A stretch of DNA of 64,000 nucleotides from Vitrella brassicaformis CCMP3155 (GCA_001179505.1 CDMY01000698.1:186001-250000), one strand, 5' to 3'. Counted from the first letter of the stretch, positions 1-64,000 are shown. The notes: a model not told the origin generated them from the letters alone. Program-made: numbers and translations.

Positions 1-1267
1 GAAAGCCGTCCTCTCCTTGGCGAACCTCATGACCAGCCGTTTGACGGATGATTTAGCAACTGAGGTCCGCAGGCAGCCGGCAACATCTTTGACTGCCGCA
101 GTGAATGTGTCGATGTCGTCCGAGAAGAGGCCGTCCACCAGCCCATCGAGGCCGCCAGACGATGTCGATGGATGAGGCGGCGAGGGAGGACCTGACGCAT
201 GATGAGTGTCAGTGGGTGTCTTGGCCTTGACTGGGCGGCGCAATCGGCCCGACGCGGCTGAGCTGCTGTCCGAGTTGGCCGTCTTGGGGAGCGAATCTAT
301 TAAGGACAAGATCTATAGACGAGGCAGGAGGGAATCAGAGAGACATCTGTGCATCCATCGGCTCATGTGTGTGGTCGTGTGGTATCGTTGACTCCGGCCC
401 TCACTTTTGCTGACGGGTCACGGCGGCCTCTCAGCTGCTGGACGGCCTCACACTGGCAATAAACCACACAATCAGACAGACACGGACACATTGCGATTGA
501 CTTATGGCCGCAAGGCTGAACACTCCTTTGTTCGGTCCTCACCTGCACGATTTGGTCGACGAAGGGATTGCTGGTCGCCTTGCCCTTAGTGACCAACTCA
601 TCACCACACCTGCCGGACAGCCCATGACAGACACACACATGTGGAGCAGGTGCAGCCACTTTCATTCCCAGGCAACCACCCCACTCACCCGATCATCCAC
701 TGCAGGAGCTTGACGACACAGTCGACGAGTGTCGGCCCCACAGGCTCGGCCAATAGCTGGCAGACAGCTTCCACCACTCGATGACCTGGGCCAATGTCTC
801 CCAACTCTATGAAGGGAAACACAGCATACACCCAGCCCTAGCTGTACATGTCAGCTTGTGCCCCTTCCTGCGCCTCTCTCTCTCTCTCTCTCTCTCCGTC
901 GCCATTATGCCTGACCTATAGCTACTCTTGCCGCTATCGTCAAACAGGCGAGCATTGTGGGGTAGACGGCTGGCGGCAGCTCGGTGTCGTGGTCAGGAAG
1001 GGCATTGGCCGCTCTAATGGCTCTGATGATCAGCGAGGGGTTGTCAACCAGCGGCCGGCATGACGACAGGGGGAGAGGGAAAGGAAGGTCAAACTGCTCG
1101 ATGACTCTGAGGACGCCCATCATGATGGCACCCAGTGTGTCCGCCGCCATAGCCAACATCCCTCCTTCTGCCGAGCTGATAATGCCCATGAGCGCGAGCT
1201 CCACGTGTGCACAAACGTGTTGTGTGACCAGCCGCTTGACGTCCTTCACGCGCAGGGCTGATGGACC

Positions 1268-1317
<50 letters not shown>

Positions 1318-2222
1318 AGGCGACAAATTGAGTGGTCGGCCGGTCACTCAGTCAGCTTACATCTGGCTTGCCGTCGGGAAACTGCAGTGACAAGCAGAGG
1401 AGGTAGATCCAGCGCCCGCCGCCATCTCTGTGGGTCCATGAGGGTCGCTCCTTCCACCAGCTTCAGCAGGTGGTCGACCAGCAGTGTGAATAGCGGGAGG
1501 GACAGGTGGAGGGGAATGGGGGTGGGGTCCGCACCGGGGGAAGGTGACGATGGGTTGAACGGCAGCAGCAGCGACTCCAACACGAAAAACGCCATAGGCG
1601 AAACAAACCGATGTGTGTCAGTGAAGATGACCTTCAGGCACTGCTTGATGGTGGTCTAGTGGCCGGCGAGGAGTGAGTCGCGTAGACGAGCACCCTCCTG
1701 CGGTGCAGCGTCACGCAGAGCCTCAAGCACCGAGGTAAGAAGCCGCAGCCGCACATAAGTCACGACATCCACTGCAGCATCAGCTTCGAGGATGTATTTG
1801 ACGTATAGGCTCTCACCGGGCCCATAACAGCTGCTGCCGCCCTCTGCGGCCTGCCTCCAGCCCACCAGATCCACAACGACAGCAGCGACATCCACCAGCT
1901 GAGATGGCTGCAAAGCCCCAAGAGCGGGGTCAATCTCCACAGTGAGGAAGAGCAGCAGATCGGCCACAGCCAGCTGGATCTCTCTGTTGCCGTCGTCCAG
2001 CAGCAGCAGCAGCAACAAGTGGCGACGGGCATCTTTGTCGATGAGAAGGCGACGGAGCAAATCTCGGCATTGCTCTCTGCTGAGCCTGCCAGCGATGTAT
2101 GCATGAGTGACTTTCCGCGCCGCCGCCGCGAAGGTCCTGGGGTCCGCTGAGAGGAGATCTGCCGCAAGCAGGTCGAGGTCGCCCTGACTCAGCAGCAGCG
2201 GCTCACGAGATCCCTTCCTCAT
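1..2222 (-). pseudogene. Copy A of the helical-repeat (ARM/HEAT-like)/RING multi-exon gene family; 5' part only, runs off the window start; premature TAG
   Basis: Exon 1 starts MRKGSREPLLLSQGDLDLLAADLLSADPRTF (ATG 2222). Following GT-AG exons read LRVKDVKRLVTQHVCAHVE, LGDIGPGHRVVEAVCQLL, CGDELVTKGKATSNPFVDQIVQ, CEAVQQLRGRRDPSAK and ILSLIDSLPKTANS, all alignable to copies at 14.2-17.0 kb and 54.6-57.3 kb. In-frame TAG at 1656-1658 (LLAGH*TTIKQCLK) where the paralogs have Leu and the frame continues. Confidence 0.8.
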
Positions 2223-2652
2223 TTTGATGGAGGGCTGCACACGTGGGATGGGTGAAAGAGGAAAGAGAGGGCGCACGGAACGAACGCCCTCTCCCCTCCC
2301 GCCTAGCTCGCAGATGGAGCTCTTCCCGGGAAGAGGTGGATGCAGCCTCTTCCGCGGTGTGAAAAGCCGGATCTGCCATCCGAGGTGTGGCAGCCTGAGT
2401 GATGGAGAGCTTAGATGACCCACGCTTCCGTGCCCATCGCGACGAGGACTTTCTTCGCGACAACCCGCGAGACAACACCAATAGGCATGTATGTGCTCAC
2501 GCGGCATACACGCACACACAGACACACACACAGACAAGCAGTGAGTGAGGCAATGAGTGAGTGTCTTGGCTGAGTGCAGACTTCTACGGTTCACTATTTT
2601 ACGACCCATCGGCATTGAACGAGCGGCTGCAGCGAGGCGAAGAGGTGCCTGA

Positions 2653-3433
2653 GTGAGTCAAACAGCAATTGTCAAACAGACAAGCAGAGAGCGGCAGGGC
2701 AACCGCTGTGACTCATGTGAGCGTGTTTGCAGTGATTTGGACGGCGTCGAGTATCGTGTGGTGCAGCCGATTCCCATGGATGAGCTGCAGCAGCGGGGAC
2801 TCATCACCTTCTCCATCAGACCTCTGGATCATCGCCAAACTGACGAGAAGGACCAACGTCACGCACACTGCAACCGTACAGTACACTGACCGACTGACTC
2901 ACTCATCGGTGCCTGCCTGCTTGCTTCACCACTGGTCGTGTATTCTGTGGTCTCTCTCTCTCTCTCTCTCTGTGTGGGGGGTGTGTGTGTGTGTGTGTGT
3001 GTGTGTGGTGCAGACGTATTACGTGTAGGAGAGTGTGATTTACGAGGCGCCATCTCTGCTGCGGCTGCTCAACAAACGCCTCACGAACACGGCCACCAGC
3101 TTTGCTCGGTGAGCAGCCGAGACCCATGCCCACTCTCGCTGTCTGTGTTGATCTGTGTGTGTGTGTGTGGTTCAGATGAGTGGTTTGAGACGGTGAGGGG
3201 GCTGTGGCGCTTCTCGGTTAGTCATGGCTGCAAGTGGCGCACCGACGGCACCACACGCACCCATTAATATGCCAGCCCCCCACGCGTCGTTCATCCCCCT
3301 CATATGGCGCGTCACCGTCGCTCGTATGGATCGGCAGCGTCAGCACCGACCTGCCCACGCCAGTTTCCACCAGCAGCATGAGGGATTACGACGATGGCGA
3401 CATCGATGACTGGAGCTGGCGGCAGACGGACAG
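2653..3433 (+). pseudogene. Degenerate multi-exon hypothetical gene remnant
   Basis: Exon-like blocks with GT/AG flanks: DLDGVEYRVVQPIPMDELQQRGLITFSIRP; TYYV*ESVIYEAPSLLRLLNKRLTNTATSFAR (in-frame TAG 3026-3028); DEWFETVRGLWRFSVSHGCKWR. No family recognised. Confidence 0.35.
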
Positions 3434-4229
3434 GTCGGCAGGTTGGTAGGAATGTGATGTAATTCATGCAGTGTTTTGACGGATGAAGAGAGGGAGGGAG
3501 CAAGGACACGTGTGTGGTGTGTGAGGGTTCTGTTTTGATGAATGATGTCGTGTCGTGTCGTGTGGTTAACAGCTTTGCGTGCATGGGCGTTGTTTCATGT
3601 GTATGACACCGCTGCAGACGCTGGTGAGTAAGGGCTGGACGGTCTCTCCGACATCCACACGTCGCCGGGACAGGCACCTTCCGACCGAAGACTGACTGTT
3701 GTGAACGTCATACACACGCATATATGCATTGCATGGGACGTGTTTGTGTATATGGATGGACGGATGGATGGACGGATGGATGGATTATGTATTGCATGGC
3801 GATTGATGCGATTAGTGAATGAACAGTACCAATCATGGCATAAATGCAATCCAACGCCGCATGTAAACCCCATGAACGCTGGTTGCTTATGGATGGACCA
3901 CAGCAAAGTCAAATCTCCGTCCGTCCATGTACATACATATCCGTATGTATGACACATATATACAGTAAAACAAGGAAAAAGAACATTACATTAATGAATA
4001 CACGAAAACCCTCGATTGATTCAGCTCGTCGCCGGCACCCGTTTCCTCAGCCCTACAGGAGAAAACAGAAGGCAAGAGAATCATGCAGTGCACATCCGCC
4101 TGCGTCGGGTCTTTGATCCATGCCATGCAGAGCCTCGCTCACACCTTCTGCCTGTGTTTCTGGGCCACGCCGCTCCGATGTGAGGCCAGTGACTGCAATC
4201 AATCGAGAGAAAATTCCCCTCCGCCTGTC

Positions 4230-5056
4230 ACACGCAACACACAGCTACAGAGGGAAAGTATGAGCGAGCTGCATGCTCTGCGATTGTCGGTCGCTGCGTA
4301 GATGGGTACATACTGGGTTCGCACGCACGTACGTGTCCGTCTGCCCGCCATCAGCACCAATTGGTGCCTCAGGTGCTTTTCGAGTAGGACAGAGCGAACC
4401 CCCGGGGGCAAAGGCTGCACACACAGACACACAGACGCCAGACACGGACAAGACAACCGGCAACTTCCTTCCTCCCGCATCTCAACAAACCCGCGACTCC
4501 CCTCCCCGTGTGCGTGTAGTGTACCTCCGATCCGTCGCTTCTTGGCCCTGGTGTACGACGCCTCGACAAACCGCACGAGGTCCTCCTTTCCCTTCACAGA
4601 GAGAACGCCACTGGCAGCAACGTAGGTGCTCTTGCACGCATCGAGGTGCTTGATCCTCTCCTCCGCAACCTCCGGGAGAAGCGAGGCCCTGAGCTGGGCA
4701 TCAACCTCCTCCTTGAATTCAGGTATCTGTGCCTGTAGCAGAGAGAACACGCTTCCTGTCATCGCCGCCCCTTTCGCCGTAGACATGGTGACCAACTTCC
4801 TGTTTAACGAAACCCGCATTCCTAACTCTTTGCGGATCGGAGACGGCCACTGGTTCACATTTCTCGGAGAAGGACGGAGGGAAGGATACGTCAGCGCACG
4901 CACCACACACGGACGGAGTGAGGCTGCAGCGCGCTCCCATTGGCTCAGCCGAAAAAACGAAAGATCCAAGAAAGATCCGCTCGTCATCTCCATCTCACAG
5001 CTCCATAGGCTTCTCCTGCGGCATATGGCCGCAACTGTGTAGCGGCCCCGTTTCAC
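4230..5056 (-). CDS. Hypothetical protein, probably multi-exon; start and 3' end uncertain
   Basis: Long non-repetitive protein-like frame (RKELGMRVSLNRKLVTMSTAKG...EDLVRFVEASYTRAKKRRIG), then an intron-like tract and a further exon-like block QPLPPGVRSVLLEKHLRHQLVLMA. No family recognised. Confidence 0.4.
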
Positions 5057-5171
5057 CCTTCGAGCAGCCGCTACTCATCGCCCTCTCTCCGGCCCTCTCT
5101 GCACCAGAGGATCATCTGTCCGCGACCAGGGCCGGGATTTCCATGACGGGCTCCGCTAGTGGCACGAGATC

Positions 5172-6665
5172 ATGAGTGAGGCGGGCGGCGTCAGGACCAT
5201 TGATAACGCACGGGGCGTGATCGATGTGCACAAGCAACAAATATGGCTGTGTCTGTCTTTGTATGTATATAGTGTGTGTAAAGGTTGACGTGGTGATAGT
5301 GCGCTGCGCTGGTCAATGTCGCCGGTGTGGCGGAGTCTTCGAGGCCAGCTCGATTGTAAGGCAGCCGGACAGCCAGACACACAGCATCCATCCAGCCATT
5401 CCTCCCCTCATATCAGGTGAAGCTTCATTGCTCGGGTGCTGCCGAGGCCTTCTTCCCCCGCACCAGTCGTCACAGCTTCGGCATACAGTACACTATGCCG
5501 GTAAGCACCACGACCACAACACAGATCAGGAGAGAGAGAAAGACGCGCACACACATGTCTGTATGTGACCATCGATCTCGATCAGGTCTGCCGGACCGTG
5601 CCCACGCCTGTCGCATCTCTCCGACCCCACAGCAGGTGCTCCACCACACCCCATCATCATAACACAGCCCGACGAATGTCTGTCGCTGTCCCCCTCTCTC
5701 GCTCATGCACACAGAGGCCGTATGAGCGCGCGAGGGGCTACGCGTCCAACCTCAATATGACCATCTCATCGGAGCTCTCACTCGACGGCGCCATCCAACC
5801 ACAGACAACAAAACCGCGTCGCAAATCGCCGACTTCCTCTGCAGCGCCGCTGAAAGCGGCGACGTGCAGGCGGTGTTCGCCTGCGTCACAGCCGATGGCG
5901 GCGAGGCGTTCGCCGAGGCCGTCATCGAAGCCAAACAGGACTTCGACACTGTGGCTGTGGTCAGTCAGGGGAGGAGGGACACGACAGCCAGCCTCAACGC
6001 TCACATGTGGGTGTCTGTGTTTGGTTTTGCGTGCAGTCGCACTGTGAGAATGTCCACATCGCGCCTCCATTGGGATAGCACAGAGCTCATGGAGAGGAAA
6101 TGACCAAGTCGTTCCACAGACGCCCCGCGGCCGCCCAGCTGCAGCTGACTATGTGAAATGGTCCATGGATTAGGTTCCTTGCTGAGTGTGGTGCCTCTTC
6201 TGTGACTCGGTGAGCTCGTACGGTCAAAACCTGGGCAGCAAGGGGCTGGCCGAGGGAGAGGTGCAGCAGCAGATAAAGAGAATGAGACGACAGGGGGAAC
6301 AAGACGTGGACGTCTCCGAGAGGTGAGCCAGGGAGTGACCAGACACACACCCGACACCACACGGCACACCACATGGACATTCATGCTCACGTTCCTTTCC
6401 TGGCTCTGTGTGCAGGCGTCGGTCGTATCACAGGATCACCGCCACCAACGCGCTGGGCACCGTCACTGCAGAGGAGATGGAGGTCAGCGAAACACCCCAC
6501 ACATGTGGACTTGGCTGACATCGATGCCCGTGTGTGTCACGCTCCCTCGCTCTCGGCCCTCCTCTCTGTGTGTGTGTTGGTATGTTCCCTCAGGCGTACA
6601 GTCGCAGCCGCGTGCACCCCGACGACCCCATCAAGGGGTTTCTCAAGCGATGTGTGTGGCAATAG
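5172..6665 (+). pseudogene. Degenerate multi-exon gene remnant with ankyrin-like segments
   Basis: ATG 5172 (MSEAGGVRTIDNARG). Exon-like blocks VDVVIVRCAGQCRRCGG, QIADFLCSAAESGDVQAVFACV (ankyrin-like), M*NGPWIRFLAECGASSVTR* (ankyrin-like with stops), RSYHRITATNALGTVTAEEME and AYSRSRVHPDDPIKGFLKRCVWQ*. Frames are broken by stops. Confidence 0.35.
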
Positions 6666-7587
6666 GCGGCTGTCGTCCTGTCTGCCTGTGTGCGGCCGGG
6701 TTGTCGAGTAGGTCGGTGAATGGTGTGTGTGGTCTGCCGTCGTGAATGGTGCTCGTATCGACTCTTGATGCGGGGTTTTTTACGATTGTGACTGGGTGGA
6801 CAGCACTCCATGACATGAAGGACGCGTGTGCGCTCTCTGCTTCCAATGGGATGTCTTGAGGAATTTGGTATGCGGTGGGTGGACCAACGTGGAGACGCAA
6901 GCATTAAAGTCATCCACTCGCCGTACATGGGTCTCTCTACTGTAATAGGTAGCTCAAGACCTGTCCAATACAATGTAGGCAGCGATGAAGCTCGATGCCC
7001 AAAGGGCTGCGATGCCTCAACGTGACTGAATTGCTCCGTGGAGACACGAGCATTCATGAAAATGGCCCTGCACGTCCTTTCCGATATAAAATGTAGGTAG
7101 CGATAACCAGACACCTCTCTCTCTCTCCCTCCCCCGTAAGTAACAAGAGTGCCATTCATGTGCACACCCCATTGTGATGCTCTCTCCCTACCAGTCGGCT
7201 CTCTCTGTCCGTCCGGTTCTTGCCTGCCTTCTCGCGAAGAGATCATACCCGCGACACAGCATGGTAGGTAGGGCTATCTATGTGCTGTGGGACAAAGCAA
7301 ACCATGAATGAAGCAACCGTATGCACAACCACCACCCCTCCCTCCCTCCCTCCCTCTGATGCTGCGGCCGTCAGGTCAGCTGTGACCTCTCGATTTCCAA
7401 GCCTCTGCTGCACAGAGACACAGACAGAGACACACGCGACATGATGGATCCCGTCATGTGCTTTGGTACATATGGGAGTCTCTGTGTATAATGTCTCTCA
7501 CGTGTTGCAGGTTATTATTCCGTGTGATGTGTTGGGCAATAATGGCTGATGTCTGTCCGTCTGTAGACTACGTGTGTGTTGTGTGAG

Positions 7588-9330
7588 TCAGTTGATGCTG
7601 TATCCCCTCTCGAGGTTGAAGGCCTCGCGGGCCGGGTTGAGGGTCGCCTTGGGAGGTGCCTGGAGGCTCGCGTAGAAGCTGTTTACTCCCTGCGTTAGAG
7701 GGAAAGGAGAGAGCAAGAGAAACAAATAGAAAACAGAGCAGCGAGCGAGCGAGCAATGTAATGAATGACACGTGTCGTGTGTGCGTGATTCAGCTGATAT
7801 CTATCGTCCCTCACTCACCGCGGTCTGCGTCCTCACCTCCTCCTCTGCACCCACACACACAGGTGCTTGCGGGCTGATCTGATGGATGGACGGATGGATG
7901 GATGGATGGGTGGATATGTGTGTACCTCCCTACCGTTGTTTGTGCCTGCCATGTACCACAACTCAATCTTCGGGCCCTTGTTGCTGTTCTCGATCTGACG
8001 CACAGGCACGAATACCAGACACGTACACACACGCGGATCGGATTCACCTGCGCACGTGCTCATGGATGTATCGCATCTGTGGGCGCCGTGTGGTTTGGTC
8101 TGTGTGGCCGTACGAAGCGGATGCCGCAGAGTCTCTCGTATGGTTTGATGTTGGTGGTAATGGCGGCGGCCAACAGGCGATTGAGATGCTCGTCTGGCCA
8201 ACCAACGGGAGCACGCAAAGGCGATTGGTCGGTTGATGGGTTTGTCTGCCTGCACTCGTGTGAAGAGCTCAGTCACCTACGTCATACCGGTCCGCGCTCT
8301 TGATGGAGGCGAAGATGTGCGGCTCTGTGTGTGGGACGCTCCAGCCTCCATCCGCTTCTCACCTGAAGACACCGACGCCCTTGGCGGCATCCCCACGCCA
8401 GGTGCGACCCTCCTTCTTCTCGACCAATCTGACATCGGCGGGGAGGGAGACAGAGAAACAGAGAGACAGCGAGATACATACATACGTAATACATGTGCTC
8501 ATTTATTCTCGAGCATTTGCGTCATATCGTCGTCGCCCTTCTTGCTCGCCGCCTTGATGGCCTCGCCAAGTCTCTTGTCGATCACCGCGGCGGTCTTGGA
8601 GTAGAAGATCATGGTCTCGCCGTGTGGCTTCGTGAGGCTGTTGCTGTGCTCGGCGAATGTCTTGTCGAAGGCCGAGAGGAAGGCGTAGAAGACCACTATG
8701 AGGCCCTTGCACGTCATAGTGGTCTGGAGCTCGGCTGGCCCTCCTTGTCCCACACTCCCGGCGGGTGGCCCCGGTGGTTGTCCCTCCGACTCGCTGAAGG
8801 ACAGGAATGACCTCAGGGACTCGGATGACGTCGAACGATGCGGTGCATCTGCGTACACAGCAATCATCGCAGATACACATGTGCCCATGCGTGCGCCCTA
8901 CGTGTCTTATCACACAGCGCGTACTTGTTATCTGGACGTCGTAATCGTATTCGGTGTGCCCCTCAGATTTGACTACTTCCAGGATGGGGCGCGGCACCCT
9001 GCCATCTATTTGATACTCATTGTGGAGGGCCTGCAACAGGCCTCCTCCGTCGACTTGGTCGTCCTCAACATCAAACTGGAAGAGGAATGGCGCCTTGCAG
9101 CCGGGTGGGTGACGTATCTTGAAGATCTTCTGCTCCAAAATGGCAACGCGGGGCTGGGGCTCCGGGAAGCTTAAGGCGCCCATCTTTGGTCGTCCTCGAC
9201 ATCAGATGGGAATGGGAATGGCGCCTTGTATCCGTGCGGTAGGTTGAGGGCGACGAGGGAGACCGCATAAGCCAACAACCGAGGAAAAAACGCGGCCGTG
9301 ATTGATGTCGATTCGAAAATCAGGGTTTGC
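7588..9330 (-). pseudogene. Degenerate multi-exon hypothetical gene remnant
   Basis: Protein-like blocks QKIFKIRHPPGCKAPFLFQFDVEDD, CTASFDVIRVPEVIPVLQRV shifting frame to MTCKGLIVVFYAFLSAFDKTFAEH, LVEKKEGRTWRGDAAKGVGVFR*EADGGW, EHLNRLLAAAITTNIKPYERLCG, IENSNKGPKIELWYMA and GVNSFYASLQAPPKATLNPAREAFNLERGYSIN*, separated by microsatellite introns, with stops and frameshifts. Confidence 0.4.
9055..9234. repeat. Imperfect 49-bp direct repeat (9055-9103 and 9186-9234)
   Basis: ttggtcgtcctcaacatcaaactggaagaggaatggcgccttgcagccg vs ttggtcgtcctcgacatcagatgggaatgggaatggcgccttgtatccg; minus-strand translations GCKAPFLFQFDVEDDQ and GYKAPFPFPSDVEDDQ. Confidence 0.8.
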
Positions 9331-9639
9331 GGGGTTTGTTTGTCTCCGTCTCCGATTCTCGTCGTTTTTTTGTTTTTTTTGTCGTTGCTGTTCCCTCTTA
9401 GTCCACGACCAAGGCGCTGTGGTGAAGGCAAACACGAGAAAGCAAATGCTCTCTTTCTTTGGTCTGCGTCTGTGTGCGCCTGAATATGGGTATCCATTCA
9501 TTCACTCTCTGCTATCAATGGGGTCGGGACGACTGCTGAGGGTGTCTATCACCTCATTTCATTGGCACATGCGCGCAGGTCAGATATGAATATTGACCTC
9601 AGGCGACCCAAAAAGCGCTATTCATCATTCATGGCATTG

Positions 9640-12600
9640 CATCGATCAAAGGTCCTCACGCAAATGTGTGTTCGTCTGTCTGTCTGTCTGGATAAATACG
9701 CCGGCATGCACACGCACACGGACATGCAGCGAGCAGTGTGTGGACGCACATGCAGCACATACACACAGATGTATATCGAGGGCACACGCATACAGATGCA
9801 ATGGTAATACAAACACACCCGCTGGCACACGCAGATGGGATGGATGGCTGGCTGGTGAGGACAAAAACGGACATACACATAAGGCACTGACTCACACACG
9901 ACAGACAGACTTGACCGTAAAGGACACTCACCCACTGGCTGGCATATCGCTTAAATCGACAGACAAACATGACCTCTTGCCCTCCACCCGCTCCATGCCC
10001 TACCCTCCTTCGACTCGACTCCCTGAGATGTCAGTCAGGATGCGCCGGTCACGAAGGGTTTGGTGGACCATTGGGCGACCTCGCTCACCGACCCCGCGAA
10101 GGCGACCTCTGTCTGGCACTGCTCGCACAGGTAGCCCTCCGGCAGCATGGCCATGGGCTCCTTGTCCTCCTTGATGAGCTCCTTGTTGACCTCGACACGC
10201 CGCGCATTCTCGGCCCTCACTCGGGGGAGGTTCTGCCGCCAGGCCTTCCGGCGGTCGGCGTAGCACTTGGTGCAGATGTGCATGTGGCGGCAGGGGATGT
10301 ACATGACGGACACCGGGCCGTGCTCGCCGAAACAGATGACGCAGGCCGGACCGTCATCCCCATCACCATGTTGCTGATGCTGCTGGTGGTCCGTTGTGTT
10401 GGGGGGTGTTGATGGGTGTGGCTGGGCGAATGATGAGGAGGGGGGCGGGGGGGCCGACGAACTGCTGCACGAAGGTGGCTGGTGGTGCTGGTGGTGAGAT
10501 GATTGCTGCGCGGTCATTTTGGCGATCCTAAGCGCAGAAAACCATACAGTGAGCTGAATGCACTCTTTTGGCGAGTCTGTGCGTGCCTTGCTTACGTCCA
10601 CTGGGCCTCCTGCAGCTGGCGTATCATCGCCTCCTCATTCCGCTTGGCGTCTTGTTCCTTCTGTTTGGCCTCCTGCAACTCCCGAGCCCTTCGCCTGGCC
10701 ACACGGGCTCTCCGCTTGGCCTCCTCATCCTTCTGCTCGAGTTGGCGGCACAGCTGATCGACGAGCTCCTCACTTCCAGAGGCACCAACACCACCACCCA
10801 TCACCGCACCAAACCTACACACAAAACAAACAGCGGCAAAGTGACAGAGTGATACGTGCTGTCGGTTTCCTCTCAGCCTGCCTCTGTGTACCCTGTGGAT
10901 GGCCTGCCATTGCCGCCGTGCACCGTCCCGGCCGTCTGGGCCGCAGCCAAGGGGTCGGGTGCATTGCTCGATGAGGGCAGCTGGTACCCCTCCTCCTCAT
11001 ACTCAAATATGGGCGGCGGGGGCGGCACATACATATCGTCATCATCACTGTCGTAGCCATAGAACGGGTCAGCCGACAAGCCACCACCACCAGAGCCACT
11101 GGCACCACCACCACCATTAGCAGCCGCAGCAGCTGGCGTTGGACTGGACGGGAAGGGATGAGGGAAAGCGAACGGACGCGGACGGGGAGCGCCGGACGGC
11201 TGGGGGCCGTCATCGTAGCTGACAGGAATCGAGGGACCCATCGGATGGAAATCGCTGCACGCCAGAGCAGGCAACGAGAGGTCCGTAAAGGCGTTGCTGA
11301 CAGACAGAGAGACAGACATGATGCCCGCGTTACCTCGGGTCGATCGGTGGTTGCGGTGGGGGTGGCGGTGGAAAGGCCGGCGGGGGCGGCACACAGTACG
11401 TGTCGTCGCCATCACTGTCGTAGAACAGATCAGCCGACAGCCCACCAGCGCCACGACCGCCAGCAGCAGCAGCAGCCGGTGGTGCTGGCCCGACAGGCGC
11501 ATGGGCGAAGAAGGGACTCATCGAAGCACCAGCAGTAGACAGACTGTAGACACAGCAGAAAAGGTAATCATTGCCATCGGATATCCCAGCGCTCACTGTC
11601 TGCGGCCATCTCACCTCGGCCTCTCGTCACGTGTCGGCTGCTGTTGGTCGTCTTGTCCACTCTGCCGGTGCTGCTGCAGCGATGGCCTGTTGCGCAGCTC
11701 CTCAGCCGACGGGAGTGGGGGGAAGGGGATGGAGGGGGGAGGGGGCGGGTGGTGGGCAAAAATGGTCATGAGGCCCCTCCCCGCCCCACGACCTCCCACC
11801 GGCCGACAGGGAGGCGACGCACAGCCAGACGGACTGTCATCATCAGACAGCAGCGGGATGGCAGCCGGACGCCTCGGCAGAGGAGGGGACATCCCCCCGT
11901 TGCCAGGTGACATCTTGAAGCGACCCTTGGGGAAGTGGGCGCTTGAGAGGGGGATGGGTGCGGGCATCCGAATGGGTGCTGTGCCGCCGCGATAACGATC
12001 CTCGCTGGCGGCAGGTGGAGGGCGGTCCATCCGCCCCGTCTGATTGGTCCTGAGTGCGGGTGGGAGTGAGGGGCGGGACGGCTGAAATGGGTGAGCTGTG
12101 GGCGTCGGGATGGGCCTGGTGTTATGCTTGCCCTTCTTCTTCTTCTTGCCCTCGTTCCTCTGTTGCCGTGCGAGTTGCGCGAATGCCGAGTTGAGCAGCA
12201 TAGCGTCGCCGTCCTCATCATCACTGCCGTCAGCGTCACTTCCACCAGCCGCCGACTTTGCTGCATCGCCACCATCACCAGGCAGGTCGCTGCCCCCAGC
12301 GACTGACACGGATGACACACCAGACGCACCAGACCTGCAAAGACAGGGATCGACAGACACACACAGGAATCAAACGTATCAGGGCATCTCGTCAAGTGGG
12401 TGGGTTGCTCACGTGTCGGCGATGGACGAAGAGGGCTCCGACTGACTCGCCTCAACCTCATCCGCAGCAGAAGCCCGCCTACGCACACACACATGAGTTA
12501 AATAGTTCCATCAGCCGTGGTCTTTGGGTGGATGGCTTCCCTACCTGGTGGATGCGGCGGTGGAGGGCACCGATGGCTCCATGATCGGATCAGAAGGGCT

Positions 12601-15600
12601 CGCCGCATCCCCACCTGCAAGCCCCTCCTGCTGCTGCTGCTGCTGCTGGTGGTGTCCCTTGCCGCCCTTGTTCTTTCTGCCCTTGGCCTTTTTGTCTTTG
12701 GCCTCCTTCTCGCGTCGCTCCTCCGCGAGGAGGGCCTCCTGCATCCGCTTCGCCTTGGCCTCCTGGGCCGCCAACTGGGCGGCCGAGATGGCGGTTTTGG
12801 CCTTGGTGTCCTTCTGGTGCTGTTGGGCGAAGGCATTGAAGAAATCCGACACCTGATGGGGCAGAGAGGTGTGAAGAGGAGAGCCTCGTGCTGTGCAGGA
12901 GCGTTGCTCACCTGTCGTGAGACCTCGATGCCGCTGCTGGGGTCACACAACGCCTTGACCGACTTGAACTGACATGGCGGCACACAGACAGACAGACAGT
13001 CAGGTGGGCAAAGCACACACGACCCTCGGCGTAGCTACCTGCAGTATCTGGCCGACGATGGGATTCGGTGCTCCTTTGGCGACCAGCGACTTGCCATAGC
13101 TGACATACATGACACAGCGACAAACAGACACACTCAATGATGCATCGGACTTCCCTGTCTGCAGCTCATGGCTGACCTGACGATGCTCTTGAGAATGTCG
13201 ACAGCAGTCTCGCGACCAGTGTCACGGAGGCCATCTGCGCGAAGGAGCTGTCCCTGTGCGTCCTTGAGCAGCATGCCACATATGGCCTTTGCCAGTCCAT
13301 CGGTCCCCAACACCTACACACAAACAAACGCACCACAGCACTCTCGTCCAATTGAGATGGGATGTCAGTGACCTTCCTTCGCCGACCTTCCGATCTCTCT
13401 GGCTGAGGGTCTTCAAGCAGTCCATGCAGAGGACCAGCAGTTGCATGTCGATCCTCTCGGCTCTCTCGAAGAAGAGGATCAGACTCGACATGAACCGCGA
13501 CTCGACCAAAGCGCCAGCGTCCCCACCATCTGCACACACACACACACACACATATGGTTCAAGGATTCTGGGAGGTGCACCGACTGACTGACTGACTGTC
13601 TGACGGACGGACCTATCATGACCATAGCTGGGATGACCAGAGCAGACGTCATGCAGTTCGTTGCGTAATCTGCCGCTGAAGTCGCTGGATCCTCGTGCGC
13701 TCCGTGGTCCATTCCCAACGCGTTGGCCACCCGATCTGGCATCGATCCGTCCAGGACGAGGGCACGAAGCGGCTGCATCGGGGGCGGGGCAGCACCGAGT
13801 GTTCTCACCACCCCCGGTTGCTCGATGTACTTGCCGACGTCACCTGGCTGCAAAGGGCCACCTGCACACAAATCCACTTTTACCCGACTAGCTATCAGTC
13901 TCCTTCACCTCGTACCTTTCTTCTTTCGCATGCAGAGGGCGAGAGCGGTGTGGAGAAGGGCTCCAACTGTGGGGATCGCCACGAGGCACAGGCGAGAGGA
14001 AGGATCGGACGCTTTGATGCGGGCCACCAGCGTCTCCAGATGATCGTAGACGTGTGTGTTGAGAGCCGCCCTGATGGCCGGCCACTCCTCAGTACCTGCC
14101 AAGATTGCAAAGGACAGCAGCCTCGTTCAAAGATAGGTATCCATGTGCACTTTTCTGACCTCCGCATGGGCAGTTCCCTAGATGCTCTGCGGCACACATC
14201 AGCGGCACTATGAAGAGGCTCGTCCCCTCTGTGTCGTCATCGCCCAGCTGCTTCAGACTCTCGACGAAAATGGAGACGAACTCGAGCACGAGTTGAATGA
14301 TGGGCCGAAGGGGCTGGAGATGAGCAGCTCCTTCACCATGATGACTGCCTCGTAAGCTACACCTGCGTGTCCGCCCTCACAAATGAGACCCATCGCCTGC
14401 CGAAGGGTCGTTTGGTGGGTCTGGAGGAAGCTCGCGCGAAGCTGGGGCCCTCCTGCCGCCTCGAGGGAGGAGAACGCTTTGAGAGCGTATCGGACCAGCC
14501 GGAGTCTCGCATATGTCGTCACATCGATGACACGGGGCAGCGGCCCGCCGCCTGGCGATGCCTCGACGATAGCTACAGACGCGATGCTGCTGTCGACCTC
14601 CCCACCCAGGTCAACCTCCTTCCCTTCTCCTTCCTCAAGCTGCTTCCATGTGACGATCTCGAATATGTCCTGGATCGCCGACAGACGATCCGACGAGGCC
14701 ATGTGCTCCAGGAAGCCATGAGAGAAGAGGCCAACGAGCAGGTCAGCGGTCGCCACCTGACATTTCACTCCGCTGCTATCCACCAGGCGCATCAGGACGC
14801 GACGGAAAAGCTTCTTCTCTTTTCCGAGCCGAACGGCCAGCCGCTGGACGAATCCATCGGTCACCTTGCCGCCCACACCCTCAGCGACGGCTTTGGCTGC
14901 CGAGGTGAATGTCTCGATGTCGTCAGATAGCAGGCCGTCCACCAGCGCATCGGTGTCGACGGGCGATGAGGGCTGCGGAGAGGGGGAGCGGGGCGGCGGA
15001 GGAGGCCCTGACGCCGGATGGGTGTGCGCGGCTGTCTTGTGCTTGACTGGGCGGTGCGATCGGCCCGTTGCGGCTGAGTTGCTGCACACGTTGGCCGTCT
15101 TTGGGAGCGACTGGATGAATGACGTCACCTACACAGAAAGGCCGGAGGGAATCAGAGAGGCATCTGTGCATCCATCGACTCTTTGGTCTTGTGGTTTCGT
15201 TGACTGCGTCGCTCACCTCGAAAAAACAGGTCACGGCGGCGTCTCAGCTGCTGGATGGCCTCACACTGGCAATAAAGCAGACGGACAGACACACACGGGT
15301 ACGTCACGATCGACCTGTGGCTATATGATCCATCTCCTCTGCTCGGTGCTCACCTGAACGATTTGGTCGACGAATGGGTTGCTGGTCGCCTTGCCCTTAG
15401 TGACCAGCTCATCACCAACACTGCAGGACGGCACATGACAGATTCACATACATGCACCATGTGGCAGCCACCAATCCACCCTGCCGCTCCCCCGCTCACT
15501 TGATCATCTGCTGCAGAAGCTTTACGATAGCGACGACGAGTAATCGCTGGCCGGCATCAGCTGTGTATGTGGCCACAGTTTCGGCCAATAGCTGGCAGAC

Positions 15601-17150
15601 AGCTTCTACCAGTCGATGGCCTGCGTCGATGTCGCCCGATTCTGTGCAGGGCAACACAGCGCACACCCAAGTCTAGCTTTAAATGCCAGTCTGTGTCCCC
15701 TCCAGCGCCTCTCTTCCTCTCATTCTGCCTGACCTGAAACTAATCCTGCCGGTATCTTCAAGCAGAAGAGCATGGTGGTGTAGACGTATGGCGGTAGCTC
15801 GACGTCCTGGCCGACAAGGGCATTGGCCGCTCTAATGGCCGTCATGATCAGCGAGGGGTTGTCAACCAGCGGCCGGCATGACGACAGGGGGAGAGGGGGG
15901 AGAGAGTGCCACTGACTGTTCAGTGTGCAGACGCCCGTCATGATGGAACCCAGTGTGGCCGTCCCCACAGCCAACGTCCCTCCTTCTGCCGAGGCGATTA
16001 TGCCCAGGAGTGTCTCCATGTGTGGGTAAATGTGTTGTCTGACCAGCCGCTTGACGTCCTTCTCGCGCAGAGCTGATGGACGGACACACACAGAAGACGA
16101 AAAGCTTGAGTGGTGGGCCGGTCACTTGCTCATCAACTTACATCTGTCCTTCCGCCGCGAAGCCGCACGGGCAACCAGACCAGGTGGCTCCAGCGCCATC
16201 AGTCACCCCTGTGCATCCATGTGGGGCGCCCCATTCGCCAGCTCCACCACATGGTCGACCAGGAGTGTAAACAGGGGGAGGGACAGCTGGAGGGGTATGG
16301 GCGTGAGATCCACATCGGGTGAAGATGGCGACGGGGTGAACGGCAGCAGCAGCTGTTGGAAGACGCGAGACGCCACAGGCGAAACAGATCCCTCCATGTC
16401 GGTGCGCATGATCTTCAGGCACTGCTTGACAGTCGTCAGGTTGTCAGCGAGCAGTACGTCCCGCAGACGAGCGCCCTCCTGCGGTGCAGCCTCACGCAGA
16501 GCCTGAAGCACCGGGGCAAGAAGCCCCAGCCGCACAAGCGTGACGACATCCACTGGAGCATCGGCTTTGAGGACGTGTTTGACGACCAGGCTCTCGTCGG
16601 GCCCATAGCAGCGGCCGCTGCCATCTGCTGATATGTGCCTCCATGTAACCAGATCCACAACAACACGAGCCACATCGACCAGCCGAGATGGCTGCAGTGC
16701 TGCAAGAGCGGGCTTGATCCTCCCCAAAAGAACTCCGAGCAGATCTGCAGCAGCCAGCTGGGCCTCTTTGTTGCCGTCATCCACCAGCCAGGTCAGTATG
16801 CGACGCAGTCCATCCTTGTCCTCGAGAAGCCGACGGAACACACCTTGGCCTTGCTCTCTGGTGAGCTCACGTGTGTCACGAAGCGTCCCCGCTGCCGCCG
16901 TGAATGTCCTGGGGTCCGCTGACAGCAGATCTGCAGCAATGGCATCGATGCCACTCTGACTCAGCGGCGGCTCACGAGATCCCTTCCTCATCTGACACGT
17001 TTCCTGCTCAGCTGCGGCTTGCACCCGCCGTCTTGCAGCTCCTCTGCCGACTCATCGCGATGATCTCGCCGCCTGGGACAGCACAGAGCTCCTCAGATCC
17101 ACCGGCCAGTCGCTCCGACGTTTGGTGCTAAACGGACGCGAAAGCTCGCA
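9640..17150 (-). repeat. Left arm of ~7.5-kb inverted duplication (partner ~54500-61905)
   Basis: Collinear reverse-complement matches in exons and introns, e.g. 9703-9755 ccggcatgcacacgcacacggacatgcagcgagcagtgtgtggacgcacatgc vs the reverse complement of ~61790-61855, and 17030-17105 vs the reverse complement of ~54570-54655. Confidence 0.93.
10035..17060 (-). pseudogene. Copy B: ~18-exon gene encoding two helical-repeat (ARM/HEAT-like) modules, a Lys/Gln-rich coiled coil, a Pro-rich region and a C-terminal C3HC4-type RING; disrupted
   Basis: Continuous GT-AG exon chain from MRKGSREPPLSQSGIDAIAADLLSADP to the terminal exon CVICFGEHGPVSVMYIPCRHMHICTKC...LCEQCQTEVAFAG...GAS* (10035). Lesions: TGA at 16203-16205 where paralogs have Trp (DAQG*LMAL vs DPQRWRRAL), and a 1-nt frameshift at ~14290-14305. 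Confidence 0.82.
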
Positions 17151-17337
17151 CTGTAGTGACTGTACGTTCTCGCGAAGGAAAAGCAAAATCGGCCGATGAT
17201 GGTTTTCCAATCACGTGGTCATCATTTCCTGGAAGAGTGATTCTCTTTGGCCTCTGAACACATCCCGAGCCTTCTCCCCCTGTTCTCCCTCCCTGCCCTC
17301 CCTCCGCCATCGCGCCCCTCCGTCCCCTCCCCCTCTG

Positions 17338-20044
17338 ATGTTTCTCTTCACCGCGGTGCTCATCCTGATGGTAGTCGCGTCCGCCCACCGCCACACCCAT
17401 CCCGCCCATCGTATCATCACCACCTACCGGTCCTCCGACGAGCGGCGCCATCCGCAGAGGCGGCGGCTCCTCGATCGCATCCACACCCACTACACCGACC
17501 TGAGATCTGGCCGTGGTGAAGTGCGGACGGAGTACCTGCCCATCCTCGGCATCGAGATCATCGAGATGGACCGGACGGATGACGACGAGGAGGACAGGGG
17601 GGTGCTGGCGCGGCTGATGGAGGTGTTGATGGACGGGGGCGACGTCGACAGTGTGCATGAGGACTCGCTGGTGCATTTTGCCCAGGCTGGCAAGGTCAAA
17701 CCGGCCCTGGCGAGGAACGACCCCAGCTTTGGGGACCAGTGGCCGCTACTCGGGACCTCCAAGTATGGGCTCGATATGGCGGAGGCTTGGGGGCTCTTCA
17801 GGCCGGAGAGCCAAGACGAGTTTGTCATCGGTGAGTGAGTTCGTGAGTGAGTGAGTGAGTGAGTGAGCTGGCTGACGAGAGTGATGAGAGACACTGTGTG
17901 GCCGTGTGTTGTGTGTCTCGTGGGTGTGCAGGTGTGATAGACAGTGGTGTTGATCTGAGCCATCCTGACATCATGAAGAACCTATGGAGGAATCGGGGTG
18001 GGCACTGGCACATGCAGGGATGCACGCCGCCAGGCTGAGAGGAATGCATGTGTGTGTGTGTGTGTGGGTGTATGGGTACAGGTGAGATTCCAAACAACGG
18101 GAGGGATGACGACGGGAACGGCTATATCGACGACGTGTATGGCTACGACTTCTTCGACGACGATGGCGACCCATCGGATGAAGCCGGTGAGTGAGTGAGG
18201 GAGTGGGTCGAAGGATAGTACTCGTGATGTTTTTCTGCCTCCGTCTCTGTGCCTGCAATGCCATGCAGGTCACGGCACGCACATATCGGGGATCATAGCT
18301 GCTGAGGCCAACAACACGCGGGGCATATCGGGGGTCTGCCCGCAATGCAAAGTCATGCCACTCAAATTCATGGACGACACCGGTAGGTCGGTCAGGTCAA
18401 CACACACATGCACACACACACCGAGGTATGTGTATGTGTGGTGTCTGGCGTGTGTGTATAGGGTACGGCTACTGGGGCAATGCCATCAAGGCCTTGGAGT
18501 ATGCCCTCCAGAACCGCGTCAAGGTCACCTGCAACGCCTACGGCACCTACACACCACACAAGGCGCTCGAACAAGCCATTAAAAAGTGCTCCACCACACC
18601 ACACCACACCACACGCGCCCACACACATCCAGACCTGCTGTTTTGGTTGTGTGGCATCCATCAGGGCGGGTCAGAAGGGGATGTTATTTGTGGCAGCCGC
18701 GGGCAACGACGGCAAGGACAACGATCGCACGCCGAAGCTGCCGGCCAGCTACACACTCGGCAACGTCATCAGCGTCGCCTCCATCGGCCAAACCGGCAAA
18801 CTCAGCTGGTTCTCAAACTACGGCAAGCAACGCACCGATATCGCAGCGCCGGGCGAAGACATCTACTCGCTCGGTAGGTACGGAACGAACACCCCTCCCC
18901 CCGGAGAGCAAGAACACTTATTGGCATTCCCCCCGCTCCGCCCCTCTCTGTCTGCAGACATGGGCCGTCGATATAAGACGGATTCCGGCACATCCATGGC
19001 GGCTCCCTTTGTGGCGGGAGTAGCAGCCATGGTGTGGCTGACGGACCCGAAGCAGACCTACTCGCAGGTGAAGCTGCGGATTATGAGGTCGGCGAGGCGG
19101 ATCGATGGGCTGAAGGTCAAGGCTGAGGGGACGCTGGATGCGGCGGGGGCGCTGATGCAGAGCGTCGACACGAGCGATACCAGCAGGTGCGACTACAACG
19201 ACCCTTGCCACATCAACGCAAGATGCACCGACACCAGGTAGGTGGGCTGGCAAAACCAGGGAGGGACGGAGAGGGAGGGAGATCTGTGTGTTGTCGCCCC
19301 TTTTGCTTTGGCCAGCTCTGGGCCGATCTGTCGGTGCGAGGATGGCTTTGAGGGTACGCACACAAACCGGGAAAACATGCAGGGGCCAGGTGAGTATGTG
19401 GGTGCGGCGCGGTGCGTGTGTGGTCGTCTTGTTTTGTAGGCGACGGTTGGAAGACGTGTGACGACATCAACGAGTGTGCGGTGGACCGGCCGTGCCACGA
19501 GAACGCCAAGTGCATCAACTCGCCAGGCTCCTACAAGTGCCAGTGCCAAAGCGGATTCACCGGAGACGGCGTCAAGAAATGCGAACGTACGAACCGACCT
19601 TCCCACCCCAGTGACGCATTCGCGCATCTGTCTCTCTCCCCCTGTGTGCGTGTGTGTGCAGAGTTTAGTTTGTGCAGCATAAGTCAGATCTTCATCCCGT
19701 GTCACCCCCTGGCCATCTGCTACGGCCGCGGCTCCTTGGGCATCCCATTCTGCGAGTGCAGGGACGGCTTCAAGGGAGACGGCCGGGAGGAGTGCCTGGG
19801 TACGTAATGTGCCGCTGGCATGCTGGCACGAACACACACAGATCTGCATGGCATGTGTGTGTGGATGCATGGGGTGTAGACGTCAACGAGTGTCTCGAGT
19901 ACAACGGTGGCTGTGACCACGAGTGCGTCAACACTGTGGGCAACTTCAAGTGCAAGTGCTTCGAGGGATACCAACTCGCGCCGAACAAGAAGGCCTGCCT
20001 CGGTCAGTGAGAGAGCACACAGAGACACCAGAGCTGATGGATGG

Positions 20045-20076
<32 letters not shown>

Positions 20077-20979
20077 TCTTCTTAGACATTGACGAGTGTC
20101 GTGAGAACAATGGCGGCTGCGAGCACATCTGCATCAACGAGCCGGGCAGCTACCAGGTGAGTGACTGTGAACAACACGCACTCACCTCTACAGAGCGTCG
20201 CATGAACGTGTCCGTGATATGTCATGTTCCCTCCCTCTGTGTGTTTATTCAGTGTTCGTGTCCCGAAGGCTACCGGCTAGCGGAAGACGGCAAGAGCTGC
20301 GAAGACATTGACGAGTGTGCGGTTAACAACGGCGGCTGCAGCCAGGTGTGCAAGAACAAGAAGGGCACATACGAGTGCCTCTGCGACCCGGGATTCCTGC
20401 TGCAAAAAGACGGACGCACCTGCAAAGGCAAACCTTCTTTCCCCCACCCGCCGCTCCCACACGCACACGTGCATCCCTCTCCTCTGTGTGATGATGATTA
20501 TGATTATGATGATGACGATCAGATGTGGAGTGCAAATCTCCGCCACGGATTGCCCACGCCGCGAGTGTCTGCGAGAGCGCTCGGTCGGGGTCCCAGCCCA
20601 AGTGTGCGGTCAAGTGCGAGAGGGGCTTCCAGCTGGCATACAACGACCTCAAGTGCGACACCAAGGGACGTTTCACAGGCGGCGCTGAATGCGAGGGTGT
20701 GCTCAGGCACAGAGGGAGGGATGGATGGACGCACTTGTACGTGTGCGAGGTTTCGGTTTGTTCTGTTGTGTGGGGTGTGGTGTGCAGACATTGACGAGTG
20801 CAAGGAGGAGAACGGTGGGTGCAACCAGAGGTGCGTCAACAAGGAGGGCTCGTTCGAGTGCGGGTGCTTCGAGGGGTACCTGCTTGACAGGCAGAACAGG
20901 AGGACCTGCCAAGGTGAGCATGACACACAGACAGGCGTGACCTAGAGACAGGGACGCGCAGACAACCATCTCTCTCTGC

Positions 20980-21010
<31 letters not shown>

Positions 21011-22597
21011 TGTGTGTGGATGACAGACATCAACGAGTGCATGTTGGAGAACGGCGGCTGTGAGCAGGAGTGCGTCAACACGGAGGGCAGCTGGGAGTGC
21101 AAGTGCTTCAAGGGCTACTGGCTCCACGACGGGGCCTGCAAAGGTACGCTCCTACCGACACACAGACAGACAGAGCCTTTCCTCTCAGCCTTATGTGTGG
21201 CGGCTCTCCTGATGCAGACATCGACGAGTGTGCGCAGGGCAAGTGCGACCAGGGGTGCGAGAACTCGGTGGGCGGCTTCAAGTGTTCCTGCAAGGAGGGA
21301 TACACACTGGGAGAGGACGGCACGTCATGCGTCGGTGCGTCACACCCGTGACCACACAGACAGACAGAGGCTGCACGTCTGACTGTGTGTGTGTGCCTGT
21401 CAGATGTGGAGTGCGGTCCCCCGCCCAAAGTGGCCCACGCAGTCAAGGCTGTGGAGTGCTACGGCCGGTCTGCCACGGGCCCCAAGTGCGACATGTCATG
21501 CGAGCGGGGCTTCATGATGAGGAACAACACCCTCACGTGTGGCACAGATGGCAAGTGGAGGGGAACCGCCGTCTGCGAAGGTCGGTCGGGTCGGAGAGAG
21601 GGAAGGAAAGAACCCCCAGACATAGATACACTGATGTCGTGTCGTGTCGTGTGTGCAGACATTGACGAGTGTGTGGAAAACATCGGTGGCTGTGACCCGA
21701 CGGCCGAGTGCGTCAACCTCCCCGGCTCCTTCGAGTGCCGGTGTCCTGACGGCTTCGACACCTCACGGGACGGCAGCTGCGTGGACATCGACGAGTGCAC
21801 CGACAGCAGATACCCGGAGAACGGCGGCTGCAGCCACACGTGCAACAACAGGCCCGGCAGCTACTTCTGCAGCTGTCCGCCTGGCGAGGGCTTCTCCCTC
21901 AAAAGCGACAAGAAGCGCTGCACCTGCAAGCCGGGCTTCACCTTGGTTCCCGCACGGTCACGTGACGAGGAGGACCAGTGCCAAGGTGGGTGGGGGTGGA
22001 GGTGGGATGGGGTGGGATGACACACACAGCACAATAAATGCTGACTGGTAGATACGTGGGTTCATTCGTCTGTCTGTGTGCATGATAGATGAGGACGAGT
22101 GCAAGGGGTGGTTTTCGCCGTGCAGCCGCAAGGCGACGTGCACCAACACGCCCGGCAGCTACAAGTGCGAATGCAAAAGGGGATACACCGGAGACGGCAC
22201 CTACTGCAGAAGGAGAGGTACGCCACGCCACGCCATCACAACATCACTCACACACACACAGAGAGAGAGAGACACAAGACCAGACCTCTGTGGGTGTGTG
22301 TCGTCTGTCATATTAGAGCGAGGTCTTTCTGTTGATAATGGGAGGCAAAGTGTCAGGCCTCCTCCGAGGCAACTGCTCGCACCGTTGGGAATCATTCCAC
22401 AGAGGGCGGCCAGTCGAGAAGAGCCCCAGCAGCCACAGCCACCAGCAGAGGAGAGTCCAACACGCCAGGAGGGCAACGGTGGCTTTCTGTCTGCCGCTGT
22501 GGCGGGCTATGGTCAGCCACCGGAAGACATCGACGACAGGGTGGATGACGATGCTTGTTGCGACGTGCTGTCTCTCTCTCTCTCGCCAGATAAATGA
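17338..22597 (+). CDS. Secreted subtilisin-like serine protease (peptidase S8) with prodomain, ~12 EGF/calcium-binding EGF repeats and 2 Sushi/CCP domains; ~20 exons
   Basis: Signal peptide [16 protein letters not shown]. Catalytic motifs GVIDSGVD (Asp ~17940), GHGTHISG (His ~18271), AAAGND (oxyanion Asn) and [12 protein letters not shown] (Ser ~18993), plus a [16 protein letters not shown] calcium loop. Repeated D[IV][DN]EC...GGC...C.N..GS[YF].C.C EGF exons. Two DVEC..PP.[IV]AHA...C..C.RGF......L.C...G.[FW].G.A.CE Sushi exons (20523-20697 and 21404-21580). Confidence 0.95.
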
Positions 22598-22599
22598 GC

Positions 22600-25540
22600 G
22601 AGGGAGGGAGAGGGACAGAGGGAGAGGGAGACCGACTCTCAGCACAGCGCGCCAAGGTCACGTGACGGCGATTTACAGTTTGTGCAGTGTGACGATGTGG
22701 ATGTGAAGGCGCGGAGGGGGAGGGGGGCGGGGGGCGGGGGATGGAGGGCTTTTTGGGTTTGTAAGGAAGGACGTAGGGCTCTCTCTTTCTGTGACTTGTT
22801 GATGACGTACACACATACGAACGATATGCGACTGCATGACTGCATGATGACTGACGTGAATTGCATGGTTGCGTGATGATAGTCAGTAAGGTAAGGTAGG
22901 GAGGGCATACTGAGCGGATGGATGACGGGTGGATGGATGGATGCGTGTGTGTGTGTGTGTGTGTGTGGCAGTCTGTGACACCATGTAGCTAGCCGTTTCG
23001 GCAACAGAACGAGCATCACCCCCACACCAACACCACACCACACCATTTCAGGACGATCGATCTGGGTGGATGGATGGATGGATGGATTTGCCCCTTTGTT
23101 TTTTCTTTTGATGATACAAGTAATGGTAGGGTGATCCACCAGCAGCAGAAACAGATAGATATCACACACAGGAAATGTCAACACGCACTCACCCACCACC
23201 ATTACGAAGGGCCTTCCTTCTTCTCATTCAAAACCACCACCACCACCAGACCAACGAGCCAACGAACAAACGAACAAACAGCCGCCAGTCACCACCAAAA
23301 ACCGAATTCACGCACCCACCCCACCCCACCAGCAGCAAGTAGGAAAGGCTAACAAATAGGCCCGGCCGCTCTCTCACTCTCTCACTGCACACCAATGACA
23401 ATAGCGAAGGGACCGGAAGCCAGAAAGAATGGATGGAGGTGGGAGGGAGGGAGGGAGGAAACAATGCCCGGCGCACCCACCAGGCAGGCAGTCAGGCAAT
23501 CAGGCAGGAAGCAAGTGGAAGATCGTGGGGGGGCGGGGTGGACAGACAAAGAGGAATGAGACAGTCAGTGGTGAGTGGGCTCATAGACACACCCACCCAC
23601 ACCTGGACGCACCGACACATGCATATGTGTGCACACAAGGAAGAAGGAAGGAAAGAAGGGAGGGATGGGGTGAATGAATGAATGAATCGATGGCATGGAG
23701 GGATGTGAGCAAGCAATGCAATTGAGCTGAGCTAGCTAGTGGGGTGATTCCTTTGTTTAAACGCACCAAAAACGACACAAAGACGGACACACACACACAC
23801 ACACACACACGGAGTGAACAATGAAGTCACCGACATCCATCCATCTGTCCGTCAGGTCGACCGACCGACCGACACACTGACCAGGTGAGGAACGAATTGC
23901 CGCGGTCGGGCGGTCGGTCGGTCGGTCGGTCGGTCGCTCGTTCGGGGTGTGTGTGCTTTATGTGTGTCCGTACCACCACATCACATCACATCACGCCACA
24001 TGCTCCCGCACGCCGCATCACATGCCAGACATGACGCTATCATATCGGTCGGTGCACACAAATGAAATATGCAGATAAAGAAAGAAATGGTATAATCAAT
24101 AATACTACCTACCTACACAAAGAAGGAAAGGTTGCTGCAGCGCTGCGACGGTCAGCGCAGGCCTCTCCTCTCTGGCGTGTCGGTCTGTCTGTCTGTCTGT
24201 GTGAGTGTTCGTTCAGGCGTGTGCAACTATCTGCATGCACCCACACCCTCAGTGATTCACACACGTCACACAGCCTGCCTACCGGTGACCCTGCCTGCCT
24301 GCCTCCCTGCCTCTCTGCCAGCCTGCGCCACTGTGCTCCATCGGGGTGGTCACTGTGTCCGCGGAACAAACGATGCAGCCAGTCGGTCATTCACTCGTCC
24401 AATCTTACACGCACGGAGTCACACGTACTGTCCCTCATTCGCCCCTCCGTCGCTCACTCATTCACTCACTCACACGCACTCTCATGCACCTACTCACACA
24501 GGAGCGGGTCCGTCAGAGTCGGGACACTTGAAAATGAGGAGCCCACCCCACCGCCCGATAGCTCAGATCAGATCAAGGAAGTCACGCCAGCCGCACCGAC
24601 GAACGCTGCCGTGCTCACACGCAGCCACACGCATGCAATGCGCCCGCCTAGCTGATAGCCAATCTCCTGTCTGTCTGTCTGTCTGTCGGTCTGTCTGTCT
24701 GTGGCGCATTTGTGGCGGTAGACACACGCGCCAAAAACTTGGTGGTCTGGCTGCATAGACGTGTGTGTGTGTGTGGGGCACAGACAGAGGGAACACGCGT
24801 GCGGGCAACAAGAGAGAAATCGCGTCAGCGCACACACACACTGCATAATGACACAATCATGTGTGTGGTGTGTCGATGCGGCCAGCAGCTGGCAGGCGGG
24901 CTAGGTAGGGGAGAGTCAAAAGGTGGTGGTGTACCCATACCAGGCAGGCAGGCAGGCAGGAAGAGCGATAGCCACAGGCAGGCAGGCAGGTGTAGGTGTA
25001 GGTGAATGTGATGTGGTCCGTTACTCCTTCCTGGTCTGAAAAATGCTGTGTGTGGTGTCTGTCTGTCTGGCTGCTTGGCGTGCCGTGCATGCCACTCACT
25101 CACACACACACACACGCACATCCCACAGCCAATACAATCAGTAGCCAAAAGGCAGGCAACGAGGGACTCTCTCTCTCTCTCTCTCTCGCTCCCTCTCTCC
25201 CACTGCTCTGCTGCTGCAGCAACAAAATGCAAATGTATGTCCCACTCCCCCATAGGCAGCAGACATAGGCGCACGCGTGTGTGCGTGCGATGCCAGGCAG
25301 ACACACAGGCAGGCAGGCAGGCAGGTCATCGCTGCTTCAAGAGCTCACTCCCTCCCTCCCTCCCTCCTTGCTCCCTCCCTCCCTCGCCCCCTCTCCTCGC
25401 CCCCCGAGCAACCCAGGCCCCGTCAGCATCATAACAAATGCACAGGCCAGACGAGAGGGCAAACGAGCGAGCAACCAGCCAAAAACCTCGTTTGTGGTCT
25501 TCCGCCACGCCATGGCATGCCATCGGTCGGTCGGTGCTGT
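22600..25540. repeat. Microsatellite-rich region between convergent genes
   Basis: Dense (CA)n, (GA)n, (GGAT)n, (GGCA)n, (GTCG)n and (CACAT)n tracts; no convincing exon chain. Confidence 0.7.
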
Positions 25541-25543
25541 GGT

Positions 25544-28500
25544 CTATCGAGCGTGGATGTGCCTGTTGTTGTGTCCGCATCTTGATGTGAAGAAGTCGAA
25601 GTCGGGGTGGGTGCGGCGCGCGTTGACGCTGCCCAACCACGACTCGACCTCGTCCTGGCACACAATGTCACACACACACACACACGCAGAGAGAGAAAGA
25701 GAGAGAGAGAGAAAGAAGGAGAAGGAATGAACGCAGAGGCAGAAACAGACAGACCGAGAGAGGGATCGAGAGTGGCCCACCTTCATCTTTGAGTACCACA
25801 TGATGCTCGAGTCGACGTCGCCCTGGTAACCTGTCAGCCACCCACCCAGACGACACACAGACAGGGTTTGCCGAACCCTTATCTCTCTCTGGCCTGCAAT
25901 GCACGTACTACCTGGGATCCACAGCTTCGGGTCAGCTCGATAGGCCAGCATGCCCACCCTCCTCAGGCGGTACGGCCCACTGTCCAGGGCACAGTCAGGG
26001 TGGTGGTGGTGGTGGCCCATTGTCGGTGCCCTCTCGAGCTCGAACGAGTAGTAGACCAAGAACGACGCCGCATGGTTGGTGCTCAGACTTACAGTGTCGC
26101 GCAATGACGGCTGCCACAGAATGCACATCCTGCACAGCACGCATTCATGTAATGACATGACAGCACAGCCAAGACAGAAAGAAAGAGTGTGTCCGTGTCG
26201 TGTCATGCGAGTCTCGCTCTCGCTACGCTCGTCGTGTACGTAGCCTACCATGACGTGGGTGCGAGTTCGTTAGAGTTGACTCGTAGCAGGTCGGTGCCCT
26301 TGACCTCCTGCTGCCCCAGGCCGCCGCTCTGCCCCTGCCCGGCCAGCAGATACCGAATCTGGCTGTAGAGCGGCCGACGCAGATGGGGCGGCTTGGCTTC
26401 AAAGTACTCGAGCGAATGCGGGTGGCTCTGGCCGGGGTTCTGCTGCCCGTGGTGGCCCCGCATCCCCATCCCCTCGCTGAACGACGAAGGCGACCCCGGC
26501 GGGACCATCATGTGATGGCGATGGCCATGGGTGTGGGTGTGGGTGCCGTGGCCGTTGAGCTGTCTGGGTGCGGAGATGGGGTCAAGCTGTATTGCCGAGA
26601 GGTAGGGGATGTAGACGGTGGATGTGAGCGACTGCGCCGAGTCGCCGTCGAGGAAGGGCACCACGCAGCCGTAGAATGACGGCTCCTTCAGGGCCTCCCA
26701 CAAGGTGGTCAGGGAGTACAGAGGCGGGTGGTGCACAGAGACCGAGAAAGAATCCTGATCATGCATGCGAAAGGCAAAGGAAGGAACCAGAGTGTGTGTG
26801 TTGTGCTCATGAGGTGCTGTGCTGTGCTGTGCTGTGTGGCCATCCATGCCACCCATCCCACACACACGTACACACACGTAGACGTACCTGCAGTGGACTC
26901 GCATGCGGAGTCGTACAGTCCAGAAACGCCCCCAGATTAAAATCCCCAGGGCCTCCGACACCACCCACCCCACGCCCTAGCCCCACCGCCCCCACACCCA
27001 CGCCCACACCCACGCCCAGCCCCAACCCCCTGCTGCTGGGCATGGGGATGGGCGGCCGCGGCAGGCTCACACTCTGCGTGTGGGGGCTGCTGGGCTGGCT
27101 CGGGTAGCCGTTCTTCAACACACTGGCTATGTTGACATCCATGAAAGACGTCGCCGTCCCGCGCGGCTTCATCCCCCGCGGGTAGAAGGGGGCCGACGCG
27201 CTGCTCAGATTCGACTGCACCACGCCACCCGTTTGCTTGGGCCTGTTGGTGCTGCTAGTGGCATCCTCAGCACGTGGGGCCACTGGCCGACGGTCTAGCG
27301 AAGATGGGACGTTTGCTGCACCTTGGTCGAATTGGGGGAATGGCGGCACCTTGGTCGGCGTGGCGAGGAGGGGCGCGTTCATCTGCCCGTTCATCCAGGT
27401 GTGCCCGCGATGCACGGGAGCGGCGGGGCGAGAGGGTGCGGCCCCCAGAACGCCCGACGTCATGGCCCTGGTGTGTGAATGGGCCGCCTTGGGGCTGGGG
27501 TAGCAGATGATGCCGTTTGTGGTGGTGCTGTTGCCGTTAGTGCTGCTCGTGCTGTTTGCGGGGTCGGTCTCGCTCCTGGCCAGCTCCGACAGACTGTTGC
27601 TCCGCAGCAGCGGCGATGAGTCGTGATGCGGAAAGGGCGGATGGCTTCCTGTGCCCCCTCCCTGGTCCACTGATGAGCGCGCCGACGGCATGGCGTCGCC
27701 AGTGGACGTCTGGCTCGCGGCATCCGACTGGTCGAGTGATGGGTTGCCCAGACGGGGCAGAGGGATGTGGTGCCTCTGTGCGTTGGAGGGCCGCTGGAGC
27801 AGCAGCAGTGGCCTCTGCTGCGTCGACTGGGGGTCCTGGGCCGAGGGGTACGATGGGAAAGGGATGGCCGTCATGGAGAGGGCGGGAGAGGGCTGACAAG
27901 TGTCAGGCCTGGGCAGCAGGCCGCCGCCCGCCGTCTTGTGGCTGTGGCTGTCGATGCTCGAGAGAGAGGACGAATGCGGGATGGGGATGGGGGAAGGAGG
28001 AAGATCATCGGGCAATGGCGATGGCGGCAGCAGCGACACCTCCCGGAACGGGGGATGCCCCTGCCCCCCCTCACTCGCGGCACACTGGTGGCCGTCCTGA
28101 CAGCCCTCAGGCGCCTCAACACCACACGACAGGCCAGCTGCAGCAGCATGAGTAGATGCGTGCGCAGCTGACGGCGGCTCCGGCACTGACTCATGGTCGC
28201 CAAACGACTCCTCCTGCCGTTTGTCGTGGTCGCCCTTCCGATGCCCCTGACGGACGGCCGCAGAGCTCGGCTCACTGCGGCAGCTAAGCTGATCGTTGGA
28301 CGCGGCTGTCTCCTCAGCTTGCTGCGCATGGTTTGTTGCCGGCTTCCCCTCTGAAGCATTTGGCGATGTAGCCGGGGTGGCCGTGCCCGCAGCCACGGGC
28401 TGCTGTTGGAGTGGTGTGGGTCGGCTGGCCGCCGTCTCGGCCTCCCTGTTCCTGCTGCCCTTGCCACGCTTGCCCCCCTCCCTGCCGCCCGGCTGACCCT

Positions 28501-31500
28501 CCATGGCAGAGCCCTGCTTGCCGGCCGGTCCCGCAGCGCCTGTGGTGCCGTTGATGCCGCTGCTGTAGCTGCCCATCATAAGTCGGCTGCCCCCGCTGCC
28601 GGCACTGTCGGTGCTGCATGCGCTCCGTGTGCTGCCCGTGCCTGTGCTGGGCACAGAACCCGAGTAGGTGTATGGGGCACGGTCGCGTGTCGACGATGAC
28701 GACGGGTTAGACGAAGGCTGCCAGTAGAGGGACGGCTGCTGCGGCACGGGGGTCCCTGTGTCACTCGGGGTGGACGGTGGGTCTCGGCGGGTCTTGGGCG
28801 AGGGAGAATTCTCGCCGTCGGCGCGTGAGGGGAGGGTGGTGCACTCGGATGCGTTGTGAGTGGCGGCAGCTGTTGGCGAGGGGAGGTGGTCGCAGCTGCA
28901 GCTGGCCGTGGTGCTGCCGTGAAGCGTGGAGCCAGCCGTGCTCAGGACGCTGTCGCTCCTGCCCACGGCCATCCGCAGAGGCAGGTGAGATGGGTGAGTC
29001 GAAGACGCCTTCTCGTCACCCTTGTCCTCTCTTGCCGGCGGCTCGTCATGCTGTGACACCGACGTGGTGATGTGAGTGGGCGCCTCCTCCACTGGTGCCG
29101 CCTTGGCCACCTCAATCACGCCGTTTGCCTTGACCTCCTCCCCCTCCCCCTCTCCAATCATGGGGACAACGGTCTCCATCTTGCCGACATCCATGTCCTT
29201 CTGCTCCTTGTCCTTCTGGTGGTCCCGGTTCTTCTTCTTGCCGCCCTTGGGGTGGTCCTTGGCTCTCTGCTTGGGGGCGGGGACCTCACGCGGCGGGGTC
29301 GGCTCAGCCTCAGCCTGCACCCCGACAGCCGCCTGTTCAGGGACGTCAGTCACCTGCTCAGCCATGCCGCTCTCCTGCGGCCTCTCGATCTCAGACACCT
29401 CCTCAGCAGCCTTCTCACACTCATCCACTGACGCACCACCCGTCCCCGAGTCGTCTGGGACAGGGGCAGTGGCCTCAGTGCTCGGTGGTGGGACGCTCTC
29501 AGCAGCACGGGCGGTGGCATTGGCGTCGTCAACTCCCGTGTCGGTGTCGGTGGGCGTTGGCCGCTCCTCGGTGGTGGGCTCACTCTGGCCGGCGGCCGGC
29601 TCCGCCCTCTGCCGACCACTTCTCTTCTTCCGTGGCGTCTTGCCCTTGTCATTGGCAGCCTTGTCGTCGCCAACCACTGGCTGTGCGGCCGCCGGGTGGT
29701 CATCCTCATTCCCCTCCCTGCCGTTGCTCGCCGACGAGCTGGCAGGGGCAGCCGCAGATGCAGAGGCAGAGGCAGAGGCAGATCCGGATGCAGTCGACTG
29801 CGCGCGGTTCTTCTTCTGTCTGCGTTCCTTGTCTCGTTTGCTCTTGGCCAGCGATGCGCCGTCGGCAGCCGCGCTGGAGGCAGTGGTGCTGCCCTGTGAG
29901 GTGGAGGAGGGTGCGGATGGTGCGGGTGTGAGTCCCGTCTTGCGTGCGAGGAGCTGGTTTTGACGGCGGATGTGTCGGGGTGGCGGGGGCTGGGAGGGAG
30001 GGGGGTGGTCGCTGGAACGACGGATCAGATCTAGACACGCGTTCACTGTCAATATACACGCACCTGCATAACGACAAGAAAGAAAGAAAGGGACGCATCC
30101 ACCCACCCACCCACCCACAGTCCCGTTGTGTGCTGTGTTGTGTGTGGTTCTCTGACTGACGCACCAGGGATGATCTCCATGGCATCGGTGAGATGTGACG
30201 AGTGTGCGGTGGAGGACGCTCTCGGCGTGTCGCTCCCCGTCAGACTCTCCTCCCCCTCCCCCGTCCCAACAGACGCCCCCTCAACCCTCTCCCTCTCTCC
30301 CGCCCCACTAGCAGCGCTGCTAGACGACCGCTCCTCATGCGGCTCGATAGCGATACCCCTCTTGCGCACAATGGCAAAGAAAAACGAAACCTCATCCGGG
30401 AAGGGCGTGTTGGGGCCGAAGGTGCCGTACGCCCCCGGCTCCTGGCTGATGCGCACAACTACAGCTGACTCAGGCATGGACTGGGCCGAGTTGTCGGCCG
30501 ACGCGGTGCCCACTCCTCCGTTGACTAGCGTGGGAGGGGGGTGGCGACTGACGGTTGCTGTGGTGGGCGACGAAGGGCGAGACGACAGCGATGCTGCTGA
30601 GGGGTCGGGGTCCGACGGCTGAGAGGATGCGGGGAAGGGCATCGACAACGGCAGGTCAGCGTCGTCACTACTCGCATCCTTGTCTCCCTGGCCGCTCCCC
30701 GACGGCTTGTCGTCATGACCGTCGTCCGTGTTGCTGTCGCTCCACCTCCTCGCCAGCCTGGGGTGGTCCTCCCGCCCCTCCCCCTCCCCCTGCTGCTCCT
30801 GATCTTCTCTCCCCACCGAGGGGGGCAGGCGAAACGACAAGGACGGCGAGCTGGTCGACGCATGCTCGTGGTCCTCGCCCTCCTCAGTGGTGGAGGGCGA
30901 TGGGCTGGGTGGCCTGGCCATCATCTGCCGCATATGGCGGGACTTCTTGGCCATATCCCGTCGGTACTCCTCCAGCTGGATGTCCGCCTGGGTCTGCCTG
31001 GCGTCCGACAGGAAGGATGCGACTGGCCTGAAGTCTCTGAAGTCATGCTGGTGGGAGTGAGGCAGCGACGGGGAGGGCGAAGACGACGACGTTGACAGAG
31101 AGGGCGATGTCGGGGTCGTCCGACGAGCCTGCAGAAGCCAAGGACAAAGGCACAGCCCAGCCCGTGCTGTCATCAATCTTTCCACGGTTTGCTGTCTGTG
31201 CTTTTGCTGGGCGCGTAGCGTACCTCGACTGTGACGATGCAGTTTCCTTTGGTGATAAGGTCAGCATCGATTCTGCTCTGCCGTGAGCTGCCGCCCTCGG
31301 ATGCGGCGGCCGATGCTGATGCTGATGCTGAGGCCGATGTGCTGCTGTGAGTGGGTGTGACGCACGCTGCCCCAGACGATGGGCCTGCTGACGCAGACTC
31401 AACGGGCATCATCAAACACTGACACACACAACACGACACAAGACAAACAGACACACGGTTTTGTTGTCGGCTACACCAGTGAGTGATCGTGCTATGCATC

Positions 31501-32155
31501 TGTTGACACACCGACTGACCTTGTTGTCCTCCCGCCCTTGCGTGTTGGCCGACCGTCTGAACTTGAGCACTAGCAGGTCAAACGATGTGGCCGAAACTTG
31601 TTTGACGAAAAGGACTATCTCGCGAAGCTCCTGGAGGGCGTTGCACGAGTAGAACAGACTCTCCAGGTCAGGCGAGTGCACCTGACACACACAACACATA
31701 CACCAACACCCACAACAACACCACACTGAGGCCTGCCCCGACACCGCAGATGCACACACACGAATGCAGCTAGCTGTCTGGCGTGGCCGCGCACGTCTGT
31801 CGAGACACCCGAGCTCAGAAACGGGCTCCATCTCACGCACGACAGCCTCTCTCGCCCCCTCGCCTGTTGCCGAGCCCTCTGGCTGACCCCGTTTCCTGTT
31901 GCTTACGTTCCTGACGATGACTTCTGGTTGCACGAGTAGGGTGTTAGCGGTGTTTGTGGCCCTTGTGGCCATTCGACCAGGTATTGACCGCACGGCAGCT
32001 CTCCACTCGAGTCCCTCCAGTTCCACTGCCTCCCTGTGGGACGAGAGTGGTGGCCCTTGGCGGACCTCACTAGCTGGAAGGGACGCCGACTGCTGGGGCG
32101 AAGGTGCGTCCTCCGATTTGGGCCTTGGGCCAGCCTGACTCACTGATAGGAACAT
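25544..32155 (-). CDS. Large (~1,900 aa) low-complexity protein with C-terminal DUF789-like domain; multi-exon; start uncertain
   Basis: C-terminal exons read LTTLWEALKEPSFYGCVVPF, YIPYLSAIQL, LEYFEAKPPHLRRPLYSQI, NELAPTSWMCILWQP, AASFLVYYS, VGMLAYR and THPDFDFFTSR*, matching the DUF789 motif order as I recall it. They are preceded by a ~3.2 kb Ser/Pro/Ala-rich exon (26890-30075) and several upstream exons. Confidence 0.8.
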
Positions 32156-32356
32156 GCAGAAGCAGGCATCTCCTCAATCTACACGCAGGCTCGCAAAAGT
32201 GGTTTTTTTCTGGTAGAGAGGGTCACGTCGCAAAACTATTTACCTGCCAGCCTCTTTCGGGATCTGATCTGATCTGATCACCACTGATCACTTAGCACCC
32301 AGCACCACTTCGAAGTCGCAGAGCTGCTCGACTCACGGGGCGTCGAGGGTACGTGT

Positions 32357-33878
32357 GTGGAACGGCTGAGAGAAGCTGCCGAAGATCAGCTCCTTGTGTG
32401 CCAGCCAGACCGCCCGCTGGCGGTCCAGTTCACCTTCAACGCGGTCCTGACTCAGGTCCCCATCTCCCGCACGGTTGGTTCCTGCCTTGTTCCTTCGGTG
32501 CCGTCAGCAGCATCTGCCCACGGCACAGACCGACCACACCACCGTCTGTCTGTCTGTCTGTCTGTGTGTGTGTTGCTTCCACTGTTACAATTCGCACTGA
32601 CTGACGAGCATCTCATCTTCGGCATGATCATGGGGCTGCTAGAGTGCCTCTCGCCGTGGCTCGGGTGGGAGCAAGATGCCAGCTGCCGCATCTGCCTGGA
32701 CAGCAAAGAGGACATCGACACAGGGCCGCTCATATCGCCATGCGAGTGCAAAGGAACAGGTGCAAGGGCGGGGAGCGGAGGGGTACTTGACGAGGGGGAC
32801 AAGGAGATCGCACCAATGATTCATTGTTCTTTGATGTGTTCTCTTAGTCAAGTGGGTCCACCTTGCCTGCTGGGAGGAGGGGCTGCAATGGAGACGCAAG
32901 TGCTGCATCTGCAGGGCGCCGTATGTTCTTGGTGTGCGCTTGTCGCACGCAGTTGAGGCTCTACCCTCACTGTGCAGGATGGTTGCCGCTATTGTGGTGG
33001 ACGACCTCTGCAAGGCACGGCCTTTTCTCACTTCAACCGTCAACCAGGTGTTCTCTGCCGTCCGCCACGGGCTCGCAGCTGTTCCACAAAAGGAGAGGGA
33101 GAGCTTCGCCAGCTACCTTGTCTTTCTTGCCGCCGGGATGCTCTGCGTGATGGTGTTGGAGCTTGTCAAGCACTTGCTGCTGGGCCTCCTCCATCGTCTC
33201 TATCATCACCCAGCCCGCCGCTCCCTACACCCCGTCGTCTGCGTGACGGCTTTGTCCACCGTGGTGCCCATAGCGCATCGCCTTTGCGGGATGGCAGCGG
33301 AGGGGGTGTGCGTTCGAGGTCTGAAGTTTCTTCTCTCGAGGTCGTGTGCACAGCATTCGTGCGGGCTGTGCGACGTTCGTGAGCTCATCGTGCTGATCTC
33401 TATACCATGGGTGGTGAGGGGTCTTCCACTGGAAGGTGCCATGTGTTTTCTTCGCCTTATGTGGACCGACTTGCGTCATGCACTAGGTCGTCCGTGCCGG
33501 AGCAACAACACGATCACGTCCCCTTCCACTGCACTGGGACTGTTGCAGATTGTGGGCGGCGGTGGGATGGTCGCGATATCTCTCTCGCTGGCCTTGTTTC
33601 CGCTACGTCGGTGCCTTTGTTGCAGTGCTCGCCCTGTCACTTGCCGTGTGGGACACAGGCTCCTGCTTCGTGTGCTTTGGGCCGGTGCGGGGCTGTGTTA
33701 TGCTGGCGGCGATGCTTTGCCCATCCTGGCTGATCTTGTCTGCAGAGAGGCGAATGCGCGTCTTTCTGCGCACCAGCGGGTGGGGGGCGTGGCTGGATGC
33801 GTTGTGCTGCTAGCGTCTTTGTCCGACGGCCCTTTGACTGCCTCTGGTGTAGAAGAGTGTGTGGCGGTGGATGTTTAA
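32357..33878 (+). CDS. RING-CH (RINGv/MARCH-type) membrane E3 ubiquitin ligase; 5' end uncertain
   Basis: Spliced CRICLDSKEDIDTGPLISPCECKGT|VKWVHLACWEEGLQWRRKCCICRAP gives a C4HC3 RING-CH, followed by a long exon with several hydrophobic stretches (YLVFLAAGMLCVMVLELV; GLLQIVGGGGMVAISLSLALF; VGGVAGCVVLLAS). Confidence 0.85.
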
Positions 33879-34299
33879 TGCATGCTCTGTCTTAGCCTGT
33901 CGTGTCTTAACTACACATAGGATGGGTGGCTCACTAGAAACGCCGAGACACAGGAAGTAGGTGAATGTTTGTCATCTGGGATTAACCAAAGGGTCACGTT
34001 TTACTTGCGTTGACACGGGATCTAGACACGTTCAGTTGTCTTGGTGAAAAACACCACCGTGAAGCTTGGTCAACTGACACGTACACACACCTGTCGTCAC
34101 TACCAATCCCACCACACCTCCCCACTACTTGTGTTCGCCCGACACATCTCTCCCAGTCGCTTCATTTCGCCCGGCCGCGTCACTTCATTTCTTTCACCTC
34201 ACGCAAACAGCGCAACTACCCAGCTACGCAGTCAGGATTCAAAAGGAGAAACTTTAGTGGCTTACACGGAAGCATAAACAGCTGCCCCCACTTGATCTA

Positions 34300-35736
34300 C
34301 TAGGCCATTTCGGGAATGGGTGTGTCTGTGGGTATGTTGGTGGGGAAGGGCGTCTCGGTGGAGACGTCCAGGTGCTGGCGGCTGATGGTGCCGTTCTTGC
34401 ACTCGCATGTGCAGCCGGACTCGCGCTCCATGCCCTGCCCGGCGTGGATCTGCGCCTCCAGCTGGCACTCCGGCTCGCTCTTGTTCAGACGCGCCAACAC
34501 ATTCTCGCGGAAACATCCTGCATCCACACACAAACAGCCAGTCGCTGTGCTGCCGTCGGTGTATGTATTTGTGTGTTGTTCGGGGTGCGGCTCACCCTGG
34601 ACGTTGGGTGTCTCGCAGTTGATCTGGTCTCCACCCTTGAAGTGGCACACCCACAGGGGCATCTCCTTGCTGCTGACCTGCACGTAGCCGCACCCAACTT
34701 TCTGAAAAAGGGGCCGCCGACATGCACACATCCGACAGAGAAGGGGATAACTGTGCCTTTGTGTGTTTGCGTGCCTTTGTGTGTTTGCGTGTGGCTGGGC
34801 TGACCTGCGCGCCCTTCCACAGCAGGACGGTGACCCGTTTGGCCTCGGGAACGTAGCGGTCACGTGTGGTGTTGGCCCAGATGCTCCACTCGGAATACCT
34901 GCACACACACACACACACCCCCCAACACAATAGACGGATGGATGGATGGATGGACAGAATGAAATCTGTGTCTGTGCGCTGCTGTGTTGTCGGCCCCCAC
35001 CACTTGTCGACGATTTGCTTTGGCACGTCCGTGGAGTTGCCGAATTCGAATATCTGTGCCGCTGGGCCCTGGCCGAGGACATGGAGGGACACATCAGGGG
35101 TAGTGGGAAGAACATGAGAAACAATGGCACCCACCTGGCACGGCAGCTCTAGGTACGGCGCAATGGGGTCCAACAGTTCCAGGTTGGCATATCGCTGGGC
35201 AGAATTGGCCACACACCCATCCCACTGCACGAAGGGAGCGCCGTGCCTGCACACACACGCGCACACCCACACACAACACACACACGGCACCGTGAGATGG
35301 AAGAAAAGACGTAGATCTGGTGGATCTGCTGGTAGATCTGCCTTCCCGCTGGCTGCCCACATCCCTCCTTACATGCATCGGTGCTTGTTGATCTGATCAC
35401 CGTGTGAAGAGCAAGAAAACCGTAGATCTGGTGGATATGCTGGTAGATCTGCCTTTCCGCTGGCTGCCCGACATCCCTCCTTACGTGGATCTGCAGCTCA
35501 GTGGCGAGAGTGTCGCTGATCATTTTGGCCGCCCGACGGGCTCTTCGGTGCTCTGAACGCACCATCAGCAGGCCGCGCAAGGGTGAGGGGCGCTTGCCGG
35601 ATGCCGATGAGCGGGGATGGAGGGTGATGACGTCCGAATCGCCGGTGGCGTTGACGTTTTGCTCGAGCTCCATGCCCAGACCCATGTACACACACAGAGG
35701 GAGGAGGAAGGCGGTGAGGACCATTGAGGGGAACAT
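34300..35736 (-). CDS. Secreted CAP/SCP-superfamily protein (divergent)
   Basis: Signal peptide MFPSMVLTAFLLPLCVYMGLG. Spliced RHGAPFVQWDGCVANSAQRYA...IVDKWYSE...VTVLLWKGAQKVGCG...WVCHF...NVQGCFRENV follows the CAP fold motif order, then a Cys-containing and Pro/Thr-rich tail. Confidence 0.8.
35289..35510. repeat. In-frame 111-bp tandem duplication in exon 1 of the CAP gene
   Basis: gtagatctggtggat(c/a)tgctggtagatctgcctt(c/t)ccgctggctgccc occurs at 35311 and 35422 (period 111 bp = 37 codons); protein GQPAERQIYQHIHQIY and GQPAGRQIYQQIHQIY. Confidence 0.9.
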
Positions 35737-35938
35737 TGCTGAAAGCTGGACGGCGGGAGAAAGCGAGTAACACAGAGAGGGGATATTTGGGATATTTCGC
35801 GTCCTGGCCACCAACGGTAAGGGTAAAGGGTACATGGCATTCTCGGCTCGCATTTTCCCGTTCAAAGCAACCATTCTTTTCTCCGGGTGGAAGGGAAGGC
35901 ATTGTTGTGTGGTGTTGTTTTCGGAAAGCCCCATCCGA

Positions 35939-37364
35939 ATGAGCCAGGCCCCTCCGCGTCTGGACGGGCTGTCGTATGCCGGCGAACTTGATGAGCACAG
36001 GGCGGGAGATGAAACGAGAAGGCACGGGGGGAAGGGCCAAGTGACATGGCCGCAAGCTACGGATGCCACACCATTTTTTGGAGTAAGTCAATGGCAGACT
36101 GGGCGAGGTTCTGGCTTCAATGCTCATTTGGGGCTTGCTTTGGGGGTGTTGGGGGATGTATGCCTGTGCCTGCAGGATGGGGCGTCGTCGAAGTTTGAAC
36201 GTGGCTATGCTGAGGAGGTCATGTCGCAGACGACCGATGGCAGCCAAAGAGGTATGAATGCCTCCACGTGATCCCATCCATATGGACCTGCTGATGTGAT
36301 TCTCTTCAGGTTCGTACGTCCTGTCATCGTCCATTGTCTCGTCCGCCCGTCCCTCCCTCTCTGAGAGATACCCGCCAGTGGCTGCCATAGACGCCGGTGA
36401 GAGCCATGCAGCAGAGGAGAGCCCGAAGACAGCGAAATCGCCCAAGTCGTCCCAGCGCCACTCGCTGCCGACATTTCCGACGGACCTTGGTGGCTCGTGC
36501 AGCCCCTCCTCGTCACAGGTTCGTGCGAACATGTGGTTACATATGGCTACAGGGATGAAACCAAGCGTGTGGGCGATGTGTGAGTTACAGGAGGCTTCGG
36601 GGGATTCTGCGAGTGGCGGCGTCGGTCTGGGTCTGGGTCTGATTTTGCCCGGGATCACCAACCGGCGCCATACAGATGGCCCAGTGCCGTCTGTGCCCGC
36701 CTACAAGTGGCCGTACACAGACATGACCGAGGAAGACTTGTGAGCGCAGGCAGCCACACAGCCTCGCCTCCTTTTCTGCAGCCACAGACGTGAGGTGCAA
36801 TCTGTCTGTGTTTGTTGCAGCTCCGGCCCGCCAAAGGAGCCGAAAATCAGATTTCAGGACCCAGTTGTTACTGCGGTGAGCTGACATAAAGCTTGGGTCA
36901 AGACAATCACGCAGCGTGCCTTTTTCGCATTGGTCGCTTGCTTCAGGTTCACGAGTATGATGCCGTGGAGGTGCACATAGAATGGCCTGAGCCTGACGAG
37001 TGCGCCAGCTGGAGCAGCTCGGCATCATCGAGCCCACTGGTGCAGTCGGAGACAGAAGGCGGTGGCGATGATGACGACTTCGCATTGGACGCGGGGTGGG
37101 CCAAGCGATTGGAGAAGAGCAGCGCTTCCCTCGACGGAACACTGAAGCTTGAACCAAAATCGCCAAAGAGGTATGTATGTGGAGGGACGGGGGTGCGCTC
37201 ACTGGCGTGTTTAGTTCTCGCCAATCGACGTTTCTTCCTTCCGTGTGTTATCCATCCATCCATCCATTAGGCGTTCTGTCTCTGCGTCAGCCAAGGGCGA
37301 CAGCAGCGGCTCCTCCACGCCTGTTGCCGTGACGTCGCTCTTCCCAGCATCGTCCAAAGAGTAA
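35939..37364 (+). CDS. Hypothetical Ser/Pro-rich protein, ~7-8 exons
   Basis: Clean GT-AG chain: MSQAPPRLDGLSYAGELDEH | DGASSKFERGYAEEV | ...SPKTAKSPKSSQRHSLP | EASGDS...YKWPYTDMTEED | SGPPKEPKIRFQDPVVTA | VHEYDAVEVHIEW...SPKR | RSVSAS...SSKE*. No family recognised. Confidence 0.6.
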
Positions 37365-38092
37365 CTAACAGGTGGGTGCATCCTGTGTCTGCCTGTCTAG
37401 TGGGTGGCTCTTCGGGAAGAGCTGCTGCTGTTGGGCTCTTGTGGGTGGGCGGCTTGGGTGGGTGGCTGCACGGGTAGGTAGAGTGCTGTGTTTTAGGCTT
37501 CTCCCTGCCTTCCTCCCTCCCTCCCTCCCCACATGCGTGTGTTTTTGAGGTTTTTTGGGTTTCCCGTTCCCCCTCCGTGGTGCAATGTGCGTGGCTGCAT
37601 GGCTCCTCCTGCGTGCCCCAGTCGTCCCTCCCGCCCTCTCTGAAAAGCTTGTGTGTGGATTGAGTGCCCGAATGTGTGTGTGGTGCTGTTTTTGTTGGTG
37701 TTCGGTGGAGAGTCTTTTGCTACAGAAGGACTCGTGCGTCTGTCTCATTTTTCCGCCGCTTGCTTATCGATGGATTGACGTGATTCTGCCAGAGATGAGA
37801 CGATATAAGGTGTCTGTCTGTCTTGAATTGGTTTGCATCCAAGCATCACACCCAAACAGCCAGATAGCCAGGAAGAGGCGGACAGACCCAGTGCACTTGA
37901 CCACAACCACAATCACACACCACCCCCCGCTCAGACATACACCGCTCAGCCATCCATATCCATTCATTCAGTCATCCATCCATCCATGCATGAGAGCTAC
38001 ACATCATCCATGAGATCTTCTATGCGCCAGAGTCAGACGAGGCCTGCCTGCCTGGCTGTCTGTTTGCTTGGCTGGCATGCTGTGTTGTCTAG

Positions 38093-41000
38093 CTACGTGC
38101 CCGCCCCGCCCTTGTCTCCCCCCCCAGCACCACTGTCGTGTCTGTGTGTGGATGTGCGTGCGCCGGTGTGGAACTTGGGTGCCTGCGGGACGGTGAGTGG
38201 CTTGTCAGATCGCCTGACGGGCGGGGGCGGGTGGAACACCGGTGCCGGCTTGGCCTTGGGCACCGCCTCGGCACGCAACGCCGCCCTCTCCTCGCGAAGA
38301 CGCTGCGCCTCCTCTGACTGCATACACACACACACATACACACACGTGTGGATGAGTGCGGGCGGGTGCCTGCCTGCCTGCCGCCAGCTGACTGACAGAC
38401 ATACCTGTTTCTTCTTGCGCTCAGCTTCGGCGGCGGCTTCCTTTGCCGCACGCCGGGCCTCCATCTCGCGCCACTTGGCGTTGCGACTGCACGGCAGCAG
38501 ACACATGTGTGTATGAGAGGGAGGATTCACACACACAGGTGGATGCGATGCTGCGGTGTCTGTCACCTTCCTTCACCTGTCGACTGCGAGGTTGAATGGG
38601 AGTGTCTCGGTGAGGTGGATGGATCGGGACTTCGACAGCCCCTTATCGCCGCCGGCACCACCACCACCACCACCGCCAACGCCGTGACTGTTGGCAGCGG
38701 GGGGAGGCTGCGGCCACACACATACACAAGAAAGTCGACACACACACACACAGACACACGTGTTTATTGCCTTCGTCCTGACAGCTGGCTGACCTTGGGT
38801 ATGTATGGTCTGGCTTTGAACGATGCCTGCTCGCGCTTCTTGCGCTCCTGAGCATCGACCTGACGACAGTCGAAAGTCCACACGCACGTAAGGAAACACG
38901 CGAACGAATGCGACCAGTGAGTGGTAAGGCAAGCAGCACGGACTGACCTGCTTCTGGAACTCTCGTCTGGCATACTCGTGTCGGTGCTCGCTGGACAGGT
39001 CGAAGGGCTTCGGGGCCGTCAGGGGGCGACGATCCACAGACGCCGACCGCAGGGAACTGCCGCCCTTCTTCTGCACATACACACACATCATCCGTCCATC
39101 CACACACGCGACCTTATGTGGGTGTGGGCGTGTGTGTGAGTGAGAGGTGGTAAGTGGTGGGTGGGGTGGTAGATACATACCAGTATGTTGGTGGGCACGG
39201 GGTTGGCCTTGACTTTGCGTCGCTCCGCGTGCTCCTGCTCCTCGTGGGCCACGCGAACCTCAAACTCATGACGGTAATGCTAAACACACACACCGCACAC
39301 ACATAAACACATTTCACACATGTGTGTGTAGTGGTGTGGGTGCGGGTGTGGGTGTGTTTGCCCTGCCTGTCCTCGCTGCTCTGTGGCGAGCTGGAAGGCT
39401 CTCGGGACGGTCGGCTTCCCCACACCAACACCCGCCCCCGATGCTACGCTCACATGCTCTCTATCAGATCCGTGGTCAACCTCACTCTGATGCACACACG
39501 ACACACAAAGACAGAACTCAGTCAGCACAGCGGTGAATATGACGACAAAAGGCCTGTCTCTGTCTGTGTGTGTGTCATGTGGATGTACGTACCTGTGCGA
39601 TAGGTTTGGCGCGTCCCTTGGTGGCGAGTGGGGGGGACTGGGGGTTCGTCAGATCACGGCTGCCCACCTTGGGCTCAAACAACTGCGCACATAGATAGCA
39701 CAATGACACGTGTGTGTCCATGTGTGTGTGTGTGTGGTGAACTCTTGCCATTCACCGACTGACCGGTCGTTCGAGCATTTTCTTGTTGAGGGGTCTGGCC
39801 TTGAAGTGCGCCGCCAACTCCTCCCCCTCCTGACCCCCAGCCCCACCATCCCCACCACCGCCCCCAACACCCTCCTTGCTATCACCACCGACCCCCTCAT
39901 CCATACGGCTACCCTGAACACACCACACACAACACAACACAATACAATACAACAATACCATATAACAAGCTCATCCACACACACACACACGAAAGAATCG
40001 CCTCGTGTGTGTGTGTGTGTGTTGTTGGTTGCCTCCTTTTTGTGTTTGAATGCTGCGAGTGGTGGTGTGACGGGGTCGGTCAGCTGTGGCGGGGGCACGT
40101 GGGGCACCCCCAGCGGCCGGTCTGCGCGCAGCACCTTGGGGTTGAGCGGGCGGGCGCGGAATGGCGGCATCTTGGCCATCTCATCGGCCTCCTGCTCCTC
40201 ACGGGATACAAACCTGACCAACAAATGCATTGCATTCACACACAGAGAGAGAGGAAAGACTTATCCATCTATCGACCTATCTGTGTGTGCGTGTTTGTGT
40301 GTGGTGGGTGCGTGCGTAGGTACCTACCTGGGAGGTTTGGGCGGCAGCTGTTCTGTGTGCAGGTTGAATGGCTGAGGGCACGTCAGCTTGCCCCCGCCGG
40401 CTACGCCGCCGCCCTTCCCCCTCTCACCCCTGGCCCCCTCTCCCTTGGCCTCCTCCCCACGGAGCGACCTCTCAAACTCACGCAACGTGTCAGCCAACGG
40501 CGTGTGCCTCCCGTCAGCTCCTACACCGCCCCCCACCCCCTCTCCCCCGCCCCCCGCCCCCTCCATCTCCCTGACCCGCATCTCCGTGGCAAACCGGAAG
40601 GGCACGGCGGGCGTGGGCTTGCCCGTGTAGTGGGTGGCCGCCTTGCGGTGGCGGTCGGCGTGAGAGGGGCTGGGCTGGTAGGGCCCCAGACGCACGTCGG
40701 TCGACAGGGCGAACTCCTGGGGCATGGTCAGCGGCTTGACGGACCGCTTCATGGCCTGTCCCCCCACACCCGCCAGCACACGCGGGAGGGACTTCTCGTT
40801 GAGCTGCCGCAGTCGGGCGGCCTCGGTGCGCCCCTTGTGGATCTCGCGCTGCTCCTGCAACTCACGCGACTCCTCAGAGGTGCCGCGGAGCCGGGCCGAT
40901 GTGGCGAATCGGGGGCTGTGGGGGTTGGTGAGCTTCCTGTGGTGGGGGAGGGCAGCCGGGAGGGACGCCGTGTCGTGTTTGTCATGGTCAGCATGGTCCG

Positions 41001-41643
41001 TCTTGGCATCCCCCGTCCCCCCCTCAGCATCGTGATCGTCCAGGTCTTGTGCGGCAGCTGCGCGGGTCTCCCAGGCCTCTGAGCCGACGAGGTAGAGGGG
41101 GAGGGGCTCCTCCTGCCGGAGGGCTTTGAGGACCGCCCCGTCCGCCGCCTCGACCGTGAGCCCGTCCTCCATCGACCGCTTGCTGCCAGACTGGTCCTGG
41201 TGGTAGTCCTTCTGCTCCTTCTTCTCCTCTCCTGTGGTGGTCACCTCCTCCTCCTCCTCCTCCTCCTCGGCCGTCGCTGGTGCTGATGCAGGTGAGGGTG
41301 CAGCCTCCCCAGCCTGGTGAGCCGCCTCCACGCCTTGGCCAGCCGATTGCGAGGCCTCTTCGCCGCTCTGGCGGGCCAGATCTGCCTCAGGTGCATCGCC
41401 GGGCGGGGCGGATGGCTGCTTGACGTCTGCTGCCGGTGGAGCGGGCTGCTCATGGTCTGCCGGTGGAGTGGCGTCCGCAGGGCTCTCCTGGACGGGGCAT
41501 TTCGGCTCTACTGATGGCAGCGGTGCGTCGTCGTCACCGTTGGCATGGTCTTCCTCAGCTGTTGTGTTGCTGGGTCTGTCCTCGCCATCAGTGCGCACCT
41601 TCGCCGATGGCTGCGGTGCCTCCTCCTCGGTATTCTTCTCCAT
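38093..41643 (-). CDS. TPX2: TPX2-family microtubule/spindle assembly protein
   Basis: Acidic N-terminus followed by repeated TPX2 motifs: LTMPQEFALSTDVR, PAVPFRFATEMR, LTCPQPFNLHTEQ, PFRARPLNPKVL, FKARPLNKKML, VPRAFQLATEQR, LTAPKPFDLSSEHR, FKARP, ETLPFNLAVDR, and C-terminal RAEAVPKAKPAP...KPLTVPQAPKFHT. Confidence 0.88.
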
Positions 41644-41724
41644 CGTCGTTCTCTCACGCTATGTCATCGGGGGGCGAGAGACAGATGGATTTACGGGGAA
41701 TCGGAAGATCTGCCCGGAGCCTTG

Positions 41725-44700
41725 ATGATGACGCTGGTTGCGTTTCGGGCCGTCAACTACGTGGATGAGCACAGCCGCTCTCTGGCCCTTCAGAACCGTG
41801 CGCTGACCATCTCGTCCAAACGGCCCTCCGCTTCCCTGGCCGAGTCGTCCGGTGTCAAGACCTACTACCGACAGTGCGACGCCCTCATCAAAACCACACA
41901 AGAGAAGCCTCTCGACGCCTGCACCCTCTTCAGCCTCGGCTCAGGTCGGCTAGCTGGCAAACAACGGCCGGCTACTGCAATGGGTGTGGCCACCGTGTGT
42001 GTGCGGTCCTTCCTTCCATTCTGAGCAGGCAAAACCACCACTACGGATGGTTTCCTCTTTGGCGGTGGTGTTCTGGCGTGTGCGAAGGCCACCCATGGCG
42101 ATGCCCAGAAGCCGGCCCCTCCTGCGAGCACCTGCAGCTTCGACGAGGCGGGCGAACCCCTGCTGACCATCGACGAAGCTGGTACAGTAGGATCATCATG
42201 GTGGCACGCGCGAAGGTGCAGGGGATTGTATGTGTGCGTGTATGTGGTGTCCGTCTGCCTTTTGCAATGGATGTGGAAGTGCCGCTGTTGAGGTGGGATG
42301 ATTCGCCTGCCATGGCGGCAGATGACCTCCGTGAAGGCATCTATGCCGCCAAGTGTGTGGACGACACCTATCACGGCAGAAGCAGCGGCCCGTCGGGCAG
42401 CTCAGAGATCGCACTCGCGCTCGAGGGGGTGGACATGTCCAAAGAATACACGATCCAGGTGTGTTTGCAGTGGGTGGAAGTGCCGCACTCACACCGGTGG
42501 GTGCATGGGCCGCGTCGTGTACCGCGTTGTGCCCTTCAGAGTCTGAAGGACGAGGCATCGACGGCTGATAAGACCATCTATGGCGACGAAAGCCTGCCTG
42601 AAGGTCATCAATCAATCACCCACACGAGCACCAAGACGCCCCACACTTCTAGCACGATTTTGCCGGTCCGTGCGTCAATCAGGTGAGTATGTGGATGCGG
42701 GGTGGATTGAGCTGCCCGAGCCCGTCTTCCCCTCCTTCACCACCCCCGACATGCCGGCCGCCACCCACCATGACCACGATCAGCTCCTGGGCGGCCCTAC
42801 ACACATGCTGCAGCTGGTGAGCGCGATGTACCAGTCGGTGAGTCGGGACATCGCATTGGGCGAGGGGCCGGCGGAGTGTACGGTGGACGACCTGAATCTC
42901 AAGGACCTGTGTGCCAAGGTGCGGAGGGGAGGGGGGCGCATGTGCGTGGATGAGAGAAGCAGAGCGTTGGTTGGTCTCCTTGTGGCTGTATTGTGTGGTA
43001 TGCAGGCTGTGGGTGTGGGCAAGACGGTGGTTGACGTCCTGCTGCATGAGCAGCTCCGATGTGGGGCATCGTCGTCAGAGGACGTGTCTCGCTCAGATGA
43101 CCTCAGCACTGCTGCAGAGGAATGGGGCGCCCTCTTTGACGCAGAAGGTCAGCTGTCATCATCGCGTGTGAGGGATGGATGGATGGATAGATAGATGTCT
43201 CATTCCTTCATATCATCAGATGACATCTCTGCGTTTGAGATGCCCTGTGAGGAGAAGGTGGCGGCCACATCATTCCTGTGCGAGACTGTCTTCACAGCCA
43301 CTGAGGTGCGGTATCCTCCTCCCCTCCCTGGTGCGCTTATGCGTGGGTGTTCTCTCTTTTCTGTGTGTCCAGGAGCTGAATGAGCTATGGGCGCCGCGCG
43401 ACATCGGTATCGCAGCCATGGGTTTCGACGATGGTGCGCCCCCACCACACTACACCACCCCCGAGCGTCAGAACCCTGTGCTGCTTGTGTGTGTACGCCA
43501 TGCAGTATTTCGCCAGCAGATGGCTGTCGCCAGCTGTGTCGGTCCAGAGGAGCGCAAGCACCGCGGGGAGAACGAAAAGGAGCTCAACTTCATGTCGGCA
43601 TTCAGGTCAGCCAGCACGTATGGCACCCGCACACACAAGCTTCATTCCTGGTTTGGTGCATTGCTGCAGGCCCCGCTTCCTCGAGTCCTTGACCGACTTG
43701 GCCAGTGTGGCATTCCTCGTCTCAGGTACACACACATGAGTACACAGCCACCAGCAACGAGCGAGCAGCCGGTAGATATGTATTGTGTGGCCGCCCTCCC
43801 TCCCTCCTTCCCTCCCTCCTTCATGTGTTCAGAGCGTCGTCGCTTGGATTTCGACCTGCCGGTGCCCGACAGCCTCAAGCCGATGCCCTCACGATTCGCT
43901 GACCCCATCGAACGCATGAAAAAGGGCGAGAGGGGGTGAACAGCTAAACAAGAGAGAGGCACACACCCAAACACGGACACGTATACTACATTGGGGGTGC
44001 TTCCTTGGTGCAGTTCGTTGCGTGAGAAGGCGCTTCCCCTGTGGTCGTTTGCCGATATCAAGGACTACGTCTACACCTCACTGCTCAAGACACACTCGTC
44101 AATACTCAAGGTGGGTGTGGGTGGGCCAGCCGACCCAGGCGTGCGTCTCTTCGTCTATGGCTGTCTGGTTTGTGTGCCATGCAGGTGCCATCTCTCAGCC
44201 GCCCGTTGCATCTCGAGTTTCTCCGCCTCACCGCGCCCCAAACACCCACTTCTGCGTATGCAGCCATACACACACATGACACGTGCACTGACTGACATGA
44301 GTCCACACAAGGTGTCCTTGCGTGTCAGTGCCGCTGCTGACCCTCCAGCTGACGTGTTGGACGAGGCTATTCCCTCGGTGGATGGTAAGACAATGCCCAA
44401 ACACTCACTGTAGCGAGCCGTCTACGCGTATCTCCTGGCTGTCCATTTGTGTGCTTCAGGATGCGTGTGGGACGAGAGCATCGAGGTCGCCCGACCGCCC
44501 TGCGCATTCAGTGTCTTCCAGCCACAGGCGCCCAACCAGCCCTCTCGCAAGCGCAAGTCCGAGGAGCCCCCGCCGGACGTCACCGAGGCATCCGCCGAGG
44601 CAGCCCCGCCGCCCATCCAATTGCTACCGGAGACTCACATGCAGGTGCAGGCGCAGGAGAATCCTTCCACCTCGACCCTTCCTCCAAACGAGTTGGCGAC

Positions 44701-47700
44701 CGACGTGGCCCCTGTTCGCATCCACAACGCCCCCTCACGTGCCGGCGGGCTGGATGAGGTATGACGTCGTCAGAAAGGCACACAAGAGCAAGGGAGGGAA
44801 GGGTAGCATCTTTTGCTGCTGCTGCTGTGTCGTTGGTCTGTGTGTTTGCCGGGGTGACAGTTCATGGAGTTGAGGGGTCGCAAGTCGGTGAGTGCGGTTC
44901 AGAGGCAGGACGGAGACGAGGAGTCGCCACACTCGGTGGCCGAGAGAATCGCACGCGGTGAGCAAATGGACAGACAGAACCACACAGACAGACCTACCGG
45001 ACGGAGGGAATCACGGCACCCTTTCTTTGTGACGTGTCTATCTGTGCAGGTCTGCGTCGAGGTCAGGTTCACTGGTGTTCGGATGGTGACGACTTTTGGG
45101 CGTTGGAGGGCCTCGTCGACTCGTCCATCAAACAGCTGTGGCGACACACCATGGAGGCCACACAAGGTGGCCGGGCCCATCATCGATGCGCGAGACATCA
45201 CATCATTCACACCACACCCACCACAACATGCGTCCGTCCACTGACATCTGTTGTGTGCAGAGGAGTACCTCGGCCTCCCGCCGCCCGATCTGTCGGGTGT
45301 TGACTCCCTCCTCAGCAAGTGCGAAAAGGCCATACGCGAACTGCACGAGGTAAGGTACCTGGGCGGCTGGCATCCAACCAGCGAGACACCCATCTCATGA
45401 CGGTGTCTCCCTCCCACTCCCTGCCGGGATGGATTGCCTGCAGGTGTGTGTGGGCGACGGTGGATCTGCGTCAGAGGAGACCAAGAAGCAGCTGGTGTTG
45501 TGCAGCGAGGTCTATCGCACTCTCACGGCGCTGTGGACGCTCGTTGCCATTCACGACAAACTCACGGACGCGGGCGTGTCAGAGGTCAGCCAGCCAGCCA
45601 GCCAGCATATACCTCTTCTGCAGATGGATTCGTGTTTGTCCAGGCTGTGGCGTTTGCGTCAGTGGTGTACTTGGACGGTGCCTATCACGAGATCCTCTCT
45701 GCCAACGTGTTGGTGATGGACGCACTTCGCGCCCTCTTCAGCTACCGCGAGCTCTCCTTCCCACCCAAACCCGTCACAGAACCTGAACACCTCTCCGAAC
45801 GCGTCAGTGTGCCCACCACACACACCAACGAAACGACAAATGGGATTCGGTGGTGGTGTTTTGTTGTCAGAATGATCGCGACAATGCGCTGGTGTGCAGT
45901 GGGCTGCCCTATGTGCCGTCGCCGACCGAGGCCTATCTCGCCAAGACCGACTCGCCCAAACTGCAGGGGGTGGCGAAGCTCTGCGAGAAATACCCACGGG
46001 TGCTCGTCGTATTCTCCTCTGAAAAGGTCGCCACACGTGGATTATTGGCAGCATAGCATGTCTGTCTCTGTCTGTGTGTGTGGTGGGTGCCACTGGGTGG
46101 TGTGCCGTTGCGTGCAGGTGATGGATGTGGTGGTGTCTGTGATGAAGCGTCGGTTCGACAGCAAGATGGACGTGATGCGGCCCACACTCCCCACACCCAG
46201 GAGAATCGCAATGCTCACGACCTCATCCAAAATCGCCATCCACGAGGCGTGTTTCTTCAAGACTCTCCCGGCGGCCTCGGGGAGCCGTGCAGCACTGGAA
46301 CCTGCCTTCGAGATACCACCCTCCTTCGTAAGCCACCCAACTCACCCAATGCGACAGAGAGAGAGAGACAAGAACGTCTTTGTTTGTGTGTGTGTGTGCT
46401 GGCAGGTCGTGGTGAGCTACCAGTCGCTCAACATCATCTCACATGGTCGACCAGAGAGCACTCACTCGACGCACATGATATGCCGTCACTCACCCTCATA
46501 GACGGGTTTGCCGATGGATGAATGTAGGGGACCTTCTGACGGACGCCATTCACATCTTCCTGTCGGTGCCACCGCCCACAGAGACACAACAACAGCATGA
46601 TGAGCCCAAACAGACGGCGGACGGCAAGGCCGCACAGCCGCCGTAAGCGACCAGACTACACAAACACAAAATTTAAAGGGGGCCTGCCTTGTCACCCGGT
46701 CCGTGTCGTCAGGCGTACGACCATCTTTGCCAGCATGCAGCTCATCCAGTGGCAAGGTCAGTCAGTCCACACACGCAGAGCCTCGTGCACGTAAGGAGTG
46801 CGTTAACGAAGGAATGCCTCTGTGTGTGTGTGTGTGTAGACTTCCTGCTGCGGTTGCGTGTGAAGCATGCGATAGAGTGTGAGGAGAGGGAGCAGCTCGC
46901 CTTCGCCGAGGCGGACCTCGTGCTCGGTAGGCCCACCCAGACACACACATAACACCTCCATCCATCCATCCACCCGCTGCTCATCCATCCATCAGATCAC
47001 GAGACGTGTGTGTTGTTTGTGGACATCGAGCGGTCGACCGACGAGAGCATACAGTCGGCACTCAGACAACTCGTCGACCTGCAGCTGTCCTTCCAACAGG
47101 TATGTGGGGGACTTAGTGAGGGAGTGAGTGGGTTGGCCAGCGAGACACAAGGGACACACCCTCCCTCCCTCTGCCCCATGTCTTGTGTGCCTGTGTGTGC
47201 ATGTCATGGATGCAGGTGGTGGTGGTCTTGTTCGGTAATTGGGAGCTGGCCAAATCCAGCCACCAGGACCACTTCCTCGCAACCATCTCACGACTACCAC
47301 GGTCGGTGACCATCTCATACACACACACACTGTCTCTGTCTGGTGTTGCGGACATAAATGTGTTCATCTCTGCAGGCCGTGCGCGATTCGATTTGCGAAG
47401 ACACTGGACCAGGCGGCCGACTGTGTCAGCTGGTAACCAAAGAAATGATCCGATGTGGCCACCCGCCCAACAACCAAAACATGGAGATGTCTGCAAATGG
47501 GTGGGTGGCTGCAGTGAGCTTCGTCGCGTGGAGAGTATCTGGTCTAAGCGTGGGGAGGGGGACATCTGGCGGCAGCTGCGCACATTTACACAGCGCAAAG
47601 AGACCAACCTCGAAAACGCCATGGCCATCTTACCAGGTACTTACACCGGCTGCGAGCCAACAAAGCTTCCCCTCAAACACCAAACCAACTCTTTGTGGTG

Positions 47701-48974
47701 TGGTGTGGTGTGCTGTAATGTGGTCTGCTGTGGTGTGGTGTGTATCATCAGGCCACAATTGTTTCAACGCGTTGTTGGCACTGAACGCCATGTCTGCCGA
47801 GCGCATGCCGCTGGGGGAGATCATGTCCTACGACCGTGACAGCCTCGCACGGCTCTTCCCGTGGCTCGATGAATTCGCTGTCGACGCATGCCTCGTACAG
47901 ACATCACATCATCATAGCCCACGCCCCCACATACTCTCCCTAAGGCCTCTGTTCTCTGGTGGTGTGCTGCAGGCGACTTTCACGAAGAGCATGGGTCTGG
48001 AGGTGGTGCCCTCGACAGCTATCCAGGACGACCTGCCAGCAGCAGCTGCAGCTGCAGCAACGGCAGTGGCAACAGACGACATTGAGATCGAGGGTGTGGG
48101 AGGGTTTGCCGAGGGCCTCCCCATGCACGGTCGCCCCCTGACGTCGATGCCGCACGAGTACATGCCCGGACCTGTACCTGGCCAGCCTCACCCCGCCAAC
48201 CACCCCCACGCCCCTGCTGCATCCGAGTCTGAGCCCTACAACGAGGCCTCCTACCTTTTCCCACCTCGACAGATGCCTCCCACACACACGCGAGAGCCCC
48301 CCACATCTGAACCAATGGGTGGGCGGCCGATGATACAATCTCGCCCACTTGCTGTGAGTGTCTCGTTCGTTCAGCGTTTTCCGGTCTGCTTGGGACGTCG
48401 GTCGACTTCCCATCCCCCAGGCCGATACCCCCGATGCAGCACGACGAGTACAGCCAACCAGCCGAACAGCGTGGCAACCCCTTCCACGCCACCAACCCAT
48501 TCGACGGCGAATTGCCGCCCGGCTGGTATGAGATCCCGGAGGAGCCTGGGACCTACGTGAACTGGCCAGTTTCGTCTGCTCTCGTCGACCACTGGCCCCA
48601 CAAGCAGCAGCAGCAGCGCAGCAGGGCTGCAAGTGTGGCCAGCCTGGGGGGGCCTGGCGCGTCCAGCATGACGATTGTTGACAAGCAGCAGCGGCAGGCG
48701 CCGTTCTGGGAGGCGCCGGGGCGGTCCTTCATGTCATCCATGCAGCCCGCTCGCCCTCAGCTGGATGCACACATGCCCTCCCTTTACCCGTCGGACTCAT
48801 CGCAGTACTACCCCAATCACAATCTTCCCCCGCAGCCCCCGGCCACCGACCCTCTGCCACACACCTCACCCGCACACGCAAACCCACACATCAACCCACG
48901 GTGGGTGGATGGACCAGAGATAAATGCACCTCTCTCTCTCTCTGTCAACACACGTCTCTCTCTCTCTCTCTCTA

Positions 48975-49005
<31 letters not shown>

Positions 49006-50064
49006 GGTCGTCAGGTTCCAGCAGGCTGACGTGTACAGCCCCCCTTCCAGGCGTGTGAGGCCATCGTACCACTACCAGCCGTACCAGTCATACCAGTACC
49101 AGCAGCAGCGGCAGCAGCAGCCCCCTCACTCATCGCGCGAGTACAGTGTGATGCATAACATGGCTGCTGACGGCAGTGAGGACGGGCACGTGTGCGACAA
49201 GATGCAGCGGTATGCATCGACAGTGGTGGGGGGCGGCGGGGGACGGCACACATACGACACACAGCCACCCCAATACGGCAGCGGTGAGACAGACATGTCG
49301 ATTGGCGTGGGTGACCCCTTCAGACGATTGCCCTTTTGTGTTGTCCTTGTTTCCTTGTTTTGTGTGTGTTTCAGGTGGGGGGGACTTCGTGTACGGTGGC
49401 CAATTTGCTGAGTATGAGAATCCCGTCGACCACTGGCCCCACCACCACCCCCACCATCAGCAGCAGCAGCAGTACCAGCAGCAGTACCAGCAGCGGCATG
49501 CCCACGAAGGTGCGGAGAAACCCACTGCAACCAATCATAAGTGCCTCGCTGCTGATGATGTATGTGTCCTCTGTGTCCTTGGCAGCCCGCACGCCGTTCA
49601 AGCGAGGCCGCACACCAGCCCGCAACATCCGCATCATGCAAGTCGACGGTAGACCAACCCCCCCCACCCCCACCCCCCAACACCAAAGGACCCATGGCGC
49701 TGCACCTTCAGCCCTTGTCTGTCCGTCCATTCACACACAGGTATGGATGCATATTTGCGTGAGCACAAGCCCGCCATGAGCAGCCACGGCCGCATGTCCA
49801 CGTCTGATGCACACCCCCAGCCATCCCCCGGCCGCCCAGCTGACGTTGACTTCAGCGACTTCTCCTACCAGGGCAACTCGACCAAACCGGCCAGCAAGAC
49901 GCCAGCCACGGCCGGGCGGCCACGGGCGTTCGTGCGCTTCTCCAAGACACCCGGAAAGTGAGAGAAGACGTGCAGGTCCCCGTATGCTCGATTCATTGAT
50001 GGTGTGTGTGTGTGTGTGTGTGGTTAGGCGGCAGACGAAGTTGTACTTGCAGCCGGTGCGGTGA
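41725..50064 (+). CDS. SHOC1: Large multi-exon protein; candidate SHOC1/Zip2-like meiotic crossover factor with a degenerate XPF/ERCC4-(HhH)2 domain; the 5' part may be a separate gene
   Basis: Spliced TTIFASMQLIQWQ|DFLLRLRVKHAIECEEREQLAFAEADLVL|DHETCVLFVDIE...LRQLVDLQLSFQQ|VVVVLF, then ENAMAILP|GHNCFNALLALNAM...LGEIMSYDRDSLARLFPWL, and a terminal VRFSKTPGK|RQTKLYL. These resemble, from memory, the SHOC1 XPF-like core and extreme C-terminal motif. About 30 GT-AG exons from ATG 41725 to TGA 50064. Confidence 0.6.
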
Positions 50065-51145
50065 ACCCTCTCGCATCACTCATGGCGTTTCAGGGCGTGG
50101 CGTGGCGTGGTGTGCTTCGATGAGGAACCCGATGTCCGTGTCCTTTCATGTCAGTGCACATCCAGGTGCACCCATCATGACCATCTGTGACCGACTCGCA
50201 AGTCATCGACCGACGAAACGATGAGTGAGTGAGTGGAATACGTGTGTCTGTGTGTATGTGTGTGCCTGTCTCTTGGTATTGCGCGTGTCCTTGCCCACTC
50301 GTCACTCTAGTACCACATGCCACAGACATCAGAAAAAGAACCACGCACATAGACACTGGGGGACGGCAAGAGCGAAGTGCAGTCAGTCAGTCAGTCGGCC
50401 GGCCGGCGCACACGCACAATACAACGGCACACCAGGCATGTGACCACGGCCGGCAGTGAGTCGATGCCTCGCCTCTCTGAGAATCAGCTTGCAACCAATA
50501 CAGAGAGAAGCTCATGCACCAGCCACACCACGCAGCCACCACTCCACGGTCACCGAGCAGCATGAATCAAGAGGGAGCATAGAATTGAACACACATGTCA
50601 GAAGCGAGTACCAATGCAGAGATGCAGCCACCGATAGATAAACCGCCATAAGCCAGTCGACACGCACACACACACACACACACATGCACACGGAGGGGCC
50701 GGTCGGCCGCATACACGCAGGCAGACATGGGTAGGGTATCGATGCGATTAATAAAGGAGTGAGACATGCACTGCACGGCACAGGCAGTGGCTGGCTCAGT
50801 GGGCCGTCCGTTCGCTCGGCAGTCGGTAGCGAGCGGCGGCAAAAAGGCCGCCATCTGCCGGCGACACACACGGCACTCATGGCATGGCACGGCATTACAC
50901 GGCACGGCACGGACGCACAGACGGATGAATGGACGAGAGAGACCACACGTACGCACGAGAGAAATGTGATATGACCGACCGACAAACCGACACGGCTCCC
51001 CCTCTCCCTCCCTCCCTCCCTCGGTCTACACTACACTGCACGCATCACTGCACAAGCTCAGGCAGGCCCAATAAAACACACACATAGCACAACGCAATGC
51101 ATTCAATACAACACAACACAACACAACACAGCTTACACGTCCACA
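50065..51145. repeat. Microsatellite-rich spacer between convergent genes
   Basis: (CA)n, (CAGT)n, (CACGG)n, (CAACA)n and (CCCT)n tracts; no exon chain. Confidence 0.6.
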
Positions 51146-54117
51146 TTACACGTCCTGCACTGTGGTGCTGGGGGTGACGAGGACCGGCACTGTGGTGCTG
51201 GGGGGGGTGATGGTGCTGGGGGTGACACTGCCGCAGTAGGCCATCGTGGTGGTGGCGGTGGTCTCAGTGGTCTCAGCTGTGGTCGTCACGGTGTGGTCCT
51301 CCCCATCCTTGAGCTGCTTGAAGGCCTGACCACGGCCGTAGTCCTTGCCGCCGGTGACCAGGTGGTCGGGGAGCGGCTTGCCCACTAGGAACCAGAAGGC
51401 CACCGTCGCCACCACATAGCCGATGAAGGTCAGACCGTACTCGGGCATCCCGAAGGGAACAGCTATGTAGCCCAGACACAAGGCCAACATCGCACCGAAG
51501 CACGCATAAGGCAGCTGAGATACACAGCACACATACAGAGAGGGGTCGTGTGGGCCATGATGTGTGTGGCTCGCGTCGCGAGTGCATACCTGCGTCTTGA
51601 CATGGTCGATGAGGTTGCACCGAGTGGCCACCGACGACAGCACAGTCGTATCCGATATGGGGGAGCAGTGGTCACCGAAGATCGCGCCGTCCAACACTAC
51701 CAACACGCACGACAGACAGACAACACCCACACTCCTGGTCTGAAATGAAGCAGGTGATGTGTCTGCGAACCGACCTGCCGATGCGGTGAGGAATATGAGT
51801 TTGACCCCCAGTGGCGACAGGCCGAACCGCCCGCCCTCCGCGCGCTCACTCAGACGGTACGCAATCGGCACCGTCACGGGCAGCAAGATGCCCATCGTGC
51901 CCCAACTCGTACCTACACAGCACACGCACACACACACACGTCAGGGACGGGATGAACGGCGTCTTCGCTCAGCTCACTCACCGGTGGCGAGGGCACAGAC
52001 AGCGGCGAGGATGAAGGTAACGAGTGGAACGATGCGCGCGTCGACGTTGCCCATCAGCCCTGAGATCCAGTCGCCTGTGCCCATGCCGTCGCACACTTTT
52101 TTGATGCCCCACGCAGACATCAGCACGAAACAAGACGACAGCATAAACTGCAGACACACAGACAGACAGACATCCACCAACACAACACAAGAGACAACGT
52201 CATGGTGCTGACTGACTGACCTTGACGCCGTTGAAAAAGGCTATCACGCAATCCTCAACCTGAACCAACACACACACACCACACACACGGACAGACGCAC
52301 TGATGTGCCCTTCCATCCTCTCTCTGTCCATCCATCCTTTGTGCTGACTGACCTTCAAGATGCCCTGGTAGATGGGCATGAGCGACGCAATCAGCGTGCC
52401 ACACAGCGACACCACGAACAGCACATAGGAAGAATCGGCCGCGCCAAAGCTCAGTCGCCACGCGGCCTCATTAAAGATGTGAGGACCCCCAGGGATCTCG
52501 TCGCCCTCCTCCAGGATCATCGCTTGGCCGTTGAGGAACATGCCGAACAGGGTGCCCACGACCACGGCAACGAGCGGCACGACGCTGTTGTACCACCGCA
52601 ACGGTGCGCCGAGAGGCGGCTTGTTGGTCCGCCGACGGAACTCCTCGTCAGGAAGCGTCTCGCGGAGCCTCTGTGGCAGGCAGGCAGGAAGGCATCACAC
52701 CAACAACTGCATATTTGACGATCGGCTAATCCCTGCCTCTGTGCCCTCCCCACCGACTCACCTCGATCTCGTCTTCGTCAGCGTTGGCCTGCTGGTCCCA
52801 CAGCCGGCCGGTGGTGAGGGCACGCCTCTCGGCCGCCAGCATTGGGCCCCAGTCGCGGCGCATCAGCGTGCCCAACACGATCACGAAGAGTGCGGCGTAG
52901 CAGTAGAAGCGGTAGGGCAGACAGTCGATGAACATGGCATAGCCATCCTCACCCAGATTCAACTGCAAGCAAAAGATACAGACAGACATAGGATAGGCAG
53001 ATGGGAACGAAGGCACGGGAAAGCAACAAACAGAAAGTAAGTGCCTCTGGTCTAGAGAGGTCCGTGTGAGAGCATGTGGTTTCGATCCCCCTAACCTCCT
53101 TCGAGACGTCTTGCAGCAGGCCGACCTCGAAAGAAATCCACGTCGAAATGACCGCAACACCAGCAACTGCACCGCGCACGCACGCACCGACACGCACGCA
53201 CGCACCATCACCGACCCCCAGGAGGCTTCTCCAGGTGTGTCAGGGCTTCTTACTGGGTGCAGCGGTAGAGTCCACGAGGTAGGCGAGCTTCTCGCGTGAC
53301 ACGACCATGCGGTCGCTGAGCGGCCGGATGGAGTTGCCGACCACGACTGAGTTGCCGTAGTCGTCGAAGAAGAAGACGATTCCCATGATGAATGTGGCGA
53401 TGCGGGTGGTGTAGGGGGTGCGGGCGAACCGCATGATCTGCTGCACCAGGCCGTCCATCCCCCCAGACCTCTGCATGATGGCAATCATCCCACCGATGCA
53501 CATCGAGAAACCCAGGATACGCGCATTGAACGTGTCCCACAGGACACTGACACACACACACACACCGCCTCAGGCTCCTGTGCGTGTCTGTGTCATTGAT
53601 GGTGTGTACTTGAAGTAGTAGTGTTCAAACACGTCCCAGGGCGGGAAGGGCTGCGCCGACTGCACCCACAGGCCTCCGAAGACGACACCGAATGTCAGTC
53701 CCCAGATGACGTCCCGGAACACCGATGCGTAGGCAATGGCGATGACGGGCGGGAGAACAGACCACCAGCCGCCGTACCACCACGGCTTGTCGTTCCCCTC
53801 CCCCTTCTGCTGCTGCACGTCGCCGCAGCAGGGCTCTGAGATGATCGCCAGCACGGCGCAGAAAGCCGCAATAATGCCCAAGAAAATACACCACTTCTGC
53901 ACACGTCAATACGCGACAGCCAAGGAATCGAGGGACGTCCGTGAGAGATCCGTGTGTGTGTGTGTGTGTGTCTGTGTGTTATGCGGTGTGGTCGGTGGCT
54001 GACCTTCCATTTGGCTCCGAAGAGGCTGTATAGGCCTGCTGTGGTTCCTGCTGGTATCCCCTTGAGGGAAGTGGCGAAGTCGGCGCAGTGGATAGGCTCC
54101 AGATCATCGGCCTCCAT
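51146..54117 (-). CDS. nhaC: Na+/H+ antiporter NhaC-family membrane transporter; ~13 exons
   Basis: Family motifs [61 protein letters not shown] and [19 protein letters not shown]...DHVKTQ|LPYA; many hydrophobic segments. Confidence 0.92.
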
Positions 54118-54499
54118 GGCTGCAGCACGTGATCACCTCCCTCTCTGTCGCTTCACCCACCTCCTCACGTCTGCGACATACACCGATTACAGACACAGAA
54201 CACGCCACCATCTTGACACCATCGTCAGCTCCGCATCTCCACTTCTCTCCCAACGCGCATACCTGTCGTGATTCTTCGTGTTTGGCCCTCTCCTTGAGGA
54301 TGGTGGTACAGATCTCTGTCAGGAGAGCGAGCCCTCCTTCGCCTCACACTTGCGAGCTTAGCCACGGAGAGAGCGGTTTCACGCAATGTCCTAACTCGCC
54401 CGAAGCGGTCCTCGATCAAACGAACGACATGCAACAGGAATCACCCACGCACGCTCCACATGCACAGAGGAACCCAAGGAGGAGCTTAGCCGGAAGATG

Positions 54500-57400
54500 C
54501 GAGCTCAGAATTTGTTGCACATAGACGTCCGTTTGTGGCGACTTCGATCTTTTCCTCTCCAGACTGCACGGTGGATCTGAAGAGCTCTGTGCCATCCCAG
54601 GTGGCGGCGAGATCATCGCGATGAGTCGGCAGAGAAGCTGCAAGACGGCGGGTGCCGACCCGCACCTGAGTCAGAGCGACGTCGATGCTCTCGCGACAGA
54701 TCTGCTGTCAACGGATCCCACCATGGCAGCCGCAGCAGCCAGGGGGATCGTCAGCGCTGACGCGAAGGGGACTCTTACGAGTGAGCACATCCGTCGCATT
54801 GTGGCCACAGCTGCTATACAGCAAAGATGGTCTCCGTCGAGCGCTACTTCGGCTGGCGGACGACAGCGACAAAGAAGCGCGGAACGGCATCGCTTTAGTG
54901 CTCCCAATTTTTCTTACGACGATCCGGTCCACTCTTCCCACTCTGCAGCCATCTCAGCTCGTCGCTGTGGCCAACGTCGTCATTCAGACGGTCAGCACCA
55001 CACGGAAGGAGCTGACGGCGGGTGGCGAAAGCGACCAGCTGCAAGACCAGCTGCAAAAGTGTGTGATGACTGTGCGGCTGGCGCTTCTGGCTTACGTGTT
55101 TCGGGCGGTGCGGCAGGCTGCACCACGGCAGTTCGCGGCTGTCCGCGATTCGTTTCTGGCTGACCACCTGGCGACTCTCAAGCAGTACCTGACACTCATG
55201 GCAAACAAGAATTTTCTGGGTCTTATGGTTGAGGCCTGTGATTCTCTGTTTTCGCCGGAGGGGAGCTACCCGGATCCCTCCCCGATCCCCCTGCGTCTGG
55301 CCCTTCCGCCGATGACACTCCTGACGGAGTATGTGGCGCAGCTGGCAGAAGGGGCGACTGACATGAGCGCAGAGGGGTGGCGGCGGGCAGTTGATTTATG
55401 TCACGTGGCTGCAAGTGCAGCCCTTGTAGCATCGAAGCAGCCTGACAGATGTAAGTCGGAACATAGTGAGTACTACACAGGTGCTGACTCAATGTTGTTG
55501 TCCGTTGTCTTTCTGTGTGCGCGCACCCATCCATCCAGCGGTCGGTGGGAAGGACGTCAAGCGACTGGTCGAGCAGCACCTTTTCGCACATGTGGATGAG
55601 CTCGTGCGCATCATCCTCACGGCAGAAGGGGTCACGGTGGGTGTTGCGGCTGTTACCCTGAGTAGCCTGTCCGGGTGTGCCTTTGCACTGAGCGCGCAGT
55701 GGCGCTCCCTTCTTTCCGCCTTTCCCCTGTCGTCGTGGCGGCCACTTCTGAACAACCCACAGCCACTCGCCAAGGCAGCCGCTGCCATCCCTACACATGA
55801 CATAGAACGCTCGGTGATATGTGATCTGCTGGCGGTGCCCGCGAAGGTGGCCGTGGGTAAGGTGCACAGAGGACGAGGGGACATGTGTGCAAACGGTTGG
55901 TTGCCTGATGTGCTTCTATATGTTTGGTTGGGTGAGCAGCTTCGGATGACATTGACACACTTGGTGCCCTGGCAGAGGCTCTCTGTCGGCTGCTGCTGGA
56001 ACCCCTGTCGTCAGCAGGCGTCAAGGCCATCGTCACCGATCTGAAGCGCATGCTCGAGTGAGTGAGTGAGTGGACGCATTCGGTGGTGGGGCCAAACGTA
56101 ACGTCGTGCTACATGATTTTTTGTGTGTGTGTGTGTCTGTCGTTGGCTGCCGTACAGGTGTGGTGACGGTATGGTCGCTCGTGGCAAAGCGACAAGCAAC
56201 TCTCTCATTGATCAGATCGCGCATGTAAGTAACCAAAACCCATATGTCGATCGCCACGTGTCCGTGTCTGTCTGTGTGTGCGCTTTATTGCCAGTGTGAG
56301 GCCGTCCAGCAGCTGAGACGCCGCCGTGACCTGTCAATAGAGGTAAGCGACGCAGCCAACGAAACCACACGACCAAACGAAACGAGTCGATGGGTGCCTC
56401 TCCGCTGATACCTCCGGCCTTTTGTACAGGTGACGTCATTCATCCAGTCGCTCCCAAAGACGGTCAAAGTGTGCAGCAGCTCAGCCGCGACGGACCGATC
56501 GCACCGCCCAGCCAAACACAAGACAGCCGCGCACACCCATCAGGCGTCAGGGCCTCCTCCGCCGCCCCGCTCCCCCTCGCCGCAGCCCTCATCACCCGTC
56601 GACGCCGATGCGCTGGTGGACGGCCTGCTGTCTGACGATATCGAGACGTTCACCTCGGCAGGCAAAGCCATCGCTGACCAGGTGACGACTGCATTGGCCA
56701 AGCGGCTGGCCGTGCGGGTCGGAAAAGAGAAGAAGCTTTTCCGTCGCCTCCTGATGCGCCTGGTGGATAGCGGAAACGAGAAATGTCAGCTGGCGGCCGC
56801 TGACCTGCTGGTTAGCCTCTTCTCTCATGGCCTCCTGGAGCACATGGCCCCGTCAGATGGCGTGCGGGCCGTCCAGGACATCTTCGATATCCTGACGTGG
56901 GGGGATCTTGAGGAGGGAGGAGTGGGAGGCGACCTGGGTGGGGAGGTCGACAGCATCATCTCGTCTGCTATCGTCGAGGCATCGTCAGGCGACGAGCCGC
57001 TGCCCCGTGCCGTCGACGTCGTGACGTATGCAAGACTCCGGCTCATCGAAGGAGCTCTGCAACAGGCCACCTCCCTTGAGGCGGCAGGACGGCTCCAGCT
57101 TCGCGAGAGCTTCTTCCAGACCCATCAAACAACCCTCCGGCAGGTGTTGGCGATCATCCGCGAATACAGACATCGACTAGTGGCTGGAGCGGCCGTCGCT
57201 TTGCTGAATGTGCTCTTCACGCCCAGCCCCCTCGGCCCCAGCCCTTCGGTCGTGCTCGAGTCCTTCTCATTTTCGTCGAGAGCCTGAAGCAGCTGCGAGA
57301 TGAGCAACCAGCGAGGACGAGGCTCTTAGTATCGCCACTGATCCGGGCTGCAGACTACCTGTGGGACTCTCCTTGCGAAGGTCAGAAAAGTGCAGGTCGA

Positions 57401-60400
57401 TGCGTTCTTTGCACAAGTCTGCTCTCTCTTGTTTTGACAGGCATTGTGGAGGAGTGGCCGGCCATCAAAGCGGCTCTCAACACACACGTCTACGCCCATC
57501 TGGACACGCTGGTGTCCCGCATCAAAGCGTCCGATCCTTCCTCTTTCCTGGGCTTTGCGACAATCACCATAGTTGGAGCTCTTTTCGAGACCGCTCTCAT
57601 CCTCTGCGTCCGAAAGAATAAAGGTATGAGGTGAAGGAGACTGATACCTGTGGGGTATACATGTGTGTGCAGGTGGCCCTTTGCAACAAGGCGACTTCGG
57701 CAAGTACATCGAGCAAGCCGGGGTGGTGAGAACACTCGCTGCTGCCCCGCCCCCGATGCAGCCACTTCGTGCTCTCGTCCTGGATGCCACACTGGGAGAT
57801 CGGGTGGCCAACGCGTTGGACATGGACTGCAGAGCGCACGAGGATCCAAGGAACTTCTTGGCAGATTACATCACGGCTGCTCTGGTCACGTCTCTGGTCA
57901 TCCCAGCCATGGCCATGATAGGTGAGTCAGTCCGTCGGCTCACCTCCCGGGGTTCTTCAACCATGCGTGTGTGTGTGTGTGCAGATGATGGAGAGGCCGG
58001 CAGACTGATAGAGTCGAGGTTCGTGTCCACCCTCATCCCGCTGCTGGGCAGGGCGGAGAGGACGAGCGTGACTATGATCGCCCTCTGCATGCGCTGTGTC
58101 ATGGGACTCAGTCAGAGAGATCGGAAGGTCAGCAGAGGAAGGTCACTGACCTCCCATCTCATTTGGACCTGTGGTGCGTTTCTTTGTGTAGGTGTTGGGG
58201 ACCGATGGACTGGCAAAGGTCATATGTGACGTGCTGCTCAAGGACGCACAGGGACAGCTCCTTCTCGCAGACGTCCTCCGTGACACTGACCGCAAGACGG
58301 CTGTCGACATTCTCAAGAGCATCGTCAGGTCAGCCGTGTGCTGCAGACAGGGAAGTCCGACGCATCCTTGAGTGTGTCTGTTTGTCGCTGTGTCATGTGT
58401 GTCAGCTATTGCAAGTCACTGGTCGTCAAAGGAGCACCGAATCCCATCGTCGGACAGATACTGCAGGTGTGCACGCCGAGGGTCGTGTGTGCTGTGCCCA
58501 CCCGACTGCCTGTCTGTGTGCCGCCATGTCAGTTCAAGTCCGTCAAGGCGTTGTGTGACCCCACCAGCGGCATCGAGGTCTCACGACATGTGAGCAACGC
58601 TCCTGCACAGCACGAAGCTCTCCTCTTCACCTCTCTCTGCCACATCAGGTGTCGGATTTCTTGGATGCCCTCGCCCAACAGCACCAGAAGGATACCAAGG
58701 CCCAACCCAAGACCGCCGCACAGCCAACCATTTCAGCCGCCCAGCTGGCGGCCCAGGACGCCAAAGCGAAGCGGATGGAGAAAGCCCTTCTCGAGCAAGA
58801 GCGCCGCGAGAAGGAGGCCAAGGCGAGAAAGGACCAGAAGGCCAACAAAGGAAAGGGCAAGACCAAGAGAGGCAAGGCCACAAAGGGCGGCAAGGGACAG
58901 CAGCTGGATGCTGCAGGTGGGGATGAGGCGAGCCCCTTTGATCCGATCATGGAGCCATCGGTGCCCTCCACCGCCGCATCCACCAGGTAGGGAAGCCATC
59001 CACCCACTATAGTGCATGGTGCATATGGTGCATGGCTGATGGAACTTGTGCCTCGTGTCTATCGGTGGATGTGCAGTCGGGCTTCTGCTGCCGATGAGGC
59101 GAGTCAGCTGGAGCCCTCTTCGTGGATCGCCGACACGTGAGCAATCCATCCGCTTGACGAGATCCCCTGACACGTTTGATTCCTGTGTGTGTCTGTCGAT
59201 CCCTGTTTTTGCAGGTCTGGTGCGTCTGGTGTGTCATCCGTGTCAGTCGCTGGGGGCAGCGACCTGCCTGGTGATGGTGGCGATTCAGCAAATTCGGCGG
59301 CTGTCGTAAGTGATGATGATGAGGACGGCGACGCTATGCTGATCAACTCGGCGTTCGGACAACACGCGCGGCAACAGAGGAACCAGGGCAAGAAGAAAAA
59401 GACAGAAGGCAAACACAACACCAGGCCCACCCCGACGCCTACATCTCAGCCGAGCCAGCCGTCTCGCCCCTCACTCCCACCCGCACTCAGGACCAACCAG
59501 ACTGGGCAGATTGGGCGCCCTCCACTTGCCGCCAATGAGGATCGTTATCGCGGCGGCACAGCACCCATTCGGATGCCCGCACCCATCCCCCTCTCAAGCG
59601 CCCACTTCCCCAAGGGTCGCTTCAAGATGTCACCTGGCAATGGGGGGCTGGCCCCTCCTGTGCCGAAGCGTCCCATGATTCCCCGTCCGCTGCTGTCTGA
59701 CGATGACAGCCCGTCTGGCTGGGCGTCGCCTCCCCTCCGGCCAATGGGAGGTCGTGGGGCGGGGAGGGGCCGCATGACCATGTTTGCCCACCGCCCGCCC
59801 CCTCCTCCCTCCATCCCGTACTCCCCATTCCCGTCGGCTGAGGAGCTGCGCAACAGATCATTACTGCAGCACACTGGACAAGACGACCAACAGCAGCCGA
59901 CACGTGCCGAGAGGCCGAGGTGGGATGGTCGCAGACAACGAATGTCGTGATGTGATCGCAATGATGGCTTCTCTCCTGCTGTGTCTGCAGTCTGTCTACT
60001 GCTGGTCCTTCGCTGAGTCGCTTCTTCGCCCATGCGCCTATCGGGCCCGGCCAACCGGCTGCTGCTGCCGCTGCTGGCGGACCTGGCGCTGGGGGGCTGT
60101 CAGCTGATCTGTTCTACGACAGTGAGGGTGACGACATGTACTGTGTGCCGCCCCCGCCGGCCTTTTCAGCACCACCTGCGCCACACTCACCGATCGACCC
60201 AAGGTGACACGGGCGCGACACCCACATCAACAACGCTTGTACCGATGAGTGCTTGCTCCATGCCTATCATGCTGTGTAGTGCTTTCCATCGGATGGGTCC
60301 CTCGATTCCTGTCAGCTACAATGACGGCCCCCAGCCGTCCGGCGCCCCGTCAGATCCGTTCGGTATTCCTTATCCCCTCCCGTCTGGCCCACCAGCACCG

Positions 60401-61905
60401 GCATCTGCTGCTGTTGCTGGTGGTGGCTTGTCGGCTGACCCGTTCTATGGCTACGACAGTGGTGATGACGATATGTATGTGCCGCCCCCGCCGCCCATAT
60501 TTGAGTATGAGGAGGAAGGGTACCAGCCGCCCTCATCGAGCAGTCCAGCCGACCCCTTCGCTGCGGCCCAGACGGCCGGGACCATGCAGGGCGGCAATGT
60601 CGGGGCATCCACAGGGTATACAGATGCAGGCAGAGAGGAAACCGACAGCACGTATCACTCTGTTCCTCTGCTGCTGTGTGTTTGTGTATAGGTTTGGTGC
60701 GGGGATGGGTGCTGGTGCGTCTGGGAGTGAGGAGCTTGTCGATCAGCTCTGCCGCCAACTCGAGCAGAAGGACCAGGAGGCCAAGCGGAGAGCCCGTGAG
60801 GCCAAGCGAAGGGCTCAGGAGCTGCAGGAGGCCCGGGAGAAGGAACAAGAGGCCAAGCGGAATGAGGAGGCGCTAATACGCCAGCTGCAAGAGGCGCAAT
60901 GGACGTAAGGAAAGCAATGGGGGGCCTCGCCTCTGTCTGCATCCATACGTATCTCTCGCTCTCATCAGGATTGCCAAAATGGCCGCGCAGCAGTCATCCC
61001 ACCACCACCACCAGCACCAACCTTCGTCCAGCAGTTCATCGGCCCCCCCGCCCCCCTCCTCATCATTCGCCCACCCTCACCCATCCACACACGCCAACAC
61101 AACAATGCACCAGCACCAGCAGCAGCATGACAGTGGGAATTATGACGACTGCGACGTGTGTTTTGGGGAGCACGGCCAGGCGACCATCATGTACGTCCCC
61201 TGCTGACACATGCGTGTGTGTCCCCACTGCTATGAGGACCGCAAGGCCGCCTGGCAGCGGGAGCTCAGCCGAGTGAAGGCGGAGAACGACCGCCGTCGCG
61301 AGGAGAACGAGGTCGCCAGGAGACTTAACGAGACCCGCAGCCAGGAGGAGCAGATCTCGCTGGTGAAGCTGCTGGATGAGCCCGAGTACACCTGCGAGCA
61401 CTGCAAGGCCAAGGTGGAGTTCGCCGGCACCGTGGACGATTGCATCAAGTGGGTGGCCAGACCGTTCAAGTGACTCACTGACTGTTCGACGGACGTGTGG
61501 AGGAATGCTTTCGCGGCTGTGTGCTCCGTCGTGGGCGGATCGATATTGAGAAAGCATGGTCATGTGAGTGGGGAAGCGTGTGGGTGTTTGTTCTGTGTGG
61601 CGTATCAAGCAAAGGCGTACACACAGCGCAGGTATCTTGTCGTGTGAGTTTGTGGCCGTTTTTGTCTGTCATTCGCTCCATTGCATACACACACACATAC
61701 GAACGTCTGTGTATGTCTGCCCCTTTATGTATGTGCCTACGTGTGTGTCTATGTGTGTACGTATTGGCGGCCTTCCATGCGTCCGACCCTGTGCATGTGC
61801 GTCCACACACTGCTCGCTGCATGTCCGTGTGCGTGTCCATGTGCATGCCGGCATGTCAATTTATGCAGACAGACAGACCAACACTTTGGTGCGTGAGGAC
61901 CTCTG
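54500..61905 (+). repeat. Right arm of ~7.5-kb inverted duplication (partner ~9640-17150)
   Basis: Same exon/intron order as 9.6-17.1 kb in the opposite orientation; introns also align from ~56250 onward. Confidence 0.93.
54621..61473 (+). pseudogene. Copy C of the helical-repeat/RING gene; disrupted
   Basis: Starts MSRQRSCKTAGADPHLSQSDVDALATDLLSTDP. Lesions: a 1-nt frameshift at ~54800-54810 (EHIRRIV then PQLLYSKDGLRR in the next frame), a frameshift at ~57255-57265, and TGA at 61204-61206 inside the RING (YVPC*HMRVCPHC; copy B has PCRH). Terminal stop at 61473. Confidence 0.85.
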
Positions 61906-62374
61906 ACGGAATGGACTCGACTACTCAATTCTCTCAATTCCTACTCGATCCTCTCGGGCCGCCCGTGCCTGCTCGTATGTTGCCGTCGTTCGCAGCGCGT
62001 TGCATATCCATCTGTTTGCCCATACACACTTATATTCGAGTCGACCATTCATTCCGTCAGATCCACGCACATAAATGTCGAGCAACAGGCAGGCACAGTG
62101 AGCACACACAAACAGGGAACTCATCCGAGAAAGCCACATCTGTATCTGTCTGTATGTCTTAGACACGAAATGCCGCCAAAGTCAGACGATTGGGAAGCCC
62201 GTCCTCTCTCCTCCTCTCTCTCGTTGTGTCGCCCCCCACCACCCCTCCGAGCCACGCTGAATGGGCAAGTCACGAAGTGTATGAACATAACACAAATACG
62301 GAAAACACAACAAATGCAGGCTGCGTGCTGCTTAGTTAAGTATACAATGACGTCACATCACACTCACACACACT

Positions 62375-64000
62375 CTACTGATGGAATGCCTCGTAGGCGC
62401 GCTGTTCCTCCAGCTTCGCCAAATCGTCCGGAAAGACACACGGCGCGAACAGCGGATGGCGTCGAGGGTCGCCCATCCTCCCTGTGAACACGCACACACA
62501 TACACAGACACACATCGACAGACACGCACTTCCGCCTGTCCGTGTCTCTTGCTGTGCGTGCTGTGTGTCTCACTCACTCACCGTTTCCATCTGTCCTCTG
62601 TATGAAGTCGATCTTTATCTCATCGGTGAGGCACTGCCGCGTCACCGCGCGGAGGGTGCTCCTGGCTGTGGTGCTCCCCGGCACGTTCCAGAGCGCCTTC
62701 CTGCTGTAGAAGTCTTGAAGTCGCAGCCTCTCCCTCACCGCCGCAGGATCGTCGTAGACCTCTCGCAGTAAGGGAGTGAGGGATTCGCGAGGGGACCGAG
62801 CGAAGTCGGGGCCGTCGATCGCATAGGTGAAATTCCTACACAGATGCATTCATACGTAACATATATTGGCACACAATTAGTGTGTGCAAGACCCTGCTTC
62901 CTTCCTGTCCTCCTCCCTCACCCACTCGCCCACCCACTGACCTCCGCGGAATCTCACATTGGAACGGGACCCCAGTCTTGAACATCTCCTCTGTCTCTGT
63001 GATGAGCACGTTGAGAGTCCGCGTCCACAGCCCGTCGAACAACCGGTTGCTTGTCACATCGTCGCCCCGGAAGCAAAGATTGAGCTTTGAGTTGCCCAGC
63101 CGATGCAGAAACGTGGCCGCCGCATAGCGGCCACGATCTGTTCGCTTGTCACTCTGCCGACCAGCCCTTTTTTCTTTCTTCGGAGCCATCCGCCCACAGC
63201 ACCGCTCGAACTTGCCCATCTTTCCGCCGAAGACCTCCTTATTGATGCCGTCTTTGCGCGGACAGTAAGGAATTGACTCCCTTCGCTCCTTGCCGTCTGC
63301 GTCCAGCACTTGATAGGTCATGGGCTTGGACGAGGAGACCAGGACGTTGGAGCTTGTATTGGGCCTGAATCGCCAGCCAGCGAGGTGCTGCAGCCCCAGA
63401 CGGCGGTAGCGATATGCATGCCTTTTGTCCGCTTGACCTACATCGATGACGCAACACGAGACCACATGCATCCACATAAGAGAGGTCCATCCATCCCGCC
63501 CACTGCTCGCTCACCCTGAAAGAAAAGGTTGTAGTCTCTCGCGAACCAGTTTTGTCGCGACGGGGGGTCGAGTGCGGTGTCCAGCCGGTCGTCCTCGAAG
63601 ACATCCTCAGGGGAAATGAAGCCGCGCTCCAGCAGGATCTCCTTCTCAAAGGGCTCGTAGGCCTTCTGCATGTAGGTCATGGCAGAACTATACAGACAGA
63701 CACACACACACGCAAGTCACTCGATTCAATCACTCGTGCCACCCAGGCTGGCCTGTCTATCTGTCGACTCACGTGTGTGGCACGTTGACACCGCACTGCC
63801 ATGACCTGTTCTCTGCAGACAAACAGACAAGGGCACTTGATGCATGGCACAAACCGAATCCATCCATTGGCTACTTACTGTCCAATGTGAGGGTGCGGCC
63901 CCACGTGATGTTCCCGACAAAGGCATGAAAGGTCGATCCAAAAACCTTCTTCATGGATCCTCTCATTCGCCAGTCTGTCGCCTATGTGGCAGCCATACGC
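62375..64000 (-). CDS. Exostosin/GT47-family glycosyltransferase, 3' part (5' exons outside the window)
   Basis: Spliced ATDWRMRG...AFVGNITWGR|...SWQCGVNVPHT|SAMTYMQ...YNLFFQG|...FLHRLGNSKLNLCFRGDDVTSNRLFDGLWTRTLNVLIT...VPFQCEIPR|RNFTYAID...AFHQ*. SKLNLCFRGD..S.RLFD matches the GT47 SKFCL.P.GD...S.RLF[DE] motif. Confidence 0.75.

What the first reader, a model, noticed from the sequence alone, without database searches (positions are those of the whole stretch)
46690..50064. Candidate SHOC1/Zip2 (ZMM crossover pathway) gene in an alveolate-like genome
Three ordered segments match my recollection of SHOC1: the XPF-like core (IFAS..L....FL..L...H.I...ER...DL.LD..TC.LF.D.E...L..L.LSF..V.VVL), the (HhH)2 region (LP...CFN.L.A...M.....L..I......L..LFP) and an extreme C-terminal F.KTPGK.QTKL motif. 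SHOC1/Zip2 is fast-evolving and often missed by annotation. A real ortholog would indicate class I crossover machinery and active meiosis in this lineage.
Basis: partly seen in the sequence, partly recalled or inferred. Interest (0 to 1): 0.8.

Follow-up and report, generated by a model that had tools for sequence, protein, structure and literature searches.

The report
Candidate SHOC1/Zip2 crossover gene, Vitrella
The flagged stretch is the back half of a real, spliced, already-predicted but unnamed 1759-residue gene of the alga Vitrella brassicaformis. It carries a degenerate XPF-type "dead nuclease" domain and is most likely, though not provably here, the missing SHOC1/Zip2 meiotic crossover protein of this relative of malaria parasites.

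Summary
The gene is larger than flagged: 38 exons at window 41728-50064, all introns GT-AG. It equals the public Vitrella brassicaformis protein CEM30577.1/A0A0G4GKL4 (1759 aa, "uncharacterized"). Contigs of an RNA-like run skip one intron and stop at four other exon edges.

- Residues ~1016-1140 model as an ERCC4/ERCC1-type fold. The best structural matches are ERCC1, FANCM, FAAP24, Hef, XPF, EME1 and Zip2 (Z 7.3-9.5), but the model is low-confidence.
- The only PDB sequence hits are yeast Zip2 (E 0.23, not significant).
- The nearest named language-model clusters for the whole protein include two SHOC1 (PF17825) clusters.
- The nuclease motif is degenerate (AD..x14..ERS, no catalytic lysine).
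- A 524-residue P/Q-rich tail follows the core; human SHOC1 also has a disordered C-terminal tail.

Against it: there is no significant sequence E-value, no Pfam hit and no detectable homologue. The (HhH)2 domain rests only on a pattern. No partner or meiotic expression was tested.

Verdict: XPF/ERCC1-superfamily pseudonuclease ~0.9; SHOC1/Zip2 orthologue ~0.6. This is a new member of a known kind, of moderate interest. Published work already credits Vitrella with Msh4, Msh5 and Mer3. The scan also noted this stretch in an overlapping window (s1-205798).

The parts
41728..50064 (+). Whole coding region of the gene. It has 38 exons and 37 GT-AG introns of 56-116 nt, and encodes 1759 aa. It equals CEM30577.1 / UniProt A0A0G4GKL4 of Vitrella brassicaformis CCMP3155.
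   Evidence: The exact protein-to-genome mapping and re-translation equal P0001.
41728..46642 (+). N-terminal region, residues 1-1015 (24 exons). No recognisable domain was found. Residues ~752-823 are predicted as three long helices, followed by an alpha/beta stretch (~860-990) that looks helicase-C-like by eye only.
   Evidence: Pfam finds nothing. PDB phmmer finds nothing meaningful. The AF2 model of 745-1012 has pLDDT 44.7 and matches only generic helical bundles. The RNA-like contig joins 45582|45642.
46713..47432 (+). ERCC4/ERCC1-type (XPF-like) pseudonuclease core, residues ~1016-1140, in five exons: 46713-46756, 46840-46926, 46996-47099, 47216-47301 and 47376-47432.
   Evidence: VIA-align gives ERCC1 Z 9.5, FANCM 9.1, FAAP24 8.5-8.7, Hef 7.9-8.1, ApXPF 7.2-8.1, EME1 7.4 and Zip2 7.3 over model residues ~31-150. 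An Atlas ERCC4 representative aligns at TM 0.68 by target. PDB phmmer hits only Zip2, E 0.23.
46908..47045 (+). Vestige of the XPF active-site motif GDXnERKX3D: A-D (ADLVLD, 46908-46925), 14 residues, then I-E-R-S-T-D-E (47025-47045). The first Asp, the Glu and the Arg are kept. The catalytic Lys is Ser, and the last Asp is out of register.
   Evidence: Read directly from the sequence. The register comes from the phmmer alignment to Zip2 and from the strand/helix order of the model. Equivalence to the canonical motif is inferred from the published motif (PMC5962103, PMC6411835).
47515..47990 (+). Linker helices and putative degenerate (HhH)2 domain, residues ~1142-1235. The first hairpin is ILPGHNCFNALLAL and the second is LFPWLDEFAVDACLATF. 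Exons: 47515-47636, 47752-47894 and the start of 47973-48318.
   Evidence: This is a pattern by eye. The AF2 model has six helices here at low pLDDT. Foldseek alignments to FANCM and Zip2 span 184-209 columns. Pfam and PDB sequence searches find nothing. An RNA-like contig covers 47749-47895.
47991..50064 (+). Low-complexity, probably disordered C-terminal tail, residues 1236-1759 (P 14%, A 9%, Q 9%, S 9%, G 7%, H 6%).
   Evidence: Composition comes and Pfam finds nothing. RNA-like contigs lie at 48374-48551 and 49014-49104. The only relative of this part among 1.84 billion representatives is the protein itself.
49586..50064 (+). Last three exons. They hold four of the protein's five full CDK-consensus sites ([ST]Px[KR] at residues 1657, 1664, 1704, 1745) and the terminal FVRFSKTPGKRQTKLYLQPVR.
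   Evidence: Regex count; sequence. Function is not tested.

Best explanation
The stretch is the C-terminal 744 residues of a 1759-residue nuclear gene of Vitrella brassicaformis. It most likely encodes the SHOC1/Zip2 orthologue, the XPF-like subunit of the meiotic ZZS complex (Zip2-Zip4-Spo16; SHOC1-TEX11-SPO16).

Shown here:
- The gene is real, transcribed and spliced.
- Residues ~1016-1140 are predicted to adopt the ERCC4/ERCC1 fold.
- The nuclease motif has no catalytic lysine.
- A long low-complexity tail follows.

Inferred from what is published for Zip2 and SHOC1:
- The dead nuclease domain and a degenerate (HhH)2 domain pair with a small ERCC1-like partner (Spo16/PTD type).
- Together they bind branched recombination intermediates without cutting them.
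- The long N-terminal part recruits a Zip4/TEX11-type scaffold.
- This stabilises class I crossover-designated intermediates alongside the Msh4-Msh5 and Mer3 that Vitrella is reported to keep.
For: Gene reality:
- The exact 38-exon model has all introns GT-AG.
- Spliced contigs lie on it.

Fold:
- In the wide search (one chain per 40%-identity PDB cluster, 48,161 chains), the three matches with Z>=8 are ERCC1, FANCM and FAAP24, and 10 of the best 22 are XPF/ERCC1-family chains.
- A second look at Foldseek's top 1000 PDB chains gave the same picture.
- The Atlas gives an ERCC4 representative at TM 0.68 by target, and a PF17825 representative among the ten listed rows.
- Foldseek ranks FANCM, Zip2 and Hef near the top.

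Subfamily:
- The only PDB sequences reaching E<=10 are two Zip2 entries (E 0.23 and 0.46), aligned at the homologous strands of the XPF-like domain.
- Whole-protein language-model neighbours at ranks 2 and 3 are PF17825 clusters, one of them named 'protein shortage in chiasmata 1 ortholog'. The tool reports that 9 of the 10 best hits with a family share one family or clan.
- Domain-only neighbours are all XPF/ERCC1-type pseudonucleases: EME1-MUS81_C, SCRE/SPO16, PTD and FAAP24.

Architecture: a long N-terminus, an ERCC4-(HhH)2 core and a disordered C-tail, as described for human SHOC1 (PMC5962103).

Motif: part of the XPF motif is kept (D, E, R) and the lysine is lost. FANCM likewise lacks the lysine, Zip2 keeps only the first Asp, and SHOC1/Zip2 are reported to lack a working active site (PMC5962103, PMC6411835, PMC5859969).

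Context:
- Vitrella is reported to keep Msh4, Msh5 and Mer3 (PMC7522995).
- Zip2 evolves very fast, at 23-26% identity among related yeasts (PMC5859969). Failure of sequence searches is therefore expected.
Against: - No line of evidence reaches conventional significance. Zip2 E is 0.23, language-model scores are 0.82-0.89 (the tool calls anything below 0.9 a lead only), and Foldseek E is 3e-3 or worse.
- The AF2 model was made without an alignment and has mean pLDDT 48.
- Pfam PF17825, PF02732 and the HhH families do not match, even at E 10.
- The N-terminal 1010 residues alone give no language-model neighbour.
- The (HhH)2 domain is not confirmed.
- The fold search cannot separate SHOC1/Zip2 from ERCC1, FANCM or EME1. 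Zip2 (Z 7.3) ranks below ERCC1 and FANCM.
- No Spo16/PTD or Zip4 partner was looked for, and no meiosis-specific expression was shown.
- No orthologue from Chromera or any other alveolate was found. The ERCC4 core itself was never run through the exhaustive HMMER search.
Confidence: 0.6

Rival explanations
1. It is the EME1/Mms4-type non-catalytic partner of MUS81, the class II crossover and replication-fork resolvase subunit, enlarged by lineage-specific N- and C-terminal extensions.
For: The top domain-level language-model neighbour is a cluster with PF21292 EME1-MUS81_C (0.89). Another neighbour carries ERCC4+EME1-MUS81_C. EME1 chains match the model at Z 6.7-7.4. EME1/Mms4 also evolves fast and is often 'not found' in protist inventories (MMS4 was not found in diatoms, PMC4647503).
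Against: - Pfam PF21292 does not match.
- No EME1 or MUS81 sequence reaches E 10 in the PDB search, while Zip2 does.
- Whole-protein neighbours are SHOC1, not EME1.
- EME1/Mms4 proteins end with the HhH2 domain and are about 550-700 aa (my knowledge). This protein is 1759 aa with a 524-aa tail.
- The retained D...ER vestige fits a descendant of an XPF-type catalytic subunit better than an ERCC1/EME1-type one.
Confidence: 0.15
2. It is a lineage-specific XPF/ERCC1-superfamily pseudonuclease that is not orthologous to any named subfamily. It would be a structure-specific DNA-binding scaffold used in repair or replication in vegetative cells, not specifically in meiosis.
For: No homologue was detected anywhere, and it forms a singleton cluster. 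Fold matches do not discriminate subfamilies. Spliced contigs are present in a run that may simply be from a standard culture.
Against: Two independent subfamily-specific leads point to Zip2/SHOC1. The architecture parallels SHOC1 (PMC5962103). The rest of the ZMM core is reported in this species (PMC7522995), which leaves a SHOC1-shaped gap.
Confidence: 0.15
3. It is a very divergent orthologue of a canonical family member: XPF/Rad1, FANCM or ERCC1.
For: ERCC1 and FANCM give the highest structural Z (9.1-9.5). FANCM chains have the best Foldseek E-values among XPF-family chains.
Against: - Canonical XPF, ERCC1 (Rad10) and the FANCM helicase are well conserved and recognised by Pfam. None of PF02732, PF03834 or the DEAD/Helicase_C families matches anywhere in 1759 residues.
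- There is no ERK lysine.
- ERCC1 and FAAP24 are small proteins.
- PDB phmmer of residues 1-1010 finds no helicase.
Confidence: 0.05
4. The ERCC4-like fold is an artefact of a low-confidence single-sequence model, and the protein has no relation to the XPF family.
For: Mean pLDDT is 48. STAS and other alpha/beta folds score Z 7-8 as well. All sequence statistics are non-significant.
Against: Four different methods converge on the same small superfamily: phmmer, Foldseek 3Di, the VIA-align structure search and language-model features. That superfamily makes up a tiny fraction of each library.
Confidence: 0.05

Closest known systems
SHOC1 (human C9orf84/MZIP2, Arabidopsis SHOC1; Pfam PF17825)
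   Same: It is a large protein. An ERCC4-like core with a non-canonical active-site motif is followed by a putative (HhH)2 domain and then a disordered C-terminal tail (PMC5962103). Whole-protein language-model neighbours are PF17825 clusters, and an Atlas fold row is PF17825.
   Different: The PF17825 HMM does not match. Human SHOC1 keeps ERK (GEX22ERKX3E), whereas Vitrella has ERS. The tail is longer (524 aa) and P/Q/H-rich. The N-terminus shows no detectable similarity.
Saccharomyces cerevisiae Zip2 XPF-like domain (PDB 6BZF/6BZG, with Spo16)
   Same: It is the only solved protein with any sequence match. That match runs from the GD-equivalent strand to the next central strand, with E-Q..F.E.D....H.TCV shared. 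It has the highest %id among structural matches (15-16%, Z 7.3). It keeps the first Asp of the motif and lacks a working active site (PMC6411835).
   Different: E 0.23 is not significant. Zip2 is 704 aa and ends with its HhH domain, which is reduced. Zip2 has lost E and R of ERK, which Vitrella keeps.
FANCM C-terminal ERCC4-(HhH)2 pseudonuclease with FAAP24 (PDB 4BXO, 9HJO)
   Same: It is among the best structural matches (Z 8.9-9.1; among XPF-family chains the best Foldseek E-values, about 3e-3). It is also a nuclease-dead XPF-type domain lacking the lysine, used as a DNA-structure sensor.
   Different: FANCM has a conserved N-terminal DEAH helicase. None is detectable here.
ERCC1 central domain / XPF-ERCC1 (PDB 2A1I, 6SXA, 9QED)
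   Same: It gives the top structural Z (9.4-9.5) over ~93-106 residues. The local string DLVLD.ETCVLF resembles, from my memory of ERCC1, DYVLGQSTCALF.
   Different: ERCC1 is about 300 aa and is recognised by Pfam Rad10, which does not match here. The retained D..ER vestige is a feature of XPF-type subunits, not ERCC1-type ones.
EME1/Mms4 (PDB 2ZIU, 9F9x)
   Same: It is a nuclease-dead ERCC4-like domain plus HhH2 and evolves fast. The domain-level language-model top hit carries PF21292. Structural Z is 6.7-7.4.
   Different: There is no Pfam or PDB sequence match. Size and C-terminal tail are unlike EME1, and whole-protein neighbours are SHOC1.

Membership tests
XPF/ERCC1 superfamily (ERCC4-type fold) | Central alpha/beta ERCC4/ERCC1-type domain | tested here: met
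   VIA-align wide search: ERCC1 Z 9.5, FANCM 9.1, FAAP24 8.5, Hef 7.9, XPF-ERCC1 7.7, MUS81-EME1 7.3 and Zip2 7.3, each over ~90-106 residues. The pdb_via second look agrees. An Atlas ERCC4 representative gives TM 0.68 by target. Caveat: the model has pLDDT 48 and used no alignment.
XPF/ERCC1 superfamily (ERCC4-type fold) | Tandem helix-hairpin-helix (HhH)2 domain right after the core | tested here: inconclusive
   Two hairpin-like patterns (LPGHNCFNALLAL and FPWLDEFAVDA) and six low-confidence helices are present. Foldseek alignments to FANCM and Zip2 span both domains. There is no Pfam HhH hit and no PDB sequence hit for residues 1140-1245.
XPF/ERCC1 superfamily (ERCC4-type fold) | Match to Pfam ERCC4 (PF02732) or Rad10 (PF03834) | tested here: not met
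   No Pfam family matches at E<=10 on the whole protein or on the domain pieces.
SHOC1/Zip2 | XPF-type core whose GDXnERKX3D motif is degenerate (nuclease-dead) | tested here: met
   The sequence reads AD-x14-ERS-T-DE: the lysine is replaced by Ser and the last Asp is out of register. The register is supported by the Zip2 alignment. Equivalence to the motif is inferred.
SHOC1/Zip2 | Specific sequence relationship to known SHOC1/Zip2, closer than to other XPF members | tested here: inconclusive
   Zip2 is the only PDB sequence hit, but E is 0.23. Whole-protein language-model neighbours are PF17825/SHOC1 at 0.82-0.83. The PF17825 HMM gives no hit. No reciprocal search was possible.
SHOC1/Zip2 | Heterodimer with an ERCC1-like partner (Spo16/PTD/SPO16) | not testable with these tools
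   The rest of the Vitrella proteome could not be searched, and no multimer prediction tool was available.
SHOC1/Zip2 | N-terminal region binds Zip4/TEX11 | not testable with these tools
   Residues 1-1015 have no recognisable domain or neighbour.
SHOC1/Zip2 | Meiosis-specific expression and requirement for class I crossovers | not testable with these tools
   Only low-depth spliced contigs from one RNA-like run of unknown life stage were seen.
   The motif is present in Vitrella (49741-50064).
EME1/Mms4 | Match to PF21292 (EME1-MUS81_C), with ERCC4-like+HhH2 at the very C-terminus | tested here: not met
   There is no Pfam hit. 524 residues follow the putative HhH2. Only a domain-level language-model lead at 0.89 points this way.
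FANCM | Conserved N-terminal DEAD/DEAH SF2 helicase | tested here: not met
   No helicase family appears in Pfam on the whole protein or on 1-400 and 400-760. There is no helicase in the PDB phmmer of 1-1010.
XPF/Rad1 (catalytic) | Intact GDXnERKX3D with catalytic Lys | tested here: not met
   The sequence has ERS instead of ERK, and the G of GD is Ala.

The most novel reading that the evidence does not exclude
This is the first SHOC1/Zip2 orthologue recognised in Alveolata. It would show that the ZZS crossover complex was present in the myzozoan ancestor. It would then be either hidden by divergence or lost in apicomplexan parasites and dinoflagellates, where Zip2 is listed as absent. A more speculative extension: its terminal 105 residues carry four full CDK-consensus sites and a basic Q-T-K-L end, and could form a cell-cycle-regulated docking module that couples the DNA-junction sensor to downstream crossover factors.
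Probability: 0.5. Interest if true: 0.6.

Novelty: new member of a known kind. Interest (0 to 1): 0.5.

Why it matters
Meiotic gene inventories of alveolates and other SAR lineages routinely list Zip2/SHOC1 as 'not found'. This is the case for Symbiodiniaceae (PMC7299967) and diatoms (PMC4647503). From such absences, authors infer loss of the class I (interfering) crossover pathway.

If this Vitrella protein is SHOC1, part of that absence is a detection artefact of a very fast-evolving gene. The protein would then be a stepping-stone sequence for finding orthologues in Chromera, colpodellids, coccidia and Plasmodium. It would also complete the ZMM set (Msh4, Msh5 and Mer3 are already reported) in the closest free-living relative of apicomplexan parasites.

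It does not by itself change the view that Vitrella is sexual. That is already proposed from cytology and the core meiotic toolkit (PMC7522995).

Tried and rejected
1. Pfam on unspliced ORF pieces found nothing apart from one weak chance hit. So did Pfam on the whole protein and eight sub-ranges.
2. The word-index homologue search was run three times: on the tail ORF, on residues 740-1235 and on 1012-1236. It returned only the protein itself. This is limited by the 5-mer index and the length window.
It found only P0001. The ERCC4 core was therefore never searched exhaustively.
4. AF2 of 745-1012 was run to test a helicase-like domain suggested by eye (..KYPRVLVVFSSEKV.. and ..FVVVSYQSL..). The model has pLDDT 44.7 and only generic helical-bundle matches with Z<=7.5, so it gives no conclusion.
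5. Language-model neighbours of residues 1-1010 gave no usable hit.
6. PDB phmmer of the HhH2 region gave nothing.
7. Findings look-ups for ZMM or ERCC4 elsewhere in this genome returned nothing beyond this same stretch.
8. The Zip2 alignment and the strand order place ERK at IERS (47025-47036).
9. I rejected a WW domain in ..LPPGWYEIPEEPGTYVNW.., because the spacing between the tryptophans is too short.
10. I rejected a canonical PIP box in QTKLYLQP, because there are no aromatics at positions 7-8.
11. I did not type the spliced sequence into any tool. All protein work used P0001 by reference.

Full report
WHAT IS THERE

The window is eukaryotic, with GC about 59% and short GT-AG introns that often hold TG/CT microsatellites.

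I built a splice model of 46713-50064 by hand from GT/AG sites and reading-frame continuity. It has 14 exons and no stop, and ends at TGA 50062-50064.

The exhaustive HMMER search with the stop-free ORF 47358-48557 returned one protein, P0001, 1759 aa, E 1.8e-88. Residues 1016-1759 of P0001 are identical to my model.

P0001 is CEM30577.1 / UniProt A0A0G4GKL4, listed as an 'unnamed protein product' and 'Uncharacterized protein' of Vitrella brassicaformis CCMP3155. It is a singleton at 90% identity. It maps exactly onto window 41728-50064 as 38 exons. All 37 introns are GT-AG and 56-116 nt long, and re-translation equals P0001.

The finding's coordinates therefore cover only the last 744 residues. 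Position 46690 itself lies in intron 24.

TRANSCRIPTION

One public run that the tool guesses to be RNA (X1) holds short, low-depth contigs that behave like cDNA. One joins 45505-45582 to 45642-45788, skipping the annotated 59-nt intron within the 2-nt ambiguity. Others begin or end at annotated exon edges inside longer contigs: 47213-47300, 47749-47895, 48374-48551 and 49014-49104. DNA-type runs (X3, X4) cover the locus continuously. The life stage of the RNA sample is unknown.

WHAT THE PROTEIN IS

Sequence methods are almost silent.
- Pfam finds nothing at E<=10 on the whole protein or any piece.
- Three word-index searches find only the protein itself.
- The PDB sequence search is the exception. 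With residues 740-1240 the single hit is yeast Zip2 (6BZF_B, E 1.4). With residues 1010-1240 the only two hits are the two Zip2 entries (E 0.23 and 0.46).
- The alignment pairs REQLAFAEADLVLDHETCV...QQVVVVL with Zip2 IEQSYFGECDFIINHSTCV...QRVIIIV. That segment runs from the strand bearing the 'GD' aspartate to the next central strand of the XPF-like domain.
- These E-values are not significant. However, Zip2 is one of about 178,000 distinct sequences, and it is the family named in advance.

Structure

AlphaFold2 without an alignment gave a poor model of residues 1005-1245: mean pLDDT 48, with 56-71 over model residues 50-135. The structure-only search against 48,161 PDB representatives nevertheless put ERCC1 central domain (Z 9.5), FANCM (9.1) and FAAP24 (8.5) as the only matches at Z>=8. 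Hef (7.9), XPF-ERCC1 (7.7), MUS81-EME1 (7.3), Zip2 (7.3), A. pernix XPF (7.2) and the FAAP24 ERCC4 domain (7.0) followed. STAS domains were interleaved among them.

The second look at Foldseek's list agrees. ERCC1 scored 9.5 and 9.4, FANCM 9.1 and 8.9, FAAP24 8.7, Hef 8.1, XPF 8.1, EME1 7.4 and Zip2 7.3. Zip2 had the highest identity, 15-16%. Foldseek itself ranks FANCM, Zip2 and Hef among its first 25, at E 3e-3 to 4e-2. The Atlas shape search lists an ERCC4 representative (TM 0.68 by target, 103 residues, rmsd 3.1) and a PF17825 (SHOC1) representative among ten rows.

I take the ERCC4/ERCC1-type fold as supported. The fold alone cannot pick a subfamily.

Language-model features
- For the domain alone, the neighbours are all pseudonuclease clusters of this superfamily: EME1-MUS81_C, SCRE (= SPO16), PARTING DANCERS, ERCC4 and FAAP24. 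Scores are 0.86-0.89.
- For the whole protein, the named neighbours at ranks 2 and 3 are PF17825 clusters, one of them 'protein shortage in chiasmata 1 ortholog', at 0.82-0.83. The tool reports that 9 of the 10 best hits with a family share one family or clan.
- The N-terminal 1010 residues alone give nothing.
- By the tool's own calibration these are leads, not proof.

ANATOMY AND LIKELY MECHANISM

I read the core against the published XPF motif GDXnERKX3D (PMC5962103), using the Zip2 alignment and the strand/helix order of the model. The Vitrella protein has A-D (ADLVLD, 46908-46925), then 14 residues, then I-E-R-S-T-D-E (47025-47045). The first Asp, the Glu and the Arg survive. The catalytic Lys is Ser, and the last Asp is displaced.

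For comparison, FANCM lacks the same lysine and is inactive. Human SHOC1 has GEX22ERKX3E and no activity in vitro. Zip2 keeps only the first Asp (PMC5962103, PMC6411835).

After a helical linker come two hairpin-like patterns, ILPGHNCFNALLAL and LFPWLDEFAVDACLATF. They fit a degenerate (HhH)2 domain, but no tool confirmed it.

Then follow 524 residues of P/Q/A/S/G/H-rich sequence. The last 105 of these hold four of the protein's five full CDK-consensus sites. Human SHOC1 is likewise described as having a naturally disordered tail after its (HhH)2 domain (PMC5962103).

The most likely mechanism is inferred by analogy, not shown. It is a nuclease-dead XPF-type subunit that pairs with a small ERCC1-like partner and binds D-loops and Holliday junctions. 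It would protect crossover-designated intermediates, while the N-terminal part binds a Zip4/TEX11 scaffold (PMC5859969, PMC6411835).

RIVALS

EME1/Mms4 is the serious rival, at 0.15. It is also a fast-evolving dead ERCC4+HhH2 protein, and the top domain-level language-model cluster carries its Pfam family. Against it:
- There is no Pfam or PDB sequence support.
- The whole-protein neighbours are SHOC1.
- The protein's size and its C-terminal tail do not fit EME1.
- The D..ER vestige is typical of XPF-type subunits.

A lineage-specific XPF-family scaffold with a non-meiotic role (0.15) cannot be excluded without orthologues or stage-specific expression. Divergent XPF, FANCM or ERCC1 proper (0.05) fails on the missing lysine and on the absence of any helicase, ERCC4 or Rad10 Pfam match. 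A modelling artefact (0.05) is unlikely, because four different methods converge on one small superfamily.

CONTEXT AND NOVELTY

Vitrella is reported to keep the full core meiotic set, including Mer3, Msh4 and Msh5, and a sexual process has been proposed for it (PMC7522995, citing Fussy et al. 2017). A SHOC1 orthologue is therefore expected rather than surprising. It adds little to the case for meiosis or the class I pathway.

What would be new is the identification itself. Zip2 is listed as not found in Symbiodiniaceae (PMC7299967) and diatoms (PMC4647503). I found no paper in the held library that pairs SHOC1 or Zip2 with an apicomplexan or chromerid orthologue. Zip2 shares only 23-26% identity even among related yeasts (PMC5859969), which explains the blank searches.

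I classify this as a new member of a known kind, with interest 0.5.

LIMITS
- No alignment could be built, so both AF2 models are weak.
- The Vitrella proteome could not be searched for partners or for the other XPF-family members.
- The claimed C-terminal SHOC1 motif could not be compared with any SHOC1 sequence.
- The same stretch was also noted by the scan in an overlapping window (s1-205798). That is not independent evidence.

Noticed in passing
window 40324-41643 (- strand): An ORF with a TPX2_importin domain (PF12214, E 3.2e-8) lies head-to-head with the SHOC1-like gene. Its ORF start at 41643 is only about 85 nt from the ATG at 41728, so the two genes may share a bidirectional promoter. 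TPX2 is a spindle protein.
   Followed up: partly
window 51146-51937 (- strand), probably extending to ~53500: An exon of a Na+/H+ antiporter (PF03553, E 3.4e-14) is convergent with the 3' end of the SHOC1-like gene. RNA-like contigs of X1 and X2 cover 50032-50400 at much higher depth than the SHOC1-like exons. They probably belong to the 3' UTR of this neighbour.
   Followed up: partly
window 49586-50064 (residues 1655-1759 of P0001): Four of the protein's five full CDK-consensus sites ([ST]Px[KR]: TPFK, TPAR, TPAT.., TPGK) cluster in the last 105 residues. They are next to a basic terminal KRQTKLYLQPVR.
   Followed up: partly
window 48901-49014 (intron 33): This intron carries a compound (CT)n(GT)n microsatellite. 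Every public DNA contig laid here breaks at 48928/49014, so short-read assemblies do not span it.
   Followed up: no
window 19923-20945 (+ strand): An ORF with several calcium-binding EGF / cEGF / FXa_inhibition domains (E down to 1.5e-31). It looks like an extracellular EGF-repeat protein.
   Followed up: no
window 26807-30118 (- strand): A very long stop-free ORF (1103 aa) in a 64-67% GC stretch has no Pfam match. It may be a large single exon or just a GC-rich open frame.
   Followed up: no
window 45444-46642 (residues ~745-1012): By eye this region resembles the second RecA-like lobe of an SF2 helicase-like domain (..KLCEKYPRVLVVFSSEKV.., ..FVVVSYQSLN..), as found before the nuclease domain in XPF, Hef and FANCM. 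The single-sequence model was too poor to test this.
   Followed up: partly
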